Source of the DNA: a virus
Length of the DNA: 39,308 nt
IMG/VR virus record: IMGVR_UViG_3300015263_000371
Reading direction: 5' to 3' (one strand)
Of this stretch, positions 1 to 39,308 are shown one piece after another (position 1 is the first letter of the stretch; each line of letters opens with the position of its first letter). Made by a program: the position numbers and the translations under genes. The notes below the pieces were generated by a model. The model saw only the letters and a list, made by a program, of their open reading frames with translations. It made no database searches and was not told the origin of the DNA.

Positions 1-144
1 AACTGCGTCAAGTTTCGCGTCAACCGGAACAACGACCAGAACTATAAATCTAAACGCTTCTACACTTACTTTGAGGGCCGCCAACTTCTGGACAATCAGC
101 GGCACCAATGCAACATTAAACGCAGGTACTTCCACAATTATAGG
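1..144. repeat. Terminal overlap copy 1: identical to 39165-39308 (circular closure / assembly overlap)
   Basis: Read directly: both copies begin AACTGCGTCAAGTTTCGCG and end TTCCACAATTATAGG. This implies a 39164-bp circular unit. Confidence 0.9.
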
Positions 145-1357
145 CGGAAGCACATCATTAAGTCGGACGTTCGCTGGTGGTGGCAAGACTTACTATATAT
201 TAAACCCGGCATATATCGGATCCGGTAATACTTTTTCTATAACCGGCTCTAATACTTTCACCACGTTACATGATACCGATAGTCATGCGCATACGTTACA
301 ATTTGCTTCTAGTAGTACGCAGACTGTAACTAATTTCACGGTAAGCGGTACATCTGGTAACGTAATTTCTCTACGGAGTTCGTCAACCGGAACACGGTTT
401 AACCTATCTAAATCGTCTGGGACGGTTAGCCGAGACTATCTTGATATTAAGGACAGCAACGCAACAGGTGGTGCTACTTGGAATGCCGGGACGAGTTCCA
501 CGGACAGCGGCAACAATGCCGGGTGGGTTTTTACTACCCCGGTTGTCGTAAGCCTGTCTGAGTCGGCCACTAGCTCCGATACAGTTAATGTTTCGCTTAC
601 AACAAGCCCTTCGATTTCGGAATCTATTACTACTACCGATACCAATTCGACCGCCTCGACCTATCCGGTAACAACTTCCGAATCGGTCGCGGCCACAGAT
701 ACCAATTCTGTTGCGGTCACTTGGGCGGCGACGATTTCGGAATCCGTTACGCCGTCTGATACGGTATCCGGCGGCAATATATATTCTCTTAGTATTTCTG
801 AATCAGGTGTTGCTTCGGAAACGATAGCGACCGGCGCTATTACGTTTACCAGCCTATCCGAGTTGTTTAGCAGTTCCGACGCCATTAGCGTATCGGTTTC
901 AGCGGCGCAGATAGGTAGCGGGATTTCCGCAAAACGATTTACGAAACGAGAATACCACGATCTAAGGGATCGCGTTGAACACGAAAGGCGCGAACGAAAA
1001 CGAAAGATAGCATCGCGCACTCCGCTGGAACGTGCGGAAGCCGATTTGAAAGTAGCAGAATCGTCCCACAAAGACGCGCAAGTAAGGGCGTTCAAAACGC
1101 CTTCATTGCATAATTTGAAGCTGTTAGACGCAGCCGAAACAAAATTATCGGAAGCCCTGCATCGCGTCGAAGTTCTAAGGAACGAACACGCGATTGAGCA
1201 ATGGCACTTTAATAAACAACAAAAGAACAAGGACAGGACCGCTAAACGGGAAACCGGCGCGGATTTAGCGGCGCGGGAAATAGCAAGGCAGCAAGCGGCT
1301 CACGCACAACAGGCGGCGGCTAACGCGCTTCGCCTCATGGAGATATTCAAGCGATGA
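1..1357 (+). CDS. Tail fibre / adhesin-like protein, C-terminal part of a junction-spanning 611-aa ORF (N-terminus at 38686-39164)
   Basis: The frame of the ORF starting at 38686 matches the track ORF 71-1357 once the 144-bp duplicate is removed. It has G/T/S/N-rich beta-helix-like repeats, six 20-aa SES..DT repeats (551-910) and a K/R/E/A-rich coiled-coil tail. Stop is TGA at 1355-1357. Confidence 0.7.
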   Translation, partial: TASSFASTGTTTRTINLNASTLTLRAANFWTISGTNATLNAGTSTIIGGSTSLSRTFAGGGKTYYILNPAYIGSGNTFSITGSNTFTTLHDTDSHAHTLQFASSSTQTVTNFTVSGTSGNVISLRSSSTGTRFNLSKSSGTVSRDYLDIKDSNATGGATWNAGTSSTDSGNNAGWVFTTPVVVSLSESATSSDTVNVSLTTSPSISESITTTDTNSTASTYPVTTSESVAATDTNSVAVTWAATISESVTPSDTVSGGNIYSLSISESGVASETIATGAITFTSLSELFSSSDAISVSVSAAQIGSGISAKRFTKREYHDLRDRVEHERRERKRKIASRTPLERAEADLKVAESSHKDAQVRAFKTPSLHNLKLLDAAETKLSEALHRVEVLRNEHAIEQWHFNKQQKNKDRTAKRETGADLAAREIARQQAAHAQQAAANALRLMEIFKR

Positions 1358-1647
1358 CGGATACCGTCAAGCTGGACGAACAAATAAGAAAAGCAAAACA
1401 CGCCGAATCATTGTTGCGCGATGAAATGCTGAATGGCGCATTCTTTAGTTTGGAAAACGATTTTATTGCCGCTTGGAGAGCGACCGGGATCGAAGATTCG
1501 GGTTCGCGTGAGCGCCTTTGGCAAGCCCTCCAATTGGTCGGCAAAGTACGCAATGCGCTGATTAGCGCGGTGAATGACGGGAAAGTTGCCCAGCACGAAA
1601 TTGACGCGATTGCAGATAGGCAAAACAGGAAATTGAAGGTCGCTTAA
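1354..1647 (+). CDS. Hypothetical protein (97 aa)
   Basis: ATGA start/stop overlap with the upstream gene. Lies in the late operon directly before the scaffold-like gene. Confidence 0.6.
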   Translation: MTDTVKLDEQIRKAKHAESLLRDEMLNGAFFSLENDFIAAWRATGIEDSGSRERLWQALQLVGKVRNALISAVNDGKVAQHEIDAIADRQNRKLKVA

Positions 1648-1660
1648 CCAAGGAGATTTA

Positions 1661-2728
1661 ATGTCTGACGTTCATACCGCCCCTGATGGCAGCGTAATCC
1701 CTGTCATCACCCCGGCTGATACTGGCGCATCATACCAATCCGCTAACGAAGCGGCCAAAGAATTATCGAATATACGTTTCAACCGGGACAACCCGGAACC
1801 GGCGAGCGCGGAACCCGCAGCAGAGCCGACAGAAGAATCAACGCAAGTTGAAGAAGCCGCCCCTCCAACGGAGGATCCCGGCGAAACGACCGAAGCGCAA
1901 GAACCGGCAGAAATGCCGCCCATCGAACCGCCCAGGTCATGGAGCAAAGCGGACAAGGAGGAATTTGCGACCTACCCTCGCGAAGCGCAGGAGAAGATTG
2001 CGCGACGTGAACAGGAACGCGAAACCGCCCTTCGTAGAGCTCAAAACGAGCAAGCCGAAAAACTGAAAGGGCTGACAGCACGAGAACAAGCAGCGGAACA
2101 AGCTAGGTTAAGCTACGAGCAAGCATTACCTGCACTATTGCAAACATTGCAAGACCAGCAACAGGGCGAGTTTTCGGACGTCAAGACAATGGCGGACGTT
2201 GAAAAACTGGCCCGCGAGGACTGGCCGCGTTACGCCCTATGGGACGCCCAGCAAAAGAAAATTGCTGCCGTCCAACAGGAAATGAAGTCTGCGCAAGAAC
2301 GGCAGACCGCGCAACAGCAACAGCAATGGCAGGCTTTTGTCGAGCAAGAGGACAAGAAATTCCTCGATAACCACCCCGAATTGCAAGACCCGGATAAGCT
2401 ACGAAAGGCCGGCGAGGCCGTGCTTTCCACCTTGCAGGCGCATGGTTTGACGAAACAAGAGGCAATGCAGGCTTGGAATACGCCGGCTTATCGCACGGCA
2501 GCGGCCCAGGAAATCATGTTGAAGGCCGCGCTTTACGATCAGGCAAAGGCGCAAGCAGCAAAACCGGCACCGAAACCGTTGCCACCCGTGTTGAAACCCG
2601 GAACTCCGGGGGTCCGCGTCAGTACGGCAGATGCAGAACTTCGCGCCCTCGAAAAGATGGCAAGTGAAACCAACAACCCGCGCGATATGGCGAAGCTCTT
2701 GGTAGCTCGCAGACGCGCAAGAGGATAA
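1661..2728 (+). CDS. Probable scaffolding protein (355 aa)
   Basis: AAGGAG RBS precedes the ATG. Acidic, Pro-rich N-terminus followed by a long Q/E/A/K-rich helical region. Sits immediately upstream of the major capsid gene. Confidence 0.5.
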   Translation: MSDVHTAPDGSVIPVITPADTGASYQSANEAAKELSNIRFNRDNPEPASAEPAAEPTEESTQVEEAAPPTEDPGETTEAQEPAEMPPIEPPRSWSKADKEEFATYPREAQEKIARREQERETALRRAQNEQAEKLKGLTAREQAAEQARLSYEQALPALLQTLQDQQQGEFSDVKTMADVEKLAREDWPRYALWDAQQKKIAAVQQEMKSAQERQTAQQQQQWQAFVEQEDKKFLDNHPELQDPDKLRKAGEAVLSTLQAHGLTKQEAMQAWNTPAYRTAAAQEIMLKAALYDQAKAQAAKPAPKPLPPVLKPGTPGVRVSTADAELRALEKMASETNNPRDMAKLLVARRRARG

Positions 2729-2729
2729 A

Positions 2730-3683
2730 ATGACAGCACCTACCGGAACCTTCAAAACCACGGCTGCCATTGGCAACCGTGAAGATTTGTCGGACATGAT
2801 CTATCGCATTGATCCGACCGACACCCCGTTTGTCACGGGTGCCGATACCACCAAAGCCACCAGCGTAACGCATGAATGGCAGACTCAGGCTCTCGCTACT
2901 GCCGTTGCCACGAACTTCCAGCTCGAAGGCGACGACGCCACGGGTGACAGCGCGACGGCGACCGTCCGCCTTGCCAATACTTGCCAGATAGCCCGGAAAG
3001 TCCCGGTTGTGTCAGGCTCGCAGCAGGCGGTGGAACACGCCGGCCGCGACGACGAAATGGCCTATCAGGAAATGCTGAAAGGTCTGGAGTTGAAGCGCGA
3101 CAACGAGACTTATCTCGTTGGCTCCAACAACGCCAAGGTAACGACCGACTCTCCGCGCCAGACCGCCTCGATTCTGTCATGGATCAAGACGAACACCAGC
3201 ATTGGCACGGGCGCAGCTGCAAATCCGGCCACCGCTGACGGAGCGGCCACCCGCACGGACGGCACCCAGCGGGCATTCACGGAGGCTCAACTTAAGAGCG
3301 TTCTCAATTCCATCTGGACTTCCGGCGGCAAACCGGACGTTATCATGGTGGGCGCGTTCAACAAGCAGCAGTTCTCGACCTTCACTGGCCGCGCGTCCCC
3401 GATTGAGGACACCAAGACCAAGAAGATCACTGCGGCGGTTGACGCATATGAAAGCGATTTCGGCACTCTCAAAGTTGTTCCGAATCGTTTCAGCCGCTCG
3501 CGCGATTGCCTTGTTCTGCAAATGGATATGTGGGCGGTTGCCTACCTGAATGGCCGCAAGCTGGTTTCCATTCCGTTGTCGATCACTGGCGACAGCGTGA
3601 AGAAGGAAATCCTCTCGGAGTTTGCCCTTGAGGCCCGCAACGAGAAGTCGAGCGGCGGCGTGTTCGACCTCACCACGTCGTAA
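2730..3683 (+). CDS. Major capsid protein (317 aa)
   Basis: The N-terminal motif NREDLSDMIYRIDPTDTPF ... THEWQTQAL resembles podovirus HK97-fold coat proteins (SU10/P22-like) from memory. It follows the scaffold and is followed by a terminator hairpin. Confidence 0.75.
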   Translation: MTAPTGTFKTTAAIGNREDLSDMIYRIDPTDTPFVTGADTTKATSVTHEWQTQALATAVATNFQLEGDDATGDSATATVRLANTCQIARKVPVVSGSQQAVEHAGRDDEMAYQEMLKGLELKRDNETYLVGSNNAKVTTDSPRQTASILSWIKTNTSIGTGAAANPATADGAATRTDGTQRAFTEAQLKSVLNSIWTSGGKPDVIMVGAFNKQQFSTFTGRASPIEDTKTKKITAAVDAYESDFGTLKVVPNRFSRSRDCLVLQMDMWAVAYLNGRKLVSIPLSITGDSVKKEILSEFALEARNEKSSGGVFDLTTS

Positions 3684-3703
3684 TAACGGAGCCATAACAG
3701 GCG

Positions 3704-3736
3704 AGGGGCAGTCCTTGTGGCTGCCCCTATTCATTT
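3704..3736 (+). terminator. Rho-independent terminator-like hairpin after the capsid gene
   Basis: AGGGGCAG (3704-3711), 9-nt loop, CTGCCCCT (3721-3728), followed by TATTCATTT. Confidence 0.55.
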
Positions 3737-3747
3737 AGGAGAACACA

Positions 3748-4107
3748 ATGGCTCTGACCAATAATTTCCCGCTAACGGTTGTAGAGGTTACGGCATATTC
3801 ATCCAGCCTCGGTGGAACTCCCATCGTGGCGTATGCCCACGCTCCATGCCGTGGCAAGATTCTGGAAGTCGGCGTTATTCAGAATGGCGCTGTCACCGGA
3901 ACATCGACGGTTACTACCGCGATCAATGGCACTGCTATTACCGGCGGCGCGGTCAGCGTTACCGGCGGCTCTGCCGGCTCACTGTTTACGGCAAGCCCGA
4001 CTGCGGCCAATCTTGTTGCGGAGGACGATGTGATTTCCTTCACACCGGCCGGCGCGACGGGGACCGTAACCGGGGCTTGTTTCGCTCGCATACAGAAGCA
4101 GGCTTAA
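3748..4107 (+). CDS. Hypothetical virion protein (119 aa), possible capsid decoration protein
   Basis: AGGAG RBS. G/T/A/V-rich beta-type sequence. Single gene bracketed by two hairpin terminators directly after the capsid gene. Confidence 0.5.
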   Translation: MALTNNFPLTVVEVTAYSSSLGGTPIVAYAHAPCRGKILEVGVIQNGAVTGTSTVTTAINGTAITGGAVSVTGGSAGSLFTASPTAANLVAEDDVISFTPAGATGTVTGACFARIQKQA

Positions 4108-4111
4108 TTTA

Positions 4112-4144
4112 GCGGCGCGGCTAATAACCGCGCCGTTCCTCTTT
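4112..4144 (+). terminator. Rho-independent terminator-like hairpin
   Basis: CGGCGCGG (4113-4120), loop CTAATAA, CCGCGCCG (4128-4135), followed by TTCCTCTTT. Confidence 0.55.
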
Positions 4145-4155
4145 AGGGAACGAAC

Positions 4156-4470
4156 ATGTCCTTTTTTGAGAAGCAACATTCCTCGCGCGTCGGCACTACG
4201 CAGACGATTGCTTATACAGCGGCCAGCGCGGCTATTACCAATGCGTTCGGTGCGGAGACGTATCAAATCCGATTGGTCGCCAATTCGGCGGCCCACTACA
4301 AAATCGGCGATGGTGCGCAGACAGCGACAACCTCCGACCCGTTTCTGCCGGCAAACTTCCCCGAATATGTGACGGTCACGCCGGGGCAGAGAATTTCCGC
4401 CATCGAGGCATCGACCAACGGACTGGTAACGGCGACCGCTGGAACGATGTGGGTTACTGAGTTGTCCTGA
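4156..4470 (+). CDS. Hypothetical virion protein (104 aa)
   Basis: Track ORF in the late operon. Its stop overlaps the next start (TGATG). Confidence 0.55.
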   Translation: MSFFEKQHSSRVGTTQTIAYTAASAAITNAFGAETYQIRLVANSAAHYKIGDGAQTATTSDPFLPANFPEYVTVTPGQRISAIEASTNGLVTATAGTMWVTELS

Positions 4471-4790
4471 TGATTCCCCAACTCCTGACTATTCCGGGGG
4501 AAGTGGAAACAAGGCTGCACTATCGACACAGCGAACGCGAACTCACAATGGAGCGCGTTCAAGACGTAGAAGATATATTAGAACGAAACAAGAACCTTCG
4601 TTCTATGCCGCAGAAAAGCGATTGGGGCAGGCACGTCGCATCCATTCCCAATGTCATCCTAGAACGATGGCTCAATGAGGAATGGGAACGTGGCAACCTG
4701 ACCATAAAACTGTTTGGCGACGAAATGGATCGTCTTGTGAAACGCAAGCTGCAAGACCCGGATTGGAAATGGCTGAGGGTCGATAAATGA
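4470..4790 (+). CDS. Hypothetical protein (106 aa)
   Basis: TGATG overlap upstream and ATGA overlap downstream. Confidence 0.55.
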   Translation: MIPQLLTIPGEVETRLHYRHSERELTMERVQDVEDILERNKNLRSMPQKSDWGRHVASIPNVILERWLNEEWERGNLTIKLFGDEMDRLVKRKLQDPDWKWLRVDK

Positions 4791-5626
4791 GCTTGACCAA
4801 TTATTCAGGTTTGACCACCGCCATCACGAATTGGCTTGGGCGTTCTGACCTCACGAGCTACTATTCTGATTGGGTAACTATTTTTGAGGCAGTGGCTAAC
4901 CGTACTTTGCGCGTTCGGCAAATGGAATCAACCACGCTTCTTACTCCATCAAACCCGACAGCCCTTACAATCAGCAATGCGGCGGACAACGGGGGCGGTG
5001 CAATCCGCCTAACGGTTACGAGCAATACGACGTTGGCGACTGGCGATGAGGTTTATGTTACTGGCGTAGGTGGTACAACTGAGGCAAACGGTTATTGGCT
5101 CATTACTCGTATAACCAGCACGACAGTTGACCTGCAAAATTCCACTTTCACGAACGCTTATACATCCGGTGGATCAATAACTGAGTTTGCCGGTATTGCT
5201 TCGTTACCAAGTGATTACCTCGCTTGGAGGCGCGTGACATATATGGGATCACCTACTAATGATCTTGAATATGTCCACCCGTCCGCATTGAGGAATCTTT
5301 ACCCGTCAAGACCTTCGGGCAGCCCCCAATATTTTTCAATCGAGGGGTCAAATCTAATAATAATGCCGACTGGAACTGGCAATATCGAATTTGAATATTA
5401 TCAAACGATAGGTTCCCTTGTATCCGGTTCTGTTAATTGGCTAATGACGGCATGGCCCGATGTTTATCTGTTCGGCGCTCTGTGTGAAGGATATGTTTTT
5501 CAGAAAGATCCAGAGAACGCATCTTTGATGAAGGCGCGTCGGGATGAACTCTTGGCCGAAATAAATAATTTTGACAGCAAAACACGCGGTCCGTCTGCTG
5601 TGCGCGTGATCGGTGTTACCCCATGA
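4787..5626 (+). CDS. Hypothetical virion protein (279 aa), possible head-tail adaptor
   Basis: The N-terminus LTNYSGLTTAITNWLGRSDL resembles adaptor-type proteins seen in podoviruses (from memory only). Position is downstream of the capsid gene, with ATGA coupling. Confidence 0.45.
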   Translation: MSLTNYSGLTTAITNWLGRSDLTSYYSDWVTIFEAVANRTLRVRQMESTTLLTPSNPTALTISNAADNGGGAIRLTVTSNTTLATGDEVYVTGVGGTTEANGYWLITRITSTTVDLQNSTFTNAYTSGGSITEFAGIASLPSDYLAWRRVTYMGSPTNDLEYVHPSALRNLYPSRPSGSPQYFSIEGSNLIIMPTGTGNIEFEYYQTIGSLVSGSVNWLMTAWPDVYLFGALCEGYVFQKDPENASLMKARRDELLAEINNFDSKTRGPSAVRVIGVTP

Positions 5627-7050
5627 CTTTCCTGCCGTTCGGTGAATGGCGGCCCGATGTTGCGGATTACGAGGGCCAGCATTCGGACAATATCGACGGC
5701 GTGTTGCCCCAGGGTGACGGCTATGGTCCATTCCCAGGAGCTACAGGGTCTTGGGCGAATGTACTTGGCGCTTCCGTCAACGGTCTTTTCACGGCCATTA
5801 AAAATGACGGAACCATGTTGGTGTTTGTGGCAACAACTGCCAATAGACTTTATGTAAATACCGGAGTTTGGAACTGGACTGATGTTTCCAAGGGTGGTGT
5901 TGCTTATACTGCACCACCTACCGGGATGAATTGGCAGTTTGCCCAATTCAATAACTACGTTTTTGCCGTACAGCAAAATACCGCGCCACAGGTCTATGAT
6001 ATGACCTCCAGTAGCGCATTCGCTGATCTTGGTGGCTCACCACCCAGTGCCGGCTCTATTGCCATAGTCAACAGATTCGTTGTTCTTTCCAATGTTCTTT
6101 CGCCGAATGGCTACCGCATTCAATGGTCTGGATTGAACGCGACGACGACATGGACAAGCGGCGTAAGCCAATCTGATTATCAGGACATTGCGGACGGCGG
6201 CCTTGTGCGCGGCGTTGTCGGCGGTGAATACGGCACTATTCTACAAGATTATTCCATACGGAGGATGAATTTCGCACCCGGATCTCCGTATGTATTCAGC
6301 ATTGAAAGAATAGCGCAGAATGACGGCGTTCACCCGCTTGCGATGTATTCAGCAGTCCAGGCGGGTGACAGGATATTTTTCTATTCTCCGTCAGGTTTCA
6401 AAATGCTTTTACCCGGCGGCTACCCGATTGCAATAGGAAAAGAAAAGATAGACCGCACATTCTATGACGATTACGGCGGTTTCAGCTCCGTTGCTCAATC
6501 GGCTCTATTTATTGGTATCGCAGATACCCACAAGCCGAGAGTTTATTGGAGCTATCCTTCAAACAGCGCCACAACAGGTCAATTCGACAAAATATTGGTC
6601 TATGATTGGCAATTGGAAAGATGGTCTAGGGCTTCCGTAACCGGGGAATATCTTGGGCCCCTTGCTACATCAACCGGAAGCGGTAGCCAGGGCCAATTCG
6701 ATATTGGCATAGTAAATACATCGCACAGATTGCAGACCCTAACGGGAAGCAATTTAGCGGCCACTCTTGATACCGCACAGCATAGTGCCGGGGGTCGCCG
6801 GATTTTTGTCAGAGGATTCCGACCGATCACTGATGCGTCCAACGTCAAGGGTCAGGCTTCACAGCAAGAAACCGAATCGGACGTTGCTACTTATGGTCCA
6901 GGCACCGCTAAAACCGTGGGTGCCGATGGCATGATACCGATACGCTTTAGTACACGGTTCTCCAGGGCGCGTATAACAATACCGGCTGCGGCGAGCTGGA
7001 CTTATGCCTCCGGGGTGGAACCGGATATTGCGATTGAGGGCGAGAAGTAA
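5623..7050 (+). CDS. Hypothetical virion protein (475 aa), possible tail tube / nozzle protein
   Basis: Large beta-rich ORF translationally coupled (ATGA) to the adaptor-like gene. Function is inferred from position only. Confidence 0.45.
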   Translation: MTFLPFGEWRPDVADYEGQHSDNIDGVLPQGDGYGPFPGATGSWANVLGASVNGLFTAIKNDGTMLVFVATTANRLYVNTGVWNWTDVSKGGVAYTAPPTGMNWQFAQFNNYVFAVQQNTAPQVYDMTSSSAFADLGGSPPSAGSIAIVNRFVVLSNVLSPNGYRIQWSGLNATTTWTSGVSQSDYQDIADGGLVRGVVGGEYGTILQDYSIRRMNFAPGSPYVFSIERIAQNDGVHPLAMYSAVQAGDRIFFYSPSGFKMLLPGGYPIAIGKEKIDRTFYDDYGGFSSVAQSALFIGIADTHKPRVYWSYPSNSATTGQFDKILVYDWQLERWSRASVTGEYLGPLATSTGSGSQGQFDIGIVNTSHRLQTLTGSNLAATLDTAQHSAGGRRIFVRGFRPITDASNVKGQASQQETESDVATYGPGTAKTVGADGMIPIRFSTRFSRARITIPAAASWTYASGVEPDIAIEGEK

Positions 7051-7427
7051 TGGCCTTCGTTACGCCCTATCTAAACTCAGGCGAAACGGTTATTTCCAAG
7101 ATCGTGTTCGCCGTCCAGCAATTGCTCGGTAGGTGGACGAACGCCCCGGTAACGGTTACGGCGAGCTATACCATGCTCCCGTCAGATACTTCGGTTATAT
7201 GCAACGGGGCCGCGACTATAACATTGACATTGCTATCTGCGGGGGCGGTCCCCGGTCGCATTCTTTATGTCCAGAACTACGCCGCACAGTTAGTCAACAG
7301 CGCATCATCAAACGTCGCTCCGTTAGGAAGCGCGACGGCGGGAACGGCGATACTGGCGGCTACGATTGGTAAGTGGGCCATATTACAATCGGACGGAACG
7401 AATTGGATCATCCTCGCGGCGAATTGA
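7050..7427 (+). CDS. Hypothetical virion protein (125 aa)
   Basis: TAATG overlap with the upstream gene. Beta-rich, ending in the C-terminal motif DGTNWIIL. Confidence 0.5.
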   Translation: MAFVTPYLNSGETVISKIVFAVQQLLGRWTNAPVTVTASYTMLPSDTSVICNGAATITLTLLSAGAVPGRILYVQNYAAQLVNSASSNVAPLGSATAGTAILAATIGKWAILQSDGTNWIILAAN

Positions 7428-7810
7428 AAGCGGTCTGCATTCATCCGTTTAGGCTTCCCGAGATATGGCCGCGCGTGTCCAAGTTCATCAAATTGGCGAT
7501 GGATAAGGTTGATTTCTCTCCGTTTGAGGACGTGGAACGCGACCTGTTCAACGAGTATGCGCTTTTGTGGTGCGCGTGGGACGGCAGGCAAATACTCGGG
7601 GCCATCGTAACCCAGGTCAACAAGGACGTTTGCACGATTGTCGCCCTTGGTGGCCATGATCTGCATTTATGGATTCACAAGTTGAGCGAGATTGAAAGCT
7701 ACGCGCGGGCGGAAGGTTGCTCGCGAATGAGGGTCATAGGACGCAAAGGCTGGCGCCGGATTCTCAAAGATTATCATCAGCCCTGCATTGTGCTTGAGAG
7801 GAAATTATAA
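7424..7810 (+). CDS. GNAT-like acetyltransferase-like protein (start uncertain)
   Basis: The track ORF is 7373-7810. TTG 7424 overlaps the upstream stop (TTGA); ATG 7499 is an alternative start. The segment LGAIVT..VALGG...W...IESYARAEGCSRMRVIGRKGWRRIL resembles small phage GNAT-type proteins (from memory). Confidence 0.35.
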   Translation: MKAVCIHPFRLPEIWPRVSKFIKLAMDKVDFSPFEDVERDLFNEYALLWCAWDGRQILGAIVTQVNKDVCTIVALGGHDLHLWIHKLSEIESYARAEGCSRMRVIGRKGWRRILKDYHQPCIVLERKL

Positions 7811-7811
7811 C

Positions 7812-8156
7812 ATGGGCGGAAACACTGGAAGCTCACAACCGCAGAACCCGTTTGGTCCGCAGAACTATTCTGCGCCGACCACACCCCCAATGAGTATGCC
7901 TCCGGTTCAAATGCCGAATATGCCAAACCTGCCGAATCTTCGCGGTGCTGCGCCGGTAACACCAGCAGTTCCGCAGTTACCGGCGATGCCGCAACTTACC
8001 GGGGCTCCCGGCGGCGGGAACTACATCAACCAACTCATGCAAATGCCGTTTGTGCAGAACAGCCCTCAAATAATGCAACAGTTGCAGCAAGCATTACAGC
8101 GTATTCAGAATAGGCCGCAAGCTCCTAATTTGCTTACGCTGCCTAATGGGAGATAA
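7812..8156 (+). CDS. Pro/Gln/Met-rich low-complexity protein (114 aa), probable internal virion protein
   Basis: ATG 7812 follows a GAGAGGAA RBS and lies inside track ORF 7788-8156. The N-terminus is MGGNTGSSQPQ. Confidence 0.5.
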   Translation: MGGNTGSSQPQNPFGPQNYSAPTTPPMSMPPVQMPNMPNLPNLRGAAPVTPAVPQLPAMPQLTGAPGGGNYINQLMQMPFVQNSPQIMQQLQQALQRIQNRPQAPNLLTLPNGR

Positions 8157-8158
8157 AA

Positions 8159-8863
8159 ATGGGCGGCAAATCTTCATCCCAACAGCAGAGCCAAACGGTA
8201 AGCCAGCCCTGGGGACCGACTCAGCAGCCGCTTACTGATTTAGTTAACAATGTCGTAGCCAATAACGCGACGTTGCCGGATTATAGTCCGCAGACAGCGG
8301 GTTTGGCGAATAACCTGCTTTCCAATCAACCAAACTATAATCAGAATGCGCAGGATTATTACAACACCTATGCGCAGGGCTTGTCTCCATTCACGAATGC
8401 GAACTATCTCGACCCAATGAGCAATCCCTATCTCGGGACTGCCATGCAGACGCTAAATTCTGATATTACCAATCAGATTAACGATATGTTCGCCGCGAAC
8501 GGTCGGCAGGACTCGGGATTAAATCAACAGGCTCTAGCCCGTGGGTTGTCCCAGGGCGAAGCGCAATTGTTGATGAACCAATACAATACCAACGCCAATA
8601 ATTATCTCGGCGCGCAAAGTTCTCTGTACGGGGCGGGTAACGCCACTAATCAAGGCATTCTAGGAAATGCCCTAACGGGGCTTAATACAGCGAATAATAT
8701 CCCCGGAATGGTGAATAACACAGCGGCAACGGAACAATTGTTGTTGCCTATTGCCGGCCTTGGCGGTCAGACGAATAGCAGCGGTACAAGCACCACGACT
8801 CAGCCGCTATCTCAGACATGGGCGCAATGGATGAGTCCATTCAAGTTTAGCTGGGGCGCATAA
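8159..8863 (+). CDS. Gln/Asn-rich protein (234 aa), probable internal virion / ejection protein
   Basis: GGGAGA RBS. The N-terminus MGGKSSSQQQSQ parallels the preceding gene, and N/Q content is very high. Confidence 0.55.
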   Translation: MGGKSSSQQQSQTVSQPWGPTQQPLTDLVNNVVANNATLPDYSPQTAGLANNLLSNQPNYNQNAQDYYNTYAQGLSPFTNANYLDPMSNPYLGTAMQTLNSDITNQINDMFAANGRQDSGLNQQALARGLSQGEAQLLMNQYNTNANNYLGAQSSLYGAGNATNQGILGNALTGLNTANNIPGMVNNTAATEQLLLPIAGLGGQTNSSGTSTTTQPLSQTWAQWMSPFKFSWGA

Positions 8864-8865
8864 CT

Positions 8866-10233
8866 ATGGCTTCCCTTCTCGATTCATTTGCATTCAATCC
8901 GCAATCCTACACCAGCCTGCTAAGTATGCTGGGGCTTGGTGGCGACTCCGGTTTGCCTCCTAGTGCTGGACCGATGAATATCTCTCCACTCGGCCCCATT
9001 GGGCAAATGCAGGCGTTCCCCGGTCAGGCCGTAGCGCAGGCCGATAAATCGCTTGCGACCCAAGCGGGGCAGGCTCCCGCACAATTGCCACCGCAAGCGA
9101 AGCCGGCGCAATATCAGCCACAGAATGAGGGGCCACCGGAAGCCGGTATTCTTCCGGGCATCTTTGGACGGCTACAGGCAGGCGCAACAAACCTGACCAG
9201 CGGCGGCAACCCGATAGCCGGTATCATAAACGCGATTGGCGGTCTTGCCACGGGCCAGCGTACTGATCCTATCGGTATGCGAATGCAGATGATGAAGGCG
9301 ACCTATGACGCGCTTCTTCCCCAACTCGGTCCCAAGCTCGCTTATGCGGCGGCATTGAACCCGCAGGTGCTTGGGGAGTTGGCGAAGCCGCAAGCAATAG
9401 CTCCGGGTGGAGAATTGGTTTCCGCTCTAGGTGCCGGCCCAGGCGGCGCTCCGTCGTCGCCCGGAACACAATCGGGTGTTATAACGCAAAACACCAATGG
9501 CAAGATGGATGAGGGTACGCTTCGGCAACTTGCCGACCAATATATAGCCGGCGATCCATCCGTATTGCAAAATCTTGGCCGCACGGCAATCGGCGCGATG
9601 AACGTGGTTGAATTGCGCAAGATGATTGTCCGCAGAATGCAGGAAATGGGTATTAGCCCGAGACAGCAGGCCGTCAGGATGGCTGAATTTCAAGGTCTTA
9701 CGGCTTCTGAAAGGACTCTTGGAACTCGCCTTGCGAATGTTACCCAGGGCGTTGAGGAAATGGGGCCGTTGGTCGAGCAATTAAATCAAACCTATTCCAA
9801 AGTTCCGGGGATGACAAATATTGTTCCGTGGAACAAACTGATTCAAAAAGGCGCAACACAACTCGGCAATGCCGATATGGCGCGGGTGAAGGCAGCGGTT
9901 TTCTCGCTGGCGAATGCTTATGCCCGCATGATTAGCCCGACCGGCCAAATCCACCAAGAGAACATCAATCACGCCCTAGAAGTGTTGGGAGAGGGTTATA
10001 GCAAGGGGCAAATGTCGGCGGCTACACAGCAGCTTATGCAGGAAGCCAACGCGATCAAGACCGGCAACAGAAACGCGATGCAAACATTGCGGACAAATTA
10101 TATGTCTGCGGCTGGGAATCATCCAAATATTGATCCCCGTGCCATCAATGCACTTAAGTCCAATCCGGCTCTACGCGACCAATTCGATGCAAAATATGGG
10201 GCGGGCGCTTCTGCTAGTGTCCTGGGTCAGTAA
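8866..10233 (+). CDS. Probable internal virion / ejection protein (455 aa)
   Basis: Disordered P/Q/A/G-rich N-terminal half followed by a helical C-terminal half. Position is between the tail genes and the lysozyme-domain gene. Confidence 0.5.
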   Translation: MASLLDSFAFNPQSYTSLLSMLGLGGDSGLPPSAGPMNISPLGPIGQMQAFPGQAVAQADKSLATQAGQAPAQLPPQAKPAQYQPQNEGPPEAGILPGIFGRLQAGATNLTSGGNPIAGIINAIGGLATGQRTDPIGMRMQMMKATYDALLPQLGPKLAYAAALNPQVLGELAKPQAIAPGGELVSALGAGPGGAPSSPGTQSGVITQNTNGKMDEGTLRQLADQYIAGDPSVLQNLGRTAIGAMNVVELRKMIVRRMQEMGISPRQQAVRMAEFQGLTASERTLGTRLANVTQGVEEMGPLVEQLNQTYSKVPGMTNIVPWNKLIQKGATQLGNADMARVKAAVFSLANAYARMISPTGQIHQENINHALEVLGEGYSKGQMSAATQQLMQEANAIKTGNRNAMQTLRTNYMSAAGNHPNIDPRAINALKSNPALRDQFDAKYGAGASASVLGQ

Positions 10234-11528
10234 TGGCTAACTTTTTCGATCAATTCGACGCCCCCGCTACACAGGGCGCCGCATCAAACTTTTTCGATCA
10301 ATTCGACTCCCCGCAAGCCACCGATTCCAACCAACCGGCATCACAGAATCAACCGCAACAAAAACCATTTAGCATTCTGGATACATGGCCGGTTAAACTA
10401 GCCGAGGGTCTATGGCAGGCCGCAAAATATCCCGGCGAAGTATATGCCGGGAACGAGGTTGTCCCCAGCAGCGCAAACGGCGGCGAGAATATTGATAAAG
10501 TTACAAACCTAGCTGGCATTGCCCCGGTGAGTCAGGTTGTTCCGGCAATGCGGGCCGTCCCGCCAGTTCTTTCATCAATCCGGTCTGCGGCCAAGTCACT
10601 TTACCGGAGGGCCAATAATCTTAAATTTGAATTGAAGCCGGGGGCATTGGGCGATTTCGGTTCTGGCTTGCAAGCGGCCCTGAATCAAGAGGGTTGGAAT
10701 GATGTAACAGCCCCCAAGACAATGGGGCTTATAAACAAACTCCAATCGTCCCCAGAGGGGAGTTTCGTTACTCCGCAGAATATACATTCCGCGCAAAAAT
10801 CATTCGGGATGGTGCGCGATTCGGTTAATAACGACGCGGCGGATAGGGCGGCGGCAGGCATTGCGTTAAACCACTTCAATAACTTTCTGGAAAATCTCGG
10901 TCAAAACGACTTGCGGGCCGGCTCGCCAGACATGGCGCAAAATTATGTTTCGCTCATTAAGGAAGCGAACGGGAACTACACATCGTATAAACTCGGAAAC
11001 TCGCTAGAGCAACGCATATACAACGCGCAAAACAATGCCGCTTCAGCACACTCGGGCGCAAACGTTGAAAATGCCCTGCGCACACAATTCAGACAAATAA
11101 TAAATAACCCCAAATTGCAAAGGGGATATACCCCGGAACAATTGTCTGCCATGCAGCAATTCGTGCGTGGGTCTGGACTTGAAAATATTACCCGAGCGGG
11201 TGGGAATCTTTTGGGCGGCGGCGGCGGTCTTGGAATGATAGCGGCTGGAAGCATTGGTCACCTTATGGGGCTTCCGCCCGAGGCGCTTCCGATGGTCGGC
11301 CTGGCATTAAAGCAATTCGGCAATAACAGGGCGTTGAGCGAAGCCAATCAAATTGCGGAGATGATTAGGGCGGCATCGCCGCTTGCGCGATCCGGGGCCA
11401 AGTCATTGGTAGCAAGGAGTCCGCTCGCGGTCGGGGCAGCGGCGTCAGGTGCGCGGCTATTGCCGCAGTACACCACGCCTCCGAACTTCCAACTTTTGTC
11501 TAACGTAGCTCCATATTTTGCACCCTAG
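10233..11528 (+). CDS. Probable internal virion / ejection protein (431 aa)
   Basis: TAATG overlap with the upstream gene. The N-terminus contains a duplicated NFFDQFD motif, and the C-terminus has Gly-rich hydrophobic segments. Confidence 0.5.
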   Translation: MANFFDQFDAPATQGAASNFFDQFDSPQATDSNQPASQNQPQQKPFSILDTWPVKLAEGLWQAAKYPGEVYAGNEVVPSSANGGENIDKVTNLAGIAPVSQVVPAMRAVPPVLSSIRSAAKSLYRRANNLKFELKPGALGDFGSGLQAALNQEGWNDVTAPKTMGLINKLQSSPEGSFVTPQNIHSAQKSFGMVRDSVNNDAADRAAAGIALNHFNNFLENLGQNDLRAGSPDMAQNYVSLIKEANGNYTSYKLGNSLEQRIYNAQNNAASAHSGANVENALRTQFRQIINNPKLQRGYTPEQLSAMQQFVRGSGLENITRAGGNLLGGGGGLGMIAAGSIGHLMGLPPEALPMVGLALKQFGNNRALSEANQIAEMIRAASPLARSGAKSLVARSPLAVGAAASGARLLPQYTTPPNFQLLSNVAPYFAP

Positions 11529-11672
11529 AATAATACCGACGAACAATAGAACCGATAGCGCACCGTTTTGTGCGTCCGTCAGTGGCAATTTTAGCGCGGC
11601 AACTGCGCTTGCGCACACAACATAAAGAAAGAGAAAAAGCGGGTAACGCGATTTTTCTGGATTTATAACCAT
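11457..11672 (-). CDS. Candidate antisense two-TM small protein (71 aa)
   Basis: ATG 11672 lies inside track ORF 11457-11699. Two hydrophobic helices are present (YPLFLFLYVVCASAVAAL and ALSVLLFVGIILGC). It fills the 142-bp gap in the + late operon, and no promoter or RBS was verified. Confidence 0.25.
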   Translation of the reverse strand: MVINPEKSRYPLFLFLYVVCASAVAALKLPLTDAQNGALSVLLFVGIILGCKIWSYVRQKLEVRRRGVLRQ

Positions 11673-12375
11673 GTCCTCTATTCCTACACCCCAAGACATA
11701 ATATCCTATTTGGGCGGTATTGGCTATTCCCCCGCGCAAAGCGCAGCTATTACGGGGAATATCGAGCAGGAATCCGGCTTTGACCCCAATAATCTCAACA
11801 AGAAAGAAGGCGCATACGGGCTCCTGCAATGGCGCAATGACCGGCTGGCTAACCTACAGAAATACGCCCTAGCCAACGGAAAAGACCCCTCGGATTGGCG
11901 CACACAACTTGATTTTGCCCATCAGGAAATGGGGACGACGGAAGCAAAAAGCGCCGCCCCGTTTCTACAATCGCAAGACGTTTCTAGTGCTAACGCTGCC
12001 CTTAAAAGATATATCCGCTACGGGGATAATTCAGAGGGAACGAGATTAAAAAACGCGACTAATTACCTTCCGGCCACCCCTAATTTCCAGATTGCCCAGG
12101 CAACACCACAACCGGCTCCGCAGACGGCACAGCAGGCACCGCCGGCTCAACAAGTAGAACAACCGGCAGCCAAGCCGATACAGGCTCCGCAGGCCAACCC
12201 AAATCTCCCGGCATTCAGTTGGTCGCCGCGACCTATGCCTGTGTCGGCCCCGGTGCCCGTACAAGCCCCGGCGATGCAATTAGCGCCGCCCATGCCGCCC
12301 CGGCAGATTGATCCGCGTCTATTGCAAGCCCTCGCGCTCCATTTTCAGCGCGTTTACCCAACAAGGATTTCCTAG
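11671..12375 (+). CDS. Phage tail lysozyme-domain protein (234 aa), virion-associated peptidoglycan hydrolase
   Basis: The motif ITGNIEQESGFDPNNLNKKEGAYGLLQWRNDRLANL matches the phage tail lysozyme family pattern (from memory). It has a P/Q/A-rich C-terminal extension. Confidence 0.6.
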   Translation: MSSIPTPQDIISYLGGIGYSPAQSAAITGNIEQESGFDPNNLNKKEGAYGLLQWRNDRLANLQKYALANGKDPSDWRTQLDFAHQEMGTTEAKSAAPFLQSQDVSSANAALKRYIRYGDNSEGTRLKNATNYLPATPNFQIAQATPQPAPQTAQQAPPAQQVEQPAAKPIQAPQANPNLPAFSWSPRPMPVSAPVPVQAPAMQLAPPMPPRQIDPRLLQALALHFQRVYPTRIS

Positions 12376-12897
12376 ATGTTCGACGCGGCCCCGGCGTGGT
12401 TCCGTCTAGCATTGACTGAAATCGGCACAAGAGAAGAACCGGAGAATAAAGGCCCCGCTATCCGCCGCTACATCAACATGGCGCATTGCGGAGAAGAAGG
12501 CGACCCGTGGTGCGCGATCTTCGTCAATGCGATGCTGGAGACTTCCGGTGTTACCGGAACGCGCTCGGCATCCTCTCAGTCTTTCACTCGTAACAGTCAC
12601 TTCGTCCACATGGGCAAACCGGCCCTTGGGGCGGTTGTCGTTTTCTGGCGCGGTAGCGGCCCCCACTCGGGTATCGGCCACGTCGGATTCTACAGGGGAG
12701 AATTGAACGGTTACGTCTATACCCTCGGCGGAAATGAGGGGGATATGGTTCAAATAGAACCGTATCCAAAGAATAGCCCGAGATTCGGGCTTGTCGGTTA
12801 TTTCTGGCCCGCGTCTATCCCGATTCCGCAGACCGGCCCAATCATCATGCCGGCTGGAACTCCAGCCCATCAAACAAATCCAAGCAAAGTCATTTAG
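12376..12897 (+). CDS. TIGR02594-type NlpC/P60-CHAP peptidoglycan hydrolase (173 aa), likely endolysin
   Basis: The motifs PAWFRLALTEIGTRE...DPWCAIFVN...GHVGFY...LGGNEGDMV are typical of the TIGR02594 family. It is followed by small membrane proteins. Confidence 0.75.
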   Translation: MFDAAPAWFRLALTEIGTREEPENKGPAIRRYINMAHCGEEGDPWCAIFVNAMLETSGVTGTRSASSQSFTRNSHFVHMGKPALGAVVVFWRGSGPHSGIGHVGFYRGELNGYVYTLGGNEGDMVQIEPYPKNSPRFGLVGYFWPASIPIPQTGPIIMPAGTPAHQTNPSKVI

Positions 12898-12906
12898 GAG
12901 AATTAA

Positions 12907-13092
12907 ATGGAATACAATGCAACAATTGCCCATATAGCGGCCCGCTTCAAAGAGCCGTCGTCATGGGCCGGGATTGCCGGACTCCTTGGAGTCGTCGGCA
13001 TCCACCTCGATCCTGGCATGGCTAATAGCGTGATGCTTATCGGTGCCGGTATTGCTGGCGTTATCGCCTTCTTGATGCCGGAGAAAAAATGA
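12907..13092 (+). CDS. Holin-like membrane protein (61 aa)
   Basis: AGGAG RBS. Two hydrophobic segments (WAGIAGLLGVVGI and VMLIGAGIAGVIAFLM) and a charged C-terminus. Lies directly after the endolysin candidate. Confidence 0.5.
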   Translation: MEYNATIAHIAARFKEPSSWAGIAGLLGVVGIHLDPGMANSVMLIGAGIAGVIAFLMPEKK

Positions 13093-13322
13093 ATCTCCCG
13101 TGGATTCTCGGCCTCTTGGCCTGCGCAATTTACTTCTCATATTTCGAGTGGAGGGCGTTCAAGCATCCCGAACGCAATAACACCCTCTCTCGTTTCGTTT
13201 GGGGCGTGGGACAGAAATGGCCCTTGTCTCTTGTGTTGTACGGCATGTTGGTCGGCGGGCTTGCCGTTCATTTTTTCTGGAACTGGTGTCCCGCCATAAC
13301 TCCGCCCGGAATAGGCGGCTAA
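13089..13322 (+). CDS. Small membrane protein (77 aa)
   Basis: ATGA coupling to the upstream gene and two predicted TM helices. Confidence 0.5.
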   Translation: MNLPWILGLLACAIYFSYFEWRAFKHPERNNTLSRFVWGVGQKWPLSLVLYGMLVGGLAVHFFWNWCPAITPPGIGG

Positions 13323-13334
13323 AAGGAGCAACTA

Positions 13335-13652
13335 ATGTCGGTTGACGTTTCTAGCATTCTTTCTAACGTAAATCTCAACGCGCTGGTGCCGTCCAGCACG
13401 GACGTAATCAACAACCTTATTCTCGGTGCTGGTACGTCCGTCGTTCTCGCTGGCCTCAAGAGCAAGGCTGGTGCCGATGCGATGGACCCGCTGGGCCTCT
13501 TTCACAAAGACGCGCCCCCGGCTCCCCCGGCCGCCGTCAATAATCCGAATGTGGTTGTTGGCCCGACCATCACAGCGTCGGCCTTCTCGGCGCTCGCCCC
13601 GGCCGCCCAGGCTCAGCTCGCGGCTTCCGGCGTTCACATCATCGCCGGATGA
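13335..13652 (+). CDS. Hypothetical membrane-associated protein (105 aa)
   Basis: AAGGAG RBS. One hydrophobic segment (LILGAGTSVVLAGL) and a Pro/Ala-rich middle region. Confidence 0.45.
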   Translation: MSVDVSSILSNVNLNALVPSSTDVINNLILGAGTSVVLAGLKSKAGADAMDPLGLFHKDAPPAPPAAVNNPNVVVGPTITASAFSALAPAAQAQLAASGVHIIAG

Positions 13653-13969
13653 ACATTGGGGTTCTGGCTGCCCCGGTTTTCCTTCTACGGGTAGCCGGGG
13701 TTGCCGTCCCTATAAATATTCAAGACGTACCAAACATAATTCATGCGTCGGAAGTCTTGGCCCATGCGGTGGAGACTAACCAACCGCTAGATATTACATT
13801 CAAGGAAATCGCACCCGACCTGATGCCGATAGCGGCGACGGTTGCGGATGCTTTCTACCCAGGCTCCGGGCTTGCCGCCCAAGCGATTATCTATCTTCTT
13901 CAACATTCCCGTCCAATGACGTGGGACGAGCAGCAACGCTGGTTCGCCCGCGCTTCCCTAAACGAGTAA
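13649..13969 (+). CDS. Hypothetical protein (106 aa)
   Basis: ATGA coupling to the upstream gene and a hydrophobic N-terminus. Confidence 0.45.
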   Translation: MNIGVLAAPVFLLRVAGVAVPINIQDVPNIIHASEVLAHAVETNQPLDITFKEIAPDLMPIAATVADAFYPGSGLAAQAIIYLLQHSRPMTWDEQQRWFARASLNE

Positions 13970-13977
13970 GGAACGCC

Positions 13978-14211
13978 ATGTTCGCAATCATCATTACATT
14001 TATGGTTTTTCTCGGCGGTCAGCCCTCTTACGGCCCGCAGGATTTGATTTATACGCCCAAGAAATTCGACAGCATGGCGGCTTGCGAGTCCTTTAGGAAC
14101 GGGCCGGACTTCGCTGCGAGCGTGGCGAATTTCAAGATCGAAGCCCTAGCGCAGATTCCGGGCGACGACGTTAAAGTTGAATCCCGCTGTGAATCAACTG
14201 AAAAGAAATGA
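13978..14211 (+). CDS. Small exported / membrane-anchored protein (77 aa)
   Basis: ATG 13978 follows an AAGGAA RBS and lies inside track ORF 13921-14211. The N-terminal hydrophobic segment is MFAIIITFMVFLGG. Confidence 0.45.
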   Translation: MFAIIITFMVFLGGQPSYGPQDLIYTPKKFDSMAACESFRNGPDFAASVANFKIEALAQIPGDDVKVESRCESTEKK

Positions 14212-14657
14212 AACGGTTGTGGCTTGCCGGCGCGATCCTATGTGCTTTGGCTCTCCCGGCTAACAGCATTCCCCACCCAGGAACAATCGTCATAACGGAC
14301 GATGGTGGCGGGGTCGTCAGCGACTACATGAAGTTCTACCAGCGCATAGAGCTTTCCGGTGTCCCCGTCCGTATCGAGGGAATGTGCGTTTCCGCCTGCA
14401 CCCTGGTTCTCGCGCTTCCGCCATCTCAGGTGTGCGTGACGGAAAGGGCATCGTTCGGATTCCATCTAGCGACCATCAATGACATTCCGCAGCCGGAACT
14501 GACGAATGTATTGATCCATAGGTTTTATCCCCCGGCAGTCCAGAAATGGATTGCTGATTATGTAGCCAAGAACGGGGAGCTGACGGTAGATCACGTCGCG
14601 TACATGATCGCACCGGAAATCTTAGCCCTCAATGTGTTTCCCCTGTGCGCACCATGA
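14208..14657 (+). CDS. Secreted protein with ClpP/SppA (S14/S49)-like motif pattern (149 aa)
   Basis: Signal peptide MKRLWLAGAILCALALPANS. The segment ITDDGGGVVSDYMKFYQRI..VPVRIEGMCVSACTLVLA parallels the ClpP-type pattern INSPGG..Y..I...V.T...G.AASMG. Candidate catalytic Ser is in CVSAC and candidate His in FGFH. Confidence 0.4.
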   Translation: MKRLWLAGAILCALALPANSIPHPGTIVITDDGGGVVSDYMKFYQRIELSGVPVRIEGMCVSACTLVLALPPSQVCVTERASFGFHLATINDIPQPELTNVLIHRFYPPAVQKWIADYVAKNGELTVDHVAYMIAPEILALNVFPLCAP

Positions 14658-14818
14658 AACACCTACCCCCTCACATACTTTACACGGCGGACATTGGCGC
14701 GCTCATTGGCGTTGTTAGTGCGAACTTCGGCCTGTTTTCCGGGGCTGTTGGAATATTAGTCGGCATATTGGCTGCGGTGAATTATTCCCTGCAAATCTGG
14801 GACCGCTTTAGAAAATAG
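14654..14818 (+). CDS. Small membrane protein (54 aa), below the ORF-track size cutoff
   Basis: ATGA overlap with the upstream stop. Translation is MKHLPPHILYTADIGALIGVVSANFGLFSGAVGILVGILAAVNYSLQIWDRFRK, and it fills an otherwise empty gap. Confidence 0.4.
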   Translation: MKHLPPHILYTADIGALIGVVSANFGLFSGAVGILVGILAAVNYSLQIWDRFRK

Positions 14819-14834
14819 TTTCAACAACGAATGG

Positions 14835-15575
14835 ATGGATACTTTGCCCGAAACAACCGGCGCGAAGATACTATTTATTGATATTGAGACTGCGCCCCTC
14901 CTGTCTTGGAATTGGGGAGTTTACGAGCAAAACGCCATAGACGTTAAATCGTCTTGGTATATTTTATCGGTCGCGTATAAGTGGCTTGGCGATAAAAAAG
15001 TAAAAACAATAGCTCTGCCGGATTATAAGAGATTCAAGAAGGATAAAGAGGACGATTCGGCGCTCGTATTCGATCTTCATAATTTATTCTGCGAAGCCGA
15101 CATTATCGTAGCCCATAACGGCGATAAATTTGACCTAAAGAAATCGAACGCCAGATTCATATTCCACGGTCTTAAGCCACCGACACCATACAAATCCGTA
15201 GATACGTTGAAGGTTGCGAGGGCTCGATTTTCGTTTACCAGCAACCGGCTTAATGATCTTGGCGCCTATCTCGGGATAGGCCGAAAATTACCCCATACCG
15301 GCTTTCATTTATGGAAAGGCTGCATGGAGGGGAAGCGCAAAGCGTGGTCCCTCATGCGCCGGTACAATGCCCGCGACGTAGAGCTGTTAGAGAAGGTTTA
15401 TCTCCGACTCCGCGCGTGGCACCCATCCCATCCCAAATTAACAGTCTATAGCGAAGCCCCCGGCTGCCCCGTGTGCGAGTCAAGCCACGTCATACGCAGG
15501 GGTTACAATATCGCCATCAAACGCAAATCCCCCCGCTTTCAATGCCGCGATTGCGGCCATTGGTTTTCCAAATAG
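14835..15575 (+). CDS. DEDDy 3'-5' exonuclease (PolB-exonuclease-like, RNase H fold) with C-terminal zinc ribbon (246 aa)
   Basis: Exo I is FIDIET, Exo II is AHNGDKFD and Exo III is YNARDVELL. The C-terminus carries CPVC...CRDC. Confidence 0.75.
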   Translation: MDTLPETTGAKILFIDIETAPLLSWNWGVYEQNAIDVKSSWYILSVAYKWLGDKKVKTIALPDYKRFKKDKEDDSALVFDLHNLFCEADIIVAHNGDKFDLKKSNARFIFHGLKPPTPYKSVDTLKVARARFSFTSNRLNDLGAYLGIGRKLPHTGFHLWKGCMEGKRKAWSLMRRYNARDVELLEKVYLRLRAWHPSHPKLTVYSEAPGCPVCESSHVIRRGYNIAIKRKSPRFQCRDCGHWFSK

Positions 15576-15582
15576 GTGTTTC

Positions 15583-15897
15583 ATGGTTCCATTTGATTCC
15601 GTCCGCGTCGGTCCCTTCGATATTTCCATCATAAAATTATTAGGTGAGGACCGAGACAATAATCTCGGGACATTCTCCGAAACCGCTATGGCTATTTCCC
15701 TGCGGGAAAAATATGCCAGCCAGCAACAGGAGGCGGAAACCCTATTGCATGAAATATTCCATGCCATATTCAAAGTGATGAATCTCAGGGGGAAGGATAC
15801 GGAAGAAAGACTTGTCAGCCTTATGTCGATAGGCATGGCCATGATGATCCGTGACAACCCGGATTTTATGAAATGGCTTATGGAATCCCTGCAATGA
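15583..15897 (+). CDS. Mini HExxH metallopeptidase-like protein (104 aa)
   Basis: The only recognisable motif is LLHEIFHAIF. Confidence 0.45.
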   Translation: MVPFDSVRVGPFDISIIKLLGEDRDNNLGTFSETAMAISLREKYASQQQEAETLLHEIFHAIFKVMNLRGKDTEERLVSLMSIGMAMMIRDNPDFMKWLMESLQ

Positions 15898-16067
15898 TTA
15901 GCTGGACCAAATTTATCGGCAAGCATTTGAAAGAGGAATACGAACGCATGGGCTGGACCGTGAGCGACAGCCTTAAAGGAACCCCGCATGGGGAATGGTC
16001 ATATATCGGAGTCTGGAAGGGAGAGGGAAAGCCCCCGCTACCGGAGAGCGAGAAGAATGCAACATAA
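15894..16067 (+). CDS. Hypothetical protein (57 aa; alternative start 15873)
   Basis: ATG 15894 forms an ATGA overlap with the upstream stop and is in frame with track ORF 15873-16067. Confidence 0.4.
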   Translation: MISWTKFIGKHLKEEYERMGWTVSDSLKGTPHGEWSYIGVWKGEGKPPLPESEKNAT

Positions 16068-16242
16068 GAATGTGAAATGCTTAACGGCGGGTCAACCCGC
16101 GTCCGATAAGGCATATCTGTCCCTTACCGATATGGCGGGTCAAACGCTGTGCCACAATCTCAGCAAGAAACAATGGGCGCTATTGAATTATCTAAGTGCG
16201 AAGGTTCTTCATTCCTGGGAACCGGCAGACGAAAATAAATAG
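16057..16242 (+). CDS. Hypothetical protein (61 aa), last gene of the + late operon
   Basis: ATG 16057 follows a GGAGAG RBS and lies inside track ORF 15988-16242. Confidence 0.35.
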   Translation: MQHKNVKCLTAGQPASDKAYLSLTDMAGQTLCHNLSKKQWALLNYLSAKVLHSWEPADENK

Positions 16243-16251
16243 CGGCCCTTT

Positions 16252-16461
16252 TCATAATTCGATTGCGGTCTTGGCGATTGCGCGGATTATCTTTCGCTCA
16301 TTCTTTCCGAATGACTTAGGCCATTTTACTTCCGCCAGCCCCTTCGGGGTCCAAGCCGATAGCGCATTGCCATTTACTGTATGCGGGCCACCATCCAGCG
16401 GCACAAGGAACTTGATTGCGTCGGCAACCCGTTCAATCCGTTTCTTAGTAGCCCGCCTCAT
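16252..16461 (-). CDS. Hypothetical protein (69 aa), last gene of the accessory minus-strand operon
   Basis: Track ORF starting at ATG 16461, convergent with the end of the late operon. Confidence 0.45.
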   Translation of the reverse strand: MRRATKKRIERVADAIKFLVPLDGGPHTVNGNALSAWTPKGLAEVKWPKSFGKNERKIIRAIAKTAIEL

Positions 16462-16484
16462 GCTATCCGGCTATTTCTCCAACC

Positions 16485-17102
16485 TCAAAGGCATTCACCA
16501 ATAATCTCGCGCTTTAGGCAGCCAAATTTCTCTTCGTCGCCCACCACTTCGCCATGAAGCGCAACAATCCACCATCTCTCACCTTTCCATTTCGTAGGCA
16601 GCAAGGTAGCGTGTAATGTTCCCGCATTGCATAGACGGAGTGGCCCATTCGTTGTGTGAATAACGCCGGGGCCGGCGGCTTCAATCTTGCCGCCACTATT
16701 TGATGGTTGCCCGTTCTTATCGGATCGCCAGTAAGCAATCTTAGCTTTCAGTTTTTTGGCGGCAGCAAGTCGCGCCCGCTCGGCATCATTCCACCTTTCG
16801 GCAAAGTAGGCTATGCAAGATAGCCAATAGGAGCCGTCGCCGTAGCCGTAGCCGGAGCCGTAGCCGGAGCCGTAGCCGTAGCCGTAGCCGTAGCCGTCGC
16901 CGTAGCCGTAGCCGTCGCCGTTGCCGGAGCCGTAGCCGTAGCCGTTGCCGGAGCCGTAGCCGTAGCCGTCGCCGTTGCCGGAGCCGTAGCCGTAGCCGTA
17001 GCCGTTGCCGTTGCCGTAGCCGTAGCCGTAGCCGTTGCCGTTGCCGGAGCCTAAAATGGCGACTGCTTTTGCTGGATCGCCATTAAGGATCAGCGGCTCC
17101 AT
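16485..17102 (-). CDS. Gly-Tyr dipeptide-array protein with a non-repetitive C-terminal domain (205 aa)
   Basis: ATG 17102 is preceded by GGGAGG at 7-nt spacing (the track start 17117 lacks a good RBS). There are 37 consecutive G-X dipeptides, with X = Tyr in 19 of them and N, S or D in the rest. The C-terminal region contains LRLCNAGTLHATLLPTKWKGERWWIVALHGEV. Confidence 0.7.
   Translation of the reverse strand: MEPLILNGDPAKAVAILGSGNGNGYGYGYGNGNGYGYGYGSGNGDGYGYGSGNGYGYGSGNGDGYGYGDGYGYGYGYGSGYGSGYGYGDGSYWLSCIAYFAERWNDAERARLAAAKKLKAKIAYWRSDKNGQPSNSGGKIEAAGPGVIHTTNGPLRLCNAGTLHATLLPTKWKGERWWIVALHGEVVGDEEKFGCLKREIIGECL
16830..17051. repeat. Tandem GCCGNN hexamer array (about 37 units) encoding the G-Y/G-N/G-S/G-D array
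   Basis: Read directly: the run is gccgta / gccgga / gccgtc / gccgtt units with no interruption. Confidence 0.9.
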
Positions 17103-17392
17103 GGTGCCGCCTCCCATGCCCTTGTGGCGTCCTCAGAACATTCCGCCACGCAGGTAATATTCCGTAATTCAATGTCCGCAGCGGGTCCAATCTTCGCGCC
17201 GTCAACAGGACCCATCGACGCAAGACCGAGAAATCCCTTATTGGCGATCGGCCAATAGATACAATTGCGTGCGCGGCGCAATTTGATTGTTGCTCCGTCT
17301 GTCTTGATAGCGTAGCCAAAGAAAACGCCACGATATTCGGTCGTAACTAATACGGCGCGCTCATTCTTTTTGCGATTTGGATGATTTACCAT
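17090..17392 (-). CDS. Conserved small phage protein (100 aa)
   Basis: GGAGAA RBS. The pattern VLVTTEYRGVFFGY...IKLRRARNCIYW...GFLGLA..GP resembles a common small phage protein family (DUF6948-like, from memory). It overlaps the downstream start by 13 nt. Confidence 0.6.
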   Translation of the reverse strand: MVNHPNRKKNERAVLVTTEYRGVFFGYAIKTDGATIKLRRARNCIYWPIANKGFLGLASMGPVDGAKIGPAADIELRNITCVAECSEDATRAWEAAPWSR

Positions 17393-17451
17393 TTTTTCGT
17401 TCTCCGCCCCTGAATGCCGAGGCGCACATGCCCAAATTGGGTCTGGCGGCC

Positions 17452-17817
17452 CTATTTGTTGATAGTTATAATTTTATCGGCGGGAAAGATTTCCTGCGCT
17501 GTTTCTAGTGCGGTTTTGTCGTCGGCAAGGCAATCCCGCAGGCTTTCCGGTAGCTCAATTTCCGCTCCGAATCGATCTTCCCATTTAGCAAGATGCTTGC
17601 GGAAGTTGCCGCCATTGACATGCTCGGCATCCTTGGCAATCGGAAGGTCGGGAAGCGCAGCCTTAATCGCGGCGCTTGCGCGGCGGCCATAGATAGCCAG
17701 CTCATGCGTATAAGCATCGCGGCCAATTAGGAAGGAAACGACGCCATAGACACCACCAATGTCGCCAAGTAGGACGCCAGTTGAGGTGCTTAATACTGCA
17801 TAGGTGGGGAATTTCAT
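17452..17817 (-). CDS. Hypothetical protein (121 aa)
   Basis: ATG 17817 lies inside track ORF 17452-18018, and the N-terminal extension would overlap the upstream gene. The protein starts MKFPTYAVLSTSTGVLLGD. Confidence 0.6.
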   Translation of the reverse strand: MKFPTYAVLSTSTGVLLGDIGGVYGVVSFLIGRDAYTHELAIYGRRASAAIKAALPDLPIAKDAEHVNGGNFRKHLAKWEDRFGAEIELPESLRDCLADDKTALETAQEIFPADKIITINK

Positions 17818-17830
17818 GGCGGCCCTTTCG

Positions 17831-18094
17831 TTATGCGGCTTTTGCTTCGCGGCACTGCTGGCATTCGCATGGCCCAACCCGCCGCCACACTTCCATAAAC
17901 TCACGCACAGTAGGCTCGTGGATGCAGTGAACCTCGCCGTCCGGTGACCACCCTGGATTAAGCCACATCCAGTATGACCAAGGGCTTCGCGGCCCATCCC
18001 ATTCATCCCGCTCAACATCTAGCGACTGAACCTTATCGGGGTTAGCCTTCGCCAGATCGGAGAGAGATTTCGGTAGCGTGGCATTCTTTGCCAT
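17831..18094 (-). CDS. Hypothetical Trp/Cys-rich protein (87 aa), first gene of the accessory operon
   Basis: GGGAGAAGG RBS. It starts about 20 nt downstream of the predicted promoter. Confidence 0.6.
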   Translation of the reverse strand: MAKNATLPKSLSDLAKANPDKVQSLDVERDEWDGPRSPWSYWMWLNPGWSPDGEVHCIHEPTVREFMEVWRRVGPCECQQCREAKAA

Positions 18095-18117
18095 AGCCTT
18101 CTCCCATTTACAAACAC

Positions 18118-18146
18118 ATCATAGCACATCAAAATATAAATGTCAA
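18118..18146 (-). promoter_or_regulatory. Near-consensus sigma70 promoter for the 18094-16252 operon
   Basis: On the minus strand: TTGACA (18146-18141), 17-nt spacer, TATGAT (18123-18118). Confidence 0.6.
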
Positions 18147-18153
18147 CATTTAT
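18136..18153. promoter_or_regulatory. Palindrome ATAAATGT-CA-ACATTTAT: candidate serine-recombinase crossover/binding site or operator
   Basis: Perfect 8-bp arms flank a 2-bp CA core. Extended to 12-2-12 (18132-18157), the arms match 10/12. It overlaps the -35 of the leftward promoter and lies about 50 bp upstream of the recombinase ATG. Confidence 0.45.
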
Positions 18154-18167
18154 TTATACGCTAGTTG

Positions 18168-18196
18168 TTGACTTATATCGTTTTGCATGTTATGCG
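18168..18196 (+). promoter_or_regulatory. Candidate promoter for the serine recombinase (possibly a leaderless transcript)
   Basis: TTGACT (18168-18173), 17-nt spacer, TATGCG (18191-18196). ATG 18204 lies about 7 nt after the -10 and has no SD. Confidence 0.3.
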
Positions 18197-18203
18197 TCAA
18201 CCC

Positions 18204-18821
18204 ATGAAACCCGCCGAAACACCCAAAGGGGAGCTAATCGGCTATGCCCGCGTCTCGACAGAGGACCAAAGCCTCACGCTCCAAACTGACGCGCTCAGGA
18301 AAGCCGGCTGCTCGATCATCCGAGAGGAAAAAAAGAGCGGGGCAGCAAAGCACCGCCCAATGCTCGACCTCGCCATCAAGGATTTGCGTCCGGGTGATAC
18401 CTTGGTTGTGTGGCGGCTTGACAGGCTGGCTAGGTCAATGCGTGACCTCTACCTGCGACTCGATCAGATATTCGAGGCCGAGGCATCATTCAAAAGCCTA
18501 CAGGAAAACTTCGATTTTAATACCGCCATTGGCCGTCTATATCTAGCCATTGCCGGAGCCTTTGCGGAGTTTGAACGCCAACTTACCATTGAGCGCACTC
18601 GGGCAGGCATGGCGGCGTTAAAGGCTAGGGGGGAGCAGGTGGGCCGGGAACGCAAGATAACGGAAAAGGTTAAGGATCAGATCAGGGCGCTGGTTATGAA
18701 GGGCTGGACGGTCAAGGCAATTGCCAAGAAATACGGGGTTCACCCGCAAACGATCTATTCTAACTTCAAGGGCGGCAAGCGCGGCATCTTGATCGCTGCC
18801 CACAAACGCAAGAAGCCATAG
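18204..18821 (+). CDS. Small serine recombinase, resolvase/invertase family (205 aa; alternative start 18192)
   Basis: Contains GYARVSTEDQSLTLQTDAL (catalytic Ser), LVVWRLDRLARS, and a C-terminal HTH (GWTVKAIAKKYGVHPQTIYSNF). Confidence 0.85.
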   Translation: MKPAETPKGELIGYARVSTEDQSLTLQTDALRKAGCSIIREEKKSGAAKHRPMLDLAIKDLRPGDTLVVWRLDRLARSMRDLYLRLDQIFEAEASFKSLQENFDFNTAIGRLYLAIAGAFAEFERQLTIERTRAGMAALKARGEQVGRERKITEKVKDQIRALVMKGWTVKAIAKKYGVHPQTIYSNFKGGKRGILIAAHKRKKP

Positions 18822-18830
18822 GAGCCAACT

Positions 18831-19106
18831 TTGTTTGACGTGAAAAAATGGAAATCCGGCATTGCTGGAGAGACGTGGAAAGTCATTATCTGCGGGCGCG
18901 ATCTTCACAGGATCGATGATATTCTATCTGCGCTTTCCTATTATCTCACCGATGCGGGGGTTGATGTTGATCGCGGATTATCTCTCATAAGAAGTATGAG
19001 CGGCGATCAAATCATAGACGCACTGGAAGATCACAAACGCACTTCCATCCAAAGCGTAGAAGCGGCGATTGGCACAGTTTCGGCACAGAATAGCCGCCAC
19101 GTTTAG
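18831..19106 (+). CDS. Hypothetical protein (91 aa), TTG start
   Basis: AGGAG lies 6 nt before TTG 18831. It is co-oriented with the recombinase gene and immediately downstream of it. Confidence 0.45.
   Translation: MFDVKKWKSGIAGETWKVIICGRDLHRIDDILSALSYYLTDAGVDVDRGLSLIRSMSGDQIIDALEDHKRTSIQSVEAAIGTVSAQNSRHV
19069..19089. repeat. Direct repeat copy 1: TTGGCACAGTTTCGGCACAGA
   Basis: The first 15 nt are identical to copy 2. It contains two GGCACAG heptamers and lies at the 3' end of ORF 18831-19106. Confidence 0.8.
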
Positions 19107-19220
19107 GGTGTGTTCTTTCATTGTTCGCTGATTTTTCGCATAAAAAAGCTAGTATTTTCAATAAACAGCCTTCCCGCGCGTAAGGCACCCACCCCACTAT
19201 TCCTTAGCAATGGCGCGACT

Positions 19221-19240
19221 TTGGCACAGTTTCGGACAGA
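19221..19240. repeat. Direct repeat copy 2: TTGGCACAGTTTCGGACAGA, abutting the int stop codon
   Basis: Read directly. The two copies flank a 131-bp partly AT-rich non-coding segment, which is a candidate attP region. Confidence 0.8.
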
Positions 19241-20269
19241 TTAGAGGTCCGCGACCCCGCCCTGGTAATCCGGGTGATGGTGCCCATAGGTTTGCTCTAA
19301 CGTCTTGACAGTCATTCCAAGATGCCCCGCCACGTCCCAGACCGGGGCGCCCTTCTGCATCAGCCACGTTGCCCTAGTGTGGCGTAGCGTGTGCGGCGTC
19401 ACCCCTTTTAACCCGGCGGACTTACAAATCCGATCCCAGCTCCTATGCGGTTGTTTAATGGATTGGCCGTTGTAATGACAAACCGTGGCACAGGAACCGC
19501 CGTCAAGCCGTTCCCAGCGCCGTAGGTGCGCTAGAATGCGCCTTCCTAGCCTCACGGGTGGGGCGCGCTTATTCAGCGCACCAGCGGCCATTTGTGGCCT
19601 TCTGTGCAAAATGGCCCGTTTGAGGTCTATTTGGTCCCATTTCAGCGCCAGAATCACGCCCTTTCGGGAACCCGTGTAGAGGCAAAGCAGGATCATTCTG
19701 GCCAAATACGGGGTTTTTCTGGCCACTTTCAGGAGTCGGGCGGCTTCCGACCGGGTAAGCCAGCGGGTTCTGGGGAGTGGGTTCGCCGGTATCGTGACCC
19801 GTGGGACCATCTCCAGCGGGCCGTGTTCCTTGTGCCAGTGATTGATTGCGGCCTGGAGAATCTTGAGGTCAACCAGCGCCCCGCCCTGTTGCCTTGGCTC
19901 CGCATACGCGCGGCAGTTCGCGCTGGTCACGTCCATTACCCTTTTGTCGCCCCACCACTTATTCAGATTCGAGACGTTATATCTCAGGTTGCGAGCCGTG
20001 CGGCGCTGCGGAACTACCTCTTTGAGATACGCTAGAAGAATCTCCGCTATTGACGGACAGGATGATTGTCGCGGGCGGTAGTTCGCCGCGATGTAGTCTC
20101 CCAGGAGTTTTTGCGCAGCATCGAGGTCAGAGCTGCCTGTGCGGACGAAACGCGCTCCGTCGCGGATGACGTAGCTATTGCGCCGTCGGTCATACCACAG
20201 GCGCGCTCCCTTGCTCTGGCGCGGCAATTTTCGATCCAATCCCGAATATCTGCCCGCGTTGTATGCCAC
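19241..20269 (-). CDS. int: Tyrosine integrase (342 aa, GTG start)
   Basis: Contains LYTGSRKGVILALKW (Arg box), HTLRHTRATWL, and LGMTVKTLEQTYGHH (catalytic Tyr). Confidence 0.9.
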   Translation of the reverse strand: MAYNAGRYSGLDRKLPRQSKGARLWYDRRRNSYVIRDGARFVRTGSSDLDAAQKLLGDYIAANYRPRQSSCPSIAEILLAYLKEVVPQRRTARNLRYNVSNLNKWWGDKRVMDVTSANCRAYAEPRQQGGALVDLKILQAAINHWHKEHGPLEMVPRVTIPANPLPRTRWLTRSEAARLLKVARKTPYLARMILLCLYTGSRKGVILALKWDQIDLKRAILHRRPQMAAGALNKRAPPVRLGRRILAHLRRWERLDGGSCATVCHYNGQSIKQPHRSWDRICKSAGLKGVTPHTLRHTRATWLMQKGAPVWDVAGHLGMTVKTLEQTYGHHHPDYQGGVADL

Positions 20270-20388
20270 CTATTTCCAATTTGGAAGGCTATTAGCCTCC
20301 CAGCATCGTATTCCAGCTTTAGCCTATGGTACGAAAAACCATATTCCTTAGCGGCTAGACGTAGGGTTATGGTGTGAAAATCGCTCAT
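20047..20388 (-). CDS. xis: Excisionase-family HTH protein (113 aa), overlapping the int 5' end by 223 nt in another frame
   Basis: ATG 20388 forms an ATGA overlap with the methyltransferase stop. The segment ITLRLAAKEYGFSYHRLKLEYDAGRLIAFQIGNRWHTTRADIRDWIE is an excisionase / MerR-type HTH pattern. Confidence 0.55.
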   Translation of the reverse strand: MSDFHTITLRLAAKEYGFSYHRLKLEYDAGRLIAFQIGNRWHTTRADIRDWIENCRARARERACGMTDGAIATSSATERVSSAQAALTSMLRKNSWETTSRRTTARDNHPVRQ

Positions 20389-20906
20389 GGGCCATACGCC
20401 AGAGTTGGAGGTCCACAATGCTGCCAATCCCATGTGAACCAAGCATGGTTAAATGATGGGCTTCCAGTTGAATCCTCAAACCATTTTATGCGCCGAGTAA
20501 GAACTAACTTTTGTGAGAATATGGAGCAATTTCCGAATAGGCGCTTTCGCGTACTTGCGTGATCGAAGTCTGTCCTTAATAACATTAGCACCTGTCCGTT
20601 TAGTGGCTCTGTCAGTTTTAGCGCATGTTCTATAAATTTCGTCGCTAAGACATATGGGGGATTAGTAATGATCGCATCGGCGCGCATATAAGAAACATTG
20701 TGGGCGAAAAAATCTTGGCCGTCCGCTATATCGGTTCCGTAAATTTCGGCGTCCATAAAACCAAGGGCGCTCACCATCTTTCCACTTCCACAGGCGGGTT
20801 CCCAAACAATCTTCGGTGGACGCATAACGATAGCTTGCGTTACCCATTCCGGGGTTTCGTATAGGTCGCGCTCCTTGCGCTCGTAACCACTATCCCGCTG
20901 GCTCAT
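20385..20906 (-). CDS. Small DNA methyltransferase with NPPY motif (173 aa), no cognate nuclease seen
   Basis: YETPEW, then motif I EPACGSG, then motif IV NPPY. This order is gamma-class-like and points to an N6-adenine or N4-cytosine methyltransferase. Confidence 0.7.
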   Translation of the reverse strand: MSQRDSGYERKERDLYETPEWVTQAIVMRPPKIVWEPACGSGKMVSALGFMDAEIYGTDIADGQDFFAHNVSYMRADAIITNPPYVLATKFIEHALKLTEPLNGQVLMLLRTDFDHASTRKRLFGNCSIFSQKLVLTRRIKWFEDSTGSPSFNHAWFTWDWQHCGPPTLAYGP

Positions 20907-21148
20907 TAATACCCCGCTATTGGCTTGAGCATTCCGACCGCTTTGGCTAAATCGTGCGCAGCTTCCAAGATCGCATTCTCGTCGTCCTCTGTCCCGACGA
21001 AATCGGTATTCACGTCGTTGTGCCGAAACTCCAGATTCTTGAGCGTGGTAGCGGCATCCTCGATCAAGCCAAGGATGGTTTCCAGCTCGATCTGCGTGGC
21101 CTCCAATTTGGCTATAACCGTGTCGCGGACTTCCAGAATATCGCTCAT
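20906..21148 (-). CDS. Hypothetical acidic protein (80 aa)
   Basis: Track ORF with a TAATG overlap downstream and an ATGA overlap upstream. Confidence 0.5.
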   Translation of the reverse strand: MSDILEVRDTVIAKLEATQIELETILGLIEDAATTLKNLEFRHNDVNTDFVGTEDDENAILEAAHDLAKAVGMLKPIAGY

Positions 21149-21333
21149 GCGCCGACTCCGAATTGTGAATTGTCTATGTTATCGCTCAATTCCCATTCCT
21201 CTGCGGCGGCTTCTGCTTCTTCTTCCGTATCGTATGGGCCTATTTGGTCGGGGTTCCCGTCACGCCCGACCTTGATAGCTACCCAATAGTCGTAGCCTTC
21301 CACCCATTGCGCGCCATAGAAAAAATCTCGCAT
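21145..21333 (-). CDS. Hypothetical acidic protein (62 aa)
   Basis: Track ORF, translationally coupled to its neighbour. Confidence 0.5.
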   Translation of the reverse strand: MRDFFYGAQWVEGYDYWVAIKVGRDGNPDQIGPYDTEEEAEAAAEEWELSDNIDNSQFGVGA

Positions 21334-21335
21334 GG

Positions 21336-21701
21336 CTACTCCGTTTCGATAAACGTCCTTGCCGCCGCTATGATGCGCTCGCCACGGTCTTGCTCTCCCG
21401 ATCTAGCGTAGATCGCTAGGGCGTAGAACACGGGATCAATCCCGAATACTCTCCAAAACTCGCGCTCGTTCATGGAGTGCTGTTGCGTGTGGTGTTCCCG
21501 GCATAGCGGGACCGTCCAAATATCATCCGGCTTTTCGCCTATTCCCACTGATCGCTTGTCAACCCTGTGATCGCTGTATCGGATATGAGCGGCATCAACG
21601 CCCATGTTGGTCGCGCAAATCAGGCAGGGAAGCCCGCGAACGAATTTCAAATGCCGGTCGTTCTTAACCCTGGGCTGGCGAAAGGCGACAACCGCATTCA
21701 C
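21336..21701 (-). CDS. HNH-type / DUF968-like zinc-binding nuclease-like protein (121 aa)
   Basis: The pattern LPCLIC...AAHIRY...GIGEKPDDIWTVPLCREHHTQQH has Cys/His spacing reminiscent of DUF968/Ref-type HNH proteins (from memory). Confidence 0.45.
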   Translation of the reverse strand: MNAVVAFRQPRVKNDRHLKFVRGLPCLICATNMGVDAAHIRYSDHRVDKRSVGIGEKPDDIWTVPLCREHHTQQHSMNEREFWRVFGIDPVFYALAIYARSGEQDRGERIIAAARTFIETE

Positions 21702-21880
21702 TGGCCGGCATCCTCATTCAAGAGAGCAACCGCAACCCAGCGGGAATTGTGGGGGTCTGGATAACCCAAGGTTTGATGGACGCTGCTGGCCTGCTCGATA
21801 GGAACCTCCAGAATGATCTGCATGGATTTCCTACCCAAGATGAATTTCGTATTGCAGAACTCAGCCTTGATCGCGTCCAT
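21698..21880 (-). CDS. Hypothetical protein (60 aa)
   Basis: Track ORF with an ATGA overlap to the downstream gene. Confidence 0.45.
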   Translation of the reverse strand: MDAIKAEFCNTKFILGRKSMQIILEVPIEQASSVHQTLGYPDPHNSRWVAVALLNEDAGQ

Positions 21881-21883
21881 GTC

Positions 21884-22045
21884 TCAATCCTTTATGTCCA
21901 TATCTCTGGATTCATCCAGCTCGTGATCCGCCATTGCGCGGTAGTAGTCAGCCAATCGGTCCCAATACCTTTCGCTGCAATCGTCGCGGCAAGCACATGA
22001 CCGCGCTTGTGCTTCGAGTTGGAGCCAGTATGAAACCGATGGCAT
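21884..22045 (-). CDS. Hypothetical Cys-containing small protein (53 aa), below the track cutoff
   Basis: Hand translation gives MPSVSYWLQLEAQARSCACRDDCSERYWDRLADYYRAMADHELDESRDMDIKD. It exactly fills the gap between two packed genes. Confidence 0.35.
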   Translation of the reverse strand: MPSVSYWLQLEAQARSCACRDDCSERYWDRLADYYRAMADHELDESRDMDIKD

Positions 22046-22047
22046 GA

Positions 22048-22332
22048 CTAAAACGGAATCTCGTCGTCCATTTCCACGGTGCTACTCGCGCCGCTGCCCC
22101 AGCCGCCGCGCTTCGGTGATGTTTCAACTTTCGCTTTCCCGGTCTGGGCATCTTTGGGCTTCACAGATAGCGACATATAAACTTGATCGTTTTTGTCTTT
22201 CTTAATCCAGGCGGAAAGCCAATGCTCCCGGCCCGCGACATTGACCGATCCCGTATAGTCGGGGTGGTTGTCGGTTTCCTTGCGCTTGTTCTTGAATAGC
22301 GCACCCCGGTTTGTGTTGTCGTATTCTGTCAT
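22048..22332 (-). CDS. Mini ssDNA-binding-like protein with SSB-type acidic tip DDEIPF (94 aa)
   Basis: ATG 22332 forms an ATGA overlap with the upstream stop. The core is NRGALFKNKRKETDNHPDYTGSVNVAGREHWLSAWIKK..YMSLSV. A Gly/Ser linker follows, and the C-terminus is MDDEIPF. Confidence 0.55.
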   Translation of the reverse strand: MTEYDNTNRGALFKNKRKETDNHPDYTGSVNVAGREHWLSAWIKKDKNDQVYMSLSVKPKDAQTGKAKVETSPKRGGWGSGASSTVEMDDEIPF

Positions 22333-22910
22333 GCGGCCTCCCGCTGTTTGAGGTCTAGTAACAATTCCTCGCATTGGGTCCGTAGGATTTGCTGCCAATC
22401 TTCCGGCAGAACGTGAATGCGGTCTTTATTAGCCTTCATCCACCCTCTGAGCATTTCCGTGCTGGCGCACTCTTGCGCCTCGCGCTGCATCTTTGTGTAA
22501 ATGTCCTTGGCGTCTTTCTTCGGTAGCGTCGGCGCGGTCGTTTGCGCGAAATCGTCGGCCTCGGAATCCGAATAAATCATGCCGTGGGAGTTAAGCAGTT
22601 TCAGCGTTACCCGATCCTTGGCCCGCTTTTCAGCCATCGCGGCCGGGTATCCGTTCTTGTTGTTGTATGGAGCCGCTTCACCAATCGACCATTCGGTGCG
22701 ATCACCCATTGACCCGAATACACACATAACCGCGATTTTGTCTGCGGTGCTGATTTCAAGTACCGCCGGCCGGTCAAAGCGAATTTTTTGCTCCGTCGCA
22801 ACGCGCTCTAGCGCGGAATGTTTGATGGCCCAGACACCCGATCGAACCTCCCACACTTCGTCGGAGTCGATCCCGTACTTTTCCATAAATGCAATCGGAG
22901 GCCTTGCCAT
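22329..22910 (-). CDS. Conserved early protein (193 aa), possible recombination / DNA-binding function
   Basis: ATG 22910 lies 7 nt after GGAG. The conserved-looking segment is GEAAPYNNKNGYPAAMAEKRAKDRVTLKLL. The function is guessed only from its position next to the SSB-like gene. Confidence 0.45.
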   Translation of the reverse strand: MARPPIAFMEKYGIDSDEVWEVRSGVWAIKHSALERVATEQKIRFDRPAVLEISTADKIAVMCVFGSMGDRTEWSIGEAAPYNNKNGYPAAMAEKRAKDRVTLKLLNSHGMIYSDSEADDFAQTTAPTLPKKDAKDIYTKMQREAQECASTEMLRGWMKANKDRIHVLPEDWQQILRTQCEELLLDLKQREAA

Positions 22911-22914
22911 AGGA

Positions 22915-23178
22915 CTACTCCGCTGCCTCAAATGATTCGATCATAACGGGGAGGTCGTCATACTTCTCGATTGCGCTGGTGTTGGCTTCCAGAGCCTTGA
23001 CGAGAGCCTTTTGGGACGTGCTTAGGGTATCGCGCGCCCTAGTAAGCCATACCGGACGCATTGGAAGATTTTTCAATTCTTCCTCTACCATCGCGGCGTA
23101 ATAATCTAACTTGCTGGCGCAATGCTCGATGTTTTGTAGCCTTGGCGCTATTCGCTTATCCCATTCGTGCATAGACAT
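22915..23178 (-). CDS. Hypothetical helical protein (87 aa)
   Basis: Track ORF preceded by a GGAGG RBS. Confidence 0.5.
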   Translation of the reverse strand: MSMHEWDKRIAPRLQNIEHCASKLDYYAAMVEEELKNLPMRPVWLTRARDTLSTSQKALVKALEANTSAIEKYDDLPVMIESFEAAE

Positions 23179-23187
23179 TCGGCCCTC

Positions 23188-23334
23188 CTATGGAGCAAAG
23201 GCTGCAATCGGTATCAAGATCGGCCACATTACGATTGCCAGAATTTTCGCGGCTATTGATGCTTCCATGGGTTTGATTGACCACCATGTAATCGCGGCGC
23301 CCATAACGTAGAGATAGATTGATACCCAAATCAT
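23188..23334 (-). CDS. Small two-TM membrane protein (48 aa), below the track cutoff
   Basis: Hand translation gives MIWVSIYLYVMGAAITWWSIKPMEASIAAKILAIVMWPILIPIAAFAP. Confidence 0.4.
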   Translation of the reverse strand: MIWVSIYLYVMGAAITWWSIKPMEASIAAKILAIVMWPILIPIAAFAP

Positions 23335-23341
23335 CTAATGC

Positions 23342-23449
23342 CTACGGAACGATTGCCCCGATGTGGATTGCCGCCCAAGTCAGAATGGCGGAAGCGAAAA
23401 GCAGAAGAACCATTCCTTGACAGATTGCCTTCACTATTTCTGCGATCAT
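23342..23449 (-). CDS. Small single-TM peptide (35 aa)
   Basis: ATG 23449 forms an ATGA overlap with the upstream stop. Translation is MIAEIVKAICQGMVLLLFASAILTWAAIHIGAIVP. Confidence 0.3.
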   Translation of the reverse strand: MIAEIVKAICQGMVLLLFASAILTWAAIHIGAIVP

Positions 23450-23877
23450 GGCTCTAAACTCGCCCAATGACGTGGAACGTCCACGAAGATGAAACCCGAG
23501 ACATCGCGCGCTCTGATCCAGCCCAAGCGGCGATAGTCGTTGTAAGAACGCACCATCCATTCGCTTCCGCTTATGTGGCTAACCAACTGCATGACGTGAT
23601 GGTGGCGGACGGCTATCGCGCCAGCGTGGGCGTATGTTCTCGGAAACTTGCGAGCCCACTCCCAGGCGAGATTAAGGCTTGTGTCAGCGAGCCCGAGATA
23701 TTTGCGGAGCCCGCAGCCGCACCACGCGTGTGGACAAGATTGGGGCCGGCTGCCGATGACGTGTTCGCCACCGGCAACCGACCGTCGCGCTGGCTGGGGG
23801 GGGGCAGCGTGCGCGAACCCATGAAGAAAGAAAATGAATGTGCCCGTCAGGGCTGCGGCGACCGCTATTTTTTTCAT
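23446..23877 (-). CDS. Secreted NlpC/P60-CHAP-like protein (143 aa)
   Basis: Signal peptide MKKIAVAAALTGTFIFFLHGFAHA. The motifs PHAWCGCGL ... AIAVRHHHVMQLV ... WMVRSYN parallel the Cys/His pattern of the TIGR02594-type hydrolase at 12376. Confidence 0.5.
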   Translation of the reverse strand: MKKIAVAAALTGTFIFFLHGFAHAAPPQPARRSVAGGEHVIGSRPQSCPHAWCGCGLRKYLGLADTSLNLAWEWARKFPRTYAHAGAIAVRHHHVMQLVSHISGSEWMVRSYNDYRRLGWIRARDVSGFIFVDVPRHWASLEP

Positions 23878-23879
23878 GG

Positions 23880-24161
23880 TCAAATGTTCCAATTTTTTTC
23901 GATTGCCTCAGACATGGTGCCGCCCGCTTCTTCAAGCGCGCGTTCGGTATCGTTCATCATGTGCTTGCGAACGTCGGAGAGCTTGGCGACTTTTCCGGTG
24001 TCGCAGAAAATCCGCGCCCATTCGTTCACGACACGCTGACAATCGGGATCGTTCGGCCAGTTGTGGCGGTTGTTCACGTCGTTGCAGGTTTTCCGCCTGC
24101 GTTCGTTGAACGCGCGGGCCTGCGCTACTAGGTTTTCGTGTAGATTTTTGAGTGGGTCCAT
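23880..24161 (-). CDS. Hypothetical protein (93 aa), first gene of the early-left operon
   Basis: ATG 24161 is preceded by GGAGGGAAGG and lies inside track ORF 23880-24176. Confidence 0.55.
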   Translation of the reverse strand: MDPLKNLHENLVAQARAFNERRRKTCNDVNNRHNWPNDPDCQRVVNEWARIFCDTGKVAKLSDVRKHMMNDTERALEEAGGTMSEAIEKNWNI

Positions 24162-24184
24162 TAGCCTTCCCTCCAATGAAAAAC

Positions 24185-24213
24185 ACTCTACACCCTATCT
24201 GAAAAAATTTCAA
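24185..24213 (-). promoter_or_regulatory. Candidate early-left promoter
   Basis: On the minus strand: TTGAAA (24213-24208), 17-nt spacer, TAGAGT (24190-24185). A-tract-rich DNA lies upstream. Confidence 0.4.
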
Positions 24214-24353
24214 GTCATGTGGATGCAAAATTCAAAAAAATTCGTTAAAAAAATTTAACATAGGCCATAGCTATATTTGGCTTGTAATTTTCGGGGAAAT
24301 CGTGACCATGCGGCGGGGTGAAACGCGACTGGAAATAACAAAGGGATCGTGCT

Positions 24354-24557
24354 TTGAGCAACGTCGTTCCGCTTGCAGATCATAAGAAAGAAGAACAAGA
24401 CGTGAACAGAATCGTGGTGCCGGGAAACCACCGACACCACACCTTAGCAATGCAACTGTTTATCCAAATGCCGGAATGCCGCGCGGATGCGTTCGCCGTT
24501 CTGGCGGCGCTGACGGCCCTAATGAATCTACTTATGCCCGACGTTGGCGCATTTTAG
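24354..24557 (+). CDS. Questionable ORF (67 aa, TTG start), convergent with the repressor gene
   Basis: Track ORF with a weak GGGA SD and no clear promoter. It overlaps the repressor 3' end by 26 nt. Confidence 0.25.
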   Translation: MSNVVPLADHKKEEQDVNRIVVPGNHRHHTLAMQLFIQMPECRADAFAVLAALTALMNLLMPDVGAF

Positions 24558-24843
24558 CTAGGTTCTCAGCCGCTTTTATTGATTCGTAGAGCTGGACCGG
24601 AAGCGCAGCGGGGTCGCCCCTGTATATCCAATCCAGCGAGAGCCGGAATTTTTTGCACATTTCCAATGCAACCGGGACCGGCAGGCGCGCCATACCGGCT
24701 AGATAGTTGTTCCATTTTTGTGGAGTCAGTCCGCAGCCCACCGCTTCGACAAAAGCCACCTGTGTACGGAAGCCTAGAGCCTCGCGCGTTAATTCTAACC
24801 TCTCAGCGATGGCCTCTAAGCTTACCATCTTATCCTGCGGCAT
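24532..24843 (-). CDS. XRE/CI-type HTH repressor without a peptidase domain (103 aa; alternative GTG start 24852)
   Basis: The sequence SLEAIAERLELTREALGFRTQVAFVEAVGCGLTPQKWNNYLAGMARLPVPVALEMCKKFRLSLDWIYRGD is a typical Cro/C1 HTH. It is divergent from the early-right operon. Confidence 0.7.
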   Translation of the reverse strand: MPQDKMVSLEAIAERLELTREALGFRTQVAFVEAVGCGLTPQKWNNYLAGMARLPVPVALEMCKKFRLSLDWIYRGDPAALPVQLYESIKAAENLAKMRQRRA

Positions 24844-24860
24844 TGTTTGCACTCTAACGA

Positions 24861-24889
24861 ATAATACAACTTTAGTGCACTTGAGGCAA
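24861..24889 (-). promoter_or_regulatory. Candidate repressor-maintenance promoter
   Basis: On the minus strand: TTGCCT (24889-24884), 17-nt spacer, TATTAT (24866-24861). The predicted start lies within about 10 nt of the start codons, so the leader would be short or absent. Confidence 0.4.
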
Positions 24890-24943
24890 TTTCAGACGTA
24901 AAATCTCTCCACGTTTTTTTTGTATTGAGTCCCGCCTATTGCA

Positions 24944-24962
24944 AATACATATGAAATGTATT
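24944..24962. promoter_or_regulatory. Candidate operator: AATACAT-ATGAA-ATGTATT (7-5-7 inverted repeat)
   Basis: Read directly. The half-site TGTATT/AATACA recurs at 24863-24868 and 24921-24926. The 9-mer TGTATTATT occurs at 24957-24965 (+) and 24860-24868 (-). Confidence 0.45.
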
Positions 24963-25015
24963 ATTGTGCGCCCATGCGGACATTTTTGGGCCTCTGAAAG
25001 CAAGGGAGTTTGCGT

Positions 25016-25576
25016 ATGCTCGAAGCCATAGAACACGCTAGCCCGACGCAAATACAGTTAAACCAAGCCCACAAGGAGCGGCGCGCGAGAATTGCCGCTA
25101 GCGCTGTTCCAGACACGGCAATGCCGCGCGAGGCGGTCACCCCCTATCTGTACCAGCGCGAAACTCCGATGGCCGACGACATTCTGCAAGTGGTCTTGCG
25201 GTTTTACGGAATGCGAAAGGTTGATTTGATTTCGGACCGGAGAGCAAAACGCTACACGGTTCCGCGGCAGGCGGCCATGTACCTATTCCGCGAGCTGACG
25301 ACTCTCAGTTTCACCCAAATGGGGGCGATTCTGGGAAAGCGCGACCATACCACCGTCATGCACGGGGTTACGAAAGTAACAAACCAAATCGCCCAGGGCC
25401 ACAAGATCAAATCAGACATTGATTTTATGCGGTCAATGATTGCCGATCGGGTTGCCGCCAGAAACGCGATTTCCCCCAATCCGGAGAACGAAGAAGCAGA
25501 CGAACGCGCGGGCCGGATCGCCCGCGAAATCGCCCGCCTTATCACCGAATGGAAGCAATTGCAGGCGGCTAAATGA
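25016..25576 (+). CDS. DnaA domain-IV-like HTH protein (186 aa), first gene of the early-right operon
   Basis: GGGAG RBS. The segment RRAKRYTVPRQAAMYLFRELTTLSFTQMGAILGKRDHTTVMHGVTKV matches the DnaA C-terminal DNA-binding domain signature. Confidence 0.75.
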   Translation: MLEAIEHASPTQIQLNQAHKERRARIAASAVPDTAMPREAVTPYLYQRETPMADDILQVVLRFYGMRKVDLISDRRAKRYTVPRQAAMYLFRELTTLSFTQMGAILGKRDHTTVMHGVTKVTNQIAQGHKIKSDIDFMRSMIADRVAARNAISPNPENEEADERAGRIAREIARLITEWKQLQAAK

Positions 25577-25920
25577 TTAAGTTGAAACTGAGTTACCCCC
25601 CGACAGCTAACCATATTTGGAAATCCGGCGGCGGTCGCGTTTATCGCTCTGCGCGATATGTCTCTTGGCAGAAAACGGCGATGGCCGAAGCGATCGCGCA
25701 AAAGCCGAAGCCGGTGGCTGGCGCTTACCACCTAAACATCACGGCATACAGACCGGACAAGCGGAAAAGGGACGTGGACAACCTAATCAAGGTTGTCTCC
25801 GACTTTGCGCAACGGGCGGGATTAGTCGAAGGCGACCATTTGGCGCAAAGCGTTTCGGCGCGCTGGGCGGAATCCGAGGGCGACGGGATCGAATTGGAAA
25901 TCAAGGGAGCGGACGCATGA
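25573..25920 (+). CDS. rusA: RusA-family Holliday junction resolvase (115 aa)
   Basis: Contains PPTANHIW ... RSARYVSWQ ... KRDVDNLIKVVSDF ... GLVEGDH, with ATGA coupling on both sides. Confidence 0.7.
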   Translation: MIKLKLSYPPTANHIWKSGGGRVYRSARYVSWQKTAMAEAIAQKPKPVAGAYHLNITAYRPDKRKRDVDNLIKVVSDFAQRAGLVEGDHLAQSVSARWAESEGDGIELEIKGADA

Positions 25921-26714
25921 ACCGCATTTGGATGCCCCTCTATATTGGGGATTTCCTTGCCGACACGATGGAACTCGGAGCAACCGAACGCGGGATATAC
26001 ATTAGTCTAATAATGCATGCTTGGCAGCATGACGGACTGATCCCCCTAGACGACAAAAAACTAGCCAGAATATCGGGTTGCGATAGTCGGCTGTGGCACC
26101 AGTACAAGGAAACGGTGTTGCAATTCTTTGACGTCGTAAACGACGTTTCGGCGCAACACTCAAGAGTCGTTTCGGAGCTGCACCGTTGTTCCGAAATCTC
26201 CAATAAACGCAAGGCGGCAGCCCTGCAAAAGCACAGCAAAAGCTCTGCAAAAATCGTGCATTTGGATACACAATCACAATCACAATCACAATCACAATTA
26301 TATAAGAAAGAAAGAAAGGAAGAACCGCCCTTGCGGGCGGGTAAGCATTTGATCCCCGCCGATTGGCGTCCCTCGGAAGTCCACTTCGACTTAGCGACAA
26401 GGTTGGGGCTTTCGATGAAGGAGGTGGAGGAAGCAGCGGGGGAAATGCGGGATTGGTCGCTTGGGAACGGGGAGCGGCGTTCGGATTGGGACAGAGTTTT
26501 TAGCAACTGGCTTCGCCGCAACTCTAGGAGAAAACGCAATGGATTTGGAGGACCGAGAACACTTCAAGACGATAGCAAATCAGTTAGTCGCGCCGCCGAT
26601 CGCCTCGCGGAACGGGCCGAACGGGGCGAGCAAATCTGGGGGCCTAGACCAAGCCTCTTGCCTGCGGCTGGCGCGGACATTGTTCAGCTGCTACCGAAGG
26701 GACGAAGCACATGA
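25917..26714 (+). CDS. DUF1376 (YdaU-like) replication-module protein (265 aa)
   Basis: ATG 25917 forms an ATGA overlap with the rusA stop. The N-terminus MNRIWMPLYIGDFLADTMELGATERGIYISLIMHAWQHDGLIPLDDKKLARI is the DUF1376 signature. Confidence 0.75.
   Translation: MNRIWMPLYIGDFLADTMELGATERGIYISLIMHAWQHDGLIPLDDKKLARISGCDSRLWHQYKETVLQFFDVVNDVSAQHSRVVSELHRCSEISNKRKAAALQKHSKSSAKIVHLDTQSQSQSQSQLYKKERKEEPPLRAGKHLIPADWRPSEVHFDLATRLGLSMKEVEEAAGEMRDWSLGNGERRSDWDRVFSNWLRRNSRRKRNGFGGPRTLQDDSKSVSRAADRLAERAERGEQIWGPRPSLLPAAGADIVQLLPKGRST
26269..26298. repeat. (CACAAT)x5 tandem repeat inside the DUF1376 gene, followed by TATATAAGAAAGAAAGAAAGGAAGAA
   Basis: Read directly. It encodes the SQSQSQSQ linker. 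Confidence 0.9.
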
Positions 26715-27045
26715 CCCCGAAATCTATGTTTCGGCGGTCGCGGCAGTCCTAAGCGAATACCCGGCGGCGGTTGTCGAATCCGTGACCGATCCACGAACGG
26801 GTTTAGCCTCAGAAAACAAATTTTTGCCGAATGTGGCGGAAGTCCGCGAGGCTTGCACGAAAACCGCCGCCAGAATGCAGCGGCTTTCGGAACCAAAGCG
26901 GGTTGTGCGTGAATTTGTGCCGCCGCCAGTGTTGCCGGGGCAGATAACCTCGACGGAATTTTTCAAATTAGTGGATCAGGGCAAGACAAAGCCCAGACCG
27001 ATAGGGGCGTTTGAAAGGGGCGGATATTTGGGGCCAACGACATGA
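26539..27045 (+). CDS. Hypothetical protein (168 aa; alternative TTG start 26680)
   Basis: AGGAG lies 8 nt before ATG 26539. With this start it overlaps the DUF1376 gene by 176 nt. Confidence 0.5.
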   Translation: MDLEDREHFKTIANQLVAPPIASRNGPNGASKSGGLDQASCLRLARTLFSCYRRDEAHDPEIYVSAVAAVLSEYPAAVVESVTDPRTGLASENKFLPNVAEVREACTKTAARMQRLSEPKRVVREFVPPPVLPGQITSTEFFKLVDQGKTKPRPIGAFERGGYLGPTT

Positions 27046-27221
27046 CAAAGCCGGATAATGACAACGGGAAAAAATTTCACATAACGCTAAACTCTTATGA
27101 CCGAAAATGCCTAGAAGCAATGCGAGCTAGGCACGGAACCTCTTTAAGTGGGGCGATTCGGGTCTGTATTAGGGCGGCGGCAGGAAATTTAAAATTCGCG
27201 CCCCCACAAAATGAGGAATAA
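27042..27221 (+). CDS. Ribbon-helix-helix (CopG/Arc-like) small protein (59 aa), below the track cutoff
   Basis: ATGA overlap with the upstream gene. The segment KKFHITLNSYDRKCLEAMRARHGTSLSGAIRVCIRAAA fits a beta-strand/helix/helix RHH pattern. Confidence 0.5.
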   Translation: MTKPDNDNGKKFHITLNSYDRKCLEAMRARHGTSLSGAIRVCIRAAAGNLKFAPPQNEE

Positions 27222-27741
27222 AGGGCCACTTTGTGTGCATTCGGCCCCTATAGGTAGGGGAACATATCGTGAACCGAGGTTCAATTTGGGCATTCGGGAA
27301 GAAAGATTTGACCGGGCGGCAGAAATGCCACACCGGAAACCTGCCGGGGATAACCGGCTAGACGCCCGCCTAGAATCTGGGCTCGGGCGTCTTTATTTTG
27401 AGGGCCAAATCACGAAAGACGAATACGAAGCCGGAGTAAAATACGGCAATTTTGTCCTTCTATATCTTGAGACAATTGACGGCCCCGACCCATACGGCGG
27501 CAAAAGTTGGCATAGAGAGGCCAACAAAGGCAATGCGCTTCCGGGAATATTGGAGGCGACGAGCGATAAAGAATGCTTTCGGCGGAAAATCAATTTCGCG
27601 GCGGCTCGAAAAGTGTTGCTCGGTGCCGGCGGGAAACGTTGCGCCGCAATTGTGGATCGCATTGCAATATATGATGAACCATTGCGCGACGGTGAGATGA
27701 GTTTGCTTCGCGCTGGCTTGGTGGCCCTTTGTGGAAATTGA
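27211..27741 (+). CDS. Hypothetical protein (176 aa; alternative start ATG 27325), last large gene of the early-right operon
   Basis: Track ORF with no clear RBS at either candidate start. Confidence 0.45.
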   Translation: MRNKGPLCVHSAPIGRGTYREPRFNLGIREERFDRAAEMPHRKPAGDNRLDARLESGLGRLYFEGQITKDEYEAGVKYGNFVLLYLETIDGPDPYGGKSWHREANKGNALPGILEATSDKECFRRKINFAAARKVLLGAGGKRCAAIVDRIAIYDEPLRDGEMSLLRAGLVALCGN

Positions 27742-27844
27742 GTTTCGCGCGGCGCGCGGGCCGACCACCTGAAAGCCTCTTATGGCTGGTGGCCTCGACG
27801 GAGATAAGGCGGCAAGACCGCCAAAGGCCGTAAATAGGTGAACC

Positions 27845-28021
27845 ATGCCGTATAAATCACGAGCCCAGGAAGCATATTTTAATGCGAACAGGGCAAGGCT
27901 TGAACGGCAGGGAGTGAATGTGGACGAATGGAATCAGGCGTCAAAGGGTATGAAACTGCCAGCGCGATCCGGCGGAATGTTGGGCGCCGCAACAAAGCGC
28001 AAACGGAAAAAGAAAAAATAA
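27845..28021 (+). CDS. Small basic-tailed protein (58 aa), below the track cutoff
   Basis: Hand translation gives MPYKSRAQEAYFNANRARLERQGVNVDEWNQASKGMKLPARSGGMLGAATKRKRKKKK. It resembles DUF3008-type small phage proteins (from memory). Confidence 0.4.
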   Translation: MPYKSRAQEAYFNANRARLERQGVNVDEWNQASKGMKLPARSGGMLGAATKRKRKKKK

Positions 28022-28022
28022 C

Positions 28023-28226
28023 ATGGCAAAACTTAGCACAAAGCGGCGCAATTCTTTGCCTAAAGTTGATTTCGGTTTACCGGGGCGTCGGGCTTATCCC
28101 ATGCCGGATCAGTCCCACGCGCGCAACGCCAAGGCGAGGGCTGCGCAGCAATTTAAAAAAGGTAATCTGACTAAATCACAATTCGGCCATATCAATCGGA
28201 TGGCCGACGAAGTTTTGAAGGGCTAA
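28023..28226 (+). CDS. Conserved small phage protein (67 aa)
   Basis: The motif LPKVDFGLPGRRAYPMPDQSHARNAKARAAQ is a recurrent small phage protein motif (from memory). Confidence 0.55.
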   Translation: MAKLSTKRRNSLPKVDFGLPGRRAYPMPDQSHARNAKARAAQQFKKGNLTKSQFGHINRMADEVLKG

Positions 28227-28227
28227 T

Positions 28228-28407
28228 ATGACAAAGGCAAGGAAAGACGACGGCAGGGGGTGGAAACGTGGTGCCGGCCCTTATTCGCGCAGTTATCCTA
28301 AAATGGATGACTATCACGAGTTGCGCGCTAAAGAGCGCGATGTATCGGGCGTCGTGGATGAAAACGCCAATCGCAACGAGGGGCGCGCCAGCGGCGTTAA
28401 GGCTTAG
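28228..28407 (+). CDS. Questionable small ORF (59 aa)
   Basis: Hand translation gives MTKARKDDGRGWKRG... The ORF is tightly abutted upstream, and its stop overlaps the convergent HTH gene stop. Confidence 0.3.
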   Translation: MTKARKDDGRGWKRGAGPYSRSYPKMDDYHELRAKERDVSGVVDENANRNEGRASGVKA

Positions 28408-28595
28408 GATTCAATTTTAATATCCGGGTCTTTCAAAAGCAATTTTATCAAACGGATAACCGGGCCGGGGATTTCCCGGTCGCCGGCTTCCCGGCGTCTA
28501 ACGGTTCGACCGCTACCGACGCCCAAGAGCTTAGCTAATCCACTAGCGGATAAGCCCAGCTCTCGGCGCGCGGTTTTCAATTCTTGCGGGGTCAT
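28404..28595 (-). CDS. Small XRE-type HTH protein (63 aa): Aca-like or antitoxin-like
   Basis: ATG 28595 forms an ATGA overlap with the upstream stop. Sequence: MTPQELKTARRELGLSASGLAKLLGVGSGRTVRRREAGDREIPGPVIRLIKLL. Confidence 0.65.
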   Translation of the reverse strand: MTPQELKTARRELGLSASGLAKLLGVGSGRTVRRREAGDREIPGPVIRLIKLLLKDPDIKIES

Positions 28596-28813
28596 GAAAG
28601 GCACTCGATTCTGTCTTTTATCTGTCGCGCATCTTCTAGGCATTGAATACCGTTGCAAATAACGACATCAATAACCCCGATTTCTCCGGCCCTCCTATAG
28701 ATCGAATAGGGCCAACCGCTTTCATCTCGTAAATGTTCGCCGTTCTCTCCTTCGGAGCCGATATAGAATCCGGGTTCAAATCGCGGTGTATCATCCCAAC
28801 GCAATAGTGACAT
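28592..28813 (-). CDS. Small acidic protein of unknown function (73 aa), upstream partner of the HTH gene
   Basis: Strong AGGAGG RBS. About 14 Asp/Glu against 8 Lys/Arg. No motif was recognised. Confidence 0.55.
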   Translation of the reverse strand: MSLLRWDDTPRFEPGFYIGSEGENGEHLRDESGWPYSIYRRAGEIGVIDVVICNGIQCLEDARQIKDRIECLS

Positions 28814-29037
28814 TTTTGCCTCCTATTCCATAAACATTTCGATTAGATCGAGGGGTTGATTTACTTATAGACTGCGATCAGGTGAGGGATACATTCGCGG
28901 ATCATTTTGGTTCTCCCTTGATAGGTGGGCAGGATTGCCCCGGCTAGCCAATTTCAACATTACAGAATGCGCGATATTATTGCGAAGATTGAGTACGAAA
29001 CAAGAACACGATCAAAAAGTTAAACGGTAAAATACAA

Positions 29038-29301
29038 ATGGGCAGGCCAAAAGGATCACAGAACAAAGATAAGCCGTTTAGAGAAGCATTGCGTATGGAA
29101 ATCGCTGCGCTTGCGGACGTTGACCAGCGCGGATTGCGCAAGATTGCACGCGAACTGATTCTCAAGGCCGAATCTGGCGACGTGATCGCGACGCGTGAAA
29201 TTGCCGACCGCCTTGATGGCAAAGTTCCGCAAGCCATTGGAGCCGATGACGAATCCGGCCCGGTCAAGCTGGAAATTGCTTGGGCGAATGTGGGGGGCTG
29301 A
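29038..29301 (+). CDS. terS: Probable small terminase subunit (87 aa)
   Basis: The N-terminus MGRPKGSQNKDKPF is typical of small phage terminase/DNA-binding proteins (from memory). It lies upstream of TerL, and no SD was seen. Confidence 0.45.
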   Translation: MGRPKGSQNKDKPFREALRMEIAALADVDQRGLRKIARELILKAESGDVIATREIADRLDGKVPQAIGADDESGPVKLEIAWANVGG

Positions 29302-29303
29302 AT

Positions 29304-29396
29304 ATGAAGGGCTATTTGCTCGCCGTTCTTATTGGCGGATCGCTCGCCGTTGCTGCGGTTTATGCGTTCTTATTGGCTTATTCGCATATGCTCTGA
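29304..29396 (+). CDS. Possible 30-aa hydrophobic peptide
   Basis: Translation is MKGYLLAVLIGGSLAVAAVYAFLLAYSHML. It starts 3 nt after the terS-like stop. Very short, so weakly supported. Confidence 0.2.
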   Translation: MKGYLLAVLIGGSLAVAAVYAFLLAYSHML

Positions 29397-29417
29397 CTGC
29401 TCGCAATATGGCTGAAA

Positions 29418-29429
29418 TACGAGCAGTTG
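29418..29429. repeat. Direct repeat copy 1: TACGAGCAGTTG
   Basis: Perfect 12-mer, repeated at 29496-29507, in the 218-bp non-coding stretch between terS-like and the lipoprotein gene. Confidence 0.8.
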
Positions 29430-29495
29430 CAAATAACAGCGCATTGAAATCACAGGCGAATTAATAGCGCGCCGATCTAGCGCCAGCCATCGTTT

Positions 29496-29507
29496 TACGA
29501 GCAGTTG
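29496..29507. repeat. Direct repeat copy 2: TACGAGCAGTTG
   Basis: Read directly. It lies 78 bp from copy 1. Confidence 0.8.
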
Positions 29508-29614
29508 ATCGGGAGCTATGCGCTCCGGTTTGCCCGGAATGCCAGAAAACGCGCCCATACAGCATCCATAGAACGAAACGTGAACGTAGCGCAACCTACA
29601 ATATATGTGAGCTA

Positions 29615-29932
29615 ATGATAAAGCGCATAGCATTGCTTTCCGCGCTATTACTGGCCGGCTGCCAAACGACGCAAACGCCGCCGCCCGAGTATGTCCACCC
29701 GTACAGGGGCGAGCTGCACATTCATTACGCGGCGGACCTCCACGCCGAATGCCTGGCGTTCAACAATCCTGATAAGATATTCGGTTGCGCTTTCGTGTGG
29801 TCCAAGTCCTGCGACGTTTACATCCTCAGCACTGAGCCCCCGGATAGCCAAGCGCAGATCAAGGAACACGAGTTAGCGCATTGCAACGGCTGGCCGGCGG
29901 AACATAACCCGAGTGCGCCTTGGCCGTTATGA
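29615..29932 (+). CDS. Lipoprotein with HExxH motif (105 aa)
   Basis: Signal peptide plus lipobox MIKRIALLSALLLAGC, and the motif KEHELAHCNGW. ATGA overlap with the terL start. Confidence 0.65.
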   Translation: MIKRIALLSALLLAGCQTTQTPPPEYVHPYRGELHIHYAADLHAECLAFNNPDKIFGCAFVWSKSCDVYILSTEPPDSQAQIKEHELAHCNGWPAEHNPSAPWPL

Positions 29933-31209
29933 CCGATGTGCACCGCATTGTCATTCCGTACACACCGCGAAAGCAGTTTATACAGTTTCACAACCGGATC
30001 GAGCGATTCGCCTGTATCGTCGCGCATAGGCGGGCCGGCAAGACGGTTGCTTGTGTGCACGAGCTACAAAAGGAAGCCCTGACAAATCCACGTCCCAATC
30101 CGAGAGTGGCTTACATTGCGCCCTTACTTAAACAGGCCAAGGCGGTTGCTTTTGACTATCTGCGGGAAGCTATGTCTCCGTTTCGGCAGTTGGGCGCTAC
30201 GGTTAATGAATCCGAACTCCGGGTTGATTATCCTCACGGCGGAAGGGTCCGACTGTATGGGGGTGATAATCCCGATGCGCTCCGAGGTATCGGACTTGAT
30301 CTCGCCGTTATTGATGAACCAGCAGACACCGACCCACGACTATGGGCCGAAATCATCCGCCCTGCACTAGCGGACCGTAAGGGCCGCGCGGTATTCATTG
30401 GCACCCCAAAGGGCCATAACTCGTTTTATGATGTATGGCGGAGATCCCAAAAGGAGGGCGAATGGTTCTCTTTGATGCTCAAGGCATCCGAGACGAATCT
30501 TATCGAGCCGGAGGAACTCGCGCAGGCCCGCGCCGAAATGTCGGAGGACCAGTACGCGCAGGAATTCGAGTGTTCCTTTGATGCGGCGGTTATCGGTTCT
30601 TATTACGGAAAGTTAATTTCGGAAGCGGAAGCGGACAAGCGCATTTGCGGTGTTCCGCATGATCCTAGCGCCCAGGTCTGGACGAGCTGGGATTTAGGTA
30701 TTCGCGATGCTACGGCTATTTGGTTCGCTCAGGTGGTTGGCAAGGAAATCCACCTCATTGATTACTACGAGGCGTCGGGCGTTGCGCTTGAGCATTACGT
30801 TAGGGCGATACAGGACAGGCGTTACAATTACGCCGGCCATATCGTCCCGCATGACGCGCAAGCCAAGGAATTGGGGACCGGAAAGTCCCGATTGGAAGTA
30901 CTGGACAGTCTTGGACTGAGGAATGTCACGGTAGCCCCCATGCACCGTGTAGAGGATGGCATCAACGCTGCTCGGGTAATGATTCCCCGGTGCTGGTTTG
31001 ACAAGAAAAAGACCGAAAGGGCCATAGAGGCTATGAAGCTCTACAGGTCCGATTACGACGAGCGGCAGAAGATATTGAAGCCGACCCCGGTGCATGACTG
31101 GACTAGCCATTGTGCTGACAGTTTCCGTTACTTGGCTATGACACTCGATAACGTCCGGCAGTCCAACTTTCATAAAAAGATCGTTTATCCTAAGTTTGGT
31201 GTCGCATGA
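29929..31209 (+). CDS. terL: Terminase large subunit (426 aa)
   Basis: ATG 29929 forms an ATGA overlap with the upstream gene. Walker A is AHRRAGKT and Walker B-like is LDLAVIDEPAD. It has a C-terminal nuclease-size domain and is followed by the portal region. Confidence 0.85.
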   Translation: MTDVHRIVIPYTPRKQFIQFHNRIERFACIVAHRRAGKTVACVHELQKEALTNPRPNPRVAYIAPLLKQAKAVAFDYLREAMSPFRQLGATVNESELRVDYPHGGRVRLYGGDNPDALRGIGLDLAVIDEPADTDPRLWAEIIRPALADRKGRAVFIGTPKGHNSFYDVWRRSQKEGEWFSLMLKASETNLIEPEELAQARAEMSEDQYAQEFECSFDAAVIGSYYGKLISEAEADKRICGVPHDPSAQVWTSWDLGIRDATAIWFAQVVGKEIHLIDYYEASGVALEHYVRAIQDRRYNYAGHIVPHDAQAKELGTGKSRLEVLDSLGLRNVTVAPMHRVEDGINAARVMIPRCWFDKKKTERAIEAMKLYRSDYDERQKILKPTPVHDWTSHCADSFRYLAMTLDNVRQSNFHKKIVYPKFGVA

Positions 31210-31379
31210 CGGATACGGACCCGACTGCAAGGGTGGATATTGTTTACCCTCACAGAATGGGCTGGCTGCGGCGTCCCGAGTTGGAAAAAGAGGGTTCGGG
31301 TGAAGTTTGGGAATTGCCGGATGGCCGGCTGTTCCACTGGAAGGGCACGGGACCGTTACTGATACAGGTCATAAAATAA
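31206..31379 (+). CDS. Small protein (57 aa), below the track cutoff
   Basis: ATGA overlap with the terL stop. Translation: MTDTDPTARVDIVYPHRMGWLRRPELEKEGSGEVWELPDGRLFHWKGTGPLLIQVIK. Confidence 0.4.
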   Translation: MTDTDPTARVDIVYPHRMGWLRRPELEKEGSGEVWELPDGRLFHWKGTGPLLIQVIK

Positions 31380-31450
31380 TGGGCGTTCTTTTCGTGATTT
31401 TCGTCATTGTCATCGTTTTTGGTTTCATTGAAGTATTCAGGCCGAAATGA
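31379..31450 (+). CDS. Possible 23-aa hydrophobic peptide
   Basis: TAATG overlap upstream and ATGA overlap downstream. Translation: MGVLFVIFVIVIVFGFIEVFRPK. Confidence 0.25.
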   Translation: MGVLFVIFVIVIVFGFIEVFRPK

Positions 31451-32676
31451 CCTCATTATGGGATTTGCTATCGGCTCCGGGGGCCAATTACGGCACCTTG
31501 TCGCCACAAGAATTACCAGCGAATCCGCCCACGATACTCGACAGCATTATTGCTGGATTGGGTAAGACTGCGGCTAATGCCGCGATGGCTCCTGGCAACG
31601 CCTATAAGTATGGCGGCACGGTTGATGAGATGATTAAGCCTGCGGCTGACCTAGCGATGATGACGACGCTAGGGGCCGGGGCCATGCCAGCGGAAGCGGA
31701 CGCTCTTAGAATGGGGATCAGGGCCTACCACGGCAGTCCCTACGATTTTAATAAGTTTGATTTGAGCAAGATCGGCATGGGCGAGGGCGCCCAGGCTTAC
31801 GGGCATGGACTGTATTTTGCCGAGAATCCAGCGGTTGCGGAACAATATAAAAGGGCCTTGACCGGATTAAACCCAAACTCGCTAGGAAGCGGTAAGGCGC
31901 AATTCGGGGTTAATGGCGTACCAATGCCGTCCGGTATTTCTGGTCATGCGGCTCTGGATACCGGGCAGCAAATGGATTTGCTTCTGTCAACAATGAAGCA
32001 CAATCCAGATAGCACGATGATACCGTTTCTTCGGCAGCAAATCGAAAACAGGATTGCAAACCATTATTCGATGACAAGCGGAGGCTCCGCTGGCGAGGAT
32101 ATGCGGGCGATGGCCGATTATTACAACAAACACGTTAAGAACGCCACGCCGGAACAAGTTTCGAGCATAGCTCCGGGCCGCATGTACGAAGTCAACATAA
32201 ACGCCGAACCGCAACAGTTCTTGGATTGGGAGAAGCCTATTGGTGAGCAGCCGCAAGCCGTAAAAGATATAGCGCAACAAATTGGTTTACCCGCCGAATA
32301 CAGTTTTCCGAAACTCAGTAATAGAATTGGGGAACCGCCATTACCGGCCACAAAAGAAAATTATGGGAGTGATTTTTATAGGCGCCTGGGAGCCAAAATA
32401 ATTGCCGATAAAACCCGGACACCAGAAATAGCGAACCCGGTTTCCGTTGGCGACATTATCGACCCATTCGCGTCTAAGGCTCTTTCCGACGCCGGCATCC
32501 CCGGCATTAAATACCTAGACCAAGGTTCGCGCGGTTCCGCTACTGGAACTAGAAACTACGTCGTTTTCAATCCCGATATTATAGACATTATCCGAAAATA
32601 CGGACTTGCTGGATTATTCCCAGCAGCCGGCGCACTAGCGCCGCCGCGTCAACAAGCTCCAATTCTTTCGCAGTAG
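31447..32676 (+). CDS. Conserved phage protein (409 aa) with H-Y-E ADP-ribosyltransferase-like motifs
   Basis: Contains IRAYHGSPYDFNKFDLSKIG.GEGAQAYGHGLYFAENPAVAEQY, then PGRMYEVNI, and a C-terminal IKYLDQGSR...NYVVFNPDII. It sits between TerL and the portal gene. Confidence 0.65.
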   Translation: MTSLWDLLSAPGANYGTLSPQELPANPPTILDSIIAGLGKTAANAAMAPGNAYKYGGTVDEMIKPAADLAMMTTLGAGAMPAEADALRMGIRAYHGSPYDFNKFDLSKIGMGEGAQAYGHGLYFAENPAVAEQYKRALTGLNPNSLGSGKAQFGVNGVPMPSGISGHAALDTGQQMDLLLSTMKHNPDSTMIPFLRQQIENRIANHYSMTSGGSAGEDMRAMADYYNKHVKNATPEQVSSIAPGRMYEVNINAEPQQFLDWEKPIGEQPQAVKDIAQQIGLPAEYSFPKLSNRIGEPPLPATKENYGSDFYRRLGAKIIADKTRTPEIANPVSVGDIIDPFASKALSDAGIPGIKYLDQGSRGSATGTRNYVVFNPDIIDIIRKYGLAGLFPAAGALAPPRQQAPILSQ

Positions 32677-32680
32677 GTCA

Positions 32681-35008
32681 ATGGACTCCACAAACGAGAC
32701 TCCCCAGCGCGGTAAAATGCGCATTGAAGAATTGCGCGCCATGCTGGCTTCCGAGCATGAAGCCGCTATGGGCGCAATGCAGGCGTCCAAACTAACTACC
32801 GACCGCGCCGACGCCCTGGATTATTATTTCGGGGACATGACCAAGGATATGCCCGTCGAGGACGGGCGCAGTTCTGCGGTTTCTTTCGACGTTGCGGACA
32901 CCATTGAGGGCTTGATGCCTTCAATGATGGAAATTTTCGCGGGCTCGGACGAAGTGGTGCAATTCGATCCGGTCGGCCCGGAAGATGTAGAGGCCGCAAG
33001 ACAGGAAACGGATTACGTCAACCACGTTTTTATGAACGAGAACCCCGGTTTTATGGTTCTCTACTCGTTTATTAAAGACGCGCTTTTATCGAAAGTCGGA
33101 TTCGTCAAGGTTTTTTGGGATCAACGCGAAAAAGAGGAAAAAGAGACTTATTACGACCAATCGGATGATGCTTATGCGCTGATTTGCGCCGACCCCGACG
33201 TTGAGGTTGTCGCGCATTCCGAGCGTCCCGACCCTTCGGGGATGATTCCGGGCATGGAACAAGCCCCTCCGGGCGCCGAAAAGCAGCCCATGCTGCATGA
33301 CGTGACAGTTGTACGGAAAAAAGATTATTCCAGTGCAGCCGTGGTCAATGTTCCACCGGAAGAATGCGGATTAGAGCGCGGGGCTAGGACTCTAAAGGAT
33401 TGCAACTACTTTTTTCATAAGGTTTTGAAGGCCGAACAGCGTCTAATCGAACAGGGTTATGACCCTCAACAGGTTAGAGCCCTTCCTGTTTATCGTGCGT
33501 ACACGAATATGGAGGAAGTCAACCGCGATTCGGTTGACGAACACCAGTTTTACGATTCCGACGTTAATCCTGCGGTCAAGCAAAAGCAGGTGATCGAGCA
33601 TTACGTTAGGATGGATTATGAGGGTGATGGGGTTTCCCGGCTTTATCGGGTGACGACTTCCGGTCTGACGGGCGAAATCCTCAATCTGGATGGAAAGCCC
33701 GACATTCAAGAGTGTGACGAAATTCCGTTTGCCGCAATGTGCCCGATTCCTGTCACGCACAGGTTTTGGGGCCGGTCGATTGCCGACGTTACACTAGATA
33801 TTCAGAAGGTAAAGACAGCGATCACACGCGGCACTCTCGATAATATGTATCTTGCACTAAAGCCGCGCGTAGAAGTCGCTGAAAGCCTTTCGTCGGATTC
33901 CACCCTTGATGACCTTTTGGTTGCAAGACCGGGCGGGATTATAAGAACGAAACAACCGGGGGCCGTGAACTGGCAAGTTGTCCCGAATATCGCGGAATCC
34001 GCCTTTCCGGTTCTTGAATATTACGACACCCTGAGAGAATGGCGTACTGGTGTATCCCGTCAGGGGCAGGGAATCGACGCTGACGCGCTACAGAATCAGT
34101 CCGCCACGGCTGCCAATCTCGCTTACACGGCTTCCCAGGCGAGAATGAAACTTATAGCCCGGATTTTCGCGGAAACCGGAATCCGCGACCTGTTTTATCT
34201 GCTTCACGGGACCATCAGAAAGCACGGTCAGAAAGCAAGAACGGTAAGACTTCGCAACCAGTGGGTTCCGGTCGATCCAAGGAATTGGAAAACCCGTAAT
34301 GACATGACGGTTCACGTCGGTACGGGATCGGGTGGACGTGCACAGAGACTAACCGAACTTTCCATGATTACCGCGTCACAGGAAAAAGCCCTGACCGCCG
34401 GCCTGACCAATTTGGTTACACCTAACAATCTCTATGAAAGCGCCAAGGAGCTGGTAAGGGCCGTGGGATTCAAGGACGTTGATAAGTTTTTCTCCAATCC
34501 GGCTAATAGTCCGCCTCCACAACAGCATCCCGACCCCAAGATCATGGAAATGCAGATGCAGGCGCAATTACAGCAGCAAAAGCAGCAGATCGACGCCGCG
34601 CACCAGAGAGCCAAGATGGAAGCCGACGCCGCTTTGGAACAACAGAGATTCGAGCATCAGCGCCAGCTTGAAGCCATGAAACTACAGATGGACGACGCCA
34701 AGAGGCAGCACGACGACCGCATGGCCGAAATGGATTTGGCTATGCAGCAGCAGAAACATCAGATGGATATGGCTGCAAAGCAGCTAACAATGGAACATCA
34801 GAAAACGGAACACACCCTGAAAACCGGCGGCGTTGTTCCAGACGAAATCATGCCGAAAGTCCACGAACATTTGAATGGAATTGCGCAAAATCTTGCGCAA
34901 CATAGCGAACAATTGCATCACGCCTTGCACAAAGCGATCACGGCGCCGAAAAGGGTTGTGCGCGATCCAAAAACAAACCGCGTTATCGGTGTAGAAACTA
35001 TCCAATAG
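32681..35008 (+). CDS. Portal protein, P22-like, with long C-terminal Q-rich coiled coil (775 aa)
   Basis: The segment DALDYYFGDM...GRSSAVSFDVADTIEGLMPSMMEIFAGSDEVVQFDPVGPEDVEAARQETDYVNHVF...GFMVLYSFIKDALLSKVGFVKVFW matches the P22-type portal N-terminal pattern. The tail is MEMQMQAQLQQQKQQID.... Confidence 0.85.
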   Translation: MDSTNETPQRGKMRIEELRAMLASEHEAAMGAMQASKLTTDRADALDYYFGDMTKDMPVEDGRSSAVSFDVADTIEGLMPSMMEIFAGSDEVVQFDPVGPEDVEAARQETDYVNHVFMNENPGFMVLYSFIKDALLSKVGFVKVFWDQREKEEKETYYDQSDDAYALICADPDVEVVAHSERPDPSGMIPGMEQAPPGAEKQPMLHDVTVVRKKDYSSAAVVNVPPEECGLERGARTLKDCNYFFHKVLKAEQRLIEQGYDPQQVRALPVYRAYTNMEEVNRDSVDEHQFYDSDVNPAVKQKQVIEHYVRMDYEGDGVSRLYRVTTSGLTGEILNLDGKPDIQECDEIPFAAMCPIPVTHRFWGRSIADVTLDIQKVKTAITRGTLDNMYLALKPRVEVAESLSSDSTLDDLLVARPGGIIRTKQPGAVNWQVVPNIAESAFPVLEYYDTLREWRTGVSRQGQGIDADALQNQSATAANLAYTASQARMKLIARIFAETGIRDLFYLLHGTIRKHGQKARTVRLRNQWVPVDPRNWKTRNDMTVHVGTGSGGRAQRLTELSMITASQEKALTAGLTNLVTPNNLYESAKELVRAVGFKDVDKFFSNPANSPPPQQHPDPKIMEMQMQAQLQQQKQQIDAAHQRAKMEADAALEQQRFEHQRQLEAMKLQMDDAKRQHDDRMAEMDLAMQQQKHQMDMAAKQLTMEHQKTEHTLKTGGVVPDEIMPKVHEHLNGIAQNLAQHSEQLHHALHKAITAPKRVVRDPKTNRVIGVETIQ

Positions 35009-35018
35009 GAAAAAATAA

Positions 35019-35465
35019 ATGGCCTATTATGACGCGCTGGTTGCGGCGTGGAACTCCGCTACGCAGCCGCCTACCGGCGTTACCGGGACCGCGCTTACTG
35101 CCGGGATGACCACGCAGCAAAAATTAAATGCGGTCAATGGCTGGACCTCCGTTGGCCCCTCCGTTCCAATGGTGATTCCTACTTATCTAATTTATAATGT
35201 AATTGTCGCCTCCGAATTTAATGCTCTCACGGCGGCAAATCAGCAGAATATTCGCGATATTCTCGACATGGGGACGGTCGATACGTCGCCCGGAACGCAG
35301 GCGCGTTCTCGGACAATCGCGATTTTCCCGAATGGTACGCAAACTTTCACCAATCTTTCAAATTTAGCGAAAACATACGATTCGCCACAGATTCCCTGGT
35401 GGCAAGCCAATAATTATCCGCGCGCTTTCGACTTGGGCGATTGTGCGGCAGCAGGAGTTAGCTAA
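35019..35465 (+). CDS. Hypothetical virion protein (148 aa)
   Basis: Track ORF immediately after the portal gene. Confidence 0.55.
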   Translation: MAYYDALVAAWNSATQPPTGVTGTALTAGMTTQQKLNAVNGWTSVGPSVPMVIPTYLIYNVIVASEFNALTAANQQNIRDILDMGTVDTSPGTQARSRTIAIFPNGTQTFTNLSNLAKTYDSPQIPWWQANNYPRAFDLGDCAAAGVS

Positions 35466-35929
35466 TGGCTACTGAAAAATGGATTTCCGGCACCGGTGTC
35501 GGCCTGACGTGGACAACAATAATGTCCACGGAATTGAACTCGATAGCATCCGGCAACGCAATCCTTGGCGGCACCGCGATAACAAACGGTACTGCGCTAG
35601 ATATTTTTGCTGATTTTTCACTTGTGCTTGCGAGTGCTGCCTTTGTGGCGCCGAATTTCATTGGGCTTTATTTGTATCCACTCAATGACGACGGAACTAG
35701 CTACGGCGACGGTCGTTTTGCAACTTCGGCAGCCGGACCGCCTCCTAATAACTATTCCATTGGAAGTATAGGTATTGTCGCGGCAACCCAGGCGCAGACC
35801 GGTTCGCTGACTGGAATTATCATGCCGCCTGGGACATGGAAGCCGGTTCTATACAATCAGGGTGGCGTTGCGCTTGCTGCAGCCAGCAACACTCTCAAAT
35901 ACCGAACCTATAATCGCTCGGTGGCGTAA
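35465..35929 (+). CDS. Hypothetical beta-rich virion protein (154 aa)
   Basis: TAATG overlap with the upstream gene. Confidence 0.55.
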   Translation: MATEKWISGTGVGLTWTTIMSTELNSIASGNAILGGTAITNGTALDIFADFSLVLASAAFVAPNFIGLYLYPLNDDGTSYGDGRFATSAAGPPPNNYSIGSIGIVAATQAQTGSLTGIIMPPGTWKPVLYNQGGVALAAASNTLKYRTYNRSVA

Positions 35930-36793
35930 GTGAGTCGTCTTTTAATTTCGCCAACGAAGCAAATAGCACAGGGCCAAATTCGCCACGAAAGCGGGCCGCT
36001 AAAGATTGATTGGACTAACCCGCTGACTAGAAATTTGGAAGCATGTTTCTTGCCCGGCGCTACAGGGATTGTCGATATTTGCGGTAAGCAGGCTCCGCTA
36101 ACTTCCTCAAGTCCCACTCCCGGCGTGACTCCTGACGGCGTTGGAGTAGCGACAGTCGGACCCGCTTCCGCTTATAGCGGATCAGTAGTTAATGCCTCTA
36201 CTGTGGGCGGCGACCTAACTTTATTTTGGCGCGGTCTGCAAGTTTCAAATGCCCCAGGTGCAAATAGTGGACAATATATTGATATTCCCACCAGCGGATC
36301 GGGAAGTTTTATAGGAGTCCTATTCGTAAATGGAAATGGCACGGGTAATTGGGATTTAGCCTGGAATCATGGCGGGACATTTCTTAATGTCAACACAACC
36401 ACCCAATCTGCCGCTGGTTATGGTGGGAAAATAGTAACCCTCTGCGGGGTAATTCCAGTTGGGGGAACTTGCATACTTTATCGCGACGGAAACAATATAG
36501 GATCGAAAGCATTCGGTGCCGGTTCTCCAACCGTCACCGGACCCACAATGCAGGTCGGAGCCGCAATAGGCGCATCAAATAATATAATCACGAACATAGG
36601 AATGGTTTGGAATAGGGCTCTTTCGTCCACCGAAGTTTCGCAGCTTCAATATAACCCATACGGTTTTATAATTCCAGCGAAAGAAGAATTGCCGGCTGTG
36701 TATTTATCAGCAGCCGCATTTTCCGCAAAATTCAGAAGAACAGCCTCACCCATAGGTGGGCGCGTCGGTTCACGCCAATCATGGGCGGCATAA
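35930..36793 (+). CDS. LamG / concanavalin-like lectin domain protein (287 aa, GTG start)
   Basis: The motifs LTLFWRG...WDLAWNHGG...ILYRDGNNIGS...GMVWNRALSSTEVSQL fit the LamG_3 pattern, including the terminal (i/v)wNraLs..E(i/v)..L motif. Confidence 0.55.
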   Translation: MSRLLISPTKQIAQGQIRHESGPLKIDWTNPLTRNLEACFLPGATGIVDICGKQAPLTSSSPTPGVTPDGVGVATVGPASAYSGSVVNASTVGGDLTLFWRGLQVSNAPGANSGQYIDIPTSGSGSFIGVLFVNGNGTGNWDLAWNHGGTFLNVNTTTQSAAGYGGKIVTLCGVIPVGGTCILYRDGNNIGSKAFGAGSPTVTGPTMQVGAAIGASNNIITNIGMVWNRALSSTEVSQLQYNPYGFIIPAKEELPAVYLSAAAFSAKFRRTASPIGGRVGSRQSWAA

Positions 36794-37549
36794 ATGACAG
36801 CTCTCGTTAAGCAATCCTCCACTCAGCTCGCGCTTAAGTTTTTCCTCACGCAAAGCGCAGATCACATAACCGGACTTACGGGCGCAACCCCCACGGTTAC
36901 AATTCGCAAGGAGGGGGGTGCATTCGCCGCGCCTTCTGGAGCTGTAACCGAAATAGCTAATGGCTGGTATCAGGTTGCGGGCAACGCGACCGACACGAAC
37001 ACGCTTGGCGAGATTGTATTACATGCAACGGCTGCAAGCGCAGACCCGTTCGATGGACCGGTTGCCCTTGTTGTTGGATTCGACCCACAGGCCGCGCTTG
37101 CTACTCCAACGAATATCACGGCGGCAACAGGCATTACGGTTTCCACCAATAGCGACAAGACGGGGTATTCGCTAACCCAGGCATTCCCAACTAATTTCTC
37201 CGCTATGGGGATCACGGCGGGTGGAAACGTAAGTTCTGACCTAAAAGCGATCAACACAGATACAACTTCCGCAGCAAACCTTGCCAAAACTACGGGGGCG
37301 GTCGCCACCGGCACAGTTACAGCGGGCGCTACTACGACAAGCATTCCGACCAGCGCATTTTCTCCGTCTGGTACGGCTGCGGACCAATTCAAAGGCAGAA
37401 TAGTTACCTTTACTTATAATACCACTACGGCGGCGTTGCGTGGTCAGTCCACGGATATAACCGCGAGTAGCGCCTCGGCAACGCCAACCCTTACGGTTAC
37501 GGCGCTTACCAGCGCGCCGACAAGCGGCGATACATTTGTGGTGACGTAG
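36794..37549 (+). CDS. Thr/Ala-rich fibre-like protein (251 aa)
   Basis: Track ORF abutting the upstream stop, with a T/A/S/G-rich beta-type composition. Confidence 0.55.
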   Translation: MTALVKQSSTQLALKFFLTQSADHITGLTGATPTVTIRKEGGAFAAPSGAVTEIANGWYQVAGNATDTNTLGEIVLHATAASADPFDGPVALVVGFDPQAALATPTNITAATGITVSTNSDKTGYSLTQAFPTNFSAMGITAGGNVSSDLKAINTDTTSAANLAKTTGAVATGTVTAGATTTSIPTSAFSPSGTAADQFKGRIVTFTYNTTTAALRGQSTDITASSASATPTLTVTALTSAPTSGDTFVVT

Positions 37550-37550
37550 T

Positions 37551-38105
37551 GTGGTCGCCGTCACAAGACTCGGGTTCGACGGCTATGGCGTAAGACGCGC
37601 CGGCAGTTTTTCTGCAAAGGCTGGCGAGACTCACCCGGTAGGGATAATAACTAGACTTTCTCTGGATGGTTACGGCGCAAGACGCGCCGGGACTTTCTCT
37701 GGAAAGACACCGGAAGCAACCGGACCTGTTATCGGTGTAACCGGCGGCGATAGAATCTCCGGCGGCTATTTCAGCCGGAAACGCTGGCATGAAATAATAG
37801 GCGCACACCGCGCCGCGCTACGGGCTGCGGAAGTTACACGCTCAAAGAAAAAGAAGGCCGCATTAGAAAAAGCGGCGCAATTAGCGAAACGCGCGCTCGA
37901 TTTGGCGGAACACGCGGAAGTCAGCGCATTAAAGACAGATATTGAAAATCTGGCGTTGAACCTTGATGCCGCAAGCTCTGCGGTCAGGGTTGCCGATTCT
38001 TTGAAGCGGGCGAAATTCGCGCAGGAAATCGCCCGTGAATTGATTGCCGCCATTGAACGATTTGAAGATGAGGAAGAAGCCATCGCGCTTCTATTGATGA
38101 ACTAA
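37551..38105 (+). CDS. Repeat plus coiled-coil protein (184 aa, GTG start)
   Basis: Two 29-aa tandem repeats (TRLGFDGYGVRRAGSFSAK and TRLSLDGYGARRAGTFSGK) are followed by a K/A/E-rich coiled coil. Confidence 0.55.
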   Translation: MVAVTRLGFDGYGVRRAGSFSAKAGETHPVGIITRLSLDGYGARRAGTFSGKTPEATGPVIGVTGGDRISGGYFSRKRWHEIIGAHRAALRAAEVTRSKKKKAALEKAAQLAKRALDLAEHAEVSALKTDIENLALNLDAASSAVRVADSLKRAKFAQEIARELIAAIERFEDEEEAIALLLMN

Positions 38106-38686
38106 TGAATGACAAAGTGACGATTTCGGACGGCGCCAGCGCAACAGTCATTCGCGGGGCCGGGGTGAAAGATATTGCTCCGCTTAAAGGCGTTTACACG
38201 GCGGAATGTATCGGGGCGGATGGAAAAGTTAAATGGTCGGACAAGATCATCAACACGGTCGCGACGGTTGGTAAAAATCTCGCGCTCGACACGATCCTTG
38301 CGGGCTCCGCTTACACGGTTGTCGGTCCCTATATGGGGTTGATTTCAAGCGTGTCCTATACGGGGATTGCCGCTGCCGACACCATGACAAGTCATTCCGG
38401 GTGGACGGAGGCCGGTAGCGCGAATGCTCCAACTTATACAAGCCCGCGAAAAACCTGCGCTTGGTCGGCGGCCTCTGGTGGTTCAAAGTCTCTTTCGGCC
38501 TCCCTTTCGTTCGCGATTACGGGAACGGGTACGCTGAAAGGCGCGTTCATCGTGTATGGAACCGGCGCACTAAGCACGATTGATAATACGGCGGGCACAT
38601 TGCTATCCGCCGGTCTATTCGCGGAAGGAGACAAAACGGTAGCAGCATCCGACACGGTGAATGTTAGTTACACCCTGGCGATGTAA
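38105..38686 (+). CDS. Hypothetical beta-rich virion protein (193 aa)
   Basis: TAATG overlaps on both sides. Confidence 0.55.
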   Translation: MNDKVTISDGASATVIRGAGVKDIAPLKGVYTAECIGADGKVKWSDKIINTVATVGKNLALDTILAGSAYTVVGPYMGLISSVSYTGIAAADTMTSHSGWTEAGSANAPTYTSPRKTCAWSAASGGSKSLSASLSFAITGTGTLKGAFIVYGTGALSTIDNTAGTLLSAGLFAEGDKTVAASDTVNVSYTLAM

Positions 38687-39308
38687 TGGCCACATATTAT
38701 TGGGTCGGTGGGACTGGTACTTGGGACAATTCCAGTACCGCCAACTGGTCAACGACTTCGGGGGGATCGTCTGGGGCCGGTCCGCCGACTTCAACTGACG
38801 ACGTTGTATTCGACGCCAACTCAAACTTAACGGCTGGGATAAAAACCTGCACTCTAGGCACCGGCGCGACTTGTAATAATTATTCTAACTCCACTGGCGT
38901 TTCAAGTCAGGTAATGCAACTTAGCGGCACGGTAGCCGCGTACGGGAATTGGACTTCAACTAATGCCGGCCATTGGACGGTCCCAGGCGCAACCAACACA
39001 CTTAATTATTCTCCGACTACCAGTGTTACCCTTTCTGAAAGCAACCCGCCACAGAATCTTAATCTAAGCGGGAGCGGTACTGTAACGCTTGGGGTAGCGA
39101 TAAATTATGCTTCGGTAAGCATTGTACATACCGCAGGAACTTTCGATACCGGCGGGTATGCTGTAACTGCGTCAAGTTTCGCGTCAACCGGAACAACGAC
39201 CAGAACTATAAATCTAAACGCTTCTACACTTACTTTGAGGGCCGCCAACTTCTGGACAATCAGCGGCACCAATGCAACATTAAACGCAGGTACTTCCACA
39301 ATTATAGG
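38686..39308 (+). CDS. Tail fibre / adhesin-like protein, N-terminal part (continues across the junction to 1357)
   Basis: ATG 38686 forms a TAATG overlap with the upstream gene. The N-terminus is MATYYWVGGTGTWDNSSTANWSTTSGG...VVFDANSN. There is no stop before the window end, and the ORF is absent from the track for that reason. Confidence 0.7.
   Translation, partial: MATYYWVGGTGTWDNSSTANWSTTSGGSSGAGPPTSTDDVVFDANSNLTAGIKTCTLGTGATCNNYSNSTGVSSQVMQLSGTVAAYGNWTSTNAGHWTVPGATNTLNYSPTTSVTLSESNPPQNLNLSGSGTVTLGVAINYASVSIVHTAGTFDTGGYAVTASSFASTGTTTRTINLNASTLTLRAANFWTISGTNATLNAGTSTII
39165..39308. repeat. Terminal overlap copy 2, identical to 1-144
   Basis: Read directly. Confidence 0.9.

Follow-up and report, generated by a model that had tools for sequence, protein, structure and literature searches.

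A two-gene cassette of Aca-like layout in a temperate phage and the modular cassette family of its regulator

Gene content and setting of the cassette

The stretch of viral DNA analyzed here (IMG/VR record IMGVR_UViG_3300015263_000371, 39,308 nucleotides in full, hereafter the window) carries two small genes on its reverse strand, one for a 73-amino-acid acidic protein with an ATG start (ORF-A) and the other for a 63-amino-acid XRE-type helix-turn-helix protein (HTH), as given by the open reading frame listing and, for the latter, by matches to family models (Table 1). The cassette is antiparallel to both of its neighbors, which lie on the + strand, and occupies the site between the replication genes and the terminase genes. 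An earlier note on this DNA had described an acidic first protein with an AGGAGG ribosome binding site, an ATGA overlap with the gene for a 63-amino-acid XRE-type protein, and a pair that opposes the + strand flanks ahead of the packaging genes. All of this held: ORF-A has 14 D and E residues against 8 K and R (pI 4.55), sequence and family models agree on the overlapping HTH gene, and the flanks are DnaA_C and DUF1376 genes on one side and terminase genes on the other. The overlap suggests translational coupling of ORF-A and HTH. Both open reading frames are, judged by their homologues, real genes and not chance occurrences, since 13 homologues with 20 invariant residues were found for ORF-A and many for HTH. 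As in acr-aca operons, the small genes form a short operon that is carried by a mobile element and ends with the gene for a small HTH protein.

The window, which encodes a resolvase and a tyrosine integrase, is a temperate phage. A DNA search among GenBank phages returned no close relative, the sole match being 63 nt long and located in the terminase.

Table 1. Positions of the cassette, its putative regulatory elements and its flanking genes in the window, with the family palindrome for reference
Feature	Position	Strand	Description	Basis
Resolvase gene	18165-18821
Tyrosine integrase gene	19241-20269
DnaA_C-domain gene	25010-25576	+	Upstream flank
DUF1376 primosomal-like gene	25617-26714	+	Upstream flank
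Small ORFs	Last end 28407	+	Upstream flank, after the DUF1376 gene
HTH	28404-28595	-	63 aa, Aca3/Aca10/HigA2-like family, putative autoregulator	Family, PDB and profile matches
Codon CGG (Arg35 of HTH)	28491-28493	-	Trp in >90% of members (RTVRRWEAG)	30-member alignment
ATGA stop/start overlap	28592-28595	-	ORF-A TGA 28594-28592, HTH ATG 28595-28593	Sequence
ORF-A	28592-28813	-	73-aa acidic cargo protein, uncharacterized family	ORF listing, homologues, AF2 model
Shine-Dalgarno AGGAGG of ORF-A	28819-28824	-	5 nt ahead of ATG	Sequence
5-3-5 palindrome TCGATctaATCGA	28839-28851	.	Missed by both repeat searches (below threshold)	Read from sequence
Mini-ORF MIRECIPHLIAVYK	28861-28905	-	14 codons, ATG 21 nt past the leader element
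Leader element GGGGCAATCCTGCCCACC	28924-28941	-	Stem GGGCA/TGCCC, 4-nt loop	Aligned with 21 other loci
Weak promoter candidate	28951-28986	-	TTCGCA-N18-TAATGT, or extended -10 TGtTGAAAT	Alignment with 15 canonical regions
Imperfect 15-bp palindrome CGCAATAATATCGCG	28970-28984	.	Arms match at 6 of 7 positions, over the -35 area
DUF5681 small-terminase-like gene	29038-29301	+	Downstream flank
Large terminase gene	29920-31209	+	Downstream flank
Canonical family palindrome			ATAGGGCCAATGGCCCTAT

The regulator, its variable cargo and its cis elements

The HTH protein matched two family models below their cut-offs, Pfam PF15731 (MqsA_antitoxin, C-terminal part; E value of 1.5e-5, score of 25.5 against a cut-off of 30, profile positions 71 to 126 of 131) and TIGR03830 (1.6e-7, score of 31.2 against 61.8, positions 65 to 122 of 127), as well as the generic XRE models HTH_31 and HTH_3, and the model matches span residues 1 to 60 of its 63. 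The N-terminal CxxC...CxxC zinc-binding domain of MqsA is absent. Compared to the PDB as a single sequence, it retrieved Aca10 (7xi5) and Aca3 (9vt3) at an E value of 0.004 each and HigA2 at 0.1, and a profile of 30 members retrieved Aca3 (5.7e-9), HigA2 (7.7e-9), Aca10 (8.5e-8) and Aca2 (1.4e-5). These matches identify HTH as a distant homologue of Aca3 and Aca10. Homology alone does not separate an Aca role from that of an antitoxin, because the profile fits HigA2 as well as Aca3; among the Aca proteins themselves, Aca3 resembles MqsA, and Aca6, Aca9 and Aca10 resemble HigA2 (PMC9410906). The tryptophan that is replaced by Arg35 in the window is also found at the equivalent position of Aca3, Aca10 and HigA2, and the arginine codon is one transition away from TGG. 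Arg35 may impair HTH, which leaves autoregulation in the window phage uncertain. The same protein is present on three contigs and, besides Arg35, is well conserved. Its AF2 model, built from a two-sequence alignment, had a pLDDT of 53 and was unusably low.

A scan of IMG/VR located relatives of HTH at 37 to 67% identity in 43 viral loci, and the scan of a genome collection returned two loci only, one of them in Roseomonas nepalensis; the family is also present in a Bradyrhizobium phage. The neighbors examined in a Bradyrhizobium plasmid had a longer, different HTH protein and were uninformative. Members of the family are the last gene of short operons, and at 21 of the 43 loci listed the cargo and HTH genes overlap, by 4, 8 or 11 nt. 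In these operons the regulator is conserved and the upstream genes vary: the 29 proteins encoded directly ahead of HTH, of which 16 are acidic, form 26 clusters, and the near-identical HTH proteins of L025 to L031 follow three different cargos. The number of cargo genes per operon ranges from zero, in an empty cassette made up of promoter, leader and HTH (L016), to four (L010). At L041 the family member lies behind an integrase gene, so that the regulator is not limited to small inhibitor-like cargo.

Of 20 cargo proteins compared to Pfam none gave a credible match (two were sub-threshold, without a significant stretch), four searched against the PDB returned nothing significant, and the PHROGs to which three belong have no known function. 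A match to a known Acr or anti-defense protein was found for none of the cargo proteins searched, nor for ORF-A in Pfam, NCBIfam, PHROGs, PADLOC or the PDB, and no validated anti-CRISPR or homologue of one was found upstream of HTH in the libraries and structures searched.

Synteny places the window in this cassette family. Terminase genes diverging from cargo and HTH are common to the window, L020 and L025 to L031, with cargo that differs between them, and the large terminase (TerL) of the window shares 52% identity with that of L020 and 42 to 48% with those of L025 to L031. Other members have no terminase genes nearby; these include the two cassettes of the plasmid-like element L006 and one in the genome of a bacterium (L053). 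Modular cassettes of this kind are widespread in phages and plasmids of alphaproteobacterial type, and the window pair is an example of them.

The loci also share putative cis elements. Upstream of the first cargo gene, the family promoter consists of TTGACA, two bases and the palindrome TAGGGCC-N3-GGCCCTA, the 3' end of which runs into a TATnTT -10 box, so that the palindrome fills the 17-nt spacer. Allowing up to two mismatches, TTGACA-nn-TAGGGCCAATGGCCCTA-TAT was counted 16 times in the 1-kb stretches that precede HTH (43.9 kb searched) and 6 times in the other 199 kb, there mostly heading longer operons. Variants of the operator were found in L025 to L029 (GTTAGGCAGT-N6-ACTGCCTAAC), in L024 (a GGACA/TGTCC version) and in the two cassettes of L006 (TAGGGCC and TAGGGCA), and by sequence comparison they track subgroups of HTH. 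A second element, the leader GGGCA-N4-TGCCC, follows 12 to 18 nt after the palindrome. Counting the window, 22 loci carry it, in 17 distinct sequences. The loop comes in ten versions, some variants are compatible with G.U pairing, and one compensatory change turns GC into CG; the first start codon lies 15 to 22 nt past the leader in nearly all 22 loci. Across loci the leader is commoner than either palindrome type, and its sequence AGGGCAATGGTGCCC resembles the promoter palindrome AGGGCCAATGGCCCT; L012, L045 and L055 have a different hairpin in its position. Rfam returned nothing relevant for the window cassette or for L011, and no paper with the palindrome sequence was found in the searchable literature. 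Aligned in this way, the loci show a common family architecture of a promoter, a short leader hairpin, one to four exchangeable cargo genes and HTH last.

In the window, the leader element occurs once in 39 kb (0.09 expected by chance) and is likely a 5'-UTR hairpin or a second operator. Both the structured leader and the conserved distance from it to a start codon are retained, and the ATG found there, at the place where other loci begin their first cargo gene, belongs to a mini-ORF that is probably the stub of a replaced cargo gene or else a leader peptide. ORF-A comes next, behind a ribosome site of its own, as though it had taken the place of most of an older first gene. The promoter region deviates from that of the family. 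A search near the cassette for TAGGGCC-N3-GGCCCTA within three mismatches found none, a scan of 28100 to 29300 found no consensus promoter or terminator, and an inverted-repeat operator inside the promoter is thus a feature of the family that the window lacks. A probable promoter without embedded palindrome takes the place of the family TTGACA-N17-TATnTT (Table 1). The sole palindrome with at least six matching arm positions between 28790 and 29045 is CGCAATAATATCGCG, a possible alternative operator. The earlier note had proposed to look for an inverted-repeat operator at 28814 to 28900; that interval contains only a chance-quality 5-3-5 palindrome, the conserved elements being found at 28924 to 28990. 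As an operator, TCGATctaATCGA was rejected for being too short and off the conserved position, and is probably a chance occurrence; a search of intergenic repeats likewise gave chance-level repeats only. Given the absent palindrome, the stub at the first-gene start and Arg35, the window HTH may act via the leader element only, may have changed its specificity or may be impaired.

The ORF-A protein and its homologues

The 13 homologues of ORF-A share 52 to 78% identity, and the window protein keeps all 20 residues that are invariant in the family, the conserved motifs being GSEGENGEH, GWPYSIYR and D-V-[IL]-C-[HN]-G-I-Q. A profile search retrieved 54 cluster representatives at E values of 1e-3 or less among 1.84 billion. 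No match was found in Pfam, NCBIfam, PHROGs or PADLOC, and a profile search of the PDB gave nothing at E values up to 10. Structure prediction, which the earlier note had proposed as a check, yielded a confident AF2 model (mean pLDDT of 89.1) with three strands and a C-terminal helix. Foldseek comparison of the model found no match at an E value of 0.001 or less either in the PDB (best E value of 2.1, TM below 0.36) or in BFVD (best E value of 0.05). ORF-A therefore has a confidently predicted fold for which these searches gave no solved or viral relative. We also considered and dropped two readings of ORF-A as a fragment: a part of a split MqsA, as it has no CxxC pairs, and a part of a split HicB-like antitoxin, for which family and fold matches were both absent.

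A few relatives of ORF-A are fusion proteins. P0024 bears a C-terminal DUF2958 domain, on the function of which a literature search found nothing, and P0029 and P0049 have Cys-rich tails. P0026 carries an N-terminal domain with the motif HDFCDAN that is itself the cargo of L010 (E value of 8e-8) and L036 (2e-3). Because this protein fuses both domains, it ties ORF-A, at the level of sequence similarity, to the same gene pool as the cargo of the HTH family.

The genomic contexts of these homologues indicate a gene that travels by itself. At eight ORF-A loci the next gene differs each time or is absent, the neighbors including DUF6525, a 72-amino-acid non-HTH protein, a 182-amino-acid protein and a convergent gene; one homologue is a lone gene between oppositely oriented neighbors, and others lie in long early operons with recombination genes (RecT, NinB, DUF968) and without HTH. 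No HTH-family gene adjoins an ORF-A homologue in the 22 other loci (these 8 plus 14 metagenomic ones), nor were the cassette cis elements detected at the 14 metagenomic loci. Conversely, none of the 44 other HTH loci contains an ORF-A homologue. The pairing of the two is known from the window alone among the ORF-A and HTH loci compared. In alignments of the window with L004 and L002, DNA homology runs from the ATG of ORF-A to its stop codon only, and because the similarity is bounded by these codons, ORF-A is a gene that moves singly.

Proposed function, alternatives and comparison with known systems

We consider it probable, though by no means certain, that the pair is an Aca-like, self-limiting accessory cassette, in which ORF-A would be an inhibitor of a host defense or of another factor and of which the window has what looks like a partly rewired or decayed copy. 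This reading starts from the gene structure, the homologies, the cargo turnover, the conserved cis elements and the synteny described above; DNA and RNA binding, repression, timing and the role of ORF-A are what we infer on top of them. By analogy with Aca systems, the promoter would fire upon entry or induction and give a burst of cargo protein and HTH, after which an HTH dimer would bind the palindrome in the promoter and shut the operon down, possibly binding the leader element as well, either as DNA or as RNA. In the window, ORF-A would have been inserted behind the 14-codon stub of the original first gene, in a copy that retains its leader hairpin, has no promoter palindrome and bears Arg in place of Trp35. 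The most likely role of ORF-A in such a cassette would be that of a small protein-binding inhibitor of a host defense or other host factor; an anti-defense role specifically is a tentative assignment, which we rate somewhat below even chances. The acr-aca-like layout proposed by the earlier note is partly supported. The homology of the regulator, the cis elements and the variable cargo back it far more strongly than that note could foresee, and its support is limited by the lack of any Acr match, by the restriction of the ORF-A and HTH pair to the window, by HigA2 being equally close and by the absent palindrome. Strict membership of the acr-aca class is not established, since no validated Acr is linked to the HTH family and the window has no promoter operator.

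Three other explanations have to be weighed against the Aca-like cassette. HTH could be an ordinary phage regulator, acting on the terminase or late operon or on itself, next to an unrelated early or moron gene, ORF-A, whose role might then lie in taking over the host, in superinfection exclusion or elsewhere, and not in anti-defense. We regard this as unlikely. Several observations fit it: small-terminase-like genes diverge from the cassette in the window and in L020, L023, L033 and L038, about 20 nt separate the palindrome of L020 from the beginning of the divergent gene, ORF-A homologues are found in long early operons that lack HTH, the cargo of L041 is an integrase, and an anti-defense function was identified in no cargo protein. 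However, the spacing of palindrome and leader is constant relative to the start codon of the first cargo gene and not relative to the divergent gene, cassettes are also found away from terminase genes (the plasmid-like L006 and the bacterial L053), and the turnover of cargo behind a conserved regulator is the pattern reported for Aca loci (PMC13551039, PMC9410906).

Decay offers another explanation, quite improbable in our view, in which the operator is lost, the regulator crippled by the change of Trp35 to Arg, and the cassette of the window no longer a regulated functional unit. It would account for the missing palindrome and consensus promoter, for an arginine where more than 90% of members have tryptophan and for the 14-codon stub at the conserved first-gene start, but both open reading frames are intact behind a strong ribosome site, HTH is otherwise conserved and identical on three contigs, the leader element is intact, and ORF-A retains every invariant residue. 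The least probable explanation, to which we give very little weight, is the toxin-first type II toxin-antitoxin pair (higBA/mqsRA order) that the earlier note had named as its main alternative, with ORF-A as the toxin and HTH as a neutralizing and autoregulating antitoxin. It is implausible because ORF-A occurs 22 times without an antitoxin and has no toxin-like fold: the protein is acidic and resembles RelE, ParE or MqsR neither by sequence nor by fold. The regulator of 63 amino acids has no extra toxin-binding domain (TIGR03830 score of 31 against 61.8), and both an empty cassette (L016) and operons of up to four cargo genes (L010) sit poorly with such a pair, even though gene order, the ATGA overlap and the likeness of HTH to HigA2 and MqsA would suit it and HigA2- and GraA-type antitoxins also autorepress at operators in their own promoters (PMC9410906).

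The strongest version of the Aca-like reading, namely that HTH represents a regulator family of Aca type, new and proper to alphaproteobacterial phages and plasmids, with an operator of its own and a leader that it may bind as RNA, and that ORF-A, with its unmatched fold, and more than 25 other cargo families are new defense inhibitors, is possible but doubtful. If true, the regulator with its palindrome TAGGGCC-N3-GGCCCTA and its leader GGGCA-N4-TGCCC would provide a search handle for anti-defense genes in Bradyrhizobium, Roseomonas and their relatives, a group not mentioned in the Aca surveys PMC9410906 and PMC13551039, and the family would be a further case of a promoter palindrome accompanied by a similar leader hairpin, as under study for Aca1 and Aca2. 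Counting ORF-A, the loci already give about 26 small proteins that are unrelated to one another and have no known function. The window alone brings a modest gain, one candidate gene and one regulator with possibly altered regulation; more interesting than the pair itself is the wider family (regulator, operator, leader hairpin and about 26 cargo families), which appears undescribed in searchable papers.

Among known systems, HigA2 of Vibrio cholerae (5JAA, 5J9I) is matched by the profile along the entire HTH, C-terminal helix included, and HigA2 and MqsA resemble the window pair in having the partner gene first in the operon. The window HTH differs from HigA2 in lacking its N-terminal toxin-binding segment and from MqsA in lacking the zinc domain, and, unlike in the HigA2 system, ORF-A is not a RelE-type toxin and is found elsewhere without a partner. 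The best profile match is Aca3 of Neisseria meningitidis (9VT3), whose residues 12 to 47 align with the whole HTH core including VRRWEA. Aca3 is a repressor of its own acr promoter, and MqsA is reported as its nearest relative of known structure (PMC9410906), a likeness that Aca3 has in common with the window HTH. It differs in that only these N-terminal 36 residues align, in its host group and in its type II-C Acr genes, which are unrelated to the cargo described here.

Aca10, from the acrIC7-acrIC6-aca10 operon of Pseudomonas citronellolis (7XI5, PMC9410881), is an XRE-type HTH protein of 65 amino acids encoded last in a short operon of small genes, as in the window, and shares about 38% identity over 47 residues with the window HTH; this is well under the 50 to 100% at which Aca10 homologues have been defined (PMC9410906). 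Its operator ATACGCTCATTGAGCGTAT is a palindrome of 19 to 21 bp inside the promoter, ATACGCTCA-T-TGAGCGTAT (PMC9410881), and the ATAGGGCC-AAT-GGCCCTAT of the HTH family agrees with it in its length of 19 bp and its ATA/TAT ends but differs in its inner sequence. An RNA motif is also predicted in the 5' UTR of the Aca10 operon, immediately after the site where transcription begins (PMC13551039), and in this, too, the operon resembles the HTH family. Unlike that operon, the window has no palindrome and its cargo is not a validated Acr.

In the published aca1, aca2, aca10 and aca12 operons, a DNA motif overlaps the promoter, transcription starts 10 to 15 nt downstream of it, and an RNA motif opens the 5' UTR with the position of the start codon conserved (PMC13551039, 2026), a layout that the HTH family matches. 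Aca2 is a distant relative (profile E value of 1.4e-5) that differs in having a DUF1870 HTH and a dimerization domain; it resembles the HTH family in its promoter inverted repeat, its 5'-UTR hairpin and a start codon at a conserved distance (PMC13551039). RNA binding by the HTH family would be an extrapolation from this analogy, and a leader that resembles the palindrome is what would be expected if one protein bound both, as the dual DNA- and RNA-binding Aca2 does (PMC13551039).

Regulatory block of the cassette family and its reach

The regulatory block of these cassettes runs in the order TTGACA-nn-TAGGGCCAATGGCCCTA-TAT, about 14 nt, AGGGCAATGGTGCCCGCC, and then the RBS and ATG. The unit of TTGACA, palindrome (candidate operator) and leader hairpin is kept in more than 18 viral loci (within L010 to L053); it has no Rfam entry and was absent from the literature searched. 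At locus L041, the palindrome is found twice in tandem ahead of an ORF that resembles a tyrosine integrase (listed length 483 aa) and overlaps a 114-aa member of the HTH family. Since an integrase-like ORF here precedes the HTH gene, the regulator family is not confined to small cargo. In Roseomonas nepalensis (L053, NZ_RCZP01000043.1), a second copy of promoter, operator and leader lies ca. 0.9 kb upstream of the cassette, and the ORF behind it codes for an extremely acidic protein of 253 aa with three repeats of ca. 84 residues. Judging from this arrangement, it looks like the same HTH protein co-regulates the neighboring operon. The layout also appears in an isolated and sequenced virus, Bradyrhizobium phage ppBeUSDA76-2 (L055, OP596614.1), with the palindrome TAGGGCC-ACT-TGCCCTA and the leader hairpin GCTCCGT-caaca-ACGGAGC. 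Its 95-codon ORF, without annotation in that record, shares an ATGA overlap with the HTH gene.

One plasmid-like contig (L006), with ParA, a resolvase and HicAB, carries two cassettes. Because their HTH proteins are paralogues and their candidate operators do not share the same inner base (TAGGGCC-AAT-GGCCCTA versus TAGGGCA-TTA-TGCCCTA), the sequences suggest two orthogonal regulator/operator pairs.

Coordinates of cassette-family loci and of features in the window
Feature	Location	Strand
Regulatory block, example copy	L011:2723-2769	
Regulatory block, example copy	L016:2933-2980	
First cassette of L006	L006:5802-6222	
Second cassette of L006	L006:8699-9225	
Tandem palindromes, integrase-like ORF and HTH	L041:1503-3333	
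Second regulatory copy of R. nepalensis with the 253-aa protein ORF	L053:1631-2459	
ppBeUSDA76-2 cassette	L055:1330-1890	
95-codon ORF of ppBeUSDA76-2	L055:1400-1687	
Serine resolvase/invertase (Resolvase E 1e-39)	window 18165-18821	+
Tyrosine integrase	window 19241-20269	-
Last small plus-strand ORF (59 aa)	window 28228-28407	+
HTH gene	window 28404-28595	-
Arg35 codon (CGG) of the HTH gene	window 28491-28493	-
14-codon ORF, MIRECIPHLIAVYK	window 28861-28905	-
409-aa protein gene	window 31447-32676	+

Exchange and fusion of cargo

Recent exchange of cargo is evident in a set of closely related low-GC phages (L025 to L031), in which near-identical 61-aa HTH proteins are preceded by three cargo sets, of 60/61 aa, 106 aa and 120 to 122 aa. 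These cassettes adjoin a terminase with 42 to 48% identity to that of the window. In the window, the 14-codon ORF starts 21 nt past the leader hairpin, exactly where the first cargo gene of other cassettes starts, and would either be the remnant of a gene that was replaced or encode a leader peptide.

The domain of ORF-A, the 73-aa acidic cargo protein, occurs in fused form in four relatives (P0024, P0026, P0029 and P0049). One fusion joins it to DUF2958 (E 4.7e-39) and another to the HDFCDAN-motif domain, itself the cargo of L010 and L036; others have Cys-rich or zinc-knuckle-like C-terminal tails.

The HTH protein and other features of the window

The window phage has both a serine resolvase/invertase and a tyrosine integrase, ca. 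2 kb or less apart. The large terminase gene is followed by that of a 409-aa protein, whose match to ART-PolyVal (the ADP-ribosyltransferase domain found in polyvalent proteins) falls below threshold (E 8.4e-6, 27 bits; cut-off of 31.2). The 59-aa ORF and the HTH gene are convergent and overlap by 4 nt at their 3' ends, with no terminator-like hairpin between the two transcription units.

In the alignment of 30 HTH family members, more than 90% have Trp at position 35 (RTVRRWEAG), and a single transition (TGG to CGG) converts it to the Arg35 of the window. This is not a read error, as the identical protein is found on three contigs. Aca3, Aca10 and HigA2 likewise have Trp where the window HTH has Arg35.

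Follow-up and report, generated by a model that had tools for sequence, protein, structure and literature searches.

A stand-alone ART-PolyVal-type protein with an asparagine at the predicted strand-5 catalytic position, encoded between the terminase and portal genes of a temperate podophage

Does the gene located between the terminase and portal genes of this virus encode a virion-borne ADP-ribosyltransferase (ART) and, if so, with what kind of active site? The window analyzed here, that is, the entire stretch of 39,308 nucleotides of the IMG/VR virus record IMGVR_UViG_3300015263_000371, contains a gene for a 409-aa protein (31447..32676 including the stop codon, on the + strand like all other features given below) in which an earlier note had recognized a histidine-tyrosine-glutamate (H-Y-E) motif set of the PARP/diphtheria-toxin class. 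The list of open reading frames with the translation, a direct check of the sequence and a Pfam match confirm that this ORF is real and that all the quoted motifs are in place. The location of the gene had been read correctly as well: the large terminase gene, TerL (29920..31209; Terminase_6N, E 3e-10; phrog_2), opens a coupled block that continues with a 57-aa ORF (31206..31379), the start of which overlaps the TerL stop (ATGA) and for which a family search yielded no match, and with a putative hydrophobic 23-aa ORF read from the sequence (MGVLFVIFVIVIVFGFIEVFRPK; 31379..31450), which overlaps the preceding stop with its start (TAATG) and the start of the ART gene with its stop (ATGA). The junction sequence places the start of the SU10-type portal gene (32681..35008; PF23899, E 1.5e-195) 4 nt past the ART-gene stop. 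TerL, the two small ORFs, the ART gene and the portal gene form a translationally coupled operon of a temperate podophage. A scan for promoters and terminators detected no more sites than in shuffled sequence. The base composition shows no anomaly (GC 0.50-0.55) and thus gives no hint of a recent foreign origin.

The 409-aa protein is a member, in stand-alone form, of the ART-PolyVal superfamily, the ART domain of polyvalent proteins of phages and conjugative elements, with the vRNAP of Roseovarius Plymouth podovirus 1 as the prototype (PMC5512222). The match of the protein itself to the ART-PolyVal profile PF18760 is partial and falls below the gathering cut-off of 31.2 bits (27.0 bits, E 8.4e-6, profile positions 8-46 only), and in most members of the family the Pfam model reaches only this first third of the domain; homologues score above the cut-off (P0014, 31.7 bits; P0025, 34.3; P0078, 34.6; P0049, 46.8), the match of P0078 spanning profile positions 4-127. 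The score against the PARP profile PF00644 (11 bits, E 0.31) is under the respective cut-off of 26.7 bits, and NCBIfam holds no model for the protein. Structural comparison with Foldseek gave different outcomes depending on the model and the database. Against BFVD, the model of the protein matched entries labeled "ART-PolyVal-like" and "large polyvalent protein" with probability 1.0 and E-values down to 2e-19, among them the Bp-AMP4 homologue of the Bp-AMP1 protein gp40 discussed below. Against the PDB, the full-length model produced nothing significant, probably because the small ART core is interrupted by two helical inserts. We circumvented this interruption by using the model of a 270-aa homologue, P0078 (pLDDT 82), for which the top 50 PDB matches, at marginal E-values of 0.01-1, are essentially ART-fold proteins only, including tankyrase 1/2 (probability 0.99), an Xre-RES toxin, PARP1/10/14/15, diphtheria toxin, KptA and RhsP2. 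In the models of both the 409-aa protein and P0078, the strands follow the order of the ART split beta-sheet (strands 1-6). Profile comparison with hhalign aligned the family core with tankyrase-2 (E 2e-5, probability 77%) and the family with five canonical ART-PolyVal domains (probability 86%, E 5e-6). Searches of PDB sequences with phmmer and hmmsearch, with the protein itself, the profile of the family and a core profile free of the inserts as queries, returned chance matches only (a pseudokinase, gp41 and mitoribosomal uS5, all of which were dismissed), and the search for homologues of the canonical RPP1 ART domain gave no matches; tblastn of this domain against phages retrieved 12 records, four of which were taken as canonical examples. 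The resemblance to ART/PARP proteins is beyond chance. Both the ART/PARP-like fold that had been proposed from motifs and the link to domains of polyvalent proteins hold up. The ART-PolyVal-like label of the family is not new, being already present in Pfam and UniProt/BFVD.

The first part of the predicted active site conforms closely to the PARP pattern. Strand 1 (IRAYHGSP, 31717..31740; model strand 91-97) carries H95 (codon 31729-31731) and S97, and is followed by a Gly-rich loop (GxGEGAQAYGHG), strand 2 (LYFA) with Y123 and the next helix with Y134 (together 31771..31854; codons 31813-31815, in GLYFA, and 31846-31848, respectively). The H-G-[ST] and Y-[FL]-[AST] signatures and the second Tyr about 11 residues later, as in the PARP/diphtheria-toxin class, are all present, and the spacing of the two tyrosines is the Y-x10-Y arrangement of PARPs. 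In the hhalign alignment to tankyrase-2, the sequence of which was confirmed against PDB 3w51_A, H95, S97, Y123 and Y134 pair with H1031, S1033, Y1060 and Y1071. Among 412 domain copies, Y123 is invariant, and H95 and Y134 are retained in 410 and 411, respectively. Taken together with the alignment, this bears out H95 and Y123 as NAD-site residues, and H95, S97, Y123 and Y134 probably form a PARP-like NAD+ pocket, as predicted from the alignments.

The third element of the proposed triad, the glutamate E248, fared differently. This residue (codon 32188-32190, in RMYEVNI) belongs to strand 3 (32176..32238 together with the following motif, GRMYEVNINAEPQQFLDWEKP; model strand 245-251), in which Y247 is invariant. 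E248 itself is kept in 306 of the 412 copies (74%), and the substitutes include Lys (35 copies), Gln (31), Thr (13), His (7), Asn (6), Asp (4) and Arg (4), so that of the three residues expected to be conserved among homologues, only H95 and Y123 actually are. The position is occupied by Arg in Bp-AMP1 gp40 and by Ser, Pro or Val in canonical ART-PolyVal domains, and E248 is missing from most of the canonical relatives examined. The 3' part of the domain (32494..32604) comprises strand 4 (GIPGIKYL; model residues 353-357), a loop D358-x-x-S361-R362, strand 5 (R-N370-YVVF; 369-373) and strand 6 (IIDIIRKYG; 379-385). By its original definition (Iyer, Burroughs, Anand, de Souza & Aravind 2017, PMC5512222), ART-PolyVal is an H-Y-D family whose acidic residue is on strand 5. 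The PARP/diphtheria-toxin class has its catalytic Glu on this strand, and the canonical ART-PolyVal domains checked likewise have Glu in this slot (GEIMVV in RPP1, TEAMVI in R7L, NEGMII in RD07, EEFLVF in L092b). In the protein analyzed here, the slot is filled by N370 (codon 32554-32556), which is Asn in all 412 copies, within a strand that reads T-R-N370-Y-V-V-F and varies across copies at positions 368 (S/T) and 369 (R/S/H/Y); the preceding loop is also highly conserved (D358 in 398, S361 in 395 and R362 in 400 of the copies).

The assignment of N370 to this slot rests on the order of the strands, on the motif [NE]-[YF]-x-V-[FY]-[DN]-P and on arithmetic with Pfam coordinates, by which N370 and E181 of a canonical ART-PolyVal domain occupy one and the same profile position. 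An extended hhalign alignment, of low confidence here, pairs N370 with the tankyrase-2 catalytic residue E1138 and E248 with strand 3 of tankyrase-2; for the C-terminal half, hhalign or mafft alignments against tankyrase or canonical domains are unreliable, and the hhalign run against the five canonical domains mis-pairs strand 5 with strand 4. Judging from strand order, motif and Pfam coordinates, the catalytic slot most likely holds the invariant N370, which would make this an atypical H-Y-N site. A canonical H-Y-E transferase of the PARP/diphtheria-toxin class with E248 as the catalytic glutamate, the reading originally put forward, would account for Glu being the majority residue and for the superficial likeness of Y-E-V-N-I to Y-x-E-x-[IV], but we consider it very improbable: strand 3, which carries E248, precedes strand 4 and is far upstream of strand 5; in 26% of the copies, K, Q, T, H, N, R, S, A, V or G stands at the E248 position while the His, the Tyr and N370 remain intact; and the alternation of Y247, V249, I251 and A253 appears to put E248 on the polar face of the strand. 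We therefore rejected E248 as the catalytic residue. Because the catalytic slot would be that of N370, and the strand-3 residue E248 is variable, an E248A control would not test catalysis.

Outside the ART core, the protein contains segments that differ in conservation. The N-terminal segment (residues 1-88; 31447..31710), which comprises helices modeled at low confidence and a hydrophobic stretch rich in Gly/Ala (AADLAMMTTLGAGAMPAE), has been described as disordered. This is apt for residues 10-23 (pLDDT below 50 within a segment at 40-68) but not for residues 30-75, where helices are predicted, the counterparts of which reach pLDDT 80-94 in the model of a short homologue; P49, G76 and P81 of the segment are at least 90% conserved. 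The profile match begins at about position 15-30 in proteins of 300-450 aa and at about 80-100 in giant polyvalent proteins; the N-terminal ~88 residues are specific to the stand-alone form of the family and are a candidate virion-incorporation or anchoring segment. The first helical insert (residues 140-237; 31864..32157; model helices 167-230, pLDDT 86-97) varies in length and sequence among homologues, as indicated by alignment gaps, is missing from P0078, P0025 and the first copy in P0049, and could be a target-recognition module. The second insert (residues 265-345; 32239..32481) is likewise variable and mostly helical. The C-terminal Gly/Ala/Pro-rich tail (LAGLFPAAGALAPP; 32605..32673) is modeled with low confidence (pLDDT 51-54) and has a conserved start, KYGLAG.

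The family is large and widespread. We identified more than 3,900 homologues, nearly all of which are already annotated with PF18760, and the family comprises about 18,900 clusters at 50% identity. Its members occur both as stand-alone proteins and within giant polyvalent proteins, where domain copies are found in ORFs of 1,600-7,242 aa, with up to 7-8 tandem copies per protein; occurrence in polyvalent proteins or in a virion module is shared with ART-PolyVal. Pfam searches of sampled neighbours showed that the homologues adjoin SU10-type or P22-type portals in unrelated backbones. In a tblastn search of 155 related loci with the window's TerL, portal and major capsid protein (MCP), these genes were found near the ART gene in only about 20, a figure that is an under-count because the family sits on many different backbones.

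Several observations connect the family with virions. One is the homologue gp5 of Sulfitobacter phage ΦGT1 (tblastn, 32% identity, E 3e-29), which contains all the motifs including RNFVVF and for which mass spectrometry of purified virions recorded 12 spectra and SC/MW 0.29 (PMC10386132 Table S3); it is a low-abundance virion component. Another is that Burkholderia phage Bp-AMP1 has an H-Y-N domain embedded in its T7 gp16-like internal virion protein. The copies in very large ORFs, the proximity to portals in unrelated backbones and, in the window, the overlaps and the 4-nt gap that join the gene to its neighbours point the same way. Earlier work had already predicted that phage ARTs are packaged in the head (Iyer et al. 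2017, PMC5512222; 2022, PMC9503650). These findings lend support to the suggestion that the head module encodes an effector carried by the virion, and, by analogy with these homologues, the 409-aa protein is probably carried in the virion.

Presence in the virion is also compatible with a catalytically dead ART fold that serves as an internal or ejection protein of the virion, or as a sponge for NAD+, ADP-ribose (ADPr) or ADPr-derived immune signals. Asparagine is the classic isosteric inactivating substitute for aspartate, and the replacement of the strand-5 acid by Asn in all 412 copies, where canonical ART-PolyVal relatives have Glu, fits such a loss of activity, as do the low copy number of the homologue in virions and the occurrence of the domain within internal virion proteins. 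We nevertheless regard this explanation as unlikely. Pseudo-enzymes usually lose pocket residues, yet H95, S97, Y123, Y134, N370, D358, S361, R362 and the GxGEGAQ loop are almost invariant over the approximately 18,900 clusters, and the near-invariance of H95, Y123, Y134 and N370 at an overall identity of 30-40% argues for a working site. The 7-8 tandem copies are better compatible with effector dosage or diversification than with a structural role. Furthermore, close relatives such as Bradyrhizobium phage ppBeUSDA76-2, the closest isolated one, build virions without the ART gene, which is therefore dispensable for virion assembly.

The reading that we favor, with a probability of roughly one half, is that the virion delivers this protein as an NAD+-dependent modifier, which would use its atypical H-Y-N site to attach one ADP-ribose to a macromolecule of the host or of a defence system. 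Under this scenario, the protein would be synthesized late, together with the terminase and the portal, incorporated into the virion, where the N-terminal ~88 residues could stand in for the covalent tether of polyvalent proteins, and would enter the cell along with the DNA. NAD+ would then be bound via the PARP-like pocket of H95, S97, Y123 and Y134, and one ADP-ribose would be moved onto a host (or defence) macromolecule chosen by the variable helical inserts (140-237, 265-345). Mono-transfer is proposed because the invariant N370 replaces the strand-5 Glu/Asp, and could proceed by substrate-assisted catalysis or with the aid of another invariant residue (D358, S361, R362 or E113). Human PARPs that lack the catalytic Glu (H-Y-I, H-Y-L, H-Y-Y) have been tabulated as mono-ARTs (PMC7955679). 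Counting against this reading are the missing acid at the canonical catalytic position, the sub-threshold Pfam match, the PDB search in which the full-length model matched nothing significantly, and ppBeUSDA76-2, which does without the gene.

Two other readings keep an active site but assign it a different chemistry. The protein might be an NAD+ glycohydrolase, or another small-molecule NAD+/ADPr-processing enzyme, which acts early in infection with an amide in place of the catalytic acid. The similarity to Xre-RES toxins is at the fold level: in the PDB fold search with P0078, RES NADase toxins take ranks two to four, and there is one weak RES match in P0049. Q822 of the mycobacterial NADase toxin TNT/CpnT probably corresponds to the ART catalytic-Glu position. 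TNT depends on this glutamine, and the Q822K and H792N substitutions together abolish its toxicity (PMC8092274). Some phage ARTs may act as NADases (Iyer et al. 2022, PMC9503650). Against this reading, which we deem quite unlikely, the RES triad (R-E-S) is missing from a site that otherwise resembles that of PARPs (H, S, Y, Y), the variable inserts at the surface more closely resemble modules for recognition of macromolecules, and NAD+ depletion at entry, the means used by host abortive-infection systems, would harm the phage's own replication. It is also conceivable, if doubtful, that the H-Y-N subfamily forms a very abundant class of its own, made up of NAD+/ADPr-handling proteins that are delivered by virions, are not conventional protein ADP-ribosyltransferases and catalyze a different reaction via N370 and the D358-x-x-S361-R362 loop. 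Such a reaction would be, for example, ADP-ribosylation of nucleic acids or small molecules, transfer of NAD-capped RNA, or cleavage or sequestration of NAD-derived immune signals, in which case NAD-based defence would be disarmed as the DNA enters.

Among the accessory domains of tailed phages, those of the ART-PolyVal type belong to the commonest, and no biochemically characterized representative was found in the literature searched. Being a stand-alone protein of 409 aa from a small temperate podophage, with a virion-detected homologue and a defined, unusual H-Y-N site, the member described here is a tractable entry point that could reveal whether these proteins are injected, what their targets are, and whether ADP-ribosyl transfer is still possible with Asn at the catalytic slot. 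The conserved residues of note for annotation are H95, Y123, Y134 and N370, along with D358, S361 and R362, and not E248.

The H-Y-N subfamily can be placed among known systems as follows. ART-PolyVal provides the best Pfam match and shares the His on strand 1 and the Tyr (or Phe) on strand 2, the presence of several copies in giant polyvalent proteins, the location beside portal and terminase genes and the predicted virion delivery. What is new relative to known ART-PolyVal, as judged from alignment, is the invariant Asn in the strand-5 catalytic slot, where the canonical examples checked have Glu; the subfamily further differs in the invariant D-x-x-S-R loop, the GxGEGAQAYGHG loop, the two variable helical inserts and, in stand-alone members, the conserved N-terminal extension. 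The PARP/tankyrase group (H-Y-E, PF00644) supplies the top PDB fold matches and has in common the HGSP[FY] motif, G-x-G-[IL]-Y-F-A-E-N-x4-Q-Y, the second Tyr 11 residues on and [E/N]-Y-V-[VI]-[FY] on strand 5, but the 409-aa protein has Asn for the catalytic Glu and other inserts, and lacks the PARP regulatory or helical domain, so that the likeness is at the level of the superfamily and not one of membership. The myovirus T4 possesses a defined system for capsid targeting and processing. Its Alt protein, an ART-fold enzyme that is made late, carried in the capsid and active at the start of infection (PMC5512222), is, like ModA/ModB, comparable by functional analogy only, as an experimentally established head-packaged, injected ART: Alt belongs to the R-S-E (Alt/VIP2) clade, unlike the H/Y-based site described here, and the 409-aa protein has no Pfam or PHROG match to Alt/VIP2 families and no detected sequence similarity to Alt. 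Pfam and PHROG searches that covered the protein and 20 of its homologues also identified no MuF (Phage_Mu_F) domain. ΦGT1 gp5, to which the record and the paper assign no function, is a "head module" protein encoded between the portal and the scaffold, that is, after the portal and not before it. Bp-AMP1 gp40 (1,665 aa), an ejected-core-type protein, contains one copy of the H-Y-N domain (WHGSP ... GHYVT ... SNYVLF), in this case fused into a large multidomain protein and with Arg at the position of E248.

The 409-aa protein that an earlier note proposed as a packaged effector with an H-Y-E ADP-ribosyltransferase (ART)-like site is encoded at positions 31447-32676 (+), and all the motifs quoted for it are present in the translation, namely AYHGSP (with H95), GHGLYFAENPAVAEQY (with Y123 and Y134) and RMYEVNI (with E248). 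Its best Pfam match is ART-PolyVal, the ART domain of phage polyvalent proteins (PF18760; E 8.4e-6; 27 bits, below the 31.2-bit cut-off; profile positions 8-46 only), followed by weaker matches to DUF3990 and PARP, both of the ART clan. A word-indexed search yielded over 3,900 clusters of homologues, almost all of which already carried the PF18760 annotation; when rescanned, several homologues exceed the Pfam cut-off, two of them with a match that reaches profile position 126-127. In the AF2 model (pLDDT 78.6), strands 91-97 and 122-125 are followed by helix 128-139 and a helical insert; strand 245-251 then precedes a second insert, after which come strands 353-357, 369-373 and 379-385. The BFVD matches of the model (probability 1.0, E down to 2e-19) carry the labels 'ART-PolyVal-like' or 'large polyvalent protein'. 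A fold search of this model against the PDB returned no match, which we attribute to the inserts; therefore, the 270-aa homologue P0078 was modelled (pLDDT 82). Every one of its 50 best PDB matches has the ART fold; among them are tankyrase-1/2 (E 0.01, probability 0.99), Xre-RES toxins, PARP1/10/14/15, diphtheria toxin, KptA and RhsP2. Each E-value is marginal, but the ART fold is consistent throughout the list. Alignment by hhalign of the family core, without inserts, to tankyrase-2 (sequence 100% checked against PDB 3w51_A) gave a probability of 77% and an E-value of 2e-5, pairing H95 with H1031, S97 with S1033, Y123 with Y1060 and Y134 with Y1071. Given the Pfam, fold and hhalign matches, the ART fold and the assignment of H95 and Y123 to the site are well supported.

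The third residue is a different matter. The catalytic acid of ARTs lies on strand 5. E248, which had been taken for the catalytic glutamate, is located on strand 3 of the AF2 model, where the hydrophobic alternation Y247/V249/I251/A253 would place it on the polar face; strand 5 reads T-R-N370-Y-V-V-F-N-P. Conservation was assessed in a set of 412 domain copies, no two identical, drawn from the representative library and from 75 genome and 80 IMG/VR loci. Because peptide patterns of strands 1, 2 and 4 served to fetch the loci, the counts for those motifs are biased; positions 248 and 370 are free of this bias. H95 is retained in 410 copies, Y123 in all 412, Y134 in 411 and N370 in all 412, and D358, S361 and R362 are nearly as constant (398, 395 and 400, respectively). 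Thus, the expected conservation of H and Y holds, but that of E248 does not: it is kept in only 306/412 copies and is otherwise replaced (K35, Q31, T13, H7, N6, D4, R4 and others), and the copies lacking E248 still have H, Y and N; the copy in Burkholderia phage Bp-AMP1 has R. An extended, low-confidence hhalign alignment places N370 opposite tankyrase-2 E1138 and E248 opposite strand 3. The H-Y-E site is accordingly rejected, strand 5 holding Asn rather than an acid; with N370 invariant on strand 5 and E248 variable on strand 3, as judged from strand order, motifs and Pfam coordinates, the site is H-Y-N.

ART-PolyVal was defined by Iyer et al. by H (strand 1), Y (strand 2) and D (strand 5) (PMC5512222). 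In the canonical domains, those with an acidic strand 5, the strand-3 Glu is not conserved, and strand 5 carries Glu where the H-Y-N family has Asn (RPP1, G-E-IMVV; R7L, T-E-AMVI; RD07, N-E-GMII; L092b, DE-E-FLVFDP). L092b matches the full length of the Pfam model at 59.7 bits, and residue E181 of this domain falls on profile position 121 together with N231 of P0078 (the N370 equivalent) and N248 of the homologue P0025, provided that the final few residues align without gaps.

Searching 1.84 billion representatives with the family profile retrieved 18,888 proteins at E <= 1e-3, of which 10,699 reach E <= 1e-30; many are giant polyvalent proteins, the largest 7,242 aa long, and copy numbers reach 7-8, as in P0121, P0123 and P0143 (5,500-7,242 aa; 7-8 matched stretches of the H-Y-N domain). 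P0049 (501 aa) has two tandem H-Y-N domains, the first compact and without inserts. The profile match starts at ~80-100, the ART core, in the giant proteins and at ~15-30 in stand-alone proteins of 300-450 aa; the N-terminal segment is therefore specific to the stand-alone form and is a candidate incorporation signal. For target recognition, the candidates are the variable helical inserts. Related loci occur in MAGs of Alpha-, Beta- and Gammaproteobacteria, Planctomycetota, Verrucomicrobiota, Patescibacteria and others. The stand-alone gene follows an SU10-type portal gene in loci L001, L018 and L092, precedes one in L004 and the window, precedes a P22-type portal gene in L145, and lies between genes for large presumed internal proteins and tail fibres in L002. 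In L092, the H-Y-N protein gene after the portal (568 aa; 7455-9161) adjoins that of a 1,159-aa polyvalent protein (9158-12637) whose N-terminal domain is canonical ART-PolyVal with an acidic strand 5 (DEEFLVF), which suggests that the two types are not redundant. P0080 (685 aa) has an N-terminal DUF6496 domain (residues 7-52) and a long C-terminal extension, and in Tunturiibacter phage Tunturi_5 a match lies under a gene annotated as a MutT/NUDIX hydrolase; these two cases hint at fusion of the ART domain with ADPr-processing domains.

The window probably represents the complete, circularly permuted genome of a temperate podophage of ~39-40 kb, temperate because it encodes a tyrosine integrase (19241-20269, -); the same ART protein is also found on a 39,904-bp contig. 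Profile matches to both neighbours confirm that the gene lies between those for the large terminase (TerL; 29920-31209; Terminase_6N and phrog_2) and an SU10-type portal (32681-35008; PF23899, E 1.5e-195). The TerL stop overlaps a 57-aa ORF (31206-31379, +) via ATGA; wedged between this ORF and the ART gene, and overlapping them via TAATG and ATGA, respectively, is a 23-codon ORF (31379-31450, +) for the purely hydrophobic MGVLFVIFVIVIVFGFIEVFRPK, perhaps a very small membrane peptide, perhaps no more than a coupling spacer. Only 4 nt separate the ART stop from the portal start. A family search with the 57-aa ORF gave no match; related phages have, in the same place, an unannotated small gene (93 aa, L001) or a ~300-nt gap (L004). 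No signal stands out in a promoter and terminator scan, and base composition is uniform. Other genes encode a DUF5681 protein in the small-terminase position (29038-29301, +), the MCP (2730-3683) and a phage tail lysozyme (PF18013; 11671-12375, +). Between the portal and scaffold/MCP genes, a run of 6-7 genes (35019-38686 and 71-1357, +) encodes Ala/Gly/Thr-rich proteins, one with a concanavalin-A-like/Laminin_G_3 match (35930-36793), that look like fibre or decoration proteins, an unusual spot in a podophage head module. In the nearest isolate, Bradyrhizobium phage ppBeUSDA76-2 (portal 57% identical), the portal directly follows TerL with no ART gene between, so the ART gene is an accessory insertion in the window. 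The annotation of that isolate at 4998-7209 (L008) gives a 184-aa hypothetical protein and then a ~1.6-kb unannotated gap; by tblastn the portal is complete but in two pieces, probably reflecting a frameshift or annotation gap in the record.

The proposal of a virion-carried effector gains indirect support from ΦGT1 gp5, a homologue (E 3e-29) encoded between portal and scaffold, which was detected in purified virions by mass spectrometry (12 spectra; SC/MW 0.29, above the 0.2 that the authors treat as contamination; PMC10386132 Table S3). In Bp-AMP1, the H-Y-N domain is part of a 1,665-aa T7 gp16-like internal virion protein. For the window protein itself, incorporation and action on NAD+ are proposed: the best-supported reading is that an ART-fold protein would be expressed late, incorporated into the virion, bind NAD+ in a PARP-like pocket and act at the onset of infection. 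Some ten polar residues of the pocket hardly vary although the family is very diverse, which points to a functional active site; a non-catalytic binder is one main rival. Canonical catalysis is disfavoured because strand 5 has no acid, and the other main rival is an NADase, consistent with the RES-like fold matches and with the dependence of the TNT toxin on glutamine.

The domain family and its place in polyvalent proteins, as well as the proposal that phage ARTs encoded beside terminase and portal are packaged and injected, have been published on computational grounds (PMC5512222, PMC9503650), and databases already call homologues ART-PolyVal-like; the searchable literature yielded no biochemical study of any family member. 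The subfamily signature (invariant catalytic-slot Asn, D-x-x-S-R loop, inserts and stand-alone N-terminal extension) appears to be undescribed, as does its tie to the virion-detected ΦGT1 gp5. Human PARPs that lack the Glu (H-Y-I/L/Y) are tabulated as mono-ARTs (PMC7955679), so that mono-ADP-ribosylation by the H-Y-N protein is plausible.
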